Positions 1-64,000 of a stretch of 64,000 nucleotides of DNA are shown piece after piece. The stretch covers positions 192,001 to 256,000 of the forward strand of contig CAVYSY010000030.1 of assembly GCA_963771175.1 (NCBI GenBank), written 5' to 3'. Numbering within the stretch: position 1 is the stretch's first letter; each line of letters begins with the position of its first letter. The DNA comes from an uncultured delta proteobacterium (GTDB lineage Bacteria; Myxococcota; Myxococcia; Myxococcales; Myxococcaceae). The translations under genes were made by a program, and so were the position numbers. The notes under the pieces are model-generated. The model ran no database searches and was not told where the DNA came from. It worked only from the letters and a program-made list of their open reading frames with translations.

Positions 1-429
1 GTGCTGGGCATGGGCCTGGGCCTACAGGACAAGTCCTCCCGGGACGGCGGGGGGCGGAACCCGGTCTCGAAGGAGGAGCGCGAGCGGCTGCGCGAGCGCT
101 TCGTGAAGCCCCGGCCCGTGGCGGACGAGGACCTGCGGGCAACGGGCTGCGCGCTGTCGGACGGGACGGTGCGGGTGTCGCGGGGGCGCGCGTGTCAGGT
201 GGACATCGCGAAGTCGGGCGCGCGGGTGCGCACGGTGAACGTGGAGCCGCTCTCGGGGAGCCGGGTGGACGTGAAGCTCGAGCCGAAGGGCGGCCCCGCC
301 GTGCCGGCGTCCCTCGACGACCTGGGGGAGCGCCGGGGGTTCGACGTGCCCGAGGAAGGGGCCACGCTCTCGCTGACGTGTACCCAGCCGGTGGGCAACA
401 CCTTCGAGTGCCCCGTGAAGCTGCGCTGA
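1..429 (+). CDS. Hypothetical protein, C-terminal part (runs off the window's 5' edge)
   Basis: Open frame from position 1 to TGA at 427-429 with GC3-rich codons; beta-strand-like C-terminus with Cys residues; convergent with the next gene. Confidence 0.6.
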   Translation: MLGMGLGLQDKSSRDGGGRNPVSKEERERLRERFVKPRPVADEDLRATGCALSDGTVRVSRGRACQVDIAKSGARVRTVNVEPLSGSRVDVKLEPKGGPAVPASLDDLGERRGFDVPEEGATLSLTCTQPVGNTFECPVKLR

Positions 430-432
430 GGC

Positions 433-1212
433 TCAGGCCGTCGGGATGGAGCGCTTGAGCTTCAACACCCGGAAGATGGAGACGAGCGCGCCGACGAGCA
501 GCACCACGGCCCAGATGAGGCCGAGGATGGCGACGATGATGGCGCCGATGGCATCGGTGATGCTCACGAGGATGATGGGCACCCACCCGTGCAGGATGCT
601 GACGAGGGCGCCGGCCAGCAGCGAGGTGAGGAAGAGCAGCACCAGCCCCTTGTTCTGGAGGAAGCGCGGCTGGGCGAGCACCAGGCAGATGCCGGCGGCC
701 ACCTTGAGCGTCATGAGCAGGCCGAGCGTGGCGGAGGCGCCCCCGCGATTGAAGAAGCCCCAGATGGCGAGGTAGGCGATGGTGCCGAAGGGCACGGCGG
801 TGAACAGGGACACCATCAGCAGCAGCAGACCGATGGCGGCCATGAGCATGGCGATGCCGGCCAGCAGGGCCACCACCGCGCCCACCAGGGAGATGACGCC
901 CTGCACCTGCCCGTGGACGCGCTCGGGGATGAGGAGGCTGGCGCCCATGAGCCCGAGGGTGAGCAGCAGCAGCCCGTCGACGAGTGCCAGGTAGGGGATG
1001 CCCATGCCCGGAGTCGGGGGATTCTTCTGCTGCATGGCGAGCACGTCCCCCACGCTCACGTCATCCTGGGCGCCCTCGCTGCGCAGGTTGGCCTTGATGT
1101 CGTCCTCGCTGGCGACGGGGCGGGGCAGGAAGACGGAGGCCCCCACCTCCACGAGGACACAGAGGCCGAGCAACACCAGCGCCGCGATGAACAGAGGCTT
1201 GCGCAGCTCCAT
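433..1212 (-). CDS. Hypothetical integral membrane protein (~6-7 TM)
   Basis: MELRKPLFIAALVLLG start preceded by GGGAG; multiple long hydrophobic segments. Confidence 0.8.
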   Translation of the reverse strand: MELRKPLFIAALVLLGLCVLVEVGASVFLPRPVASEDDIKANLRSEGAQDDVSVGDVLAMQQKNPPTPGMGIPYLALVDGLLLLTLGLMGASLLIPERVHGQVQGVISLVGAVVALLAGIAMLMAAIGLLLLMVSLFTAVPFGTIAYLAIWGFFNRGGASATLGLLMTLKVAAGICLVLAQPRFLQNKGLVLLFLTSLLAGALVSILHGWVPIILVSITDAIGAIIVAILGLIWAVVLLVGALVSIFRVLKLKRSIPTA

Positions 1213-1425
1213 ATGCCCACTCCCCCCGGACCGCGGCCTGCCGCCACGAGCCGGGCGGAGCATAAGCACGGGGACGGGGACCGGCCGCGAGGGGATGCTG
1301 CCTCTGTCCAGGCGCGGACGTGGCGCGGAGCGGCCTTCCGGGGGACGGGCTCGGGGGTATGAAAGCGCTCTCCGCCCTGCTTGTCGGCTTGCGGCGGGCG
1401 GGCCCGTGCACTAGTGCTTCCCACT

Positions 1426-2827
<1,402 letters not shown>

Positions 2828-3052
2828 CGTATCAGGTCACCAGCGGGCCTCGACGTAGGAGGTTGCCAGCAGGTGACTCATGAAGTAGTGTGACAGGAGA
2901 CAACGTGCCTCCTGTCCGGGTGGGGTGGGGGAGCAGGCTGCCGTCCTGCTCCGTACTCATGGGCATCAGCGCTCCCGGGGGACTGGCGTGGCGGACGCGG
3001 AGGGAAGATGCTGAGCCTCGGAACAACCGATTATTGGAGAGGACCCGCTGGG

Positions 3053-3640
3053 ATGACGGAGGAGAAGCAGCCCCCTCATCGTGAGGCCACCTACGAGGAG
3101 CTCGTCGCCCTTCCTCCACACCTGGTGGGGGAACTCTTGGCGGGGAAGCTCATCGCGTCACCCCGGCCGGCGAGCCCTCACTCGGCGGCCAGCTTCGCGC
3201 TCGGCGGGATTCTCTTTGGCCCCTTCCAGCGTGGGCGGGGCGGTCCGGGCGGCTGGTGGTTCTTCGACGAGCCGGAACTTCACTTCGGCAAGGACGTGCT
3301 GGTGCCGGATCTGGCGGGCTGGCGGCGCTCGCGCATGCCCGTGCGCTCCGATGTTCCCAACTTCACCCTCGCCCCGGACTGGGTCTGCGAGGTGCTCTCC
3401 CCTTCGACGGCCCGCATCGACCGGACCCTCAAGAAGCAGATCTACGCCCGGGAGGGGGTGGAGCACCTCTGGCTCGTGGATCCGGTGCTCCGCACCCTGG
3501 AAGTCCTGCGGCTCCATGGGGGCGAGTGGCTGGAGAAGGGCTCCTGGAGCGGCAACGCCCGCATCCGTGTCGAGCCCTTCGAGGCCCTCGAGCTGGAACT
3601 GGACGCGCTCTGGTTCTCCGAGGCGCCCGAGGCCGGTTGA
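3053..3640 (+). CDS. Uma2 family (PD-(D/E)XK) endonuclease
   Basis: ATYEELVALP, EPELH, VPDLAGW, PDWVCEVLSPST, K..IYAREGV.HLWLVDP motifs. Confidence 0.93.
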   Translation: MTEEKQPPHREATYEELVALPPHLVGELLAGKLIASPRPASPHSAASFALGGILFGPFQRGRGGPGGWWFFDEPELHFGKDVLVPDLAGWRRSRMPVRSDVPNFTLAPDWVCEVLSPSTARIDRTLKKQIYAREGVEHLWLVDPVLRTLEVLRLHGGEWLEKGSWSGNARIRVEPFEALELELDALWFSEAPEAG

Positions 3641-3664
3641 GAGCCGGCCCCTTGATGCACGGGC

Positions 3665-4915
3665 TCAGGACACCATGCGCGTCTTGATGTCCGTCTTCAG
3701 GCCCGCGATGGCCGTGCACACCTGGTCGGCCACGTCCTGGTCCAGGTCCATCACCAGGTAGCCGATGTTCGAGTCGGTGCTCAGCACCTGCGCGTGGATG
3801 TTGGCGTTGAGATCCGAGACGATCTTGTTGATGTCGCGGAGCACGCCGGGCACGTTGCGGTGCACGTTGAGGATGCGGTGCGTGCCCGGAATCAACGGCG
3901 ACTCCACCTGCGGGAAGTTCACCGCGCCCGTGGTGGCCCCGGTCTTCACGTACTTGATGAGCGAGGTGGCCACCTCCTTGCCGATGGCCGCCTGCGCCTC
4001 CTCCGTCGAGCCGCCGATGTGCGGGGTGAGGATGACGTTGGGCAGCCCCTGCAGCTCGGTGACGAAGCCGTCGCTGTTGGTCTCCGGCTCCGAGGGGTAG
4101 ACGTCCACCGCGGCACCCGCCAGGTGGCCCGACTTGAGCGCCTTCGCCAGCGCGGGGATATCCACCACCGTGCCGCGGCTCGCGTTGATGAGGTAGCTGC
4201 CCTTGCGCATCCGCGCGAGCTGGGCCTCGCCCATCATCCACTCGGTGGACGGCGTGGCCGGCACGTGCAGCGTCACGAAGTCCGAGGACTCCAGCAGCTC
4301 GTTCAGCGTCGACGTGGCGCGCGTGTTGCCCAGCGGCAGCTTCGTCATGACGTCGTAGAAGATGACGCGCATGCCCATGGACTCGGCCAGCACGCCGAGC
4401 TGCGAGCCGATGTGCCCGTACCCGATGATGCCCAGCGTCTTGCCGCGCACCTCGTGGCTGCCCGTGGCCACCTTGCGCCACTGGCCCGCGTGCACCTCGC
4501 GGCTGCGGTCGCCGAGCTGACGGGTGAGCATGATGATCTCCGCGATGACCAGCTCCGCCACGCTGCGCGTGTTGCTGAAGGGCGCGTTGAAGACGGGCAC
4601 GCCGTTGCAGTTGGCCGAGTTCAGGTCCACCTGGTTGGTGCCGATGCAGAAGGCCCCCACCGCCAGCAGGTTGGGCGCCTTGGCCAGGGCCGGCTCGAAG
4701 ATGTTCGTCTTGCTGCGGATGCCCAGCAGGTGGACGCCCTGGATGCGCTCCTCCAGCTCCTCGGGCTTGAGTGCTCCCTTGAGCCGCTCCACGGAGTAGC
4801 CCTCCGCCGTGAGCATCTCCTCGGCGGATGCGTGGATGTTCTCCAGCAGCAGGACCTTCAGGGGACCTTCGATGGACACCGGAGTAGAGGGCGAGGGGAA
4901 CGTGGAGGTACTCAT
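3665..4915 (-). CDS. serA: D-3-phosphoglycerate dehydrogenase with C-terminal ACT domain
   Basis: GIRSKT, FCIGTNQVDL, NAPFSNTRSVAE, GYGHIG, INASRG, TPHIGGST motifs; ACT domain HRNVPGVL. Confidence 0.96.
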   Translation of the reverse strand: MSTSTFPSPSTPVSIEGPLKVLLLENIHASAEEMLTAEGYSVERLKGALKPEELEERIQGVHLLGIRSKTNIFEPALAKAPNLLAVGAFCIGTNQVDLNSANCNGVPVFNAPFSNTRSVAELVIAEIIMLTRQLGDRSREVHAGQWRKVATGSHEVRGKTLGIIGYGHIGSQLGVLAESMGMRVIFYDVMTKLPLGNTRATSTLNELLESSDFVTLHVPATPSTEWMMGEAQLARMRKGSYLINASRGTVVDIPALAKALKSGHLAGAAVDVYPSEPETNSDGFVTELQGLPNVILTPHIGGSTEEAQAAIGKEVATSLIKYVKTGATTGAVNFPQVESPLIPGTHRILNVHRNVPGVLRDINKIVSDLNANIHAQVLSTDSNIGYLVMDLDQDVADQVCTAIAGLKTDIKTRMVS

Positions 4916-5031
4916 ATGACATCTCGCGTTAGATCCCGCCCTCCAGACTGTCAAGCGGCGGTTGGGTGAAAGCGGGGCCGCCCGCCACGAGGGCGAGCGA
5001 CCCCGAGCCGTTGGAGCTCCGGCCGTATGTC

Positions 5032-6717
5032 CTACTGGATGGTGTAGGCCACCGTGCCGCTGCAGCTGTTGCTGGAGTAGCAGCCGGCGCGGATCTGGTA
5101 CGTGCCGCCCGCGCCCGCGGGCACGGTGTAGGTGAGGTACGAGAGCTGGTTGCAGGAGTCGTCGTTGGAGGCCGCCTGCGTGCCGGACGCGCCGTACAGG
5201 CGCAGGTAGGTGTCGCCGGTGCCGGAGGCGCCCGCCACCGTGCAGGTGCCCAGCTGGATGACCTGGCCGGCCGCGAGCGTCACGTTCTGGTTGACGGTGT
5301 TCTGCTGGGCGCTGTTGGTGTTGCTGGCGCTGAAGGCGAACGAGCCGCTGGTGCCACCGCCCGTGCCGCCCGGCGTCACCTTCCACACCACGGTGCCGCC
5401 GCAGCTCCCGCTGGAGTAGCAGCCGCCGCGGATGGTGAACGAGCCCGCCGCTGGCACGGTGTACTTGAAGTAGGAGCCACGGGCGCCGCTGCCGCAGATG
5501 CTCCCGTCGTCGTTGGAGGCCACGTCGGTGCCCGCGGAGTTCTTCATGCGCAGGTAGGTGTCACCGGAGTTGGTGGCGCCGGCCAGTCCGCAGGTGCCCA
5601 CCTCCACGACGTCGCCCGCGGCGAACGTGAGCGTCTTGTCCACCGTGTTCTGCTGCGCGCTATTGGTGTTGGTCGCGGTGTAGGCGTACGAGTTGGCCGG
5701 GGGCGGCGGAGGCGGCGGCAGGCCGCTGCACAGCCGGGTGCTGGCGTTGTTGGTGGCGGTGCAGAAGGCGCTGATGGCCGGGTAGACGTAGGTGATGTCC
5801 TCGCCGCGGCAGGCCGTCTCGCCGCACACGTTGACGACCTTGCAGGTGCCGCTGGTGACGTAGTCCGTCTCGCCGCGCACGAGGATGCCCGCCACGGTGT
5901 AGGTGCTCGTCTCGTACACGCCCGAGCCCGAGTTGCCACCGAAGGTGTCCGTGCTGGCCACGAAGTAGTCCAGCGTGCCCGAGCGCGCGTCGCGCACCGA
6001 GCCGCCCGCGTCAATCTTGAAGGGAATGCCGCTGCCGCTGCCGATGACGGCCACGTTCTGCCCGGCCGACAGCGCGGTGTTGCCCGTGCGCACCGGCGCC
6101 GGGGTGAAGCGCGGCGCGGCCGACCGGTCCAGCCGGATGACGGCGTAGTCCAGGTTCTGCGTGCCCACCGTGCCCTGCTGGCGCGCCACGATGGAGGCAC
6201 AGCTGAAGATGTCCGCCGTGGTGACCGTCTGCAGCGTGCCCGCCGCCGGCCGGTAGTAGTTGAAGACGAAGCGCGTGTTGGTGCAGTCCGTGGCGCTGGT
6301 GACGCAGTGGCCCGCGGTGAGCACCAGGTCGTCGTCGATGAGCGTGCCGGAGCAGAAGGCCGCCGTGGGGTCGTCCCGGAAGCGCTCGGTGGTGCAGAGG
6401 TTGTAGGCGGAGCCCAGCGTCGAGCCGTTGAAGGTGACGTTGTTGGGGTTCGTCGCGTTGAAGTCCGACGGATTCATCAGCGCCACCGTGGCCTGCTGCG
6501 CGCGCGCCCTCAGCGTGGCGTCGGTGTGCGCGTACACGTCCTGCCGGTTGTCCGTGCCGTAGACGACCGGCTTCTCCTGCGTGCCGAGCGAAGGAGCCTC
6601 TTCGCCCTTCACCGCGTCCAGCTCCTCCGCCGGGCCGCAGCCCGCTGCGAGGGTGAGGGCGCACGCCAGCGCGCCCACGAGGGGACGGGCCTGGAACCCG
6701 GGCCTGGGATGTCTCAT
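5032..6717 (-). CDS. Lipoprotein trypsin-like serine protease with two repeated C-terminal (PPC-like) domains
   Basis: Lipobox LAAGC; triad motifs LTAGHC, LDYAVI, GNSGSG; poly-Pro linker; duplicated TNSAQQNTV...GTC...GDTYLR...SNDD...GCYSS.SC.GTV module. Confidence 0.9.
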   Translation of the reverse strand: MRHPRPGFQARPLVGALACALTLAAGCGPAEELDAVKGEEAPSLGTQEKPVVYGTDNRQDVYAHTDATLRARAQQATVALMNPSDFNATNPNNVTFNGSTLGSAYNLCTTERFRDDPTAAFCSGTLIDDDLVLTAGHCVTSATDCTNTRFVFNYYRPAAGTLQTVTTADIFSCASIVARQQGTVGTQNLDYAVIRLDRSAAPRFTPAPVRTGNTALSAGQNVAVIGSGSGIPFKIDAGGSVRDARSGTLDYFVASTDTFGGNSGSGVYETSTYTVAGILVRGETDYVTSGTCKVVNVCGETACRGEDITYVYPAISAFCTATNNASTRLCSGLPPPPPPPANSYAYTATNTNSAQQNTVDKTLTFAAGDVVEVGTCGLAGATNSGDTYLRMKNSAGTDVASNDDGSICGSGARGSYFKYTVPAAGSFTIRGGCYSSGSCGGTVVWKVTPGGTGGGTSGSFAFSASNTNSAQQNTVNQNVTLAAGQVIQLGTCTVAGASGTGDTYLRLYGASGTQAASNDDSCNQLSYLTYTVPAGAGGTYQIRAGCYSSNSCSGTVAYTIQ

Positions 6718-6866
6718 GGGGAATCGCTCCTGTCTTGGTCTCTTGAAGGGTGGAAAAACATGCCAGACCAGGAAGTCTGGTCAACGCATGATGCCTCAAA
6801 GAGACCGTACCGAGACGAACTTTTGACGGAGCGTGAGGGTGCCGACAGCCCGCGGGCTGGGGCGGG

Positions 6867-7244
6867 CTACTCGTCGTCGGGGTTGCGAAGCCAGGAGATC
6901 GCGGCCTCGCGCGTCTCGAAGGTGCGCGTGGGGATGGTGAGCATGGCCTGCTTCGTCATGCGCCAGGCCTGCAGGCCGGAGGCGGCATCGCTCACCACGC
7001 GCGCCGAGCGCTTCATCCCGTGGAGCTGCGCGAAGGCGTTGAGGCTGGCCATGGTGGCCACCATCTCCGGCGGCATCACCCGGAGCCGTCCCTGGTCGAC
7101 CAGCGCGCTCCAGGGGCCGCCCATCCGGATGATGGTCTCGCGGATGCGCTTGAGGTAGTCCGTTACGTCTTCCGCCGTGGGCTGCGGCGGGTAGACGACG
7201 TCGATGATGCGGTCTGCCTCGTAGACGTTGATCTGGAAGGGCAT
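6867..7244 (-). CDS. STAS/SEC14 (SpoIIAA-like) domain protein
   Basis: 125 aa MPFQINV...; SALVD..LRV, ARVVS and TRTFETREAAISWL pattern. Confidence 0.7.
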   Translation of the reverse strand: MPFQINVYEADRIIDVVYPPQPTAEDVTDYLKRIRETIIRMGGPWSALVDQGRLRVMPPEMVATMASLNAFAQLHGMKRSARVVSDAASGLQAWRMTKQAMLTIPTRTFETREAAISWLRNPDDE

Positions 7245-7399
7245 GCGTTGCTGTGCTCCGGGGTGCCGGCGCACTCTAACCCCAGAGGGCCCCGCGTCGA
7301 AAACCCCTGTCAGTCTTCGTTGCCAGGTTCGTCCCTGCGGCTGGACCGGAACCGCCGCGCCCGAGGGCGTGGAGGGGGTCACCCCGGGAAGGGGGAATC

Positions 7400-7726
7400 A
7401 TGAACACGAAGCTGTATGTGCTGGGTGCGGTGCTGGGGACGGCGCCAGCCCTGCTGCCGGTGGCGTGCCTGACGTGGGGGTCTCCCGCGCACGAGCACGA
7501 GGAGGAGCCGCGGGGTGGGGCATCCCGGCAGGTGAACCGTCCCCTCGGGGGCAACGGCGTCGCCGCCCCACCGCCCGTATCGGGACCGGCGGGCCTGGAG
7601 CCCGGCGTGCCGACGCACCCGTGCGAGCTCATCACCGTGATGCAGGTGCCGTGCGACCCCGCCGCGGCCACGTGCGAGTACACCTACTGGGAGTGCCCCG
7701 AGACCGTGAAGCCGCTCCGGGCGTGA
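7400..7726 (+). CDS. Small exported hypothetical protein with a 4-Cys C-terminal domain
   Basis: GGGGGA RBS before ATG; hydrophobic N-terminus; C-terminal HPC..PC..TC..EC. Confidence 0.55.
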   Translation: MNTKLYVLGAVLGTAPALLPVACLTWGSPAHEHEEEPRGGASRQVNRPLGGNGVAAPPPVSGPAGLEPGVPTHPCELITVMQVPCDPAAATCEYTYWECPETVKPLRA

Positions 7727-7922
7727 GTGCCTGCGGCTCGCGGGCCTCGGGGGTAGGCAACCCCCTGGCTCGGCGGCCTGCCCGTCCGGCACTCTGGAGG
7801 GCGAGCGCCGGGGCCTCGGGGCGCCGTCCTCCTTGGCGCTCCCCCTCCGGGGTTCCTAGCTTCGGACAGGCCACGAGCACGGCTCATGCCGGCTCGGAAC
7901 TCATGAGGGAGGTCCGAAGGCC

Positions 7923-8324
7923 ATGACGACGCGGATGAAGGTGCTGGGAGCGGTGGTGCTGGGGGCGCTGTTGGGCGGTGTGGGGTGCGCCGGGACGAAG
8001 GAGGCGGGGCGCGACGTCGAGTCCGCGGTGCCGGGGCTCTCGCAGAAGAGCGAGGGCGTGGTGACGAGCGTGGACAAGGACGCCAGCCGCATCGCCGTGA
8101 AGTCCGTGGACGACCCGGCCGCGCCCGAGGCGTGGTTCGCCCTCACCCCGAAAACGAAGATGGAGCGTGACGGGCAGGTAGTGACCTGGGACGACCTCTC
8201 CGAGGGCACGCCGGTGCGCGTCAGCTACGAACCGGCCACGGGCCCCGAGACGACGTACAAGCTCGAGATCCTCACCGGCCAGAAGGCCGAGGAGGTGAAG
8301 CAGAAAGCCGAGCACCTGCGCTAG
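7923..8324 (+). CDS. Hypothetical lipoprotein (OB-fold-like)
   Basis: Signal with lipobox GGVGC; EGVVTSVD...TPKTK...LSEG.PVRVSYE pattern. Confidence 0.75.
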   Translation: MTTRMKVLGAVVLGALLGGVGCAGTKEAGRDVESAVPGLSQKSEGVVTSVDKDASRIAVKSVDDPAAPEAWFALTPKTKMERDGQVVTWDDLSEGTPVRVSYEPATGPETTYKLEILTGQKAEEVKQKAEHLR

Positions 8325-8404
8325 GGACTTCCGGCCCGACCGGAGTGACGACACCCGGGAGCGCTCGCGCGTGCCGCTCCCGGGTGGACCCTCGAGGAGG
8401 GAGG

Positions 8405-9019
8405 ATGAGGGCGGCTCTGAAGACGGGCCTCGTGGTGCTCACGCTCGTCGCGGAGAGCGCCCTGGCACAGCAGGGGCTCTCGTCCTTCCTGCGCGCCCCG
8501 TCCGTGATGGTGGGCGGCGGTGTGGAGGGCTACACGCTGGACCTGGCACCCCAGATAGACGTCGGGGTCACCTACGGCGTCTCGGTGGGGCTCCAGCCGA
8601 CCCGCCTCCTGGGCCTGGAATTGGGCTACTCGGGCGCGGTGAACGGGCTCGACGCGAGGGGCGCGCGCGGCAGGGACCTGGAGCGCGACGGGTTCTATGC
8701 GGCGGCCACCGTGAGCCCCTTCTCCTCGAGGGTGCGGCCCTACGTGATGGGCGGCCTGGGCTTCAGCAGCTACAACGTGCGCGGCGGTGCGGTGGGCCTC
8801 AGGGACAACCTCGTGGGCAACGTCCCGCTGGGGGCGGGGGTGCGTACGTCCGCGGGGGCCTTCACCGCCGACGCGCGTCTCAACTACAACGTCCTCTTCG
8901 ATGAGGAGTTCGCCGTCGGCGCGCCCGTCCCCCGCTCGCGCACGGGCGGATCGTCCGACCTCTCCATCAGCGGGAGCGGCCGGTACTCCGGCACGCTCAA
9001 CCTCGGCGTCACGTGGTGA
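8405..9019 (+). CDS. Outer-membrane beta-barrel protein (OmpA-like membrane domain)
   Basis: GGAGG RBS; signal peptide ending ALA-Q; alternating beta strands, RPYVMGGLG, terminal LGVTW. Confidence 0.82.
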   Translation: MRAALKTGLVVLTLVAESALAQQGLSSFLRAPSVMVGGGVEGYTLDLAPQIDVGVTYGVSVGLQPTRLLGLELGYSGAVNGLDARGARGRDLERDGFYAAATVSPFSSRVRPYVMGGLGFSSYNVRGGAVGLRDNLVGNVPLGAGVRTSAGAFTADARLNYNVLFDEEFAVGAPVPRSRTGGSSDLSISGSGRYSGTLNLGVTW

Positions 9020-9197
9020 TGGCCCGCCGGTCCCTGGCGCCAGCGGGCGGGGACTCCACCCCCTGAAAATGTTCCAGCATTCTGGCGGGAGGCGTTGGGG
9101 AGGAGGGGCCAACCCCTTGGAATCATGAGGCTCGTGGTGGCACGCGAGGCGCAAAGGGGGGAGCGCGGGTGGGTTGGGGGAGGTGGGCGTGCGGTGG

Positions 9198-9650
9198 ATG
9201 CGGCTGGGCGAGCTGTGGGTGGCGAGCGGGCTGTTGGCATCGGCGCAGGTGGCCTCCGCGCTCGCCTATCAGGCGCGGTGTCGGTGCAGGTTGGGGGAAG
9301 CCGCCGTGGCGATGGGGCTGCTCTCGTCGGAGCAGTTGCTCATCTCCCTGGCGCAACAGCTCCAGGTGCCCTTCATCCGTCGTGGGGGCCTGGAGCGCGT
9401 GCCTCGGGGCATGGTGTTCTGTGTGCCGCCGCGGGTGCTCGCGCACCTGCGCGTGTGCCCGTTGCGCGTCGAGTGGCGTGACGAGGTGCGGGGCACCGTC
9501 TCCGTGGCCACCAGCGAGCCGGGCAACCTCGCCCTGCTCGATGAACTGGCCTTCGCCACGGGCTGCACGGTGCGTCCCGTGATGGCGCTCTCGGACGACA
9601 TCGAGCACGTGCTGCGGCGCCACGGCATCACGGTCCCACGTGTCGCTTGA
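9198..9650 (+). CDS. Stand-alone MshEN/GspE N-terminal domain protein (putative c-di-GMP receptor)
   Basis: Tandem RLGE..V..GLL....V..AL..Q motifs then VATSEPGNL.LLDELAFATG; no ATPase domain. Confidence 0.8.
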   Translation: MRLGELWVASGLLASAQVASALAYQARCRCRLGEAAVAMGLLSSEQLLISLAQQLQVPFIRRGGLERVPRGMVFCVPPRVLAHLRVCPLRVEWRDEVRGTVSVATSEPGNLALLDELAFATGCTVRPVMALSDDIEHVLRRHGITVPRVA

Positions 9651-10596
9651 GGCTCCACGCGTCCGGCAGGGAGCCGCACAGCCGGCGCAGCACCGGCACC
9701 ACTCCCACCATCACCAGGGCCAGCGCCATGCCGCCCACCAGGTCCACCACGTAGTGGAAGGACAGGTAGACGGTGGTGAAGATGATGGCGCCCACGTGCA
9801 GCACGAGGGGCACCCGCATCCGGGGGAAGGCGCGCCAGCCGAGCCCGAGCAGCACCAGGGACACGGCCGTGTGGGCGCTGGGAAAGGCATTCAACAGGTT
9901 CTTCTCGCTGGCGAGGAGGAAGGCGCGGATGGCGCGGCTGATGGCGCCGCCGCCCAGCACCTCGTCCGCCAGCTCGGGAGGCACGCGCGGGCCCAGCGTG
10001 GGAAAGAGGAAGTAGCCCACGTAGGAGAGCAGGAAGGTGGCCACCGTGGTGAAGACGAAGCGCTCGAACTCCTCCCGGCGGTGTTGCGCGTAGAGGGCGA
10101 GGCCCAGCGCCACCGGCAGCACGTAGTAGCTCACGTAGAGGAGGTAGGCCGCGTCGGTGAACCACGACGGGCGGCCCAGGGCGTGGTGCCAGTGCCAGGC
10201 GAGGTCGCCGAAGAGGTCGTGGTCCAGCGCCGCCCACCGCTCGTCCCAGCGTGCCGGATTGAGGGTGGAGATGGGCGGCCCGATGATGGAGAAGAGGGTG
10301 CCGACGATGGGCATCGCGATGAAGGCGTGGACGAAGCGCCCCACGCGCGAGCGCTCGCTCCACCACGCCGCGCCGACGACGAGCGCCGCGCTGGCGGCGA
10401 GGGCCCCGAGGAAGGGCAGCGGCTGCGGAAGGACGGGGGCCAGCACGGCCAGCAGGGAGATGGAGCCGAGCAGCAGGCGGTCCACGGGGAGCAGACGTCC
10501 CTCGGGACCCCACCACCGACGGGCGTGCTCCCCTCTGGCATTCGTCACCGGCACTCCCTTCCCGTGGAGGGTGGGGGCCGTGTGGGCGGAATGCAA
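9628..10596 (-). CDS. PAP2-superfamily membrane phosphatase/phosphotransferase (PAP2_3-like); start uncertain
   Basis: YFLFPTLGPR, NAFPSAH and TVYLSFHYVVDLVGG motifs; multiple TM helices. Confidence 0.85.
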   Translation of the reverse strand: MHSAHTAPTLHGKGVPVTNARGEHARRWWGPEGRLLPVDRLLLGSISLLAVLAPVLPQPLPFLGALAASAALVVGAAWWSERSRVGRFVHAFIAMPIVGTLFSIIGPPISTLNPARWDERWAALDHDLFGDLAWHWHHALGRPSWFTDAAYLLYVSYYVLPVALGLALYAQHRREEFERFVFTTVATFLLSYVGYFLFPTLGPRVPPELADEVLGGGAISRAIRAFLLASEKNLLNAFPSAHTAVSLVLLGLGWRAFPRMRVPLVLHVGAIIFTTVYLSFHYVVDLVGGMALALVMVGVVPVLRRLCGSLPDAWSLKRHVGP

Positions 10597-10703
10597 CGCT
10601 CGCGGGCCGGGAGTGTCTGGCGGGACTCACGGCGCGGGAGGAAGGCGCGCGCGTCGCCTTCCTCCGGACGCTCTCGGACGGGTAGCTCCCGCCCTGGGCG
10701 CCA

Positions 10704-13037
10704 CTACCCGCCGAGCACCTGGAGGGCGCGGTTGTAGTAGGCGTCGCGGCTGGCCTTGCCGTTGTAGCCGCCATTCACCCGGTAGGTGACGGCGTCGAAG
10801 TTGCCCGCGTCCGCGTAGCTGTTGAGGTTGCGGGTGTTCCAGAACCAGGCGGCGGTGCGGAAGCCCACGTCGGGGTCCGCGGCGCGGGTGGGGTTGTTCA
10901 CCAGGTCGATGCCCAGGGCGTTGCTCGCGGCCGTGTAGTTGGAGCGGCCGGTGAGCTGGATGGGGCCACGGCCCTTGAAGCGCACGCCGTCACCCGGCTG
11001 GGTGTTGCCCAGGTCCCCGCGGCCCTCGTAGGCGGCGCCGGAGGCGATCTCCTCCATCCAGCGGAACTCCCCGCTCTCGTGGGCGAGCTGCGCGAGGAAG
11101 GCCGCCTGCCGCCGTGGGGTGTTGATGCCCGCCTCGGCCATGGCGCGGTTGAGGTGCGGCAGCATCTCGTTGGCGCGCGCCTCGGACAGGTTGGGCATGA
11201 TGGAGCGGAGCTGCTGCAGGCTCACCCCGCCCGTGGTGCCCGACTCACTGGGGCCCGTCACCGGACCCGGCCCGCTCACGGGGCCCGGCTGGGACGGCGT
11301 GGACGGAGCCGAGCCACCCGGAATGGTGAGCTGCTGGCCGACCTGGATGAGGTTGGGGTTGGAGATGCCGTTGGCGCGGGCGATGGCATCCACGGTGCTG
11401 CCGTAGCGGGCGGCGATGCCGCTGAGCGTGTCACCCGGCTGCACGGTGTAGCGCGGCGAGGCCGGGGCCGGAGCCGGCGCGGGAGCCGTGGTGCCCGAGG
11501 CGCCCGGGATGGTGAGGTGCTGGCCGACCTGGATGAAGTCGGGGTTGGAGATGCCGTTGGCCTGGGCGATGGCTCCCACGGTGCTGCCGTGGCGGGCGGC
11601 GATGCCACTGAGCGTGTCACCCGGCTGCACGGTGTAGCTCCGCGCGGCCGGGGCCGGAGCCGGCGCGGGAGCCGCGGTGCCCGAGGCGCCCGGGATGGTG
11701 AGGTGCTGGCCGACCTGGATGAAGTCGGGGTTGGAGATGCCGTTGGCCTGGGCGATGGCACCCACGGTGCTGCCGTGGCGGGCGGCGATGCCACCGAGCG
11801 TGTCACCCGGCTGCACCGTGTAGCTCTGCGCGGCCGGAGCCGGCGCGGGAGCCGCGGTGCCCGAGGCGCCCGGGATGGTGAGGTGCTGGCCGACCTGGAT
11901 GAAGTCGGGGTTGGAGATGCCGTTGGCCTGGGCGATGGCCCCCACGGTGCTGCCGTGGCGGGCGGCGATGCCGCCGAGCGTGTCACCCGGCTGCACGGTG
12001 TAGCTCCGCGCGGCCGGGGCCGGAGCCGGCGCGGGAGCCGCGGTGCCCGGGATGGTGAGGTGCTGGCCGACCTGGATGAAGTCGGGGTTGGAGATGCCGT
12101 TGGCGCGGGCGATGGCATCCACGGTGCTGCCGTGGCGGGCGGCGATGCCACCGAGCGTGTCACCCGGCTGCACCGTATACGAGCCACCCCTCGGAGCCGG
12201 AGCGGGGGCCGGCGTGCTGGGCGCCGGAGCCGGGGCGGGCGACTGGCCAGCGACGCCGCGGTCGTTGACGAAGTACTGCACCGGCCTGTTGCCGAAGGAG
12301 TCCTTCACATGGCCGTTGTTGAAGTTGCTCGAGCCGGCCTGGGCGATGGCGGGGCCGCGATCCGTCACCTCGCCCGGACGCACCACGGCGATGTGGCCGA
12401 TGCCGCCCGGGTTGTTCCAGCTCGCCACGGCGGGGTGGCCCTGGTTGGCCAGCGCCTGGGCCTCCTGGGCGCTCACCTCGCGCCAGCCGCGGCTCGGCCC
12501 GTGCTGCTCCAACCAGCGGTGGCCGCCGTTGGCGTCCAGCTCACGGGCTCCCGGGGCACCCACCCCCGCGGGGTTGCCGGCACCGTCCACCCAGTGCGGA
12601 ATCTCCGCGCCCATGGCGCGCGTCACGTCCCAGGCGAAGATGTTGCAGTAGGTGTTGCCCCCGCGCGGCTGGTAGCGCGGGTTGTTGTTCACGGAGAACT
12701 GGTCGATGACCTGGCCGTAGTTGCTCCCGTTGCGGTTGGAGGGGTCTCCCCGCATCGGGGCGTCCACCGGAATCCAGGCGTTGGTGTTGGTGGTCCCCGC
12801 GGCCGGACCGCCGCCCGAGGCCGCGCGTGCCTCGAAGCGGTCCGGGGAGGTGGTCGGGTTGGCCGCCGCCGGACGACGTGGCGAGTCGAAGCCATCGGGG
12901 ATGACGAGCTGCTGACCCGCACGGATGCGGTTCGGGTCCTGGATGTCGTTGGCCTTCGCCAGCGCATCGACCGAGGTGTTGTACTTGCGAGCCAGACCGC
13001 TGAGGGTCTCGCCCTGCCGGATGGTGTGCACGGTCAT
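10704..13037 (-). CDS. Multi-domain cell-wall hydrolase: LysM + Cys/His (CHAP-like) domain + 5 LysM + glycoside hydrolase family 19
   Basis: YTVQPGDTL..IA...G LysM repeats; NTYCNIF...GHIAVV; GH19 motifs AAFLAQLAHES, FKGRGPIQLTGRSNY, AAWFW, VNGGYNG. Confidence 0.92.
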   Translation of the reverse strand: MTVHTIRQGETLSGLARKYNTSVDALAKANDIQDPNRIRAGQQLVIPDGFDSPRRPAAANPTTSPDRFEARAASGGGPAAGTTNTNAWIPVDAPMRGDPSNRNGSNYGQVIDQFSVNNNPRYQPRGGNTYCNIFAWDVTRAMGAEIPHWVDGAGNPAGVGAPGARELDANGGHRWLEQHGPSRGWREVSAQEAQALANQGHPAVASWNNPGGIGHIAVVRPGEVTDRGPAIAQAGSSNFNNGHVKDSFGNRPVQYFVNDRGVAGQSPAPAPAPSTPAPAPAPRGGSYTVQPGDTLGGIAARHGSTVDAIARANGISNPDFIQVGQHLTIPGTAAPAPAPAPAARSYTVQPGDTLGGIAARHGSTVGAIAQANGISNPDFIQVGQHLTIPGASGTAAPAPAPAAQSYTVQPGDTLGGIAARHGSTVGAIAQANGISNPDFIQVGQHLTIPGASGTAAPAPAPAPAARSYTVQPGDTLSGIAARHGSTVGAIAQANGISNPDFIQVGQHLTIPGASGTTAPAPAPAPASPRYTVQPGDTLSGIAARYGSTVDAIARANGISNPNLIQVGQQLTIPGGSAPSTPSQPGPVSGPGPVTGPSESGTTGGVSLQQLRSIMPNLSEARANEMLPHLNRAMAEAGINTPRRQAAFLAQLAHESGEFRWMEEIASGAAYEGRGDLGNTQPGDGVRFKGRGPIQLTGRSNYTAASNALGIDLVNNPTRAADPDVGFRTAAWFWNTRNLNSYADAGNFDAVTYRVNGGYNGKASRDAYYNRALQVLGG
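11322..12180 (-). repeat. Five near-identical intragenic LysM-coding tandem repeats (period 177-186 bp)
   Basis: Near-identical units (e.g. gtcacccggctgcac, acctggatga..t.ggggttggagatgccgttggc) with anchors at ~11445, 11631, 11817, 11997, 12174. Confidence 0.95.
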
Positions 13038-13181
13038 GATAGTTCCCGTGAAAATGAAGCGCTCGGGGTGATTATCGCACGCCTGCCACCCTGAGTTGCT
13101 TATCCCCCCATATTTCGTACCTGTCCGGCTGGCAGCCCCTCCTGCGAGCGCTCGGATGGCCTTCCGTCACGGGGGAAGGGA

Positions 13182-14249
13182 ATGGGAACGCACTCCGTTG
13201 ACGTGGCGATGGAAGGACCTCCCTCCTCTTCTTCGGCGTCTTCTTCGAGCGATGCTGCCCTTTCTGGCGATGTCAAAACCCTGCGCAATGCACTGGCTGT
13301 TCCAGTGATGGAGTGGGTGGACTGGAGCAACGCTCTCGAGCGGGCGGCCAGCTGGTTGGATGACCTCCACTGGCAGATCGCCAAGGGCGGGAGCCTGCAT
13401 CAGGGGTTGGAGTCCATGTTCAAGGGCCTGGCCCTGCTGCACCGCAAATGGGACCGGGAGGAGTGGACCCGCTTCTGCCTGGAGATCGTCCGCAACCACC
13501 CGCTGCGTGCGCTCATCCACCAGTGTCCCTACACGCGGCACGGCTTCGAGAAGCCCCGGGGCTACGCGGGTGACGCGGTGCTCATCGACTACCTCTACAA
13601 CGAGCGTCAGACGGATGGGACGACGCAGCTCGGGCGGGACATCTACCACTTCCTGTGGCGCCAGTCCGGGCCCCGGAGCGTGCGCGAGCGGCGGGAATTG
13701 CTGGTCCGGGAGCTGGACTCCGTCGCCGAGCGCGTGAAGCAGCCCCGCGTGCTCTCCGTGGCCTGCGGACACCTGCGCGAGGCCGAGCACTCCCGCGCCG
13801 TGGCCGAGGGCCGCATCGGCCAGCTCCTCGCGTTCGATCAGGACCCGGTGAGCCTGGAGGTGGTGACCCAGCAGCACCCGGGGAATGTGGTGCGGCCCGT
13901 CCGTGGCTCGGTCCGCTCCATCCTCCTGGGCAAGGCCACGTTCCCGGACCAGGACTTCATCTACTCGGCGGGTCTGTACGACTACCTCTCCGAGTCCGTG
14001 GCCGCGCGCCTCACCCGGCTCCTGTTCGGCATGCTCCGCCCCGGTGGGCGCCTGCTGGTGGGCAACTTCGCCGTCCGCACCCCCGATGCCGGTTTCCTCG
14101 AGGCCTTCATGGACTGGTGGCTCATCTATCGCGATGAGAACCAGGTGCGTGCCTTCGCCTCGGAGATCGACCCGGCGCAGCTCGCCTCGGTGGACATGTT
14201 CCGCGACAGCGCGCAGAACGTCATCTACATGGTGCTGACCCGCCGCTAG
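13182..14249 (+). CDS. Class I SAM-dependent methyltransferase, PhcB (3-OH fatty acid methyl ester synthase)-like
   Basis: KPRGYAGDA.LIDY.Y, RVLSVACGHLRE, DFIYSAGLYDYL, L.PGG.L.VGNF, MDWWLIYR motifs. Confidence 0.8.
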   Translation: MGTHSVDVAMEGPPSSSSASSSSDAALSGDVKTLRNALAVPVMEWVDWSNALERAASWLDDLHWQIAKGGSLHQGLESMFKGLALLHRKWDREEWTRFCLEIVRNHPLRALIHQCPYTRHGFEKPRGYAGDAVLIDYLYNERQTDGTTQLGRDIYHFLWRQSGPRSVRERRELLVRELDSVAERVKQPRVLSVACGHLREAEHSRAVAEGRIGQLLAFDQDPVSLEVVTQQHPGNVVRPVRGSVRSILLGKATFPDQDFIYSAGLYDYLSESVAARLTRLLFGMLRPGGRLLVGNFAVRTPDAGFLEAFMDWWLIYRDENQVRAFASEIDPAQLASVDMFRDSAQNVIYMVLTRR

Positions 14250-14279
14250 AAGCGGCGGCCCCTTCGGTGGGGTCCTCCC

Positions 14280-17200
14280 TCAGTGGGCGCCGTTGCCGCC
14301 CTGGGGCTCCTCGGGGCCGCGGCGGGGCAGGGTGACGGTGAAGGTGGCACCCTGTCCCGGCGCGCTCTCCACCTCGATGGTGCCGCCGAGCGCCTGGACA
14401 ATCTCCCGGACAATCCACAGCCCGATGCCGAAGCCACCGTAGTGGCGCACGGAGACGGCGCGCTCGAAGCGCTCGAAGATGCGCGTGGCGTCCTCCTCGG
14501 CGATGCCGATGCCCTCGTCGCGCACCCTCAGCCGCGCCTGGGTCTCGTCGCCTTCCACGGTGACTTCGATGGGCCGGCCCGCCCCGTACTTCGCCGCATT
14601 GGTGAGCAGGTTGACCACCACCTGCTCCAGCCGCATGGCGTCCCAATGGCCCACCAGGGAGGGGGGCAGGTTCAGCCGCAGCGGGCACTCGGCTCGCACC
14701 AGCCCCTCGCGCGAGCGCTCCACCACCCCGCGCACCACCTGCACCAGGTCCACGTTCTCGAGATGACCCAGGAGCTGCCCCTGGGCGATGCGCGAGATGT
14801 CCAGCAGCTCGTTCACCAACCTCCCCAGGCGCTGCGTCTGGAGGTTGGCCGACTCCAGCTTGGCGCCGAGCCGCTCCGGGGGCAGCCGCTCCAGGCCCTG
14901 GCGCACCTGGGACATGAGGCCCTGGATGTGGAGCTGGAGCGAGGTGAGGGGCGTCTTCAGCTCGTGCGCGGCGATGGAGAGGAAGTCGTCCCGGCGCCGC
15001 ACGGCCTCCTGCTCCTCGCGGTAGAGCCGGCCCTGCTCCTCGGAGAGGGCCTCCATGCGCTCGAAGCCCTCGGCGTTCTCCAGCGCGGCGCCGGCGAGGA
15101 TGCAGACGAAGGAGGCCAGACGCTCCTCGTCCTCGCCGAAGAGCTCGCCCACCTGCCGATGGCTGACGCACACGCAGGCCACCGTCTTGCCGCGCACCTG
15201 GATGGGGGCGCACAGCAGCGAGCGCACCCCGAGCAGCTCCATGCTCTCGCTCACCCCGCCGGGCATGCCCTGGCCCATCACCGTCGGGCGTCCCGTCTCC
15301 AGGGCCCGGCCGATGGCGGTGTGGCCCACGCCGGCCGCCGCCAGCTCGTCCTCGGGCAGCAGCGTCTCCGGGTCGAACACCACGCAGTGCTCCGCGCGCA
15401 GCATCTCCATCATGGACAGGCGCGCGGCGTCGAACACCGCCTGGCGGGAGAGGGCCGAGGCGATGCGGCGGCCCGCGTCCAGCACCCGGGGGAAGCGGTC
15501 CACCAGCGACAGGGTGCCCGGGCGCTCCGGCTGCTCCGCGCTCTCTCCAGGCTCGATGTCCAGGTCCTGCTCCATCTCCTGGAGCTCGCGGGAGGCCTCC
15601 TCCGTCCAGGCGGGGGCCTCGGGCCAGCCGACCTCCTTGCCCACGCGCCCGAGCGTCTGGAGCGTCTGGGCGCGCTCGTAGCGCATCTTCAGCTCCCCGG
15701 CGACGTCCAGGCTCTCCTCCAGCCAGCGGCGGGCGCGGCGCGGGTGGCCGGCCAGGGCGGCCAGCAGCCCCCGCTCGCGCAGCACGTGGGCGAGGTTGTT
15801 GCGGTAGCTGCGCGCCAGCTTGTAGGCCCGCCGCGCCACCTTCTCGGCCCGCTTCAGCGACTCCGCGCGCAGGCCCGGGGCGAGCGGGGAGCTGTTCTCG
15901 GCCCGCATGCGCAGCGCCGTCAGCAGCCAGGGCACGATGGGGGCCACGTACTCGTGTCGCAGGTGGGCCTGCTCCACCAGAGTGTCCGCCTTCTCCAGCA
16001 GGGACACCGCGCCCGCGGAGTCCCCCTCGTGCAGCAGGCGGAGCGCCTCGGCCAGCAGGAGGTTGGCGTGCGTCTGCGTGTCCTGGCCGGGGTTGGCCAG
16101 CGAGCCCTCCAGCAGGCTGTATGGGATGCGGCCCCGGGCCGCCTTGGACCAGACCTCCAGGGCCAGGCGCACCGCGTACCCGTCGCCGATGGCCAGCGCC
16201 GCCGCGTGCAGCCGCCGCGCGGACTCCAGCGCCTCCTTCAGCCGGCCCAGCCGGTAGTGGGCCAGGGCGTACTGGTAGTGGGCGTTGTTGACCTCCCACT
16301 GGTCTCCCGTGCGCTGCAGCAGCCGCACCGCCTCGCGGCACTTCTCGATGGACTCCTCGAAGCGGCCCGCGGCGTAGAGGCCCAGCCCGTAGAAGTGGAG
16401 CGACTGGCCCTGGCCCCAGACGTCCCCCAGCTCCCGGCGGATGGCGAGCGACTTCTCCGCGTAGGCGGTGGCCCGGCTGAACCAGGGCACCATGGTGAGC
16501 ATCGGGGCATGCTCCGAATAGGCCTGGGCGAGCTCGAGGGTGGGCGGATAGCGCTCGGCCGTGTTCACCTCGCGCAGGTGGGTCCAGAAGGTGGCGATGG
16601 GACTGCCGAAGTACCAGCTGTTGTAGGTCAGCCGGCTGTAGAAGTGCACCGCGAGCAGGTCCTCCTCGCTGTGCTCGAGCGAGCGCCGCCCCATCAGCAC
16701 GTGGGGCATCAGCGTGTGTCCGGCCTGCACCCCCAGCTCCCAGAAGGCCCCCCAGCGCGAACGCCGCGGAGGTGCGGGGCACCCACCGCCCCAGCAGCGT
16801 CAGCCCCCGCTTCAGGGCCACGTCCGCCTCTTCCTTCTTGTAGAGCTTGAAGGCCAGCTCGCCGAGCTTCAACCAGATGCGGGCCTGCTCCAGCCTGTCT
16901 CGCGCCAGCGATTGGGCCAGCTCGAGCTGCTGCTGGGCGGCATCGTAGCGCCCGCGCAGCATCAGCACGTCCCCGAGCCCGGCGGCGACGCGGAAGCGCG
17001 TGCTGGCCTCGGCCCGGTCCGCGCCCCGCTCGGCGATGCGGTAGTTGAACTCCGCCGTCTCCAGGGCGAACTGCTGCCGGGAGCGCTCGGCGGCCATCAG
17101 GGCATGGGGGAGGGCCTGGGCATACTCGCCCGCCGCATCGAAGTGGTAGGCCAGCTCGAAAGGGTCCGCCGGGGGATGGGCGGCGATGCTGCGAGCCGCC

Positions 17201-19266
17201 AGCCGGTGCAGCTCCCGGCGCTCCTCGGGTCGCAGCAGCCCCAGCAGGGCCTCGCGCAGCTTGTCGTGGACGAAGGTGTAGCGGCCGCCGGAGCCCTCCC
17301 ACAGCATGTGTCGCCGCCGGGGCTCCATCAGCGCGGCGGCCACCTGCTCCCGCGGCGTCCCCGAGAGGGCCGCCACCCGCTCCAGGTCGAAGTTCTTGCC
17401 CAGCACCGCGCCCACGGACAGCAGGCGCAGCGCCTCGGGCGGCAGCAGCTTGAGCCGGCGCGACCAGGAAGGAGGCCGCCTGGCGCGAGGAGCGCACGTG
17501 GGCCATGGCCTCCGGCTCCACCTGCCACCCCGCGGGCCTGGCACCAGCGCGCCGTCCTCCACCAGGCCGTGCAGCACCGCCGAGGCCATGAAGGGATTGC
17601 CCTCGGACAGGCGCGACACCAGCTCGGTGGCCTCGCGCGGCAGGTTGCCGGCCATGGACTCCAGCATCCGCGCCACCTCGGTGGTGCCGAAGGCCGCCAG
17701 GCGCAGGTGGGCGTCCGGGTTGAGCCGGCGCAGGACGTGCGCGGGCCCCACCTCCTCGGTGCGGAAGGACACGACGATGAGCACGTGCCCCGCCGAGTCG
17801 CGGTGCGCCTGCCGCCAGTTCTCCAGCGCCCGGAGCGTCAGCTCGTCGGCCCACTGGCAGTCCTCGAGCAGCACCACCGCCGGCTCGGACTCCGTGCCCA
17901 GCGCGCCCAGCAGCGTGGTGAGGGCGAGGATGCCGCGCGTCTCACCCAGGGACTCGGGGCCCAGGCCCTGCTGCTGCGCCGGGCGCAGCACCGACTGCAA
18001 CTGGGGCAGCACCGTGCACACCGCCGCCGCCTGGTCCACCAGCCGCTCGCGCAGCAGCTCCGCCAGTGAGGGCCGCTCCCGGGCCTCCGTGGCGATGCCC
18101 GAGGCCACGTCCACGACGAGCTGGAAGGGCCGCTGCGCGGACTGGGCCAGGGCCTGGCCCTGCAGCACCCAGGCGCGGTGTTGGCGGGCGCGCGTGGCGA
18201 ACTCCTCCAGCAGCCGGCTCTTGCCGCCGCCGCTCTCGGCCTCCACCACCAGCAGCCGTCCCGGCTCGACGCGCGAGCGCTCCAGCTCGCGCTCCAGCAG
18301 CGCCAGCTCCTCGTGGCGTCCCACGAAGGAGGGCTCGGTGAGGCTGTGGCGCATGTCATGCGCGCCCGCCACCAACTCCGGGTCCTGCTCGCCGCGGGCC
18401 AGGGCCTTCTCAATCGCCTGCAGGTCCTCGCGCGCGGACTGGGCGGACTGGTAGCGGTCCTGCGGGTCCGTCTGTAACAGGCGCGCGACGACCTCCTCCA
18501 GCGCGCGGGGCACCTCCACGCCGGTGCTGCGCAGCCGGGGCCGGGTGGTGAGGTGCTGGCGGAGCACCTCGCCCACGGAGGCGCCGTCGAAGGCCGGGTG
18601 GCCGGCGAGCGTCTCGAAGAGGACGGCCCCCACCGCGTACAGGTCCGAGGTGGCCTCCACCGGACGGTTGAGGAGCCCGGCCTGCTCGGGCGAGAGGTAG
18701 CGCGCGGTGCCCACCGGCAGGTCGCGCAGCGTCGGGTCCAACCGCTCACTGCGCGCCAGACCGAAGTCCACCAGACTGGCGCGGACGACGGTGGGGCGGC
18801 CCTCGACGATGATGTTGGAGGGCTTGATGTCGCGGTGGAGGATGCCGTGGGCGTGGGCCTCGGCCAGGGCGGCCAGGACGCACTGGCCCACGGTGAGCGC
18901 CTCCTCCACGGAGAGGGTGCCACTGGTGAGCCGCTCCTGGAGCGACACCCCGGGGGTGAAGGGTGTCACCAAGAAGACCAGGTCGCCCCCGGCGCCGAAG
19001 TGGAGCACCGGCACCAGGTAGGGGCTGTGCATCGAGCGCAGGACATTCGCCTCGTGTTCCAGACGCTGTCGCGCGTTGGGCACCAGCGAGACGGCGGAGG
19101 TCGTCTTGATGACGAGCCGACCCCCGGTATGCAGGTCCACCCCGAGCCACGTGGTGATGCCACGGCCCTGCTTGATGCGCTGGGTGAGTTCGAAGCGGTT
19201 GCCCAGTCGCCTGCCTGGGTGCACCCCTTCCAGAGAGGGTCCCGCCTGTTCGTAGCCCTCCGCCAT
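14280..19266 (-). CDS. Hybrid Ser/Thr kinase - AAA ATPase - TPR - GAF - histidine kinase; frameshifts near 17540/17465 (compensating) and ~16750
   Basis: HRDIKPSN, DFGLA, GTARYLSPE; FVGRHEEL...AESGGGKSRL; LEDCQWAD; GNPF; FVHDKLRE; GAF SLLCAPI; AAHELKTPL, NLLTNAAKY, DEGIGI, GFGIGL. Confidence 0.9.
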
Positions 19267-19497
19267 CAATGCCCTCCCCCTCTGGTCGCACCACCGGGTG
19301 GTGGGGTCGGCGCGTCATCGAGAAGCTTGGGACCGCGACGTGCGGTGCCAAGGGGGACGACCTGGCTACATGCGCCGACGGCGTGCGCCAGTGGGTAGGG
19401 TGCTTCAAATGGGGAGGCACGGGGGCGCGCGCATCCCCTCAGGCACGGATACCGGCCCTCGGTGCTCAGCCCGGAGGACAGGCGAGCGGGCGGGCCC

Positions 19498-20217
19498 CTA
19501 CTTCTGGTGGACGTCCTCGAAGGCGAGCATGTCGAGCAGTCGCTGCTCCCGGGCTTCATCGAAGCCGCAGGTGGCGTCCCACTCCGGGGGGTTGTCGTAG
19601 GTGCCGAAGAGCATGTCCCACCAGGGCAGGTCGCCGTAGTTGTTGCGGTGCTTGCCGTACTCGTGGTGGATGCGGTGCATCTCCGGGCGCTGGAAGAGGT
19701 AGCCCACCCAGCGGGGGGTGCGCACGTTGGTGTGGTAGAAGAACTCGCCCAGCGCGGTGAAGGCGGTGTAGACGGCGCCGGCCGCCGGGCTCAGCCCCAG
19801 CACCGTGTAGACGAGCAGGCCACCAATGATGGAGTTGGCCACCATCTCCAGCGGGTGCTTGTAGAAGCTGGTGATGACCTCCAGGCGCTGCGGGCTGTGG
19901 TGGATTTGATGGAAGAGGCGCCAGAGGAGGTCGCTCTCGTGCCGCGCCCGGTGCCACCAATAGAAGACGAAGGTGGCGATGAAGTAGGCGACGGCGCCGC
20001 CGGCCAGCGGGGACAGGTGGCGCGAGAGGTGGAACAGCGACTGCGCCGACAGCCAGCGCTCCCAGGTGAAGCCGGCGAGCACCACGACGCCCACCTGCAC
20101 GAGGTTGATGACCACCACCCGCAGGTGCCAGGAGCGCACGCGCGGCAACCGCCAGCCGCGGAAGAGGTGCTCGAGCGCGAAACAGCCGACGGCGATACCG
20201 AACAGCATCGGAAGCAT
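19498..20217 (-). CDS. Sterol desaturase / fatty acid hydroxylase family membrane di-iron enzyme
   Basis: His boxes YWWHRARH, HQIHHS, FYHTN, HRIHH; NYGDLPWWDMLFGTY. Confidence 0.92.
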   Translation of the reverse strand: MLPMLFGIAVGCFALEHLFRGWRLPRVRSWHLRVVVINLVQVGVVVLAGFTWERWLSAQSLFHLSRHLSPLAGGAVAYFIATFVFYWWHRARHESDLLWRLFHQIHHSPQRLEVITSFYKHPLEMVANSIIGGLLVYTVLGLSPAAGAVYTAFTALGEFFYHTNVRTPRWVGYLFQRPEMHRIHHEYGKHRNNYGDLPWWDMLFGTYDNPPEWDATCGFDEAREQRLLDMLAFEDVHQK

Positions 20218-20338
20218 GGGTCCCCCTTTTGGTGACGGGGGGTTTACGGGCGAAGGGCCTCCCGCTTCCCGTCTGGCGTACAGACACTGTCACCTCGAGG
20301 TGGGGAACCCCGGCGGATGCTGGCATCATCATCGCCCC

Positions 20339-21193
20339 ATGAGCCGCGATTCCTCGCTCGCCGAGCGCCTCGGGCATGTCACCTCGCAGGCCACCTTCAT
20401 CCAGGCGGCGCTGCTGGCCGCGCACGGCGCGGGAGCCCGCACCGGAGGCTTCCGGGCCGCCGACGTGCGCTTCTTCTTCCTGCTCTTCACCAACTGGGTG
20501 GAACACGACGTCACGCGACCCTCGCAGGACCTGGACCTCACGCAGGTGCGCCGGACCCTGGCGCGGTTGTGCCGGAGCGGCCAGGCCGAGCCCCTGGAAG
20601 CCGCTCCGAGCAAGAAGGTGCCCCGGGGCCAGCGCTACGTGCTGACGGAGGCGGGGCTGGTCTCCCTGGCGGAGTCGCTGGCCGCGCTGGACCGGGCGCC
20701 GCTCGACGAGGCCCTCTTCGTGGCGTGCTTCGCGGCCAGCTACCGCAAGCCCATCCTCGCGCGGGTGCTGGGCCGGGTGCCGGCGCTCAGTGCCTCGGCC
20801 CGGCGCCGCGTGGCCCAGGTGCTCGACCCGGTGCGCATCCTCCGCGAGGCGCGGCGGAGCACGACCACCGTCCTCGCGGACCTGGAGGAGCGGGTGCGCG
20901 CCAGCCTGGAGATGGATGAGGCGGCGAGGGAGGCCCTGGGCACCGGGGCTTCCGAGGAGCAGGCGGTACGGAAGCTGGAGGCCCTTGGTTCCTACCAGCT
21001 CCACCGGGTGCGCCCCCTGGCGGAGGTGCTCCTCGGGCTGCCGGAGGACCTGCGGCGCTTCGAGCTCACGGAGGGAATGGGCGTGCGCGCGCGCCTGCTC
21101 TTCGCTCCGCTGGCCGAGCGCGCCCGCGCGGAACTGGCGCTGCTCGAGCGGCTGGAGCAGCACCTGACCTCGCGAGAGTCCGCGCGAGGGTGA
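20339..21193 (+). CDS. Hypothetical protein, possibly with an N-terminal winged helix (putative regulator)
   Basis: 284-aa GC3-rich ORF divergent from the desaturase; LTQVRRTL...RYVLTEAG resembles an HTH plus wing. Confidence 0.6.
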   Translation: MSRDSSLAERLGHVTSQATFIQAALLAAHGAGARTGGFRAADVRFFFLLFTNWVEHDVTRPSQDLDLTQVRRTLARLCRSGQAEPLEAAPSKKVPRGQRYVLTEAGLVSLAESLAALDRAPLDEALFVACFAASYRKPILARVLGRVPALSASARRRVAQVLDPVRILREARRSTTTVLADLEERVRASLEMDEAAREALGTGASEEQAVRKLEALGSYQLHRVRPLAEVLLGLPEDLRRFELTEGMGVRARLLFAPLAERARAELALLERLEQHLTSRESARG

Positions 21194-21237
21194 GGATGGC
21201 CCCCTGAAAAGGGAGACCTCCCGGGCGCGTTTTTCAG

Positions 21238-21264
21238 AAACCTGTCCGACAGTCGGACAGGTTT
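21238..21264. repeat. Perfect 27-bp palindrome (13-bp arms, 1-nt centre), REP-like, between convergent genes
   Basis: AAACCTGTCCGAC-A-GTCGGACAGGTTT read directly. Confidence 0.8.
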
Positions 21265-21347
21265 GCGCGGAGCGCGGCCGGGAGGTCGAGGCCTGGTGAG
21301 GCACGGGGGGCAGGGCGAGCGTGGCCCCGACCCCCGTGCCCGGAGTG

Positions 21348-24248
21348 CTACTTGTACTCCACCGTCAGGACGGCGCCGGTGCCCTCGGTGAGGAAGACGT
21401 AAGAGGTGCCGGCCTGGTTCTGCGTGAACTGGAGCCGGGCCTGCGTCTTGCCCACCTTGTTGATGGCGGTGAGCCCCGCGGCGTTGAAGTCGGTCGAGCT
21501 CTGGGTGCCGGTGGTGAACTTGATGAGGTTGGCCACCCCGCTCGCGGTGGCGGCCGCGGACCAGTCGGTGGTCTCGGTGGCGGCCGTGCCGAACGTGCCG
21601 TTCTTCAGGTCGAGGGAGAGGAGGTTGCCGGCGGGGTCGGCCCACGGGTCGGCCGACGAGGAGGACAGCGTCACCTTGAGCGAGGCCCGGACGATGGTGG
21701 CGGTGTCCGGGAGCGAGGAGGTGTCGAACGAGAAGAGAGTCCGGTTGTACCTGGCATCCGTGCCCTTGCCGACGGCCAGACTGGTCAGGGTCCCCACCGC
21801 CGGCGAGCTGCCGTCCACGTTCGCCTTCACGTACCCGTCATCCGCCGCGATGCTGTTGAACGAGACGGTCGTCGTCGTCCCCGCGGTGCCGTTGCTCACC
21901 GTGACCGTGGTGTCGTTGTCCGTGCCCACGTTGTTCGCCGCGTCATAGGCCTTGGCCAGCAGCGAGTGGCTGCCGTTGGCCACGCCCGCCGTGTTCCAGG
22001 TGAAGACGTAGGGGGCCGCGGTGACGGTGTCGGCCAGCACGCCGTCGATGTAGAACTCGACCTTCTTCACGCCGGCCGCATCCGAGGCGCTCGCCGTCAC
22101 GTCGAGGGTGCCGCTGACGGTGGCGCCGTTGGCCGGGGCGGTCACATTCACGGTGGGCGCCGTGGTGTCGGCGGAGGCGCTCGGCGGGCCGACGGAGATG
22201 CTGTCCACCCAGGCCTTCGCGCGGCTGAGGTTCGAGCCGGTGTCCGTCGCCGTGACGATGAACTTCAGGATGACGGTGCGGTTGGCGTACGCCGAGAGGT
22301 CGATGTCCGCGCGCTGCGTCCAGTTGGCCTCGGTGACAGTGCCGATGCCGCTCTTGGTCACCGAGTCCACGACGTTGTCGGTGCCGTTGTTGACGATGAC
22401 CTTGAAGCTCGCCGAGGCCGAGGTGTTGGCGCCGGAGAGGTCCAGCTTCCGCCAGTAGGTCAGCCGGGGGTTGGCCGTCAGCGTCACGCTGACGCTCGCG
22501 GTGCGGGTGACGGTGTTGAAGGCCGGCGTGGCTGCCCCGAGGATGGACTTGCTCCCGGACATGCCGGTCTGGTCACTGGCGTCCAGCGCCCACTCGGTGA
22601 GGCTCCAGCCCGCGGTGTCGGGGCCGTTGGTGGAGAAGCGCTCGGTGAAGCGCACCGAGTTCTGGTCCACCGTCACCGACACAAAGGTGGAGGCCGCCGT
22701 GTTGCCCGCGGCGTCGTAGGCCTTCGCCTGGACGGTGTGGACGCCCATGGCATACGAGGTGGTGTTCCAGTTGTACACGTACGGCCCGGCCTGCTGCGAC
22801 GACACGCCCTGGCCCACCACGACGCCGTCGACGAGGAACTCCACCTTCGTCACGCCGAAGTCATCCGAGGCGGTGGCGGCGATGTCGATGGCGCCGGCCA
22901 CGGTGGCGCCGGCGGTGGGGAAGGTGATGGCCACGCTGGGCGCCGTGGTGTCGGAGATACCGCCGGAGACAGTGACGGAGATGGTGCTGGAGGTCGCGGT
23001 GTTGCCCGCGGCGTCATGGGCCTTGGCCACCAGGGTGTGGGGGCCGTTGGTCGCCGCCGCGGTGTTCCAGCTGTACTCGAAGGGCGAGGCCGTGTCGGTG
23101 CCGACCAGGGTGTTGTCGATGGAGAACTCGACCTTGGAGATGCCGACGTCGTCCGTGGCGCTGGCCGTCACCTTCACCGTCCCGCTCACGCTGGCGCCGT
23201 TGGCGGGCGCGGAGAGGCTCACGGTGGGCGCGACCGTGTCGGAGTTGTCGAGTCCGAAGAACTTCGCCACGTACCAGGTGGAGCAGATGTCCGTGTCGAG
23301 CACGAAGGAGCCCGCCGTGCCACACGCGACGGTGGTGCCGGGGAACTTGAACGCCGGGTCGATGGCCGTGCCGTGCCCCATGCCAGTGAGGGCGTAGGTC
23401 TCCACCAGCGCGTTGCCCGCGGTGTCCTTGTAGACCTTGTGGGGGTAGCCGGCGACCGTCTCGCTGACGTCCGCCGTCTGGTCGATGCCGTGCACCGCCG
23501 TCCACTGTTCCATGGCCTCCGTCTGGTTGGTGTTCTTCACGGTGTAGTCGGACGTGCCGTGCCAGATGGAGATTTTCGGGTAGGGGCCGGTGTAGCTGGC
23601 GTAGGCATTGCGGACCAGGTCCCTCCACTGCGTGGGCGTCTTGTCCGCACCCGGGCTCATGCAGGAGAAGCCATCGTTCATCGTGGTCGCGCACTTGTAC
23701 GGGACGCCCGCCATCACGGCGGCCCCGGCGAAGACGTCGGGGTAGGCGGCGGCCATCACGTGCGTCATCGCGCCACCCGCGGACAGGCCGGTGACGAAGA
23801 CGCGGCGCGGGTCGATGGAGTGGTCGACCATCATCTTGTCGACCATCTGCTTGATGGAGAGCGCCTCGCCCTGCCCACGCGCGATGTCACCCGGCTCGAA
23901 CCAGTTGAAGCAGGTGTTCTGGTTGTTGGCGCTGAGCTGCTCCGGGTAGACCACGTAGAACTTGAGCTGTTCGGCCAGCGCGTTCCAGCCGGTGAGGGTG
24001 TAGCCGTCAGGGGTTTGGACACATCCGTGCAGCGCCACCACCAGCGGGGCGTTGGCGGGCATGCTGGCGGGGACGTGCTTCCACATCTTCAGGTTGCCGG
24101 GGTTGGTCCCGAAGCTCGTCACCTGCGTCAGCGAGCCGTACAGCTCCCCCAAGGGGGGTGGGGTCTCCTCCGGCGGTAGCTGCTCGCACCCGAGTACGGT
24201 CAGGGCGAGAACCGCACCCACGACTCCTGCGAAACGTCGATTCAGCAT
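21348..24248 (-). CDS. Extracellular PHB depolymerase family esterase (type I catalytic domain), lipoprotein with Ig-like (Big) domains
   Basis: FGTNPGNLKM, ALHGC, CFNWF, VTGLSAGGAM, WHGTSDYTV, GMGHG; lipobox VLGC; three DT.AP.V....P..GA.V.G Ig-like repeats. Confidence 0.9.
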   Translation of the reverse strand: MLNRRFAGVVGAVLALTVLGCEQLPPEETPPPLGELYGSLTQVTSFGTNPGNLKMWKHVPASMPANAPLVVALHGCVQTPDGYTLTGWNALAEQLKFYVVYPEQLSANNQNTCFNWFEPGDIARGQGEALSIKQMVDKMMVDHSIDPRRVFVTGLSAGGAMTHVMAAAYPDVFAGAAVMAGVPYKCATTMNDGFSCMSPGADKTPTQWRDLVRNAYASYTGPYPKISIWHGTSDYTVKNTNQTEAMEQWTAVHGIDQTADVSETVAGYPHKVYKDTAGNALVETYALTGMGHGTAIDPAFKFPGTTVACGTAGSFVLDTDICSTWYVAKFFGLDNSDTVAPTVSLSAPANGASVSGTVKVTASATDDVGISKVEFSIDNTLVGTDTASPFEYSWNTAAATNGPHTLVAKAHDAAGNTATSSTISVTVSGGISDTTAPSVAITFPTAGATVAGAIDIAATASDDFGVTKVEFLVDGVVVGQGVSSQQAGPYVYNWNTTSYAMGVHTVQAKAYDAAGNTAASTFVSVTVDQNSVRFTERFSTNGPDTAGWSLTEWALDASDQTGMSGSKSILGAATPAFNTVTRTASVSVTLTANPRLTYWRKLDLSGANTSASASFKVIVNNGTDNVVDSVTKSGIGTVTEANWTQRADIDLSAYANRTVILKFIVTATDTGSNLSRAKAWVDSISVGPPSASADTTAPTVNVTAPANGATVSGTLDVTASASDAAGVKKVEFYIDGVLADTVTAAPYVFTWNTAGVANGSHSLLAKAYDAANNVGTDNDTTVTVSNGTAGTTTTVSFNSIAADDGYVKANVDGSSPAVGTLTSLAVGKGTDARYNRTLFSFDTSSLPDTATIVRASLKVTLSSSSADPWADPAGNLLSLDLKNGTFGTAATETTDWSAAATASGVANLIKFTTGTQSSTDFNAAGLTAINKVGKTQARLQFTQNQAGTSYVFLTEGTGAVLTVEYK

Positions 24249-24344
24249 GTGTGCTCCCGGGAAAGTGGGGCTAATGCCTTACCATGTTCCAATGAGTTTT
24301 TATTATGTGTTCTGTTCCAGGGAATGACCCGGAGGGCGCCGCGC

Positions 24345-24386
24345 CATGACGCGCAATGTCATGTGTTTCATGACGCGCAATGTCAT
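24345..24386. promoter_or_regulatory. Two direct copies (24-bp period) of palindromic ATGAC-N7-GTCAT; candidate TF operators
   Basis: catgacgcgcaatgtcat at 24345-24362 and 24369-24386, in an AT-rich divergent intergenic region. Confidence 0.65.
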
Positions 24387-24403
24387 ACGTGCGAGTCACG
24401 CAG

Positions 24404-24456
24404 ACATGAACCCATCTTCATATAAACATGAATCTAACATCATATAAACATGAATC
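24404..24456. promoter_or_regulatory. Tandem TCAT-N6-ATGA(A) motifs, 22-bp period; candidate operators of a second TF
   Basis: tcatataaacatgaatc at 24418-24434 and 24440-24456; ACATGAA at 24404, 24426 and 24448. Confidence 0.6.
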
Positions 24457-24571
24457 CGGCTTCAGGTGCGCTAGGATGGCGCCGCCGCCAACGAGGCCGG
24501 CTTTGGGAGGGGGCCTCCCGACACGTACGGACCCGGCACCTCTCATCTCCCTACTCCACAGGAGTCCACAC

Positions 24572-26017
24572 ATGAGGATGTCCAAGCACTCCCTCCGGTT
24601 CTACGCGACCGGACTCGCCACCTGCGCCCTGCTCGCGTGCGACAAGCCGGAGAAGCCGGATGACACCGGGACCGGCCAACAGGACGTGGTGACGGTGGAG
24701 AGCTGCCGCAAGCAGCTCGCCGCTCGCCAGGATGAGCTGCGCGCCGAGGGAGTGGACGTGGCCAACTGGTCCTTCCGGGATGCGCCCCAGATGGTGGAGC
24801 CGGCGCTCACCGAGCGGCAGACGCCCCAGACCTACAAGGAGTACGACGGCAAGTACCGCCCGCTGAGCAACCACCCCGGCTGCTCCGTGGACAACCTCTA
24901 CTACGACAAGGCGAACACCCGGACGGATACCGGTCGCACGCCCTTCGTCGACGGCAACAATGACGGCAAGTGGACCGGGCGCTCCGACTTCGGTGGCCCC
25001 AACGCCGCCACGGGCTTCGTCGATGGGGACAAGGCCAACATCCCCGGCTACCCCTGCGCCGCCAAGCAGTACACGCCGAACGCCGAGGACACCTCCAAGC
25101 CCATCGTCATCCTCGTGCACGGCAACTCCACCCGGCCGCACACCTGGGAGAAGTTCCTCCTGCCGGCGGGCACGCCCATCAACGCCGCCGTCGAGAAGGT
25201 CCAGTTCAACCCGGACACGGAGGCCCGGGCCCAGCTCGCCGAGCGCCTCGTCGCCGATCATTTCAACGTCATCGCCGTGGACTTCCGCACGGACCTGATC
25301 GCCACGGTGGACCCCACCGCCAACAACACCACGGAGAACGCGGCCGGCAACATCGACCACGGCTGGTCCACGCCCATCCTCCAGTCGCTCGTCAAGGCGG
25401 TGATGAAGAACAACCCCGGCCGCAAGGTGGCGCTGGTGGGCCACTCGCTGGGCGTGACGGTGGTGCGTGACGCCATCCGCCGGCTGTACGTGGAGCACGT
25501 CGACGGGGTGGAGGGCGCCATCAACCCCTTCCCGCAGCTCAGCCACGTCATCCTCGGCTCGGGCGCCAACCACGGCGTGTCCACCTATGACCCGCCGAGC
25601 GCGCTGTGCGGCACCAACCCGACCATGCGCGGCACGATCGTCTGCGAGATGGGCAGCCGCGCCAACTACCAGCCGACGTACTTCCACAAGCCGCTCAACG
25701 GCCCGAAGGACCTGTTCGCCACCCCGTGCGCGGACGGTGACTACGCCTTCGGCAAGACGGGCCAGTGCAACGGCAACGTGGTGAAGTACTTCACCATCAC
25801 CATGACGGACATCGAGCAGGGCGCCAACTACCAGGACTTCTACGTGTCCGAGGCGGCCTCGCGCATCGACATGCCGGGGTGCGTGGTGAACAAGCTGACG
25901 ACGCTCAACGACTACGACACCAGTGGCTATTTCCTCAAGGGCTTCATCGCCAACCACTTCGGCTCCCTGCGCTCCGACGCGGGCCTGCGGCTCGCCATGG
26001 AGTATCTGGCGCGCTAG
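24572..26017 (+). CDS. Lipoprotein alpha/beta hydrolase (Lipase_2/PhaZ7-like)
   Basis: AGGAG RBS; lipobox LLAC; PIVILVHGNS oxyanion motif; ALVGHSLG nucleophile; GSGANHG; C-terminal ANHFG His. Confidence 0.8.
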   Translation: MRMSKHSLRFYATGLATCALLACDKPEKPDDTGTGQQDVVTVESCRKQLAARQDELRAEGVDVANWSFRDAPQMVEPALTERQTPQTYKEYDGKYRPLSNHPGCSVDNLYYDKANTRTDTGRTPFVDGNNDGKWTGRSDFGGPNAATGFVDGDKANIPGYPCAAKQYTPNAEDTSKPIVILVHGNSTRPHTWEKFLLPAGTPINAAVEKVQFNPDTEARAQLAERLVADHFNVIAVDFRTDLIATVDPTANNTTENAAGNIDHGWSTPILQSLVKAVMKNNPGRKVALVGHSLGVTVVRDAIRRLYVEHVDGVEGAINPFPQLSHVILGSGANHGVSTYDPPSALCGTNPTMRGTIVCEMGSRANYQPTYFHKPLNGPKDLFATPCADGDYAFGKTGQCNGNVVKYFTITMTDIEQGANYQDFYVSEAASRIDMPGCVVNKLTTLNDYDTSGYFLKGFIANHFGSLRSDAGLRLAMEYLAR

Positions 26018-26041
26018 TCGTCGGCCCCTGGCAGTCTCCTT

Positions 26042-26080
26042 CCGCCGCCCGCGCTCGTGGCTGCCGCGCGCGGGCGGCGG
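26042..26080 (+). other. Strong intercistronic hairpin (13-bp GC stem, no U-tract)
   Basis: ccgccgcccgcgc (26042-26054) pairs with gcgcgggcggcgg (26068-26080). Confidence 0.55.
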
Positions 26081-26120
26081 TCTCCCCTTAGCGAAGTGCA
26101 GCCGAAGAGAGTCTTCCTCC

Positions 26121-27512
26121 ATGAATCCGAAGTTCCCCGCCGCGTCCCGCCTGACGCTCGCGTGCACGCTGGCGTCCGCCCTGGTGGCGGCCCCGGCCCT
26201 GGCGCAGACCTCCGACGCCCCGGTCGCGCCCACCCCCGAGGCCGCGCCCCAGGCCGCTCCCGCCGCGGCTCCCGAGAAGCCCGATGCCGAGAGCAAGCAG
26301 GACCCGGAGGCGCTGGTGGTGAGCGCGCCGGCGCCCGAGAGCAAGCCCGTCTTCGGCGTCGGCAGCGAGCGGTACTTCATCAACCCGGTCATCGCCATCG
26401 CGGGCGGCATCCAGTCGGAGAACCTGCTGGTCAACCCCAACCCGCAGAAGGAGGGCCGCATCACCACGGTGGCCCTCGCGCGCTTCGGGTTCGAGGGGCG
26501 CCTGGGGCAGTACGTCACCTTCCGCAGCGAGTTCGAGCGCAACATCCGCAGCCACGGCTCGGGCATCTGGGAGGGCACGGCCTCCATGTCCGTGCGCGAC
26601 CAGGTGCTGCGCCTGCAGCGCTGGGGCGCCACGGTGGAGGCCGGCATCATCCTGGACCCGGCCAGCGTGGACTACTTCTCCGCGCACATCGGCGACGTGC
26701 TCCTGGCGGACAAGTACACGAGAGATCCGCTGCTCTACTCCGGCTTCAACCGCGGCCAGGGCGTGCAGGCGCGCTACTCGCGCTGGGGCCTCACCGCCGG
26801 CCTGAGCTACACCGAGGCCAACCCGCTGAGCTCCTCGGCCTCCTTCATGGTGGGCGGCTCCTTCGGCGGCAACAGCCGCTTCTGGGAGCGGCCCCTGGGC
26901 AACTTCCGCAACGGCCAGCCGGATGACGACATCCACTTCCGCGTCATCAGCCCCTCGCTCGGCTACGAGCACCCCTGGTTCGAGGCCAAGGCGATGGTGC
27001 AGGTCTTCAACATCAACTACCAGGCCAACTCCATCGAGGATCCGCCGATTCAGGGCTACAACGCCCGCGGCAACGTGAAGCTCAAGCTCAAGGGCATGGT
27101 GCCGGCGCTGCCCTTCGCGGTGGAGCCCTTCTTCAACGTCGCGCGCGTGCAGAACGACGTGGTGAACTCGGCCTCGGGCTACGGCAACCAGCTCCTGGAC
27201 ACGCGCTTCGACGCGCTCACCCTCTCCGGCGGTCTGGACGTCTTCCTCTCTGGCAAGTCGGGCGTGGGCTTCAACTTCGTGCGCGTGGCGGACCACACGC
27301 CTTCCTTCGTTCCCCCCACGGGCTCCACGGCCGCCAGCGAGCCCGTCCTCTCCACGAACATCACCTACCTCAACGTGGGCGCGACCTGGTGGATGTTCGA
27401 CCAGGTGGCGCTCGGCGCGCGCGTGGCCACCTTCTCGAAGAAGATCGAAGGCAAGCCCGAGCTCGAGGAGCGCGACCTGTCCGGCTTCCTCACGCTGCGG
27501 ATGATCCTCTAA
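26121..27512 (+). CDS. Putative outer-membrane beta-barrel porin
   Basis: Signal peptide ending ALA-Q, Pro/Ala-rich linker, many amphipathic beta strands, C-terminal SGFLTLRMIL; its stop overlaps the next start (TAATG). Confidence 0.7.
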   Translation: MNPKFPAASRLTLACTLASALVAAPALAQTSDAPVAPTPEAAPQAAPAAAPEKPDAESKQDPEALVVSAPAPESKPVFGVGSERYFINPVIAIAGGIQSENLLVNPNPQKEGRITTVALARFGFEGRLGQYVTFRSEFERNIRSHGSGIWEGTASMSVRDQVLRLQRWGATVEAGIILDPASVDYFSAHIGDVLLADKYTRDPLLYSGFNRGQGVQARYSRWGLTAGLSYTEANPLSSSASFMVGGSFGGNSRFWERPLGNFRNGQPDDDIHFRVISPSLGYEHPWFEAKAMVQVFNINYQANSIEDPPIQGYNARGNVKLKLKGMVPALPFAVEPFFNVARVQNDVVNSASGYGNQLLDTRFDALTLSGGLDVFLSGKSGVGFNFVRVADHTPSFVPPTGSTAASEPVLSTNITYLNVGATWWMFDQVALGARVATFSKKIEGKPELEERDLSGFLTLRMIL

Positions 27513-28294
27513 TGAGCACGCCCATGGGAGAGCTGACGGGAAAGTGCGCGCTCGTCACGGGCGCGGCGAGCGGCATCGGCCGGGCGGTGGCGGAGGACCT
27601 GGGCGCGAGGGGCGCCCGGGTGCTCGTGTCGGACCTGGACGAGGCGGGCGCGCGAGCGGTGGCCGAGGGCATTCCGGGCGCCATCGCCCAGCGGGCGGAC
27701 GTGTCCTCGCGTGAGGACTGCCGGGCGCTGGTGGACCGGGCCCAGAAGGAGTGGGATCGGCTGGACATCCTGGTGAACAACGCCGGGCTGCAGCACGTGG
27801 CCCCGGTGGAGGAGTTCCCCGAGGACCGCTGGGAGCAGATGATCCGCATCATGCTGGTGGGGCCCTTCCTGCTCACCAGGTATGCCCTGCCGCTGATGTA
27901 CGCCCGGAAGTGGGGGCGCATCATCAACGTCTCCTCGCTGCACGGGCTGGTCGCGTCGCCGTACAAGTCGGCCTACATCTCGGCGAAGCACGGGCTGATG
28001 GGGCTGACGAAGACGGTGGCGCTGGAGGCGGCGGACAAGGGCGTGACGGTGAACGCCATCTGCCCCAGCTACGTGCGCACGCCGCTGGTGGAGAAGCAGA
28101 TCGCCGACCAGGCCCGGGTGAACGGGCTGTCCGAGCAGGAGGTCGTCGAGCGCATCATGCTGGCCCCAGCGGCGGTGAAGCGCCTGCTGGAGCCGAGCGA
28201 GGTGGCGGCCTACGTGTCCTTCCTGTGCTCGGAGGCCGCGGGCGGCATCACCGGGGCCGCCCAGGTGATGGACTGCGGCTGGACGGCCCGCTGA
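27512..28294 (+). CDS. bdhA: D-3-hydroxybutyrate dehydrogenase (SDR)
   Basis: TGAASGIG, NNAGLQHVAPVEEFP, SSLHGLVASPYKSAYISAKHG, CPSYVRTPLVEKQI: signature of 3HB dehydrogenases. Confidence 0.92.
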   Translation: MSTPMGELTGKCALVTGAASGIGRAVAEDLGARGARVLVSDLDEAGARAVAEGIPGAIAQRADVSSREDCRALVDRAQKEWDRLDILVNNAGLQHVAPVEEFPEDRWEQMIRIMLVGPFLLTRYALPLMYARKWGRIINVSSLHGLVASPYKSAYISAKHGLMGLTKTVALEAADKGVTVNAICPSYVRTPLVEKQIADQARVNGLSEQEVVERIMLAPAAVKRLLEPSEVAAYVSFLCSEAAGGITGAAQVMDCGWTAR

Positions 28295-28303
28295 GTCGAG
28301 CCG

Positions 28304-29673
28304 TCAGGCCACTTCGCGCTTCTTGTCGGTCCCCGCGGCGCCGTCCGCGGGGGCCGTGGGGGCCGCCTCGGAGAGGTTCCCGCGGAACGTCTCGGCGGAG
28401 AGGTAGACGGAGACGAGGGTGACGAGCGCGAGGCCCACCATGTAGAGCGACACGGGCCACGCCTTGCCGCCGGACTCCGTCAGCAGCCAGGTGGCGATGA
28501 GGGGCGACAGCCCGCCGGCGAACACGGAGGCGAGCTGGTAGCCCAGCGACGCGCCGCTGTAGCGCACGCGGGTGCCGAAGAGCTCGGAGAAGAAGCTGGC
28601 CTGCGGCCCGTACATGGCGGCGTGGGCGATGATGCCGAGCGTGATGGACAGCAGGATGAGGCCCGTCGCCTTCGTGTCGATGAGCCAGAAGAAGGGGAAG
28701 GCCAGCAGCGCGCACCCCAGGGCGCCGCCGAGGTAGACGGGCCGGCGGCCGAAGCGATCCGAGGCGGCTCCAAAGGCGGGGATGGCCACCAGGTGGACGA
28801 CGGTGGCTCCGAGCACGCAGTTGAGCATGGTGGAGCGCTCCATCCCGAGCCGCTCGGTGCCGTAGGTGAGCACGAAGGTGGTGACGATGTAGAAGAAGCC
28901 GTTCTCGGCGAAGCGCGCCCCCATGGCGAGGAGGATCTGCTTGGGGTAGGTGCGCAGCACCTCGAGCGATGGGCAGCTTCGGGCCGGAGCCGGGGGCCTT
29001 GTGGGCGGCGCGGAAGGCGGGGGACTCGGCGACGCTCAGGCGGATGAAGACGCCGATGCCGATGAGCACGGCGCTGAAGCAGGAAGGGCACGCGCCAGCC
29101 CCAGGAGAGGAACTGCTCCTCGGGCAGGCGGGAGAAGATGGAGAACACGCCAGTTGGCCACCAGCAGGCCCGCGGGAGCGCCGATCTGCGGCCAGCTCCC
29201 GTAGAAGCCGCGCCGGTGCGCGGGGGCGTGCTCCACGGCCATGAGCACCGCGCCGCCCCACTCGCCGCCCAGGCCGAAGCCCTGCAGGACGCGCAGCAGC
29301 ACCAGCAGCACGGGGGCCCAGACGCCGATCTGCTCGTAGGTGGGCAGCAGGCCGATGGCGAAGGTGGCCGCGCCCATGATCATCAGCGTGGCGCACAGCA
29401 TGGACTTGCGGCCGATCTTGTCGCCGAAGTGGCCGAAGACGATGCCGCCGAGCGGCCGGGCGACGAAGCCCACGGCGAAGGTGGCGAACGCGGCGAGCGT
29501 GCCGACCAGCGGGTCGAAGGACGGGAAGAAGAGCGGTTGAAGACCAGCGCCGCCGCGGTGCCGTAGAGGAAGAAGTCGTACCACTCGATGGTCGTGCCGA
29601 TGAAGCTCGCGGCGGCCACCTTCCAGGTGGATTGGGACTTCTCGGGCGTCGGGGCCGCGTCAGGTGCCGTCAC
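28304..29673 (-). CDS. MFS transporter, metabolite:H+ symporter (MHS/ShiA-like); frameshifts near 29535, 29150, 29078 and 28965
   Basis: ASFIGTTIEWYDFFLYG, ARPLGGIVFGHFGDKIGRK, LRVLQGFGLGGEWGGA, WGWRVPF, SDRFGRR, ELF.TRVRYSGAS. Confidence 0.9.
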
Positions 29674-29721
29674 GTCGTGTTGCCTCGCGTGGTGGGGTGA
29701 AGGCGTCCTGAATAGCCGCTT

Positions 29722-29756
29722 CCCCCGCGAGAGGACAACAGGGGCTCTCGCGGGGG
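29722..29756 (-). other. Intercistronic hairpin (12-bp stem)
   Basis: cccccgcgagag (29722-29733) pairs with ctctcgcggggg (29745-29756). Confidence 0.45.
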
Positions 29757-29808
29757 CGCGAGACGGGCACCCCGCTAGCGGGGCGCCCGCTCCGTGTGAG
29801 GCTTTGAC

Positions 29809-30711
29809 TCAGTAGGCGTAGGTGGCCATGTCGGCACGCACCACGCCGACGATGTTCTCCCAGTTGCCGTTCTGGTAGTGGTCGTAGTTCTCGCCGTCGT
29901 CGCGGAAGTCCACCGTGTGGTAGGTCCACATGGCGCGCTCGCCGTTGCTGGTGCCGCTGGTGCCCGGTGTTGAGGGTGCCGTCGCAGAACCAGTCGCCGG
30001 GGTTGCAGAAGCTGCCGCCCGCGCTGCCGGAGACGCCGCCGGTGGAGTGGTAGGCCACGGCCTCGTCGTCCTGGCCCGGGAGGAGGCCGGAGTAGACCGT
30101 GCCCTTCGGCGCCGGCGAACATGTAGAACCACTTCGAGCGCGTGGTGTTGTGGTTGTACAGGGAGCGCGCCGTGGTGGTGACCAGGTCGCCGACGATGGG
30201 GTCGCTCGCCGCCCACTCGCCCGTGGTCGGCCAGCTCGCTGCCGCCGCCGGCGCCGCGAGGCCACGTCCACCCACTTGATGTTCCAGCCCGTCTGGGTGG
30301 TGCCGTCGGTGTTGCCGCACACGCCGCTGGAGTTGGGGGTGGCGTTCTTCTTGTAGCGCGCCGAGCCACCGTAGAGGCGACAGCGCGTAGCCGATCTGCA
30401 GGTTGCCCGCGCTGTGCACGGCGATGTAGCACCAGTTGTTGCCGGTGCAGTAGCAGTCGAGCGCGTTGCGGATGTAGCCGTTCTGCGCGCCGATGCGCTG
30501 CGAGCCGTTCCAGTTCACGGCCTTCTTGTTCACGCCGGCCGCGGCGGTGCTCGGGACCCCAGTTGGAGAAGTCGGCGTAGTTGCCGATCTGGGTGCCGCC
30601 GCCGTTCTTGCCGTGGATCCACAGCGAGTAGTTGGTGGCCGAGGCCTCTGGGGCGACGAGGAGGGCGGCAGCCGCGGCCGCGAGGGTTGCCATTCGGGTG
30701 AGGGTGTTCAT
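29809..30711 (-). CDS. Secreted putative alpha/beta Ser-hydrolase of unknown family; several frameshifts
   Basis: Signal ending ASA-T; stitched product contains LWIHGK, CYIAVHSAG, ASGAGGGSELAD, FAGAKG, GQDDEAVAYHS and a C-terminal YDHY. Confidence 0.65.
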   Translation of the reverse strand: MNTLTRMATLAAAAAALLVAPEASATNYSLWIHGKNGGGTQIGNYADFSNWGPEHRRGRREQEGRELERLAAHRRAERLHPQRARLLLHRQQLVLHRRAQRGQPADRLRAVASTVARRATRRTPPPTPAACAATPTAPPRRAGTSSGWTWPRGAGGGSELADHGRVGGERPHRRRPGHHHGALPVQPQHHALEVVLHVRRRRRARSTPASSRARTTRPWPTTPPAASPAARAAASATPATGSATAPSTPGTSGTSNGERAMWTYHTVDFRDDGENYDHYQNGNWENIVGVVRADMATYAY

Positions 30712-30844
30712 GGGAACTTCCTGGGGTAGGGGGATGAACGCCCGCTCGGTGAACGAGCGAGCGAGTCATATGCTATCACCAAGACTTTCCATACAGAATG
30801 GACAGCCCTCTAAAACCTGACAGATGTCCATTACCCCCGCCCGC

Positions 30845-32142
30845 TCAGGCGTTGGGGGTGAGCTGACGCCCGAGCGCGCGCCCCAGCTCCGTGCGCGCGG
30901 TGGCCAGGTTGTACGTGGCCTGCACGCGCTGGACGGCCGCGTTGGTGGCGGAGAGCTGGGCATCGGACAGCTCGATGATGTTGCCCACGCCCGCGCGGTA
31001 GCGGCCCTCGGCCAGACGCAGCCGCTCGCGGGCGTTGACCAGCGCCTCCTCCGCGGCGGAGAGGCTCTCTCGCGCGGCCGTGACGGCGAGCTGCGCGCGC
31101 TCCACCTCCAGGCGCACCTGCTGGCGCAATGCGTCACGCTGGGCCTGGACGTTGTTCAGGTTGGCCTGCTGCTCGCGGACCTGGGCGCGGGTGAGCCCGC
31201 CCTGGAAGATTGGCCAGCTCAGCGCCACCTGCCCATTCACACCCCAGTCCAGGTTCGCCGGGTTCGGACCCGACTCCGTCGCCGACAGCGAGGCGGAGAG
31301 GCTCGGCCAGTAGTTGGCGCGCGTGGCGGAGAGCTGCTGCTCCTGGGCTCGCAACTGGTGCTCGCTCGCGGAGAGGTCCGGCCGGCCCTGGAAGGCGACG
31401 TCCACCAGCGTGTCGATGGACTGCTCCTCGCCCTCCATGCGGCCCACCACCTCCTCGCGGACGGTGTATTGGGTGGAGCCCTCCACGCCCATGGCCTGGT
31501 TGAGCTGGGCCCTGCTGGTGGCCGCGTTGTTCTGGGCCTGGATGAGCCGCACCTGGGCGTTGGCCACCTCCGTGCGCTGCTGCAGCAGATCAATCTCCGG
31601 CCGGGTGCCCACCTGCACCTGGGCCTGTACCTGCGCCAGGTGCGTCTTCTGGTTCTCCAGCGTCTCCTGGGCCACTTGCACCAGGGCTTGCTGGGCGAGG
31701 GCGTTGAAGTAGGCGCTCTGGACGTTGGCGAGCACGTTCAGCGACGTCTGGGTCTCGGTGGACCTCTGAGCCTGGGCGGACTGCTGGGCCGAGCGCCACC
31801 GGCCGGTGGTGCGGCCGAAGTCCCAGAGGAGCTGGCTGACCGAGGCGCCCACGTTGAGGCCCTCGCGGCTGATGAAGCCGGAGGGAGTCGTCGTGCCCAG
31901 GCCGCCGTCATTGTCGCTGAGGGAGCGCTGGTACGTGGCGCTGGCGCTCACCTGGGGCAGTAGCGAGGAGAAGTTCTGGTCCACGCGGGCGTTCGCCGCG
32001 GCGGTGTTGGCCTGGGCCTGGCGCAGTTGGGGCTGTCGCTCCGTGGCGGTGCGCAGGGCCTCGTCCAGGGTGAGGACGCGCTGCTGGGCCCACGCAGGGG
32101 TGGCGGCGAGCAGCAGGGCGAGAAGCGGGAAGAGCGTTCGCA

Positions 32143-32143
<1 letters not shown>
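30845..32143 (-). CDS. TolC family outer-membrane efflux protein
   Basis: MRTLFPLL signal; LTLDEAL, LLPQVS, LWDFGR, WPIFQGG, RYRAGVG..IELSDAQ. Confidence 0.93.
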
Positions 32144-34119
<1,976 letters not shown>

Positions 34120-34137
34120 GTCGTGCCCCTCCCCCAC

Positions 34138-35485
34138 CTAGAAGGGCCCCGGAGGACGGAACCCACCACTGGACCTCGCGCCACCCGTGTCCCTGGCCGG
34201 AGCTGGCACCCTGCGGAAGCTTTGCATCCGAGGCCAGGGCGGTGATGACCCGGTCCCCCTCGCGCAGCTCTCCCTCCACCTCCGTGTACGAGCCGTCCGT
34301 GACCCCGGGCTTCACGCGCACGGGCGTGGGCCGCCCCTCGCGCAGGACGAACACCGTCCTGGTGCCGGGCTCGGACTTCCCGGGTGCGCCCACGCCGCCC
34401 ACGCCGGGACCCGCGCTGCCCGTACCCTCGGGAGGCTGGGGCGGGCGGAAGCGCAGCGCCGCGTTGGGCACGGTGAGCACGTTCTCCTTGTGCGCGGAGA
34501 TGAAGGTGACGTTGGCCGTCATGCCCGGCTTGAGCTTCAGCTCCGGGTTCGCCACGTCGATGACGGCGTCGTAGGTGACGACGTTCTGCACCGTCTGGGC
34601 CGCGTTGCGGATCTGCCGGACGACGCCCTCGAAGCTCTCGCCGGGACAGGCATCCACGGTGAAGGTGGCGTGCATGCCGTCCTCCAGCCGGCCCACGTCG
34701 GACTCGGCGACGCTGGTGTTCACCTGCATCTTGCGCAGGTCCTCGGCGATGGTGAACAGGGTGGGCGCCTGCAGCGAGGCCGCCACCGTCTGGCCCACGT
34801 CCACGCTGCGCGAGATGACGATGCCGTCGGTGGGCGAGACGATGGTGGCGTAGCGCAGGTTCACGTTCGCCTCGTTGAGCGCCGCCTGGGTCTGCGCCAG
34901 CGAGGCCTCGGCCGAGGTCACCTGGGTCTGGGCCGCCTGGGCGGTGGCCTCCGCGGTGTCCAGCTCCGCCTGGGAGATGAACTGCTGCGCGCGCAGGGAC
35001 CCGGAGCGCTCGGCCTGACGGCGGGCGTTGTCCGCCTCCACCCGCGCCCGCTGCACGTTGGCCTTCGCGGCCATCAGGTTGGCTCGGGCCCGCTCCAGCG
35101 CGGCCTGGAGGAGCTGCGGGTCGATGCGGGCAATCACCTGGCCCTTCTTCACCGGCGAGTTGTAGTCGACGAGGATCTCCTGGATGCGGCCGGACACCTG
35201 GCTGCCCACCTGCACCGTCACCAGCGCGGACACCGTCCCCGTCGCCGTCACGCGCGACTCGACGTCGCGCCGCTGCACCGCCGTCGTCTCGAAGCTGGCC
35301 GCCGAATCCTTCGTCTTGGGTCGGGCCAGCCACACGCCCGCGAGCACCACCGCGGCGAGGAGCAGCAACCCCAGCGGCCATCGCCTCGGCAGGTGCCAGC
35401 GCCGGGTTGGCGCCTCCGGCACGGGCGTGGGTCTGGTGGGGACGGATGGCTCCTCGCGTCGCGGCGACTCGGTCGTTGACCTCAT
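34138..35485 (-). CDS. MacA-like efflux periplasmic adaptor subunit; frameshift near 34190
   Basis: VQVGSQVSGRI, SPTDGIVI, GQTVAASLQAPTLF, KLKPGMTA; C-terminus ...GGFRPPGPF-stop lies in the shifted frame. Confidence 0.9.
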
Positions 35486-35531
35486 GGGTCAGGATCTATG
35501 CGCCGGGATGTTTCGGTGAATCTCGCGACTG

Positions 35532-36947
35532 TTACGAAAGATGACGGGCCAGGTCGCCCTGCTCGGCCGTCCGCCCGGCATCCGGGGCGGCGGGCAGGGT
35601 GATGCGGGCCGTCGTCCCCACGCCGGGCTGGCTCTCCAGGGTGAGCGAGCCCCCGTGGGCCATGACGATGCGGCGCGCGAGGGCGAGCCCCAGCCCGACG
35701 CCTCCCGTCTTCCGCGCCCGGCTGCGATCACTGCGGAAGAAGGGGGTGAAGATGCGGGGCATGTCGCTCGCGTCGATGCCCATGCCCTCGTCGGCCACCT
35801 CCACCTGGAGCCCCTCGGCGGTGGAGTGGGCGAGCAGTCGCACGGTGGTGCCCGGCTCGGAGTACTTGCCCGCGTTGTCGAGCAGGTTGTCGATGGCGCG
35901 CCGCAGCAGCACCGGGTCCGCCTCCAGCATGGGCAGTGGCCCGTCCACCTTCACCTCCAGCCGGTGCGTCTGACGGGCGGAGCGGAAGCGCGCGGCGGCC
36001 TTGTCCACCAGGAACTGGGCCTCCACGAGCTCCAGGCGCAGCGGCGGCGTGGCGCCGGGGGTCTGGCCCGTGGTGAGGTCCAGCCGGGCCGCGGTGAGCA
36101 CGTCCGACACCAGCCGCTCCAGCTCGTTGAGATCCTCGGCGATGTCCGCCAGGGATTCGCGCGCCAACGTGGCATCTCCCTCGTTGGCGAGGTCCAGGGC
36201 CACGCGGATGCGGGACAGAGGGGTGCGCAGCTCGTGCGAGACGTTGGCGAGCAGCTCCCTCTGCGAGCTCAGCAGGAGGGTGAGTCGCTCGGCCATCTCG
36301 TCGAAGGCCTCGGCCACCTGTCCCAGCTCGTCGCGCCGGCGCACGCCCGTGCGCACGCTCAGCGTGCCCGCGCCGAAGGCCCGCGCCGCCGCGGCCAGCC
36401 GTTGGAGGGGCACGGCGAGGGAGCGGGCGAAGACGATGGACGTGATGGCCGTGCACCCGAGGACCGCGGCGATCATGAGCCCCAGGTCTGGGGGAAGCCC
36501 GGGGGGAGGGGGGTGCTCCAGCGTGGCGTAGGCCTCCAGCGGGCCCGTCTCCGGGATGGCCACCACCATGACGTGAGGCGGCTCGGGCCTGTCCAGTTCG
36601 CGCTGCTGCGCGAGTCGTTGGAGCTCCTCGGCGGAGAGTGGGGGGCGGGGCGGGGAGATATTGGAGGCGAGAAGCCGGCCATCGGCGGCGCGCATCGTCA
36701 CCCGCAGCCGGAGCTGTTGGCCCGCCCGGTCCAACGCCCCTTGCAGCTCCTCCGGCTGGTCCCGGAACCGGGCCCACTCGGAGACGGCGTAGACCGCGTT
36801 CCGCTCGAAGAAGTGCCGTCGGGGCCCCTCCATGGCGTACCTGCGGGCCACGTTGAAGGCGAGGGCGATGAGCAGGAGCTGCGCGAGGCCCACCAGGTAG
36901 ATGCGCAGCAGCAGGCTGCCGGGGATGCGTGGGCGCCGGAAGCTCAT
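35532..36947 (-). CDS. HAMP-domain sensor histidine kinase
   Basis: Two TM segments, HAMP (PLQRL...DELGQVAEAFDEM), VSHELRTPL, NLLDNAGKY, DEGMGI, GVGLGL. Confidence 0.95.
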   Translation of the reverse strand: MSFRRPRIPGSLLLRIYLVGLAQLLLIALAFNVARRYAMEGPRRHFFERNAVYAVSEWARFRDQPEELQGALDRAGQQLRLRVTMRAADGRLLASNISPPRPPLSAEELQRLAQQRELDRPEPPHVMVVAIPETGPLEAYATLEHPPPPGLPPDLGLMIAAVLGCTAITSIVFARSLAVPLQRLAAAARAFGAGTLSVRTGVRRRDELGQVAEAFDEMAERLTLLLSSQRELLANVSHELRTPLSRIRVALDLANEGDATLARESLADIAEDLNELERLVSDVLTAARLDLTTGQTPGATPPLRLELVEAQFLVDKAAARFRSARQTHRLEVKVDGPLPMLEADPVLLRRAIDNLLDNAGKYSEPGTTVRLLAHSTAEGLQVEVADEGMGIDASDMPRIFTPFFRSDRSRARKTGGVGLGLALARRIVMAHGGSLTLESQPGVGTTARITLPAAPDAGRTAEQGDLARHLS

Positions 36948-37672
36948 GCCTCATCTCCGGTGGCGAGCAGGTAGCCCGCGCCGCGCACCGTCTTGAGCAG
37001 CTTGGGGTTGCGGGGGTCCTCTTCAATCTTCTGGCGGATGCGGAAGATGTGGACGTCGACGGAGCGGTCGAACACCTCCTCCGCGTTCCCCTTCACCAGG
37101 TCCAGGAGCTGCTCGCGGCTCAGCACGCGTCCGGCGCGCTCGGCGAGGACGCGCAGCAGGCCGAACTCGTACGTGGTCAGCGGCAGGGCCTTGCCGTCGA
37201 GCGTGGCGCGGAGGCTGCGGGGATCGAACGACAGCTTGCCGGCCTGGATGGGCTGGGAGGAGGGCCCGGCCCGACCTCGGGAGCGCCGCACGTGGGCCCG
37301 GATGCGAGCGAGCAGCTCGCGCGAGGAGTAGGGCTTGGCGAGGTAGTCGTCCGCGCCTGTCTCCAGGCCGAGCACCCGATCGGCCTCCTCGCCGCGGGCC
37401 GTGACCATGATGATGGGGACGTCGCTGCGCGTGCGCAGCTCGCGGCACACCTCCATCCCATCGCGACCGGGGAGCATCAGGTCCAGCAGGATGACGTCAT
37501 AGGCATGGCGGCTCGCCTCGCCCAGCCCCTCGGGGCCGGTGTGGGCGGTGGTGACGAGGATGCCGTGCTCCTGGAGGTAGCGGGAGGTGAGGCGGGCCAG
37601 CCGCTCGTCGTCCTCGACCAGCAGCACCTGGATGGTGCCTTCGTCCGTGGTGGGGTGTGTCGTCTGCTCCAT
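36944..37672 (-). CDS. OmpR-family response regulator
   Basis: LLVEDD, LLDLMLPG, GADDYLAKP, VLSREQLL, RSVDVHI, TVRGAGY; ATGA overlap with the kinase. Confidence 0.96.
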   Translation of the reverse strand: MEQTTHPTTDEGTIQVLLVEDDERLARLTSRYLQEHGILVTTAHTGPEGLGEASRHAYDVILLDLMLPGRDGMEVCRELRTRSDVPIIMVTARGEEADRVLGLETGADDYLAKPYSSRELLARIRAHVRRSRGRAGPSSQPIQAGKLSFDPRSLRATLDGKALPLTTYEFGLLRVLAERAGRVLSREQLLDLVKGNAEEVFDRSVDVHIFRIRQKIEEDPRNPKLLKTVRGAGYLLATGDEA

Positions 37673-37871
37673 GGCCAGGTCTCCTCCCTCCGTGCCCTCC
37701 GCCACTCGGGTAACACCGCTGAAGATACGACCCGGGGGCAAGAGAGGGGGTTCCATGTCCCGCTGCTTGAGGCGTGGGCAGTCAGGCGCATGCCCCCGGG
37801 TCGCAGGGTAGAAGATGACAACCCCATATGTCTGGCGGGCTTCGGCTGTATGAAGAAGTATTTCCGCGCAC

Positions 37872-40362
37872 ATGCCCCTCTCCCAACAGGCCAGGGCCCG
37901 CCTCGCGGTGGTGGCCGCCATCTTCGCCCTCCCGCTGCTCTACTTCCACCGGGCGACCTTCTCCGGCGAGATCTTCATCTCGCGCGACACCCTCCTGGTC
38001 TACTACCCGCTCAAGCAGTACTGGGCCGCGCGGGTGTCCCAGCTCCAGCTCCCGGACTGGTACCCGTATGACGGGCTGGGGCAGCCCTTCGCGGGCATGC
38101 TCGTCTCCGGGGCGTTCCACCCCACCAACCTGCTCTACCTGCTGCTGTCGCTCGGGACGGCGTTCAAGGTCATCACGCTGCTGGCCTATGTGGCCGCGTT
38201 GGGAGGCGTGTACCTCTTCGGTCGGCTGTGGGGGATGGGGCGTGGGGCCGCGCTGCTGGCGGGGCTCACCTACGCGCTGGGCGGCTACATGGTGGGCATC
38301 AGCAACAACCAGTCCTACCTCCTGGCGGCCGCCACGTTCCCCTGGGCCCTTTGGGGCGCGGAGCACTTTCTCCGTCAGCCCTCCGCGCGGTGGGCCTCGG
38401 CCGCCGTCATCCCGCTCGTGCTCGTGCTCTTCAGCGGAGACCCCCAGAGCTTCGCGATGTGCAACGTCATGCTGCTGGTGCTCGTGCTGCTGCGTCCGGC
38501 GCGCTCCAGCATGGTGCGGGTGGCGCCACGGGCCGTGCTGCTCATCGCCATTGGCGCGCTGCTGTCCGCGGTGCTGAGCATTCCCGTCCTCTCCGTCCTG
38601 AAGAACGGCTACCCCAGTGCTCCGACCTTCGAGTGGGCCACGCGCTACTCGTTCCACTCCCTGCGACTGCTCGAGCTCTGTCTCGGGGCGCTCTTCATCG
38701 AGCCGGCCTCCGGAGTGGTGGCCTCGGCCAGGATGGCCGACGAGCTGTTCCAGTCAGGCTTTGGCGGCTTCTGGGTGTCCTCGGCGTACATGGGACTCCC
38801 GGCCGTCCTGCTCCTGGGGGCGCTCTCTGGACGTACCGGCGCGAGCCGTTGACCTGGAAGGTGACCGGGCTCGCGCTCTTCCTCCTGGCCCTGACGCTGG
38901 CGCACCAGTTGCCGTTGTACGGGTGGCTCTATAAGTGGCTCCCCCTCTGGAGCTCCTTCCGCTACCCGGAGAAGCTGCTGCCCTACTTCCTGTTCCCGTG
39001 TGCCCTGGGGGCTGGCGCGGGGCTGGAGGCCCTCCAGCGCGATTCCACCCTGGCGCGGCGCTTGGCCCGAGCGGGTTTCGTGCTCGCGCTGCTCTGCGGG
39101 CTGCTCGCGCTGGGGGAGTGGCAACTGCGGTGGTTCTCGGATGGCCTGATTGGCGCCCTCTGGGAGAAGCCCGACGGCCTTCGTCCTGGACGTGCTTCAC
39201 GACAACTTCCTGCGGGCGACCGTGGTGGCGGTGCTCGTGCTCCTCCTGCTGGGCGTGGTGCTGCTGCGCCTGCACAGGCCCGAGCTGCGCACGGTGGCCA
39301 TCGTCGTGCTCCAGGTGGGCGTCCTCTACCTGGCCAACGAGGGCACGTACCACGTGTCGTACCCGGACGTGCTGGAGCAACCCACCCTCTTCGTGGAGCA
39401 CATCCTCCAGAGTGATGCGGACACCGGGGCCGGCCGACCGCGCGTCTACGGGGAGGTGCGGAATCTCGCGCCCCGTCAGGTGCCCGAGGGGCTCCATCCC
39501 ATGGACATCATGGCCTTCAACTTCGCCGCCGCGCTCGAGCCGTCCACGCCCGCGCTGTGGCACCTGGAGAGCGCCAAGCCCTACCTGCCCGCCGTCTCCC
39601 GGCGGTTCAAGGGCCTGCTCGAATCACTCGGGTCGCTCAACGTCTTCATCGGCCGCCTCTCCGGCCTGTTCCACGTGCGCTACTTCGCCCTGGATGCGCC
39701 GGTCTACGCGCAGCTCTCCGGCAGCCGGGACGTCGTCGCCGCCGAGGATCCCCGCATCGAGGCGGTGTTGATTCGCAACCCCCACACGCTCCCCCGCGCC
39801 TACCTGGCCACGGCCCGCTGCGTGCCGGACGAGGCCGCCGCGCGTGCCCTCATCCTCTCGCGCTCCTTCCGCCCCGGCCGTGACGTCGCCCTGGAGTGTC
39901 CTCCCGACGCGCCACGGGACGCGCCTCCTGCTAGCGGCGAGCTCGGGCAGGTGCGCTTCGTCCAGTACGCGCCGGAGCATGTGGAGCTCGACGTGGAGGC
40001 GCGCGCGCCAGCGGTGCTGGTGCTCAGCGATGCGTATTACGACGGGTGGAGCGCGAGCGTGGACGGGCAGCCCGTCCCCATCCTTCCGGCCAATGTCGCG
40101 GTGCGCGGGGTGCGAGTCCCGGCCGGCAACCACCGCGTCACCTTCACCTACCGCACGCCGGGCCAGGGGCTCGGGGCGTCTCATCCCGCTCGGTACCCTG
40201 GGCCTGCTCGGGCTCGCGGTGCTCGTGGAGCGCTGGAAGCGGGCCTCCAGGGGCCCGAAAACCGCTGGGAATTCAGCAGTTCTCCCCACCATGTCCGGGG
40301 ACCAACGAGATTTGAACTCACGGCAATGTTCCCCCCTACCTGAGCGAACGCACCTGGGTTAG
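37872..40362 (+). CDS. YfhO family membrane (GT-C) glycosyltransferase-like protein; frameshifts near 38820, 39178 and 40178
   Basis: D....YYP, LPDWYPY.GLGQPF, YALGGY, FRYPEK, LPRAY, LVLSDAYYDGWSA.VDG, V.VPAG.HRV.F.Y. Confidence 0.85.
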
Positions 40363-40578
40363 GGTGCACCCCCGTGTCAGCTCCGACACCGTTGGTGTCG
40401 CAAGGGACCCCGCCCCCGAGGGGTCGCCACACGAGGGAAGACGCATGGTTAATGCACTCCATCAGCCCCCGACCGCTCAGCAGTCGCTCAACTCCGTCTC
40501 GGCCCTGGCCGCGCCCGTCCTGGCCACCCTCTGGGTGAGCGGATGCCCTTCGAGGACGAGGGGACCCGGAGCCATCCG

Positions 40579-41487
40579 ATGCTGAACCAGTCGGAGCTCT
40601 ACGCGCGCATCTGCGTGAGGGATCCGTACTTCGCGCTGCGTGAGGTGGCGGAGATGGGGCCGGGCGAGGTGGTGGCGCGGGTGCCGGTGGAGCAGGACCC
40701 GGGGGCGGAGGCCTCGCCCATCAACGCCGCGGAAGTGGGGCGGCACCTGGCCATTCTCGGCTCATGCGCGGCGTCGCTGGTGAACCCCAAGGAGGGGCAG
40801 CACTACTACCTGGCCCGGCGCGCGCGGCTGGAGCGGCTGCACGACGGCCCCCTGGAGCGCTTCGACGAGGACCTGTGGGGCCAGGCGCAGGCGCGCTTCA
40901 CGGACAAGCGCAGCGCGCAGGCGCACACGGTGCTGGCGAGCCCCGACGGCCTGCCGTTGTTCTCGCTGGAGGTGGACTACAACGTGCTGTCCGCGGCGGC
41001 CTTCCTGCGCCTCTTCCAGGGCGCCCGTCTGGAGATGCGCCGCGAGCCCCGGGCCGAGCGTGCACCGCGGGGCGCCACGCCCGCCGACTTCGCCGCCATG
41101 CGACAGAACCCCCACTGCCGGCCGCTGCCGCTGCGGGACTACGTGCGCGACGGCGAGTGCCTCAAGGCCCAGTTGGGGCCGGTGACCGCCGACCACTGCA
41201 AGGGCCACTTCGCCATGCACCCGGTGCTGCCGGTGGCGGTGGTGATGAGCGGGCTGTCCGGGCTGGCCGGCACGCTGCTGTGCCAGTTGCTGGGCAACGA
41301 GCGGGCGCGCTACCTGGTGACGCGCGGCGAGGTGCGCGCCGACAGCCTCGCCTTCGCCGGGGAGACGGTGACGTTCGGCTCCCACCTCCACGGCGTGGAG
41401 GGCTCGGATTACCGCTTCTACTGCTGGGCCGCGGTGGGCGAGCGCCTCATCGGCGTGATGGACCTGACGCTCACGTCCCTGGGGTGA
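40579..41487 (+). CDS. Hypothetical double hotdog-fold protein (C-terminal FabA/FabZ-like motif); true start may be 40446 via a frameshift
   Basis: C-terminal CKGHFAMHPVLPVAVVM; N-terminal PINAAEVGRHLAILG helix followed by beta strands. Confidence 0.6.
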   Translation: MLNQSELYARICVRDPYFALREVAEMGPGEVVARVPVEQDPGAEASPINAAEVGRHLAILGSCAASLVNPKEGQHYYLARRARLERLHDGPLERFDEDLWGQAQARFTDKRSAQAHTVLASPDGLPLFSLEVDYNVLSAAAFLRLFQGARLEMRREPRAERAPRGATPADFAAMRQNPHCRPLPLRDYVRDGECLKAQLGPVTADHCKGHFAMHPVLPVAVVMSGLSGLAGTLLCQLLGNERARYLVTRGEVRADSLAFAGETVTFGSHLHGVEGSDYRFYCWAAVGERLIGVMDLTLTSLG

Positions 41488-41490
41488 GCC

Positions 41491-42072
41491 TCACTCCCAG
41501 GAAATCTCGTAGTCCACCGAGTCGATGCTGAGCGCGTGGGCCGTCACGGTGCCCTTGAAGCCCAGTGACTCCAGGGCACCCTCGAAGATGCCCACGTGGT
41601 AGGCGGGCGGCTGCATGTCGCCCCGGTATTCGATGACGCACGCATTGGGGCCGGCGGGGCGATGCTCCCGCGTGCCGTAGGTCACCACGGTGCTGAAGGC
41701 CACGCGCGTCTGGGCGAAGAGCCGCTGCGGGTCTCCCTTGCCGAGGATGCCGAAGACGACCTGCCCCGGACCCTTGGAGAAGCGCCCCACGCAGGCCCTG
41801 CCGCAGGCGTTGAACACCACGTCCGGAGGGCCCAGCTTCTCCTCCAGCACGTCCGCCGCGCTGTAGAGCAGGGTGAGGTAGTCCGCGGCCGGGTAGGTGC
41901 GCAGCTCGCTGATGTCCTTGCCCAACGCGCCGGTGCGCACCTGGCGCAGCGCCCCCACTCCTCCCTTCTGCTCGATGAGATTGAACACCACCGTGAAGAA
42001 GAGGCCTCGGACGGCATCGCCCGGTTTGGTGACGGCGATGCGCGCGGCGAGTTCGGTCTTGTTGGAGGGCAT
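41491..42072 (-). CDS. DUF2378 / TIGR02265 myxobacterial family protein
   Basis: L.ARI....P.D.VRGLFF, YP...YL, YGTR, P.YH.G.FEG.L, YEISW. Confidence 0.88.
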   Translation of the reverse strand: MPSNKTELAARIAVTKPGDAVRGLFFTVVFNLIEQKGGVGALRQVRTGALGKDISELRTYPAADYLTLLYSAADVLEEKLGPPDVVFNACGRACVGRFSKGPGQVVFGILGKGDPQRLFAQTRVAFSTVVTYGTREHRPAGPNACVIEYRGDMQPPAYHVGIFEGALESLGFKGTVTAHALSIDSVDYEISWE

Positions 42073-42283
42073 GGGTCGGGTCCTACCCTGGGAGGAACGT
42101 CGGAAGGGCTGGGAGCTTAACGCCCACGGGCCGCCGGTCGAGAATTTGGGCCTCCGGGTAGGAGACGCGCTCCCAACCTTCCCGGCAGCCTTCGCTTGAC
42201 TCCCCGTTCCCTGGCACGGAAAAGCCCGGGGCGAGGCGCCGGCCCGCCTCCTCCTCTCCCCCGGGCCGCCTGGAGTCCGACGC

Positions 42284-43259
<976 letters not shown>

Positions 43260-43263
<4 letters not shown>

Positions 43264-43908
43264 AGCTCTACAGCTATTGGCGTTCGTCGTGCTTCGTGGC
43301 GCGTGCGCATCGCGCTCAACCTCAAGGGGCTCTCCTACGAGTACGTGCCGGTGCACCTGGTGAAGGACGGGGGCGAGCAGCACAGCGAGGCCTACCGCGC
43401 CATCAGCCCCATGCGCACCGTGCCCACGCTGGAGCTCACCGAGGGCGGTCAGGTGCGCCGCCTGTCCCAGTCGCTGGCCATCCTCGAGTACCTGGAGGAG
43501 CGCCACCCCTCGCCCGCCTTGCTGCCGGCCGACCCGTATCTCCGGGCCCGCTGCCGGATGTTGGCCGAGATGGTGAACTCGGGGATTCAGCCCCTGCAGA
43601 ACCTGGCCGTGCTGCAGCGCATCAAGGGGGAGCTGAAGGGCGACGACAAGGCGTGGTGCGCCTATTGGATTGACCGGGGTCTGGCGGCCTTCCAGACGGC
43701 CGTCCAGGAGACGGCGGGGACGTACTGCATGGGCAGCGAGGTGTCGTTCGCCGACATCTGCCTGGTGCCCCAACTCTACGGCGCCCGGCGTTTCGGGGTG
43801 GACCTCGCGCCGTATGAGCTGCTCACCCGCATCGAGGCGGCCTGCGCCAGCCTTCCCGCCTTCCAGGCGGCCCATGCGGACCGGCAGCCCGACGCGCAGC
43901 CGGCCTGA
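43260..43908 (+). CDS. maiA: Maleylacetoacetate isomerase (GST zeta); frameshift near 43293
   Basis: LYSYWRSS..WRVRIALNLKGL, QSLAILEYLEE, SGIQPLQN, ADICLVPQLY.ARRF, AH.DRQPD; GTGA overlap with the FAH gene. Confidence 0.92.
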
Positions 43909-43947
43909 GTCGGTGGTGCGGAAGGGCGGCTCCAGGCCGCCCGCGTC

Positions 43948-44594
43948 TCAGGGATGCAGCTTCTCGTGCCGGGCGAGCATCTCGACGAATTGCGCGATGC
44001 GCCTGGCGCGGGTCTCGGCCTTCTTCGCGGTGTGGATCCGGAACAGCACCGCGTAGCGGTTCGCGCGTCGAGCGTGGCGAAGAACGCGGCCGCGCGGGCG
44101 TTCGCGGCGAGGGCGGCCGAGAGGTCCTCGGGCACGGTCGCGCGGCTCGGCGAGTCGTAGGCCGCCTCCCAGCGTCCGTCCCGCTTCGCGCGCTCGACCT
44201 GCGCGAGCCCCGGCGGCTTCATCTCGCCCGAGGCGATGAGCGCCAGCGCCTTGTCGCGATTGATCTTCGACCAGATGCTCTTGGGGCCGCGCGGCGTGAA
44301 CTTCTGGAGCCACGACGTATCGTCGAGGCTCTTCTTCTGGCCGTCGATCCACCCCCACGCGAGCGCCACCTCGAGCGCCTCCGCGTAGGTGATCGACTCG
44401 ATGCCGGACGCCTTCTTGGCGAGCTTCAGCCACACGCCGCGCGACGACGCGTGGTTCGAGGCAAGCCACGCGGCCCACGCGCGAGGCTGCGCGAAGGAGA
44501 TGATCGGTATCTCCCCCACGGGCGCTGTTTTCGTCTCGGGGGTCTTCGTCTTCGCGGCGGCCTTCTTCGTCGCGGTCTTCTTCGTCGGGCTCAT
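43948..44594 (-). CDS. YdeI/OmpD-associated family protein; frameshift near 44060
   Basis: W..WL..NH, ITY.EAL..AL.WGWIDG, FTPR..KS.WS.IN, VP.DL..AL, NRYA.L.RI..AKK.ETR.RRI. Confidence 0.9.
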
Positions 44595-44614
44595 CCGGTC
44601 CCTCCCGTCGTTCT

Positions 44615-45310
44615 TCAGTTCCACTCCTCCGAGGGGGCGCAGAGTTGCTCGCGCAACTGCGCCACCGGGGTCTCCCAGTGCGACTCCCACGGGAAGCTGG
44701 CGAAGTGCCGGGACCTGCCGCCGCGCCGGAACGCGGCCCACAGCCGTCGCCTGTACTCGGCCGCGTCGAACTCGGGGTATCCGCTTGTGCATATCCCGCG
44801 ACGAGAAGAGGAGGATGAGCACCGCGGTGGGGAGGTGGAGGTTGCCCAGGATGAACGCCTGCAGCTCCATTTCGCCCACGACGTCGGTCTTGTAGCCCGT
44901 CACCACGTGGAAGAGGTCATGCGTCTCCCGCACGCGCTTGCCGATGTACTGGATGTCGGTGATTACCTGATGGGTGGTCGGGAACGGTTTGATGTCATTG
45001 TCCCGGAAGTAGCGCACGAGCTCGTGGCCGAGCGTTCCCGGCGGCAGTTTCTCCAAGGACTCCAGGTCCAGGTCTCCGGCCCGCAGCGAAGGTCGCTCGG
45101 AGAGCAGCCGGCGCCCCTCGTCACTCCGGGAGAACGCGCGGGCCAGCGACTTGTAGACATCGATATCGAGGCAGTCGTTGAAGAGGGGACCGTAGACCGG
45201 GTCCGCGGCGTCGCGCTTCAGGACCTCCAGGGCCCGCCAGGCCGTGCGCAGGCGCGTGATCAGCGAGGCGTTCTCGGGCAGGGCCGGGGGCGGGGGGCGA
45301 TGTCGGGCAT
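44615..45310 (-). CDS. COQ4-like protein; frameshifts near 45290, 45085 and 44780
   Basis: GRRLL.ERP, L..LPPGTLG, Y..KR.RETHD..HVVTGY.TD..GE.ELQAF motif. Confidence 0.8.
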
Positions 45311-45455
45311 GGGGGGTTCCAGGATGAATGGACGGGGATGAACCCGGATCTTCTCCTGATTCTGTTGTCTCGCGAAGGGGCCTGGGTCAAACGCGCTGCG
45401 GGGTGACGCGGCCCCGGTTAGGGTTGCCGACAGCCCAGAGACACCAGGAGAACGG

Positions 45456-45896
45456 ATGACGACGATCAACGCGGCGGCGAGCGGCACCTTCCGGATTGGT
45501 GGCGACCTCGAGGTGAACCGGCTCGGTTTCGGTGCGATGCGCATCACCGGCAGTGGAATCTGGGGGGACCCGGAAGATCCGCGGGAGGCGCGTCGTACCG
45601 TGGCGCGCGTCCCCGAGCTGGGGATCAACTTCATCGATACCGCCGACAGCTACGGGCCCTTCGTCAGCGAGGAGCTCCTCGCGGAGGTCCTCTCTCCGTA
45701 CAAGCGTGGCCTGGTGATCGCCACCAAGGGCGGGTTGACCCGGCACGGGCCGAACATCTGGCCTCCCCTCGGTCGGCCGGAGTACCTCGAGGAGAACACC
45801 GCGGCGGCCACCGTGAAGCTGAGCGACGAGGACTTCCGCGCCCTCGACGCCCAGGGGCAGGAGGCCTGGCGCGCGCAACAGGCCTCGCGGCGCTGA
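45456..45896 (+). pseudogene. Aldo/keto reductase with a large in-frame internal deletion
   Basis: AKR N-terminus ([32 protein letters not shown]) joined directly to the AKR C-terminal tail (LEEN.AA..VKLS.ED); only 146 aa. Confidence 0.8.
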
Positions 45897-45927
45897 GCCC
45901 GTCCGTCACGCCCCCAGGCTGGCATGG

Positions 45928-46554
45928 CTACGGTTTTCGTGTGGCCTCTTGTTCGTCCCGAATGGCAATCGCCACCAGCTTCCGGAGGTGCTCCCGGACA
46001 TCCTCCGGCCAGGGGTGGATGAGCTGCTCGAAGCGCTCGTGCTTCTTCGCGAAGAGGGCTCGCGAGGCCTCCTCGAAGCCGGGGAAGTCTCCCGCCAGGG
46101 CGTGCATGAACTTGTAGGCCGCTTCCTGGGAACGCCGGGCCTTGTCCGTGCCCTGGCTGTTGCGCTTCGCCTCCTCGACGAGCTTCCGCAAGGTCACCGA
46201 GGCGCCGCCCGGTTGCGCGTTGAGCCACTCCCAATGGCGGGGCAGGAGCGAGACCTCCCGGGAGACGACCCCCAGCTTCGGTCGTCCCGGCCCCGCCCTC
46301 CGGGTCTCTTCCGCTCTCTCGGACCCGGTCTCCCTGGCGCTCCTCTCGGCGAGCCTGCCCAGGACCTCCTCGGCGGTCCCTCGCAGCTCCGGATGGACCT
46401 GGTTGCCCGTCTCGTCCTCGAAGATGATGACCGACGCGCTCTCGTTCCGAGCGAGCCACTCCCGGGCCTTCAAGGCGACTTCCGCCAGCGCTCCCGACGC
46501 GATGCGGCGGTGTCCCGCGAAGCCCGTGTAATGCTTCGAGTTCTCCTCCCCCAT
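45928..46554 (-). CDS. DUF2239 family protein
   Basis: F.G.RRIASG.L, IF.D.TG, GPGRPKLGVV.REV.LLPRHWEWL..QPGGASVTLRKLVE, AGD.PGFEEA.RALFA. Confidence 0.92.
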   Translation of the reverse strand: MGEENSKHYTGFAGHRRIASGALAEVALKAREWLARNESASVIIFEDETGNQVHPELRGTAEEVLGRLAERSARETGSERAEETRRAGPGRPKLGVVSREVSLLPRHWEWLNAQPGGASVTLRKLVEEAKRNSQGTDKARRSQEAAYKFMHALAGDFPGFEEASRALFAKKHERFEQLIHPWPEDVREHLRKLVAIAIRDEQEATRKP

Positions 46555-46651
46555 GTCCGCTTCCTTTCCGCGATTCATGAAATCACCCGGGTAGAAGCCC
46601 AGGGCAATAATACCCGGATAGAATCGTGGCGGACGCGGGCGGGGATGGGGC

Positions 46652-47717
46652 TCAGACCAGGGGAAGGGCCGCCACGGTGGCCTCGGCCGGGCCGTCGCCC
46701 ACCGCCAGCACCGTCCCCGGCTCCAGCTGGTCCCTGTGCACGTACCCCAGCGCCACCGACTGCCCCTGGCGCGGCGAGTGCACCACGGTGGTCAGCCAAC
46801 CCACCTTCTTGCCGTCCTTCTTCAGCTCGGTGCCGGGCGCCGCCTCGGTGGCCCCGAGCAGGAGGCCCGCGAGGGTGCGGTTCATGTGCCCTCGGAAGGT
46901 GGCCCGCGCGATGACCTCCTGCCCGATGTAGCAGCCCTTGTTGTACGAGATGGCGTGCGTGAGGTTCGCCTCCAGCGGGATGGTGGTCTCCACCATGTCC
47001 TGGCCGAAGCGCGGCACGCCCGCCTCCACCCGCAGCATCTCCAGCGCCTCGCAAGCCCAGCGGCTTCAGCCCGAAGGCCTGCCCGCCGCCACCAGCGCCT
47101 TCCACACCGCCTCCAGCCCGCGCGCGGCACCAGCAGGTCCACCCCGGGCGGCCCAGCCCGGGTGGAGCCCACCAGCAGCACGTCCTGGCCGGCCAGCGTG
47201 GCGGCGCGGGTGGCGTCCTGGGGCAGCGGGGCGAACGGGCCTCCCAGCGCGGCGCCCAGCAGCTCGGCCGTCCGGGGCCCTAGCAGCCGGAGCACCGCGA
47301 GCTCACCCGTCGCGTCGTGCAGCTCCGCGTCCTCGGAGATGAGGTACTTCTCCAGGAACTCCCGCACCTGGACCCCATCCCGGGCTCCACGTCCAGGAGC
47401 AGGTCGTCCTCGCGCCGCAGGATGCGGGCGTCCGCCACCATGGCCCCCTTCACCGTCATCATGGCCGCGTAGGTCGCCGCCCCGGCCGCCAGCCCCTTTA
47501 CTTCCTGGGTGACCATCCCGTGCAGGAAGCTGGCGCGGTCCTCCCCGGTTATCCGCAGCGCTTCACGATAGGTGGCATCATGGAGGGCCACCGCTTCCCG
47601 GGCCGCCCGGTACTCCGGCTCCACATCCCCGTAATCGGCCGCCACTTCCCGTCCGTTGACATCCTGGAAGCGGGCGCCTGCCTGCTCATGAAGAAAATGC
47701 AGAGACAGCGGTTCCAT
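46652..47717 (-). CDS. GcvT/YgfZ folate-binding protein; frameshifts near 47370, 47120 and 47050-47080
   Basis: ITGEDRASFLHGMVTQ, LRVEAGVP, ISYNKGCYIGQEV.AR motif. Confidence 0.9.
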
Positions 47718-47755
47718 GTCCGTCGCTATATAGAGGCCCGGGAGTGAATGCCACG

Positions 47756-48082
47756 ATGGATGTGAGACACCTGTCGGACTTCCTCGGCTTCTCCGCCGAG
47801 AAGCTCCAGAAGCACAACCTCTTCAAGTCCGAGCGCTTCTTCCTGGACGTGTACTGCCTCACTCCCGGCCAGTCCCAGAAGCCTCACCGGCACGCCACCT
47901 CGGACAAGGTGTACCTCGTCCTCGAGGGGCAGTGCCGTTTCCGCATCGGCACCGACGAGGCCTCCCATGGCCCCGGTGCCGCCCTCTTCGCACCCGCGGG
48001 CGTCGAGCACGGCGTCACCAATGACGGCCCCGACAACGCCCGCCTCCTCGTCATGATGACCCCCCCTCCGGAGCACGCATGA
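47756..48082 (+). CDS. Cupin domain protein
   Basis: PGQSQKPHRH...DKVY.VLEG, PAGVEHGV.N. Confidence 0.9.
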   Translation: MDVRHLSDFLGFSAEKLQKHNLFKSERFFLDVYCLTPGQSQKPHRHATSDKVYLVLEGQCRFRIGTDEASHGPGAALFAPAGVEHGVTNDGPDNARLLVMMTPPPEHA

Positions 48083-49423
48083 GCAAGAAGGCCAATCCGC
48101 CCCCTCCCGTCCCGGTCCGTGGTGCCCAGGTGCTGCTCGCCCTGGGCCTCGCCGAGAGCGCGCTCGCCATCTACCAGTGGAGCGAGCTCCTCACCCTGCG
48201 CGGTGGCGGCACGACCCTGTGCGGCATTTCCGAGCGCATCAACTGCGAGACGGTGTGGAACTCGCCCTTCGCCAGCGCGGTGCACGAGCTGGCGCGCATG
48301 CCGGTGGCCGGGCTCGGCCTGGTGTGGGGCATCGTCGCCGTGGCGCTCTCCGCCCTCTACCTCGTGTGGCGCGCGCAGCGGGTACACCGTGCGGCCCGCC
48401 ATCAACGGTCTGCGCCTGACGGCCGCGGCCGGCGTGGCGTCCAGCGCTCGTCTTCGCCGCCGCGAGCGCGAGCTCCGGGGCGCTGTGTCCCACGTGTCTG
48501 GCCACCTACGGACTGACGCTCGCCTTCGCGGGGGTGGCGTGGCGCGGGCTGTCCGGCCCCGTCCTGCCGCAGGCCGGTGAGTGGGGCCGCGCCCTCCAGT
48601 GGACGGGTGGCTTCGCCGTGGCCGGCTACCTCGCGCTGCTGGTGCCCGGCACGCAGACCCCCAGGGCCTCCGCTACCGAGCAGAGCGCCAACGCGCCTCG
48701 TCACGCCCCTCCCGGCGTCGCTGGAGGCGTACCTGAAGGGCCTCACCCCGAGGGAGCAGCAGGCCGTCTCCAACGCGCTCGCCCGCTACCGCCAGGAGGA
48801 GCCCCAGGCGGCCCATGCGCCCGCTCGCCACCGCTACGGGCCCGAGAACGCGCCGGTGAAGATGGTTGAGTGGACGGACAGCCGGTGCCCCCACTGCAAG
48901 TCCCTGGTGGAGGTGCTCTCCCTCATGAAGAAGCGCCTCCCCGAGGGCAAGCTGTCGCTGGAGGCCCGCCAGTTCCCGCTCGACGCCGCCTGCAACCCGG
49001 CCATGCCCCCGCGGGCCGTGGACCCCTCGGGCGTCCGCTGCCTGGCCGCCAAGGCGCAGATCTGCCTGGAGGGCGCCCCCGACTTCTGGACGCTGCGCGA
49101 GAAGCTCTTCGCCGAGCAGGCCGCGCTCTCGCCCGAGAAGGTGATGGACATCGCTCTCCTCCGGCTCCGTGAGCGCTCGCGGCTCGAGGCGTGCGTCTCC
49201 AGCCGGAGACCGGCCGGAAGATGCATCGAGGACGTGGAGTACGCGATGAAGCACCACCTGGAGGGCACGCCGCTCGTGGTCGTCAACGGTCGCAACGCGG
49301 CGGCCATCGAGCCCTTCCTGTACGCGCTGATCCTGGCGGACGGGGATGCCAACGCCCCGGCCTTCAGCGTGCTGCCGCAGCCGCAGGCGCAGGCGCTCGC
49401 AGGCCCACGACCACCCGCACTGA
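48079..49423 (+). CDS. VKOR-DsbA (thioredoxin-fold) fusion disulfide-bond protein; several frameshifts
   Basis: LCGISERINCETVWNS (VKOR loop), LCPTCL, then GPENAPV..VEW.D..CPHC, FPLD.ACN, GTP.VVVNG. Confidence 0.85.
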
Positions 49424-49433
49424 GTGGGACACC

Positions 49434-49813
49434 ATGGGTAAGCGCGACAAGAAGCCGCAGGAGTCGCCCGCCCCGGCGGCGCCCTTCCACAACCCCTTCG
49501 CCGCGCTGGCCTCAAGCGCGAGGAGCTGCCCGCGGGGCCGGCTCCCGCGCCGGTGAAGGCCGAGGAGCGCAAGGGCCCCGCGCGCGCCGTGGTGCGCATG
49601 GAGCGCAAGGGCCGCGGCGGCAAGGAGGTGACGGTGGTGGAGCAGCTCGGGCTGCCGGCCGCGGAGCTGGAGAAGTGGCTGAAGGCCCTCAAGGGGGGCC
49701 TCGGCTGCGGCGGTACCGTGGAGGACGACACCCTGGTGCTGCAGGGCGACCAGCGCGAGCGTCTGCCCGCGCTGCTGGAGGCCCGAGGCGTGCGCCGGGT
49801 GACGGTGGGCTGA
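49434..49813 (+). CDS. Translation initiation factor SUI1/YciH-like; frameshifted
   Basis: MGKRDKK..FHNPFAAL; VRMERKGRGGKEVTVV, LK..LGCGGTV, LQGDQR. Confidence 0.85.
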
Positions 49814-49897
49814 GGGCCCAGGTGGCTTGTCGGGAGGTGCGGAGTGGGGGAGGGTGGAGCCCGGGAGGCTCGACACCCTCACCCTCCCGCGGGGGGA

Positions 49898-50901
49898 CTA
49901 CAGCGCCGCGATGACCGCGTCGGTGAACTCGCGCGTGGTGGCGCTGCCGCCCAGGTCTCCGGTGCGCACCTTGCCCTCGCCGTACACCTTGGGCAGCGCG
50001 TTCTCGAAGCGGCGTGCTTCCTCGCGCATGTCGAGCCAGTCCAGCATCATCACCGCCGACATCATCAGCGCGGTGGGGTTGGCCAGGCCCTTGCCGGCGA
50101 TGTCCGGCGCCGTGCCGTGGACCGCCTCGAAGACCGCCGTGCGCTCGCCGATGTTGGCGCCGGGCACCAGGCCCAGGCCGCCCACCAGGCCCGCGCACAG
50201 GTCGCTGATGATGTCGCCGTACAGGTTCTCCATCACCAGCACGTCGTAGCGGGTCGGGTCCTTCACCAGCTGCATGCAGAGGTTGTCGACGATGACTTCC
50301 TCGTACTGGATCTCCGGGTACTCCCGGGCCACCTTGCGGGAGCAGTCGAGGAAGAGGCCGTCGGACAGCTTCATGATGTTGGCCTTGTGGACGGCGGTCA
50401 CCTTCTTGCGCCCGTGCTTCTTGGCGTACTCGAAGGCGAAGCGGGCGATGCGCGTGGAGGCCTTCTCGGTGATGATCTTGAGCGACTCGACCACGCCCGG
50501 CACGATGATGTGCTCGAGGCCGGCGTAGAGGCTCTCGGTGTTCTCGCGCACCACCACGAGGTCCACGTTCTCGTAGCGCGTCTTCACGCCGGGCACGCTC
50601 TTGACGGGGCGCAGCAGGCGTAGAGGTCCAGGCGCTTGCGCAGGCCCACGTTGGCCGAGGCCATGCCGCCGCCCACCACCGTGCCCGTGGGGCCCTTGAG
50701 CGCCACGCCGCTGCGCAGCACCGCCTCCACCGTCTCGTGGGGCAGGTTGGTGCCGTACTTGGCGATGACCTCGGCGCCCGCGTCCTTGAACTCGAACTCG
50801 AGGGGGACCTTGAGCGCCTCGAGGACGCGGATGGTGGCCGCCATCACCTCGGGGCCGATGCCGTCGCCGTTGATGACCGTGACCGTACGCGTATTCGCCA
50901 T
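49898..50901 (-). CDS. Isocitrate/isopropylmalate dehydrogenase family (NAD-IDH-like); frameshift near 50618
   Basis: GDGIGPEV, ALKGP, SANV.LRK.LDLY, RENTE, VHKANIMK.SDGLF, NLYGDI.SD, FEAVHGTAPDIAG. Confidence 0.92.
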
Positions 50902-50969
50902 GGTGCTCGCGCTTCAATCACAAAACACAGGGGCCCGGAAGGAGGAAAACCTTCCGGGCCCAGCCGGAG

Positions 50970-51786
50970 CTAATGCATTGGTGGAGTCTGGACGGGAGGC
51001 GGGGGCTGCGCGCCTGGGGAGGAGGCGGGCGAGCGGCGGCCGCGGCGGCGCGGGGAGAGCGTGGCGTAGGGCCGGTAGAAGGACTCCCAGCAGGGTGGCG
51101 CGGCGCCCGCGCGGCCGGCTGCGCAGCTCTCCCAGCGGGGCCCGGGTGAAGAAGGACGCCACGAAGAGGTAGGCGAACACCAGCACGAGCAGGAAGAGGA
51201 CCACGCCATCACCACCCCGCCATGCAGGGGGCCGACGTGCGCGCGGTCCACGAACTCCTTGAAGCTCCTGGGGGCGGTCGGGGTGGCTGTACACCTTGAC
51301 GAACCAGGAGAGCGTTCAGCACCAGCAGGATGGGGCCGTAGGCGCGGTTGAGGCGGGTGGAGATGGCGGAGAAGAGCGAGAGTTGAGATCTGCGGCCGCT
51401 CCAGCTCAGGGTGACCAGCTCGCGCAGGGCGTCGGGGTCCGCCGGCTCGCGGCGCAGCATGGGAATCCAGTAGCCCGTCCTCCAGCAGCCGGACGCGCCG
51501 CTTCCACAGGTCGTAGTAGCGGTAGCGGCGCGCCTCGATGCGCAGGAAGGACAGCACCATCCAGATGCCCACGATGAAGATGACGTGGGAGGCTGGTGTG
51601 GCGGAGAAGCCGAAGGAGATGACCGCCGCGGTGGTGGTGAGGGACCAGTTGGTGGTGGTGTCCAGGCGTGAGCGCCAGGTGTCCGAGCGGCTGAGCTCGC
51701 CCCGGTACAACTGGGCCATGGCCTGCTTCCGAGATGGCGGGTCCCTCGTACTCGTTCTTGTCCCGCTCGTTACCGTCGTTGGCCAT
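50970..51786 (-). CDS. DUF2270 family membrane protein; several frameshifts
   Basis: AMAQLYRGEL.RS.TWR.RLDTTTNW, L.IEARRYRYYD.W..RVR.LE, A...RL.R.Y. Confidence 0.82.
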
Positions 51787-51858
51787 CCGGTGTTCTCTCC
51801 TGGGCAGCACAGGCGGGTGGCCAGCCCGGCCCGCCGTGCGCACCCTCCCGGAGGAACC

Positions 51859-53944
51859 ATGGCCATTCCCTTCCTCCACGACACCCCGCCGCCCGTGGAT
51901 CCGGTGGCCGCGCTGCTCCAACTCCTGGAAGCGGAGGAGGAGCGCGTGGTGCGCCTGTGGTCCAAGCGCATCCACGCGGAGACGTACGAGGTGGCCATCC
52001 CCGGGCGCAGCCTGCGCGCCCCCCTGCGCCGACTCCTGGACGAGCTCGTCCGCCTGCTCAGGGACCGGGGGGCCGACGCCTTGCGCCTCTGGCCAGAGGT
52101 GGTGCGCTCGCACGGGGCGCGCCGCTACGACCAGCGCTTCGAGGCGGAGGACCTGGCGCGCGAGTTCAAGGCGCTGGAGGAGGTGCTCCTGCACGTGTAC
52201 GCCCGGCGCAACGGCGTGCTGGAGCCGGAGGTGGCCGAGCTTCATCGTGGAGCTGGTGGGCGAGGCGCATGCCTCGGCGCAGGCCTCCTTCGCGCGGGTG
52301 CTGAGGACGGAGGAGGTGCGCTTCCGCGAGGCGGCGGTGATGGAGTCGCGTGCTCCACCACGTGGAGGTGGGCATCCTCCTGGCCGAGATGGACGGCACG
52401 GTGTCGTTCGCCACGCCGCCGGTGAGCCGGCTCGTCGGCGTGCCGCTGCGGTCGGTGGTGGGCGGCCGCTCGACCGTCGGCGCTGACGACGGTGCTCACC
52501 CAGGTGAACGCGCCACAACCCGAACGGCGAGCCCTTCAAGGTCGCGGACCTGCCCTTCATGCGAGCGCTGAGGGAGCGCGGCCCGGTGCGCGGGGTGCTG
52601 GTGCGTGGTGGAGCGGCCCGGCGGTGGCGAGGCCATCCTGGAGATGAGCGCCACGCCCCTGTGGGAGGAGGGGGCCGGGCGAGCTGGCCGGCGTCATCCA
52701 GACGTTGACCGACCGGACCGAGGCGGCCAGCAAGACGCAAGGCGCTGGTGAGCGCCCACGACGAGCTGCGGCGGCTGCAGGGGCGCCTCCTGCAGCGCAC
52801 GCGCACCCAGGCGCTGGGGCAGCTCGCGGGCGGCGCCGCGCACGCGCTCAACAACTTCCTCAACGTGCTGCGGCTGCGGATCACGCTGCTGCGGCGCGAG
52901 TTCAAGCCCGGAGCACCTGGACGCGCTGGACAAGCACGGTGGGCAACATCGGCGAGCTGGTGGCGCGGCTGCAGGAGTTCAGCGTGCAGCGCACCGAGGA
53001 GCAGCTCACGGACGTGGAGGTGGACGCGATGGTGCGCGAGGCGCTGGAGCTGGCGCGCGGCGGAGCTGGAGCAGCGCGAGCACCCGGTGGACGCTGGAGT
53101 CGCGGCTCGGCAGCCCGGGCGCGACGGTGCGCGTGGACGCGGGCTTCTTCCGCGAGCTGGTGGTGAACCTGCTGCTTGCCGCGCAGGACCGCATGGCGAC
53201 GAGGGCGGGCGGGTGCGAGCTCGAGCACGCGGGCGGAGGCGGACGGCTGGCTGACGCTGCGCATCGAGGACTCCGCGGCCGCCCTACTCGGAGGAGGACC
53301 TGGCGCAGCTCTTCGACCCGCTCAACCGCGCGGCGAGGGCGCCGCAGCTCTCGCTGCTGCTGGCGGTGGCGCGCAACCAGGTGCAGCGCTGGGGCGGCGA
53401 GCTGACGGTGGAGAACATGCCCGAGGGCGCATGGGCGACGGCCTTCGTGGTGCGGCTGCCGCTGCGCGCGCGCGGTGGAGGAGAAGGCCGGGGCGGGCGG
53501 AGACCGGCCCGCGGTGCGCGCCCGCGCCCGCGGCGCTTCCAGCAGACGCGCCGGGTGCTGGTGGTGGACGACGACCTGGACAACGCCCGGATGATGGCGG
53601 AGGTGCTCGGCGAGGAGGGCTACGACGTGAAGGTGGCCTGCAGCGGGGATGTGGCGCTGAAGCTGTGGGAGGAGCGCCGCTACGACGCCGCCCTGCTGGA
53701 CGCGCTGATGCCGGACATGTCGGGGTGGGAGGTGGCGCGCGAGCTGCGCAAGCGCTCGCCCCAGGCGCTGCTGGCCATCGTCACCGGCATGGACGTGCGC
53801 GGGCAGAACCGCGCCAACCTCGCGCTGGTGGACGCCGTGTTCCGCAAGCCCATCGACGTGGGCGCGCTGGACGACTTCCTCGGCCAGTCGGAGTCGCCCT
53901 CGGCTGGCGGCGCGGCCGGGGCGGGGTCTCCTCCTCCGGCGTGA
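51859..53944 (+). CDS. Hybrid sensor: RsbRD_N-like - PAS - HisKA - degenerate HATPase - receiver; many frameshifts
   Basis: GGAGGA RBS; HG..RY..RF...DL.REF..L; VGILLAE.DG.V; LGQLAGGAAHALNN.L; ELVVNLL; VLVVDDD, LLDALMPDMSG, FRKP. Confidence 0.78.
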
Positions 53945-53954
53945 GGCCCGGGGC

Positions 53955-54917
53955 TCACGGTGACGCGGCGGGCTGCTCGGGCAGGGTGGCGCCCGTGGCC
54001 TCGACGGGGCGGCCGGGGGTGATGAGCGGCCGCTCCAGCCGGGCCCGGTCCCACTTCGCGAGGTCCGCGCCCGCGTCGTAGGTGCTCTGGAAGAAGTCGA
54101 GCAGGAGCGCCCTCGGGTCGCTGGCCTTCCGGACGTCGTCGTACTTCAGCAGGTATTCCTTGAAGCCCGAGTCGTACCAGGCGGCGCGCGGGCGGATGTC
54201 CGCGGTGGAGAAGCCCGGCGGCTCCGGGGCGGCGTAGCAGTAGAAGGCCGGTCCTCCCAGTTGCTCGGTGCCGGGCCAGAAGCCGGCGCTGATGACCTCC
54301 TCGCAGTAGGCCTCGCGGGTGATCGGCGTCCGCTCCGGGGCGCTCGGGCGCGGGGCGGCCCGAGAAGCGGGTCACCGCCAGGTCGAAGCTGCCCCAGAAG
54401 AAGTGCACCGGGCTGCACTTGCCGGTGAAGCGGGCGCGGAACTCCTTGAGGAGGGTGTCCGCCTGCACCAGCGCGAGCCACCAGCGGTGCGCGTACTCCG
54501 GGTCGTACGAGGCGTGGTGCCGGTCCTCGCTGAAGCGCGTGACGTCGTCTGGAATCTCCTGCGGGCACGTCGCTGATGGTCACCTCGACGCCCAGCGAGC
54601 GCAGCGTGGCCATGACGTCCCGGTAGAACTCGGCCACCGGGCGGGCCTCCAGCGCGAGCACCCGCTGCTCGCCCGTGCTCGTGCGGAAGAGCAGCTCGTG
54701 GTCGATGAAGTCGAAGTCCACCTCGAAGACGCCGCCGCGCGAAGGGGATGGGCGAGGTGGTGAGCCCGCGCGCCGTCACGTACAGCGCCACCTGCCACCA
54801 GTGGTTCATCCTCGGGGCCAGCGCGAGTCGCACCTTGCCGATGACTTGCGTGTAGCGGTGGAGCGTGGCGAGCGTGTCCTTCCACGCCCGCAGTGGCAGT
54901 TCCGGCCATGCGTCCAT
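53955..54917 (-). CDS. DUF5996 family protein; frameshifted
   Basis: WPELP...W.DT..TLH.YTQ..GKVRL, NHWWQV.LY.T.RGLTT, FR.RF.GK.SPVHFFWGSFDLAVTRFSGR, S.GFWPG, AFY.Y..P.P. Confidence 0.85.
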
Positions 54918-55182
54918 GGTCTCTCCCCTCGATGGAGCGGTGTCCGGTCCTCAATGTTGGCTCCGACCGGAGAAGGAGCCATCGTCACGAAGGAAGTCGG
55001 ACGCCGGAGGAGCGGGAGGAGGGGGGCCCCGCTGCCGCGTCGCCGACGCGACACTGGGAATGGATTTCTCCAGGCTCGAGGACAGACCGCGGTGTGCCGG
55101 GCGCCCCCCTCGACTGACGGCGAGGGGCGGAGCGGGTACAGTGCTCCGTGCGGGCCGTGTCACGACGCGCTGCGGGGGACTC

Positions 55183-55809
55183 ATGCACATGGACGCAGGG
55201 CGGGCGGAGTGGCCGATGGCCTCGCCCGGGTCGGACGAGGACCTGGAACTGCGGCTGGCGATGGCTTCTCCGTCGGACACGGCGCGCGGCATGTTCCTCC
55301 GGGCCACGCTGGAGGCGGTGCGCACCCTGGGGGACGAGGGGCTGGTCCAGCGCTGCCTGGCCGCGGGCGGGGAGGAGAAGCTGGTGGACTTCTTCATCTA
55401 CCCCGTCGCCATGAACCTCCGGATGGTCTTCACCGCCGCGCGCATGCTGGAGCCGCGGTGCGGGAGCCTCGACGGGGCGCTCCGGCTGCTCGGGCGCGGG
55501 GCGGGGGAGTGCTTCCTGGCCTCCACGGCGGGGCTGGCGCTCCAGTTCCTCGCCCGGGGAGACACGAAGCGGTTGGTGGGCAACCTGCCCTCGGCCTATC
55601 GGGCCTCGGTGAGCTTCGGGGTGCGCTCGGTGGTGTGGACGGGGCGCACGCGCGGCCGCTTCACCATGCGGCGCGAGTTCATGCCCTCCCCCTTCCAGGA
55701 GGGCATGCTGCTGGGGGTGCTGGAGAAGGCCCACGCGAAGGGCGCCCGGGTGTGCGGGCATCAGCTCTCGACGCTGGAGAGCGACTACGACATCTCCTGG
55801 GAGCTGTGA
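55183..55809 (+). CDS. DUF2378 / TIGR02265 family protein
   Basis: L..RL..A.P.DTARGMF, FF.YP, LPSAYRA.V.FG.R, FMP..F.EG.L, YDISW. Confidence 0.88.
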   Translation: MHMDAGRAEWPMASPGSDEDLELRLAMASPSDTARGMFLRATLEAVRTLGDEGLVQRCLAAGGEEKLVDFFIYPVAMNLRMVFTAARMLEPRCGSLDGALRLLGRGAGECFLASTAGLALQFLARGDTKRLVGNLPSAYRASVSFGVRSVVWTGRTRGRFTMRREFMPSPFQEGMLLGVLEKAHAKGARVCGHQLSTLESDYDISWEL

Positions 55810-55894
55810 GCGCCTCCGCCTCGACGGGCCAGGCCTGCGTCCGCTCTGCGCTGGCGCTGTTTGAATCCCGTCCCACGGAAATCTTGAATAGTGT

Positions 55895-55931
55895 TGATAG
55901 CGTTTCATCGCTGAAAGCGTTTACAAACGCT
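55895..55931. promoter_or_regulatory. Tandem LacI/CcpA-type operator-like sites in an AT-rich intergenic region
   Basis: TGATAGCGTTTCA at 55895 and TGAAAGCGTTTACA at 55912; overlapping perfect IR AGCGTTT-AC-AAACGCT at 55916-55931. Confidence 0.5.
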
Positions 55932-56174
55932 GACATCAGCGTGTGCTCCCGGTGCAATCCAACAATGGCGGTGGATGGACGCCGAGAGCACGGGTAGCCC
56001 GTGGGGCTGACAGGCGTCCCTGAAACAATTAGGATAGTCATTGCTCAGCCGGGCTGATTCCTGCCAGCGGGGTGACTCGGGCCCGTGAGTATTGGCGGAC
56101 CCTTGGGTGGGTAAAGCCAGACACCTGGCAGCGGGAAATCGACGCGAAGAGCTCGGCACAAGGGGGTCAGGGGA

Positions 56175-56810
56175 ATGAGCAGCGCAGCCACCGCATGGAA
56201 TGTCGCACCGCAAGCCTGGAGCATGGTTCCCCAGGGCGGGAAGCAGGAGTGGGGGCAGCGCATGGCGCTGGCCACCTCGGAGGACATCGTTCGCGGGCTC
56301 TTCTCCCAGAGCGTCCTGAAGTCCATCCGGGCCCTCGGGGACGAGGCCCTGGCGAGGCGCTGCTCCACCGAGTGCGGGCAGGATCGCTTCGTTGAATATT
56401 TCAGCTACCCCATCCGATTACACCTGCAGATGATTTCCGCCGCGATGCCGGTGCTGGCGGCGCGTCATGGGGATGCCGAGCAGGCCCTGTGGCTGCTGGG
56501 GCACTGCGTGGCGATGGACTTCCTGGACTCGGAGGCGGGCAGGACCATGCAGGTGCTGGTGCGGGGGGAGCCGAAGCGGCTGGTGAACAACCTGCCGTCG
56601 ACCTACCAGGTGGCGGTGCCCGGGGAGCGCTCGGTGAAGTGGCTGGGGCCGCAGTCCTGCCGCTTCATCATGAGGCGCGACTTCATGCCCGCGTCGTTCC
56701 ACGAGGGTATGCTGGTGGCGATGCTGGAGCGGTTGAATGCCAGCAAGGTGAAGGTGGTCGGTCGTCAGACGGGCCTGCTCGACAGCGAGTACGACATCTC
56801 CTGGCAGTGA
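56175..56810 (+). CDS. DUF2378 / TIGR02265 family protein
   Basis: QRMALAT.ED.VRGLF, YFSYP, LPSTY, FMPASFHEGML, SEYDISW; paralog of 55183-55809. Confidence 0.88.
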   Translation: MSSAATAWNVAPQAWSMVPQGGKQEWGQRMALATSEDIVRGLFSQSVLKSIRALGDEALARRCSTECGQDRFVEYFSYPIRLHLQMISAAMPVLAARHGDAEQALWLLGHCVAMDFLDSEAGRTMQVLVRGEPKRLVNNLPSTYQVAVPGERSVKWLGPQSCRFIMRRDFMPASFHEGMLVAMLERLNASKVKVVGRQTGLLDSEYDISWQ

Positions 56811-56846
56811 GTCGCGGGGGGCGGCGGGCGGCTACACTCCGCCTCC

Positions 56847-58094
56847 GTGGACCCCACTTCCCTGGAGCACCTCCGCCGCAAGGTGGAGGCTGGAGAGACA
56901 CTGAGTGAGCCGGAGCTGGACGCGCTCCGCTCCGCGGCGCGAGAGACGCCGGGGCCCATGCCGCGGCTCGCCGTGGCGCATGCGCTGGTGAACGCGGGCG
57001 CGGAGCGCGAGGCCCTGCCCCTGCTGGAGTCGCTCCGGCGCGACTTCCCAAAGGACGTGCAGGTGCGGCTGGGACTGGCGCGGGCGCTGCTCGGGCTGGA
57101 GCGGATGGGGGATGGGGAGGCCGTGCTGCGCGAGGCCCTCGTCCTCAACCCGGGAGACCCCGAGGCCCTCAAGGTGCTCGCGGTGCTGGCCCTGCGGCGA
57201 GGCGAGCACGGCCGGGCCCGGGCGTATGTGGCGGAGGCGCTGGAGAGGGACCCGTTCGACCCGGAGGCGCGGCTGCTCAAGGAGGAGCTGGAGGCCGCGG
57301 ACGTGCCACCTCCGCCCTCGCCCCGTGCCCAGGCGCTGCGCCCCGAGTTCACCGCCGCGCTGCTGGCCGCGCTCCACCGCGCCGGGGTGGCGTGCCGGCG
57401 GCAGGGGGGTGCATTGCTGGTGAAGCTCGCCTCGGGCGAGGTGGGGCGGGTGGACGTGGCCTCGCTCTATGCCGACTACCAGGACGGCGCGAGGGACCTG
57501 GCCGCGTACGTGGAGGGGCTGGTGGCGCAGCTCCGGGGGCTGTCCGGGAGCGCCGGGGATGCGCGCGCCCTGGAGTCCCGGCTGCGACCGGTGCTGAGGC
57601 CCGCCGGCTTCGAGTCCCAGGCGGTGGGCGCGCTCCACCGGCCGGGGCCCGCGGGGCTCGAGGTCTTCTACGTGCTGGAGGACGCGGAGCTGCTGCGCTA
57701 CCTGCCCACGGCGGCGCTCGGGCCCGGGGGGCTCTCCGCCGAGGCGGTGGACGCGGTGGCCTGGCGCAACCTCGAGGCGCACCCCGCGTCGGTGAGGCCG
57801 GTGGTGGTCGACGAGGGACAGGTGGTGCTCGCGGAGAGCTTCAGCGGGCTGTGGGCCGTGGCCGGAGGGGATGGGTACGACGCCGCCCGGCTCCTCACGG
57901 CGGAGCAGCGCGAGCGGCTCGTGCTGCACGCGGGAGAGGTGCCCCTGCGCGTCCACCTGGGCTGGCGGGAGTTCGCGCTGGTGTGCCGCGAGTCGGACGG
58001 GCCCGCCTGTGAGTCACTGGCCCGCCTGGGCAGTGCCCCGGACGGGATTGCCGGCCTCTTCCGGCTCGGGGCCGGCGGGCTCGAGCGGCTCTGA
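56847..58094 (+). CDS. Tetratricopeptide repeat protein with a C-terminal domain of unknown function (DUF1444-like)
   Basis: TPR helices (A.AL...G...EAL, LREAL.LNPGD.EAL); C-terminal AVA.RNL...GDGYDAARLL. Confidence 0.7.
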   Translation: MDPTSLEHLRRKVEAGETLSEPELDALRSAARETPGPMPRLAVAHALVNAGAEREALPLLESLRRDFPKDVQVRLGLARALLGLERMGDGEAVLREALVLNPGDPEALKVLAVLALRRGEHGRARAYVAEALERDPFDPEARLLKEELEAADVPPPPSPRAQALRPEFTAALLAALHRAGVACRRQGGALLVKLASGEVGRVDVASLYADYQDGARDLAAYVEGLVAQLRGLSGSAGDARALESRLRPVLRPAGFESQAVGALHRPGPAGLEVFYVLEDAELLRYLPTAALGPGGLSAEAVDAVAWRNLEAHPASVRPVVVDEGQVVLAESFSGLWAVAGGDGYDAARLLTAEQRERLVLHAGEVPLRVHLGWREFALVCRESDGPACESLARLGSAPDGIAGLFRLGAGGLERL

Positions 58095-58095
58095 A

Positions 58096-58716
58096 TCACC
58101 CGGCGGTGGCCGGAGGCGGCAGCACGTCCACCACGTTCACCTCGCGGAAGCCCACCGAGAGGAACAGCACGCGCAGGGTGTTCTCCGCCGAGCGCCGCGC
58201 CCGCTCCTTCAGGCGGGCATCGCCCTTCACCTCGCGCTCGAAGGCCTCGCGGGCCTTCTCCAGCAGCAGCGTCGTCTGCGCGCTGTCCAGGTTGGAGCCG
58301 ATGACCTCGGTCTCCCCCGGCTTGAGCTCCACCTTCACCTCCAGCGGTGGGAGGGCCACGTCCACGCGCGTGCCCTGGACGCGCAGCGAGGAGCCGTCGA
58401 GCCGGCCGAAGTCATACCCGAGGTGCACGTCCGCGAAGACGATGGCCCGGCCGCGCGGCGTATTGATGGAGTAGGCCGCCCAGTTGATGACGTCCTTCCA
58501 GAGCGAGTTCGTCGCCTGGGGCTCGGGGGAGAACTCGACCTTCTTGTAGAGGGACACGTCGAGCGTCTCCAGCCGGGCCACCTCGCGCACGCGGGTGACG
58601 AGCGCCGGCGTATCGGGCAGGGCAGGGGGCTTGGGCCGGAGCAACAGGAATGCCCCCACGGCCCCGGCGGCCAGGGCGATGAGGAGGAACAACACCCGCA
58701 GGAGGAGGCGCACCAT
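58096..58716 (-). CDS. DUF4230 domain protein
   Basis: N-terminal TM; VREVARLET, V.ADV.LG.D, V.LPP, A...AE..L..L...GF..V.V. Confidence 0.85.
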   Translation of the reverse strand: MVRLLLRVLFLLIALAAGAVGAFLLLRPKPPALPDTPALVTRVREVARLETLDVSLYKKVEFSPEPQATNSLWKDVINWAAYSINTPRGRAIVFADVHLGYDFGRLDGSSLRVQGTRVDVALPPLEVKVELKPGETEVIGSNLDSAQTTLLLEKAREAFEREVKGDARLKERARRSAENTLRVLFLSVGFREVNVVDVLPPPATAG

Positions 58717-58758
58717 GGGCCGCCATTCTAGTCGTTGTGGGGTAGGGTTCGCCGCGCC

Positions 58759-59370
58759 ATGGCCTTCACGTCCCTTGCGGATGAAGAAATCCAGTCACTC
58801 GGTGAGCGGGGGTGGTTCACCCGTGAGTCCTTCCTCGGGGAGGCGGATGCTCGGGCCGTCCACGCCGAGGCGAAGGCGCGTGTCGAGGCGGGCCTGCTGC
58901 GTCCCGCGGGCATCCGCCGCGGCGCGGACCACACGCTGGACCGGGACACGCGCGGCGACTTCATCACCTGGGTGACCCCGGAGGAGCAGGGCTCGGCGAT
59001 CGCCCGGCTGCGGGATGCCTTCGCCGCGCTCGGGGAGACGCTGTCGGCCGAGGCGTACCTGGGGCTCGGGCGCTTCGACCTGCAGCTCGGCTGGTATCCG
59101 GGTGAGGGGGCTCGGTACGCGCGCCATTTCGATGCCTTCCCCGGCCAGTCCAACCGGCGCGTCACCGCCATCTACTACCTCAACCCGGACTGGGTGCCCG
59201 CCCACGGGGGCCTGCTGCGCATCTACCCCGAAGGTGGACCCGTGGACATGGAGCCCACACTGGACCGGCTGGTGGTGTTCCTCAGCGAGCGCATCGAGCA
59301 CGAGGTGCTGCCCGCGCACGGCCCCCGGCTCGCGCTCACCGCGTGGTTCTACGGGCGCGGCACGGGGTGA
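58759..59370 (+). CDS. 2OG-Fe(II) oxygenase, prolyl-hydroxylase (PHD/EGL-9)-like
   Basis: RGD.I.W, YPG.G..Y.RH.D, RRVT.IYYLN.DW...GG.L, P..DRLV.F.S....HEV.P....R.A.T.W. Confidence 0.9.
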   Translation: MAFTSLADEEIQSLGERGWFTRESFLGEADARAVHAEAKARVEAGLLRPAGIRRGADHTLDRDTRGDFITWVTPEEQGSAIARLRDAFAALGETLSAEAYLGLGRFDLQLGWYPGEGARYARHFDAFPGQSNRRVTAIYYLNPDWVPAHGGLLRIYPEGGPVDMEPTLDRLVVFLSERIEHEVLPAHGPRLALTAWFYGRGTG

Positions 59371-59478
59371 GCGGGGCTCAGCCCTGGGCGAGGGTGACGA
59401 GGACGCGGGTGCGAGACGGGTCCCGGCACGGGGCCCCCCAGGCAGCGTGGTGTTGAGGCGTAAGCTGCTGGACCACCT

Positions 59479-60834
59479 ATGTCACCCAATCCTCGTGCCG
59501 TGACCCTGACTCTCACCGCGGTGCTGCTGGGCCTGCTCTTCATCCACGCCCAACCCACGCCGCTGCGCTCGGATGCCATCAATCTCGTCCTCGGAGACGA
59601 GGCGCTTCATGCCGCCTACGGCCATCATCCGCCCGCGGACTCGAGTGAGGACGACCTCATCCGCACCCACCTCGAATACGTGCTCGCGCTCCTGCGACGG
59701 CGCCCCATGGACGAGGTGGAGCCGCGGTTGAGGGCCGCGCGGCTGCGGCAACTCGAGCGGCTGGAGCGCTACATCCGCGGGGGCGTGTATCCGCGAAACG
59801 ATGACCACCCGGATCCGCGACGGCCGACGTTCATCGACTCGCGCGGCCGCATCTGCGCGGTCGGCTTCCTGCTTGAGCAGGACCTCGGTCGCGCGGCGGC
59901 CGAGGCGATCGCCGCGACCGACAAGTACAGCTTCATCCGTGAGATTGATTCACCGCTGCTGCTCCAGTGGGCCTCGGCCTCCGGTCTGTCCATGGAGGAG
60001 ATCGAGATGATCCAGCCGTCGTACACGTACGCCATGCCCGGATCGATCTCGACCTTCGTGTCGCTGGACCGCTTCGAGGCCCAGCCTCGCGCGGTGCTCT
60101 CGGTGGCCGTCCCGCCGCGGAGCGAGGAGGGGCTCTCCCTTCGTGGCGACCTGTTCGTCCAGGGTCTCCTCGAGGACCCGGTCCATTATTCTCTCCAGGT
60201 CGCTCCCTACGTACAGGGCATGATCGATCTGCAGGCGGCGAGCACGGGGGCGCACCTCCACCCGGGAAATGTCGAGATCGGAGCGGTGAGCCTCTTCTCC
60301 GGCTGGCTGCAGAGTTCCTCGCTTCAGGTGCGGACGGGTGTCTTCTTCCCCATCCCGCCCAACGACGGCGGAGGCCGAAGCTTCGTCTCCCAGCGCCTGG
60401 GAGATGCCGTGCTCGGCATGCCCGGCGCTTACGGCGGGCGGCTGAGTCTCTCCCTTCGGCGGGAAACCCCCAACAGCCAGTGGCGCGAGGAGAGCTCGAG
60501 CGCCATCTTCTGGCGAGTGGATTTCGGTCTGGACCTCTACCGCGGGAGCGCGGGAGGTTTCGAGCTCGCCTCCCGAGCGGGCTTCGGACTGGGGTTGCGC
60601 CTCCCGTACATGGCCTTCACCGCGGAGGCGACGACCGCTCGCAGTGCGACGGCCGTCACCGAGGACGTGGCGCGGCGGTTCGCGTTCGCCACCTCGGCCC
60701 GCTTCATTCCTCCCGAGGGGCTTGGGCCTCTCACACACCTGCGTCCGGCGATCGCGCTGACAACGCCCCTTGGCAGACAGAGCGGGCCGGTGAGCCTCGG
60801 CATCGACCTGCTGCTGCTGGAGAGTCCTCTCTGA
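59479..60834 (+). CDS. Exported hypothetical protein: conserved-looking N-terminal domain plus beta-rich C-terminal domain
   Basis: Signal-like N-terminus; I.THL..V...L, Y...G.YPRN......PTFID..G.ICAVG.L, GLS.EE..MIQP.Y; alternating beta strands downstream. Confidence 0.7.
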   Translation: MSPNPRAVTLTLTAVLLGLLFIHAQPTPLRSDAINLVLGDEALHAAYGHHPPADSSEDDLIRTHLEYVLALLRRRPMDEVEPRLRAARLRQLERLERYIRGGVYPRNDDHPDPRRPTFIDSRGRICAVGFLLEQDLGRAAAEAIAATDKYSFIREIDSPLLLQWASASGLSMEEIEMIQPSYTYAMPGSISTFVSLDRFEAQPRAVLSVAVPPRSEEGLSLRGDLFVQGLLEDPVHYSLQVAPYVQGMIDLQAASTGAHLHPGNVEIGAVSLFSGWLQSSSLQVRTGVFFPIPPNDGGGRSFVSQRLGDAVLGMPGAYGGRLSLSLRRETPNSQWREESSSAIFWRVDFGLDLYRGSAGGFELASRAGFGLGLRLPYMAFTAEATTARSATAVTEDVARRFAFATSARFIPPEGLGPLTHLRPAIALTTPLGRQSGPVSLGIDLLLLESPL

Positions 60835-61056
60835 ACCCATGCAGAGCGGGAAGGTGGGGCTCCCCCAATCAGGTAAGTTCACGTGGGAGCAGCAGTTGCT
60901 CGTCACGCCTTCCGCGAAATGAAGGCGCGGCGGTGGCGACAACGCCTCGAGCAGACGCGAGTTTCGGCGGGCCCTGAACCCAGGAGGTGTCCCGAGGGCT
61001 TTGCGCTGACGTGGTTCCTGGCGGTAACTTCGATCAGCCCTCGAGAGGAATCACGT

Positions 61057-61893
61057 ATGGCCCTGAAGAAGTGGCTTGGTTTCGTTCTGGCCTCCTTGTC
61101 CTTGCAGCCCGCGTTCGCGAAGGATGGGCCGCCGAAGGAAAGGCCGTCTCAACTGCCGCTGCTGGTCATTGGCGCGTCATATTCCGAGGGTAAGACGCCC
61201 TTCGACAGCGGCGTGGCGCCGCTGGGCGGCGTGGCGGTCGGATTTGGCAGCTACTTGAGCCTGGGCCAGACGCTGACTCGCGACAAGCTGCTGCCGGGGT
61301 TCGTGATCAACGAAGCTCAGGCCGGGGCCACCACCTTCGCCCGGCCCGCCTGCGCTCCGGGTTCAGCCACGTGTGGGCCGGCTGGCTGGGAGAGCTACCA
61401 GACCCAGCTACAGAAGGCGTTGTCGCGTGTGGCGCTGCCGCCGACCTTCACCCGGTACAACGCGAAGTACGTGGTCATCACGACGCCCAACGACTGCCTG
61501 CATGCCGACGCCTTCGGCATCCCGCAGTCGCAGTCGCAGCCTTGTTCGTATGAGCAGATGAACGAGATGGTCGACAGGCTGATCGCAGTGGGCAACCAGG
61601 CGCTTTCACAGGGCCTCACGCCGGTCTACGACATGCACCCGCCCTATGACCGGCTGGAGCTGAACCTGTTCAAGAGTCTGTTCGGCCTGGCCTGGGTGAT
61701 CAGCCAGAACGACTACGACACCCTCAGGACCGTCACCCGCGGCCGCATCGCGGCGGAGCTGCCCAATGCCATCGTGCTCGACATCTGGAAGGACCTCGTG
61801 CACATCGGCGACGGCATACATCCGAATGACGAGTCGACGCGCAAGGCGGCGCACATCATTGCCAATGAGCTGGTGAGGCGGGACGGTACGTAG
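61057..61893 (+). CDS. Secreted SGNH/GDSL hydrolase
   Basis: GAGGA RBS; signal ending AFA-K; IGASYS (block I), NEAQAGAT (block II), PND (block III), DGIHPN (block V). Confidence 0.85.
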   Translation: MALKKWLGFVLASLSLQPAFAKDGPPKERPSQLPLLVIGASYSEGKTPFDSGVAPLGGVAVGFGSYLSLGQTLTRDKLLPGFVINEAQAGATTFARPACAPGSATCGPAGWESYQTQLQKALSRVALPPTFTRYNAKYVVITTPNDCLHADAFGIPQSQSQPCSYEQMNEMVDRLIAVGNQALSQGLTPVYDMHPPYDRLELNLFKSLFGLAWVISQNDYDTLRTVTRGRIAAELPNAIVLDIWKDLVHIGDGIHPNDESTRKAAHIIANELVRRDGT

Positions 61894-62017
61894 GCCGGAT
61901 GGGGGCGCTATTCGGGTTGTTGTTGATGCAGGTGGTTCCCGCAGGAGAGGGTGTCAAAGAATTTGATCGACGTGAATTTTGGTCGAGGTCCATGCCCGTG
62001 ATGTAACCCGGGCTCAT

Positions 62018-64000
62018 ATGCGCTTTCTCTTGCATGTGTGCATCGCGCTGCATGTGCCCTGTCTGCTCCTGGCCTGTGCCCCGGCTTCGGAGGCTCCACG
62101 TGCCCACGCTGGCGGAGAGCCAGAGACGGCCCTGGAGCTGAGCCTCGCGGGAGTGGTCAGCCCGGCCGCCGCGCCCCCGGGGTGGAGCGCCGCGACCGGC
62201 ATGGGTTCGCTGCGATACCGGCACACGCTCACCCCGTTGCCCGATGGCAGGGTGCTCGCCACCGGTGGCCATAACGGCACCAGTGTCGTCGCCACCGCCG
62301 AGTTGTACGATCCGGCCTCCGGCACCTGGACCCCCACCGGTTCCATGGCCTCGGCGCGCTACCTGCACACCGCCACCCTGCTGCCCGATGGCAGGGTGCT
62401 CGTCACCGGCGGCCATAACGGTGCCAGTGTCGTCGCCACCGCCGAGCTGTACGACCCGGCTTCCGGCACCTGGAGCGCCACCGGCTCCATGGCCTCGGTG
62501 CGCTACTACGCCACCACCACCTCGCTGCCCGATGGCAGGGTGCTCGTCGCCGGCGGCATCGGCACCGCCGCTCTCGCCACCGCCGAGCTGTACGACCCGG
62601 CTTCCGGCACCTGGAGCGCCACCGGCTCCATGACCTCGGCGCGCCGTTCGCACGCCGCCACCCTGTTGCCCGATGGCAGGGTGCTCGTCGTCGGTGGCCA
62701 CAGCGGCACCAGTGTCGTCGCCACCGCCGAGCTGTACGAGCCGGCCTCCGGCACTTGGACCCCCACCGGCTCCATGGCCTCAGCGCGCTACGAGCACACC
62801 GCCCCCCTGCTGCCCGATGGCAGGGTGCTCGTCACCGGCGGCATCGGCACCGCCGCTCTCGCCACCGCCGAGCTGTACGACCCGGCTTCCGGCACCTGGA
62901 GCGCCACCGGCGCCATGGCCTCGGCGCGCTACTACCACACCGTCACCTCGCTACCCGATGGCAGGGTGCTCGTCACCGGTGGCTATACCACCGCCGGTCT
63001 CGCCACCGCCGAGCTGTACGACCCGGCTTCCGGCACCTGGAGCACTACCGGCTCCATGGCCTCGGCGCGCTACTACGCCGCCACCACCTCACTGTCCGAT
63101 GGCAGGGTGCTCGTCGTCGGCGGCAACAACGGCACCGCCGCTCTCGCCACCGCCGAGCTGTACGACCCCGCCGCCAGCACCTGGACCTCTGCCGGCTCCA
63201 TGGCCTCGGAGCACGGCTTCTCCACCGCCACCCTGCTCCCCAATGGCCAGGTGCTCGTCGCCGGTGGCACCCCTCACGCCGCCGCCGAGCTGTACGACCC
63301 CGCCTCCGGTTCCTGGAAGCCCGCTGGCTCCGCGCGCTCGCCGCGCAGCCATCACACCGCCACCCTGCTGCCTCATGGGCAGGTCCTCGTCACTGGCGGC
63401 ATCTCGAACTCCACGCTCCTGGCCACCTCCGAGTCGTATGATCCCACCACCGGCTCCTGGGCCTCCCTCGCCCCCCTGCGCTCGGCGCGTGGCGACCACA
63501 CCGCCACCTGGCTGCCCGGTGGCAGGGTGCTCGTCACCGGAGGCACCGATGGAACCGGGAGCCTCACCTCCTCCGAGCTGTACGATCCGGTCTCCGGTTC
63601 ATGGAACACCACCGGCGCCATGACCTCGCCGCGCTCCCTGCACACCGCCACCCTGCTGCCTGGAGGCAAGGTGCTCGTCGCGGGCGGAGTCACCGGCTTC
63701 AGCACCCTGGCCCTCACCGAGCGGTATGACCCGGCCACCGGCTCCTGGAACGCGAGCAACCCCATGACCTCGCCGCGCGCCCTGCACACCGCCACCCTGC
63801 TGCCGAACGGCAAGGTGCTCGTCACCGGTGGCCACAACGGCACCAGCGCCCTCGCCACCTCCCAACTCTACGACCCGGCCTCCGGCACCTGGGCGGCCAC
63901 CGGAGCCCTGTCCACGGCGCGTTTCCGGCACACCGCCACCCTGCTGCCCAATGGCAGGGTGCTCGTCACCGGCGGCGACAGCGACTCGGGCCCGCTCGAC
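62018..64000 (+). CDS. Kelch-repeat lipoprotein, partial (runs off the 3' edge; missing from the ORF track)
   Basis: My translation from ATG 62018: MRFLLHVCIALHVPCLLLAC (lipobox), then at least 13 repeats of R..HTATLLPDGRVLV.GG......ATAELYDPASGTW..TGSM. Confidence 0.92.
   Translation, partial: MRFLLHVCIALHVPCLLLACAPASEAPRAHAGGEPETALELSLAGVVSPAAAPPGWSAATGMGSLRYRHTLTPLPDGRVLATGGHNGTSVVATAELYDPASGTWTPTGSMASARYLHTATLLPDGRVLVTGGHNGASVVATAELYDPASGTWSATGSMASVRYYATTTSLPDGRVLVAGGIGTAALATAELYDPASGTWSATGSMTSARRSHAATLLPDGRVLVVGGHSGTSVVATAELYEPASGTWTPTGSMASARYEHTAPLLPDGRVLVTGGIGTAALATAELYDPASGTWSATGAMASARYYHTVTSLPDGRVLVTGGYTTAGLATAELYDPASGTWSTTGSMASARYYAATTSLSDGRVLVVGGNNGTAALATAELYDPAASTWTSAGSMASEHGFSTATLLPNGQVLVAGGTPHAAAELYDPASGSWKPAGSARSPRSHHTATLLPHGQVLVTGGISNSTLLATSESYDPTTGSWASLAPLRSARGDHTATWLPGGRVLVTGGTDGTGSLTSSELYDPVSGSWNTTGAMTSPRSLHTATLLPGGKVLVAGGVTGFSTLALTERYDPATGSWNASNPMTSPRALHTATLLPNGKVLVTGGHNGTSALATSQLYDPASGTWAATGALSTARFRHTATLLPNGRVLVTGGDSDSGPLD
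62241..64000 (+). repeat. Intragenic Kelch tandem repeats, period mostly 141-144 bp (one of 132 bp)
   Basis: ccgatggcagggtgctc-type anchors at 62241, 62385, 62529, 62670, 62814, 62955, 63096, then diverged anchors at 63240, 63372, 63516, 63660, 63804, 63948. Confidence 0.93.

Follow-up and report, generated by a model that had tools for sequence, protein, structure and literature searches.

Organization of the locus

The sequence analyzed here is a 64,000-nucleotide stretch (the window) of an Archangium genome with a completeness of 81.7%. Six genes, A to F, lie at 21348-30711 (Table 1), all at the positions given in the initial annotation, which had proposed that they form a complete route for harvesting PHB from prey. 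The TAATG coupling of C and D is present as described, with TAA at 27510-27512 and ATG at 27512-27514. Likewise, a Pfam scan of ORFs of at least 130 aa detected no phaC, phaA, phaB, or phasin gene in the window. Based on their N-termini, which carry two lipoboxes (LTVLGC in A) and one AxA-type signal peptide, all three hydrolases (A, B, and F) are predicted to be exported, as had been suggested. A published description of the A-F locus was not found in the literature.

Table 1. Features of the locus (positions in the window)
Feature	Position	Strand	Description
A	21348-24248	−	Lipoprotein, 966 aa; type-1 short-chain-length PHA (PHB) depolymerase catalytic domain, residues 46-331
Operator-like repeats	24347-24453	+	Between divergent A and B
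B	24572-26017	+	Lipase_2-type lipoprotein alpha/beta hydrolase, 481 aa; lipobox ALLAC
C	26121-27512	+	Predicted outer-membrane 16-strand porin, 463 aa
D	27512-28294	+	3-Hydroxybutyrate dehydrogenase (BdhA), 260 aa; start overlaps C stop (TAATG)
E	28304-29673	−	Metabolite:H+ symporter (MHS family MFS); 5 frame segments here
F	29809-30711	−	Small secreted protein, ~295 aa in relatives; 6 frame segments here

Between A and B, TGACGCGCAATGTCA is present twice, at 24347 and 24371, and C(A/T)TCATATAAACATGA is present twice, at 24416 and 24438. One repeat search returned three matches with at most one mismatch, of which one lies elsewhere, at 4917, compared with 0.38 expected; three matches were reached in none of 100 shuffles. 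The other search returned two matches compared with 0.00 expected. The repeats are kept in a 10-sequence genus alignment, and 10 of the 12 Archangium loci have the two motifs nowhere but upstream of B.

The proteins encoded by A to D

A is a lipoprotein of the PHB depolymerase family, as had been proposed: it scores 338.9 bits against NF050058, the model for the catalytic domain of extracellular type-1 scl-PHA depolymerases (e-dPHAscl; cut-off 150), and 271.4 bits against TIGR01840 (cut-off 107.85). In Pfam, A has an Esterase_PHB domain (7.5e-25) and three Ig-like Big_7 domains, the third of which lies in a C-terminal region of ~430 aa that is otherwise without a family match. Like these enzymes, A has an export signal, and alignment to 8daj, a solved relative, revealed conservation of the catalytic His (LHGC, the oxyanion His), Ser (GLSAGG), Asp (HGTSD), and His (GMGH) motifs. 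Classical extracellular depolymerases have a linker and a small substrate-binding domain. A differs from them in being a lipoprotein with three Ig-like domains and the long C-terminal region and in having no recognized PHB substrate-binding domain, the Ig-like domains being the only additional ones in Pfam at E ≤ 0.01. Because A is a lipoprotein, it is likely tethered rather than released.

B has the nucleophile elbow GHSLG, and its start codon is preceded by GGAG at a distance of 7 nt. It matches Pfam Lipase_2 (23.0 bits, cut-off 20.3), and its own Atlas cluster is 76% Lipase_2. Based on a structure model (pLDDT 69, pTM 0.79), B is predicted to be a lipase/PhaZ7-like alpha/beta hydrolase. PhaZ7 of Paucimonas lemoignei, which acts on native amorphous PHB (2vtv, 4btv), aligned to B over 248-259 residues with Z scores of 14.9-15.5, and both have a LipA-like lipase core; however, PhaZ7 (Z 15.5) was tied with monoglyceride lipases, CALB, and Bacillus subtilis LipA (Z 14.7, rmsd 2.2), such that PhaZ7 and unrelated lipases fell within 1 Z unit. 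Moreover, PhaZ7 and B share only 12-14% identity (24-26% for LipA), and B is a lipoprotein and ~140 aa longer. A B-family profile searched against PDB sequences gave no significant match (best E 0.065) and did not recover PhaZ7.

C, which had been annotated as an outer-membrane beta-barrel, is predicted to be a 16-strand general porin. Its signal peptide ends at APALA/QT and is followed by a Pro/Ala-rich linker (~residues 29-84, about 55 aa) and a barrel starting at ~85. The model (pLDDT 70, pTM 0.71) has 16 strands, and Foldseek matched it to PorB, BpsOmp38, VhChiP, OmpT, Omp32, and OmpF (E 9e-12 to 1e-8, TMt 0.55-0.66). Strands 5 and 6 are joined by a long loop (178-211), which contains the invariant residues D197, R201, and D202 and is a candidate for the internal loop of general porins, including substrate-specific members such as the chitoporin VhChiP, Omp32, PorB, and OmpF. 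Similarly to the ChiP gene, C sits in a probable polymer-utilization locus. Unlike the general porins, C has the N-terminal linker and no Pfam porin match; its sequence had no matches in Pfam, NCBIfam, or PDB, while 3 of 120 C homologs, among those listed, have a precomputed PF13609 assignment. All records in which the C family was seen are either labelled Myxococcota or unclassified delta/proteobacterial entries.

D is a 3-hydroxybutyrate (3HB) dehydrogenase, in agreement with its annotation as bdhA. It passes two BdhA models, TIGR01963 (344.9 bits, cut-off 307.05) and NF009093 (332.3 bits, cut-off 258), while the remaining SDR models score it below their cut-offs.

The Esterase_PHB superfamily also includes feruloyl and acetylxylan esterases, and in plain-sequence comparisons, A matched 8daj (6.5e-48) and, nearly equally, the feruloyl esterase 8iy8 (1.9e-46) and the acetylxylan esterase 5x6s (7.7e-39). 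The locus might serve an exogenous ester or polyester other than PHB (cutin, suberin, plant material with feruloyl groups, or lipids). In this case, A would be a feruloyl or acetyl esterase, B would be a true lipase, C would work as a general porin, and the substrate of D and E would be a different hydroxy acid. The Lipase_2-like sequence of B and a fold tied with those of mono-acylglycerol lipases and CALB are compatible with such a function, as is the secretion of lipases and a feruloyl esterase by M. xanthus on suberin reported in PMC5158114. However, A scores more than twofold above the cut-off of the type-1 scl-PHA depolymerase model, D passes BdhA-specific models only, and the B-C pair has independent associations in two clades, to bdhA in the first and to PhaZ-type genes in the second (see below). 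We consider this alternative quite unlikely.

Genes E and F and their frameshifts

The assignment of E to the MHS transporters holds for the family and not for an open reading frame in the window. The pieces of E match TIGR00883, and an intact ortholog (L002, 455 aa) passes this model (456.2 bits, cut-off 443.45); here, E is split by four single-base indels at about 28966, 29080, 29153, and 29533. F is interrupted at about 29953-29966, 30107, 30219, 30256, 30378, and 30556. F had been described as a secreted serine hydrolase, and its conserved residues are compatible with this description: G35, H100-S101-x-G103, and D214 are invariant, and H220 and H273 near-invariant. On the other hand, F has no sequence match in Pfam, NCBIfam, or PDB; its family comprises 219 representative clusters at E ≤ 0.001, and Pfam gave no match for the 24 of 24 members searched, save one chance match to TNFR. 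The Atlas leads for F are PGAP1/DUF676/Lipase_2 (0.91-0.92). Based on these conserved motifs, including HSxG, F is a putative serine hydrolase of an unnamed family.

A third-position GC plot follows E across its five and F across its six frame segments, the pieces of which lie in separate ORFs. Compared with three relatives, the window has 10 specific 1-nt indels between 28966 and 30556, of which nine are insertions. E and F could be real pseudogenes in a decaying locus, in which case 3HB would be imported by another transporter. The density of the indels (10 in these 1.6 kb compared with about four in the rest of 16-35 kb, which amounts to ~17 kb compared, and none in the 7 kb of A-D) is in line with decay, as is the divergence of F from the nearest relative (10.1%), which is somewhat above the range for A-E (4.4-8.4%). 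Several observations nevertheless make decay unlikely. The nine insertions lie outside homopolymers, and single-base insertions of this type are untypical for natural indels; the codon-position GC bias is unbroken, with third-position GC at 0.9-1.0 within each E and F segment; and E (5.3%) has the same substitution divergence as C (5.5%) and D (4.4%). Moreover, E and F are intact in seven of seven relatives examined, and many other genes in the window are frame-split as well (macB and genes for a kinase, an FAA hydrolase, a DUF5996 protein, and an FAD oxidase, among others). Of the 12 Archangium loci, 10 gave a single full-length tblastn match for E and 11 gave one for F, the rest lacking the gene or reaching a contig end. 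The genome completeness of 81.7% and a second PhaC-like gene copy on another contig, likewise frameshifted, also speak for errors in the assembly. Because the relatives are intact and other window genes are likewise broken, we consider it very likely that the broken reading frames of both genes are assembly errors. Thus, although E and F read as broken and the proposed route is not complete in the present sequence, the whole route is probably present in the strain.

Conservation of the locus in Myxococcota

A synteny search over Myxococcota, as recommended in the initial annotation, revealed that the genes are co-conserved far beyond the genus. The sample comprised 80 loci recovered with a C profile, which share kinship, so the counts are not independent. 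Of the 67 loci in which 1.6 kb or more was available, 65 have B immediately upstream of C, and in the remaining two (L048 and L049), a PhaZ gene is inserted between B and C. The B-C pair is the evolutionary core of the locus, which had not been singled out previously.

Orthologs of bdhA with 70% identity or more adjoin C in all 12 Archangium loci and in 16 of 17 loci of other Myxococcaceae, such that 28 of the 29 Myxococcaceae loci combine bdhA with the B-C pair. MHS orthologs occur in 10 of the 12 and 10 of the 17 loci, respectively. Type-1 PhaZ catalytic domains were found in 8 of 12 Archangium loci and 32 of 51 Polyangia-type loci, compared with 0 of 17 loci of other Myxococcaceae. The PhaZ-bearing Archangium and Polyangia-type loci have one to four type-1 PhaZ genes beside B-C. 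The Polyangia-type loci contain 50 copies altogether, and in 12 of them one begins <400 nt after C; in the DNA examined around C, no PhaZ was seen in 19 of the 51. No examined locus outside Archangium has bdhA and type-1 PhaZ together, supporting that the full six-gene picture is genus-specific. Within Archangium, A is absent from 3 of 12 loci with room (L021, L024, and L027), and D-E-F occur without A-B-C in 2 of 10 genus regions fetched (L014 and L015).

The order and orientation of the genes vary among clades: D and E flip, and A lies on either side. For instance, L049 has the order MFS-PhaZ-PhaZ-B-PhaZ-C, flanked by unrelated kinase and Lar genes, and L036 has B-C-MHS-bdhA, flanked by an NRPS gene and an SBF transporter gene. 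The genes have, therefore, stayed clustered despite rearrangements. F is a neighbor of the locus in Archangium alone, and it has paralogs at other places in the genomes; its inclusion in the route, as originally suggested, is unsupported.

A proposed route for the use of extracellular PHB

The synteny of B-C with bdhA and PhaZ genes makes an uptake route for extracellular PHB well supported by inference. We suggest that this is probably a Myxococcota-wide locus for the use of extracellular short-chain polyhydroxyalkanoate (PHB), with F outside the route, and most likely the cluster lets an Archangium cell feed on PHB outside it. The model builds on three family assignments (A, D, and E), two predicted folds (B and C), and the observed gene co-conservation; all substrates, the places where A and B reside in the cell, and the way in which the steps feed into each other are as we infer them. 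A would be lipid-anchored to the envelope, with its Ig-like domains as outward spacers, and cut PHB to 3HB monomers and short oligomers, which would cross the outer membrane through C as a dedicated 16-strand porin. B may attack amorphous PHB at the surface or, slightly more likely, hydrolyze 3HB oligomers on the periplasmic side. E would move 3HB over the inner membrane as an MHS proton symporter, and D would oxidize it to acetoacetate. Activation of acetoacetate would then be possible by a two-subunit CoA transferase encoded elsewhere; 5 of 5 genomes encode a pair of CoA_trans A and B subunits, while no acetoacetyl-CoA synthetase scored above its cut-off.

In Proteobacteria, 3HB catabolic loci combine bdhA with a transporter, and the predator Bdellovibrio uses prey PHA and has an exported PHA depolymerase of the medium-chain-length type. 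The locus described here similarly has BdhA beside a secondary transporter in a predator with an exported depolymerase; it differs in that it also contains a dedicated porin and a lipase-like lipoprotein and in that the loci of Archangium and Polyangia include depolymerase genes. Its logic is that of the SusC/SusD polysaccharide utilization loci of Bacteroidota, in which lipoprotein enzymes at the surface, a channel in the outer membrane, an importer in the inner membrane, and a cytoplasmic enzyme are likewise encoded together; however, the predicted channel is a 16-strand porin rather than a TonB-dependent transporter, a SusD-like protein is missing, and the proposed substrate is a polyester.

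The suggestion that the host does not produce PHA itself is not supported, given that this genome contains a class-III PhaC-like gene with a GYCMGG box, which scores 314.1 bits against TIGR01836 and thereby stays under the cut-off (365.3). Of 12 further genus genomes searched, 11 have such a gene as well. A full PhaC_N match was found in one genus genome, and whole-genome PhaC_N matches sit on contigs other than that of the window. These genes would fit enzymes that mobilize the cell's own PHA. Yet, A, B, and F have export signals, C is a predicted outer-membrane protein, and Phasin_2 was not found in 5 of 5 genomes searched. As for six neighbors without a common function, co-conservation over 80 loci and through rearrangements argues against such an arrangement. 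We regard both possibilities as highly improbable.

Organization of the locus

Going by the names carried by near-identical proteins and loci, the window (G000:C30:192001-256000) belongs to Archangium. The six genes at 21348-30711 lie where the initial annotation, which had read them as a system for harvesting PHB from prey, placed them. They encode a lipoprotein of the type-1 PHA depolymerase family (A), a Lipase_2-type lipoprotein (B), a porin (C), the 3-hydroxybutyrate (3HB) dehydrogenase BdhA (D), an MHS transporter (E), and a small secreted protein (F). The same annotation found no phaC, phaA, phaB, or phasin gene in the window, and indeed none of its ORFs of at least 130 aa matched a family of PhaC, thiolase, reductase, or phasin. 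Window genes were found by six-frame Pfam scans; third-position GC alone does not discriminate and is unusable as an ORF filter because antisense frames score high too. The operator-like repeats between A and B are kept across Archangium, and in 10/12 loci of this genus they lie upstream of B only. There is no regulator gene within the locus.

Features of the locus, of other window genes, and of the PhaC-like gene elsewhere in the genome
Feature	Coordinates	Strand	Remarks
FAD-linked oxidase	1363-2824		split across frames
Trypsin-like peptidase	5035-6780	-	
LysM/GH19 protein	10707-13166	-	820 aa; six LysM repeats and a GH19 chitinase-like domain
Ser/Thr kinase-AAA-GAF-histidine kinase	14224-19314		split across frames
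A	21348-24248	-	966 aa; N-terminal lipoprotein signal LTVLGC; divergent from B
Operator-like repeats	24347-24453		divergent A/B promoter region; two pairs, TGACGCGCAATGTCA x2 and C(A/T)TCATATAAACATGA x2
B	24572-26017	+	lipobox ALLAC; GGAG 7 nt ahead of ATG
C	26121-27512	+	signal peptide; downstream of B
D (bdhA)	27512-28294	+	start codon overlaps C stop codon (TAATG)
E	28304-29673	-	frame broken in window sequence
F	29809-30711	-	frame broken in window sequence
1546-aa ORF	30845-35485	-	joins HlyD, MacB_PCD, and OEP domains
FtsX part of macB	32146-33009		in another frame
ABC ATPase part of macB	33376-34137		in another frame
FAA hydrolase	42200-43670		split across frames
DUF5996	53683-54950		split across three frames
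Class-III PhaC-like gene, copy 1	G000:C14:26693-28801		GYCMGG box; near-identical to copy 2
Class-III PhaC-like gene, copy 2	G000:C26:291240-292583		GYCMGG box; near-identical to copy 1

The hydrolase-porin pair is the conserved core

A profile of C, searched against one genome per species, returned 89 relatives, and the best 80 of the 89 loci were searched with the six proteins. All 80 loci carry Myxococcota-type names or belong to unclassified delta/proteobacterial MAGs; they are mutually related, and their counts are not independent events. In 65/67 of these loci with room for it, B immediately precedes C in the same orientation; in L048 and L049, a PhaZ gene lies between the two. This synteny over the 80 loci marks B and C as the core.

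Around this core, the companions differ between lineages. bdhA adjoins C in 12/12 Archangium and 16/17 other Myxococcaceae loci, and an MHS gene is present in 10/12 and 10/17 of them, respectively. Myxococcus and Pyxidicoccus loci lack A and run B-C-E, with bdhA next on the other strand; in one Myxococcus locus, B-C-MHS-bdhA has an NRPS gene on one side and an unrelated transporter on the other. Type-1 PhaZ catalytic domains occur in 8/12 Archangium loci and in 32/51 loci of the Polyangia, Kofleriaceae, and Sandaracinaceae types, the latter with 50 copies and up to four per locus. In 12 Polyangia-type loci, a PhaZ gene starts <400 nt after C, and 14 have a distant MFS gene. In one Polyangiales locus, the series MFS-PhaZ-PhaZ-B-PhaZ-C is bordered by unrelated genes. 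Two separate associations, one per clade, thus tie the B-C pair to PHB metabolism, and these associations persist through changes of gene order and orientation. The co-conservation on which the harvesting proposal depended is borne out beyond Archangium, with lineage differences in A, bdhA, and MHS. Two further loci of the genus, L014 in genome G015 and L015 in genome G008, have bdhA-MHS-F without A-B-C within the 20 kb examined; in G015, bdhA and the MHS gene are also partially duplicated.

Among the 12 Archangium loci (L019-L030), E alone is inverted between genomes: it is co-directional with bdhA in five, convergent in five, and missing in two. The inverted repeats flanking E are only short imperfect pairs of a kind typical of GC-rich DNA, and among them no inversion mechanism was found.

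A and B are predicted exported hydrolases of different families

Both extracellular PHB depolymerases and BdhA belong to textbook biochemistry. The type 1 catalytic domain of the former is defined by the order oxyanion His, lipase-box Ser (G-L-S-x-G), Asp, and His. A has this order: its LHGC, GLSAGG, HGTSD, and GMGH motifs align in sequence to those of 8daj, a solved PHB-depolymerase-family esterase. A is also above the curated NCBIfam cut-offs of NF050058, which models the type 1 catalytic domain of extracellular depolymerases of short-chain-length PHA (e-dPHAscl; 338.9 bits, more than twice the cut-off of 150), and of TIGR01840 (271.4 bits; cut-off 107.85). By family membership, A has an e-dPHAscl type 1 catalytic domain and is predicted to hydrolyze PHB; in plain sequence comparison, feruloyl and acetylxylan esterases, which are members of the same superfamily, match A nearly as well as 8daj does. 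The catalytic domain is followed by three Ig-like Big_7 domains and another region without a family match. Beyond residue 331, where a C-terminal PHB substrate-binding domain would lie, Pfam (E ≤ 0.01) finds Ig-like domains only.

B is a Lipase_2-type alpha/beta hydrolase. It passes Lipase_2 (PF01674) marginally, at 23.0 bits against the Pfam gathering cut-off of 20.3, and the domain is carried by 76% of its Atlas cluster. The model of B (pLDDT 69, pTM 0.79) superposes on LipA with an rmsd of 2.0-2.2 over 164-169 residues at 24-26% identity. PhaZ7, a depolymerase of native PHB granules, matches the model with a Z of 15.5, within 1 unit of many lipases (monoglyceride lipases, CALB, B. subtilis LipA), and a B-family profile found nothing significant among PDB sequences, PhaZ7 included. 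Because the structural score is tied with those of lipases and a sequence link to PhaZ7 is missing, we treat the PhaZ7-likeness of the modeled fold as a lead only.

C is a predicted porin, D is BdhA, and E belongs to the MHS family

At the sequence level, C is without a family in Pfam, NCBIfam, and PDB sequences; no Pfam family, including the porin models Porin_1 and Porin_4, matched at E ≤ 0.01, and a precomputed PF13609 is found on 3 of the 120 C homologs listed. The structural model, derived from 21 homologs (pLDDT 70), shows a 16-strand beta-barrel, and its top Foldseek matches are all porins, either general or substrate-specific (PorB, BpsOmp38, chitoporin VhChiP, OmpT, Omp32, and OmpF; E 9e-12 to 1e-8). 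Judged by this predicted fold, C would be a general (16-strand) Gram-negative porin. The long loop 178-211 between strands 5 and 6 bears the family-invariant residues D197, R201, and D202; by analogy with other porins, this loop is a candidate constriction loop that may set the selectivity of C.

D is above the cut-offs of two BdhA models (TIGR01963, 344.9 bits against 307.05; NF009093, 332.3 bits against 258), and under that of a third (NF009931, 277.8 against 340). An intact ortholog of E (L002) matches the MHS model TIGR00883 (TC 2.A.1.6) over its full length and above the cut-off (456.2 bits against 443.45). The window copy matches only in pieces of 210.0 and 137.9 bits because of frameshifts. 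The adjacency to bdhA in 20/29 Myxococcaceae loci makes 3HB the predicted substrate of E.

F is a putative serine hydrolase

F had been described as a secreted serine hydrolase. Its family is small and unnamed, with 219 representative clusters and 1818 database proteins at E ≤ 0.001, none of them annotated. G35, H100-S101-x-G103, and D214 are invariant and H220 and H273 near-invariant, and this conserved HSxG elbow with an Asp and a His speaks for the description. F has no family match, and profiles of its family gave nothing significant among PDB sequences. We consider it plausible from these residues that F is a putative serine hydrolase. Kinship of F to the B family was rejected, as hhalign gave probabilities of 0.3% and 0.9% with the nucleophile elbow alone aligned. 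Paralogs of F with ~85% DNA identity are present elsewhere in the genome (G000:C26:575558-576410) and in many genus genomes.

Broken frames in E and F

In a third-position GC plot, E crosses five frame segments and F six, and the pieces fall in different ORFs. When a 90%-identical relative and three others were aligned with the window, ten window-specific single-base indels emerged at 28966-30556, nine of which are insertions outside homopolymer runs. Both genes are intact (~455 and ~295 aa) in all seven relatives first examined.

The frameshifts are most probably assembly errors. We favor this explanation because codon-position bias is undisturbed inside each frame segment; because the substitution divergence of E from the nearest relative (5.3%) is on par with those of C (5.5%) and D (4.4%); because similar damage splits macB and other window genes; because the completeness of the assembly (9.83 Mb in 58 contigs) is just 81.7%; and because the PhaC-like gene is present twice in it, with one copy frameshifted. 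A true decay of E and F in the window strain is less likely but would fit the concentration of the indels in E-F (10 in 1.6 kb, a far higher density than the ~4 in the remainder of 16-35 kb) and their absence from the 7 kb of A-D. Indel errors are spread throughout the window. The 1546-aa ORF next to F is an artefact, namely, a macA-macB-tolC-like operon read through frameshifts; the ABC ATPase and FtsX portions of macB are encoded in different frames from this ORF.

A proposed route for PHB products

On balance, we favor the idea that the locus serves the uptake of extracellular PHB products. Drawing on family assignments, folds, and synteny, we propose a route whose substrates, locations, and fluxes are all predicted: tethered A would depolymerize PHB outside the cell; the porin C would admit 3HB and short oligomers; B would trim oligomers or attack amorphous granules; E would import 3HB; and D would oxidize it to acetoacetate. 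F is assigned no step. The source of the extracellular PHB may be prey, dead cells in the soil, or debris of another kind.

More tentatively, and with considerable doubt, we speculate that B and C form one dedicated module, perhaps a physical complex with the hydrolase at the channel mouth; that this module defines a "polyester utilisation locus", comparable to a PUL, across the phylum Myxococcota, to which lineages add surface PHB depolymerases (Polyangia and Archangium) or a 3HB importer and dehydrogenase (Myxococcaceae); and that these predators and scavengers would thereby obtain storage polyester from lysed bacteria.

Myxococcota are already listed as carriers of PHA depolymerase genes in a metagenomic survey (bioRxiv 10.1101/2020.05.08.085522), which includes one Polyangiaceae MAG with three type-1 genes; the passages covered do not mention a porin, PhaZ7, or predation. 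In searches of the literature covered, which takes in few subscription journals, neither a myxobacterial PHB locus nor a porin-containing one was found. An organized locus in which a hydrolase-porin pair, kept phylum-wide, is joined to depolymerase genes or to a 3HB importer and dehydrogenase appears to be undescribed. If the proposed route is true, it would supply the outer-membrane step that has been missing from accounts of how Gram-negative degraders take up PHB products, the B-C pair would be a marker for polyester-degrading myxobacteria in metagenomes from soil and wastewater, and carbon gain by myxobacterial predators from the storage granules of prey would become a testable idea. The tethered type-1 depolymerase and the Lipase_2-type lipoprotein would be new enzymes for work on bioplastic degradation.

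PHA metabolism elsewhere in the genome

The window genome and 11/12 other genus genomes searched contain a class-III PhaC-like gene that carries a GYCMGG box and falls short of the model cut-off; in one genome of the genus, PhaC_N is matched in full. Because of the PhaC-like gene, the organism may synthesize PHA of its own. Phasin_2 was not found genome-wide in 5/5 genomes. Given the two near-identical copies of the PhaC-like gene, the assembly may contain redundant sequence; the copy on contig C26 is frameshifted past ~125 aa, and the one on C14 extends into a second hydrolase-like region at the contig end. A TetR gene lies upstream of the PhaC-like ortholog in genome G006.

Downstream of BdhA, a two-subunit CoA transferase, which is in principle able to activate acetoacetate, is encoded in 5/5 genomes. 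We take it as the activating step because no acetoacetyl-CoA synthetase passes the cut-off of TIGR01217 in these five genomes (best 300.8 bits against 520.9). Finally, the LysM/GH19 protein and the trypsin-like peptidase encoded in the window may serve a predator as lytic enzymes.
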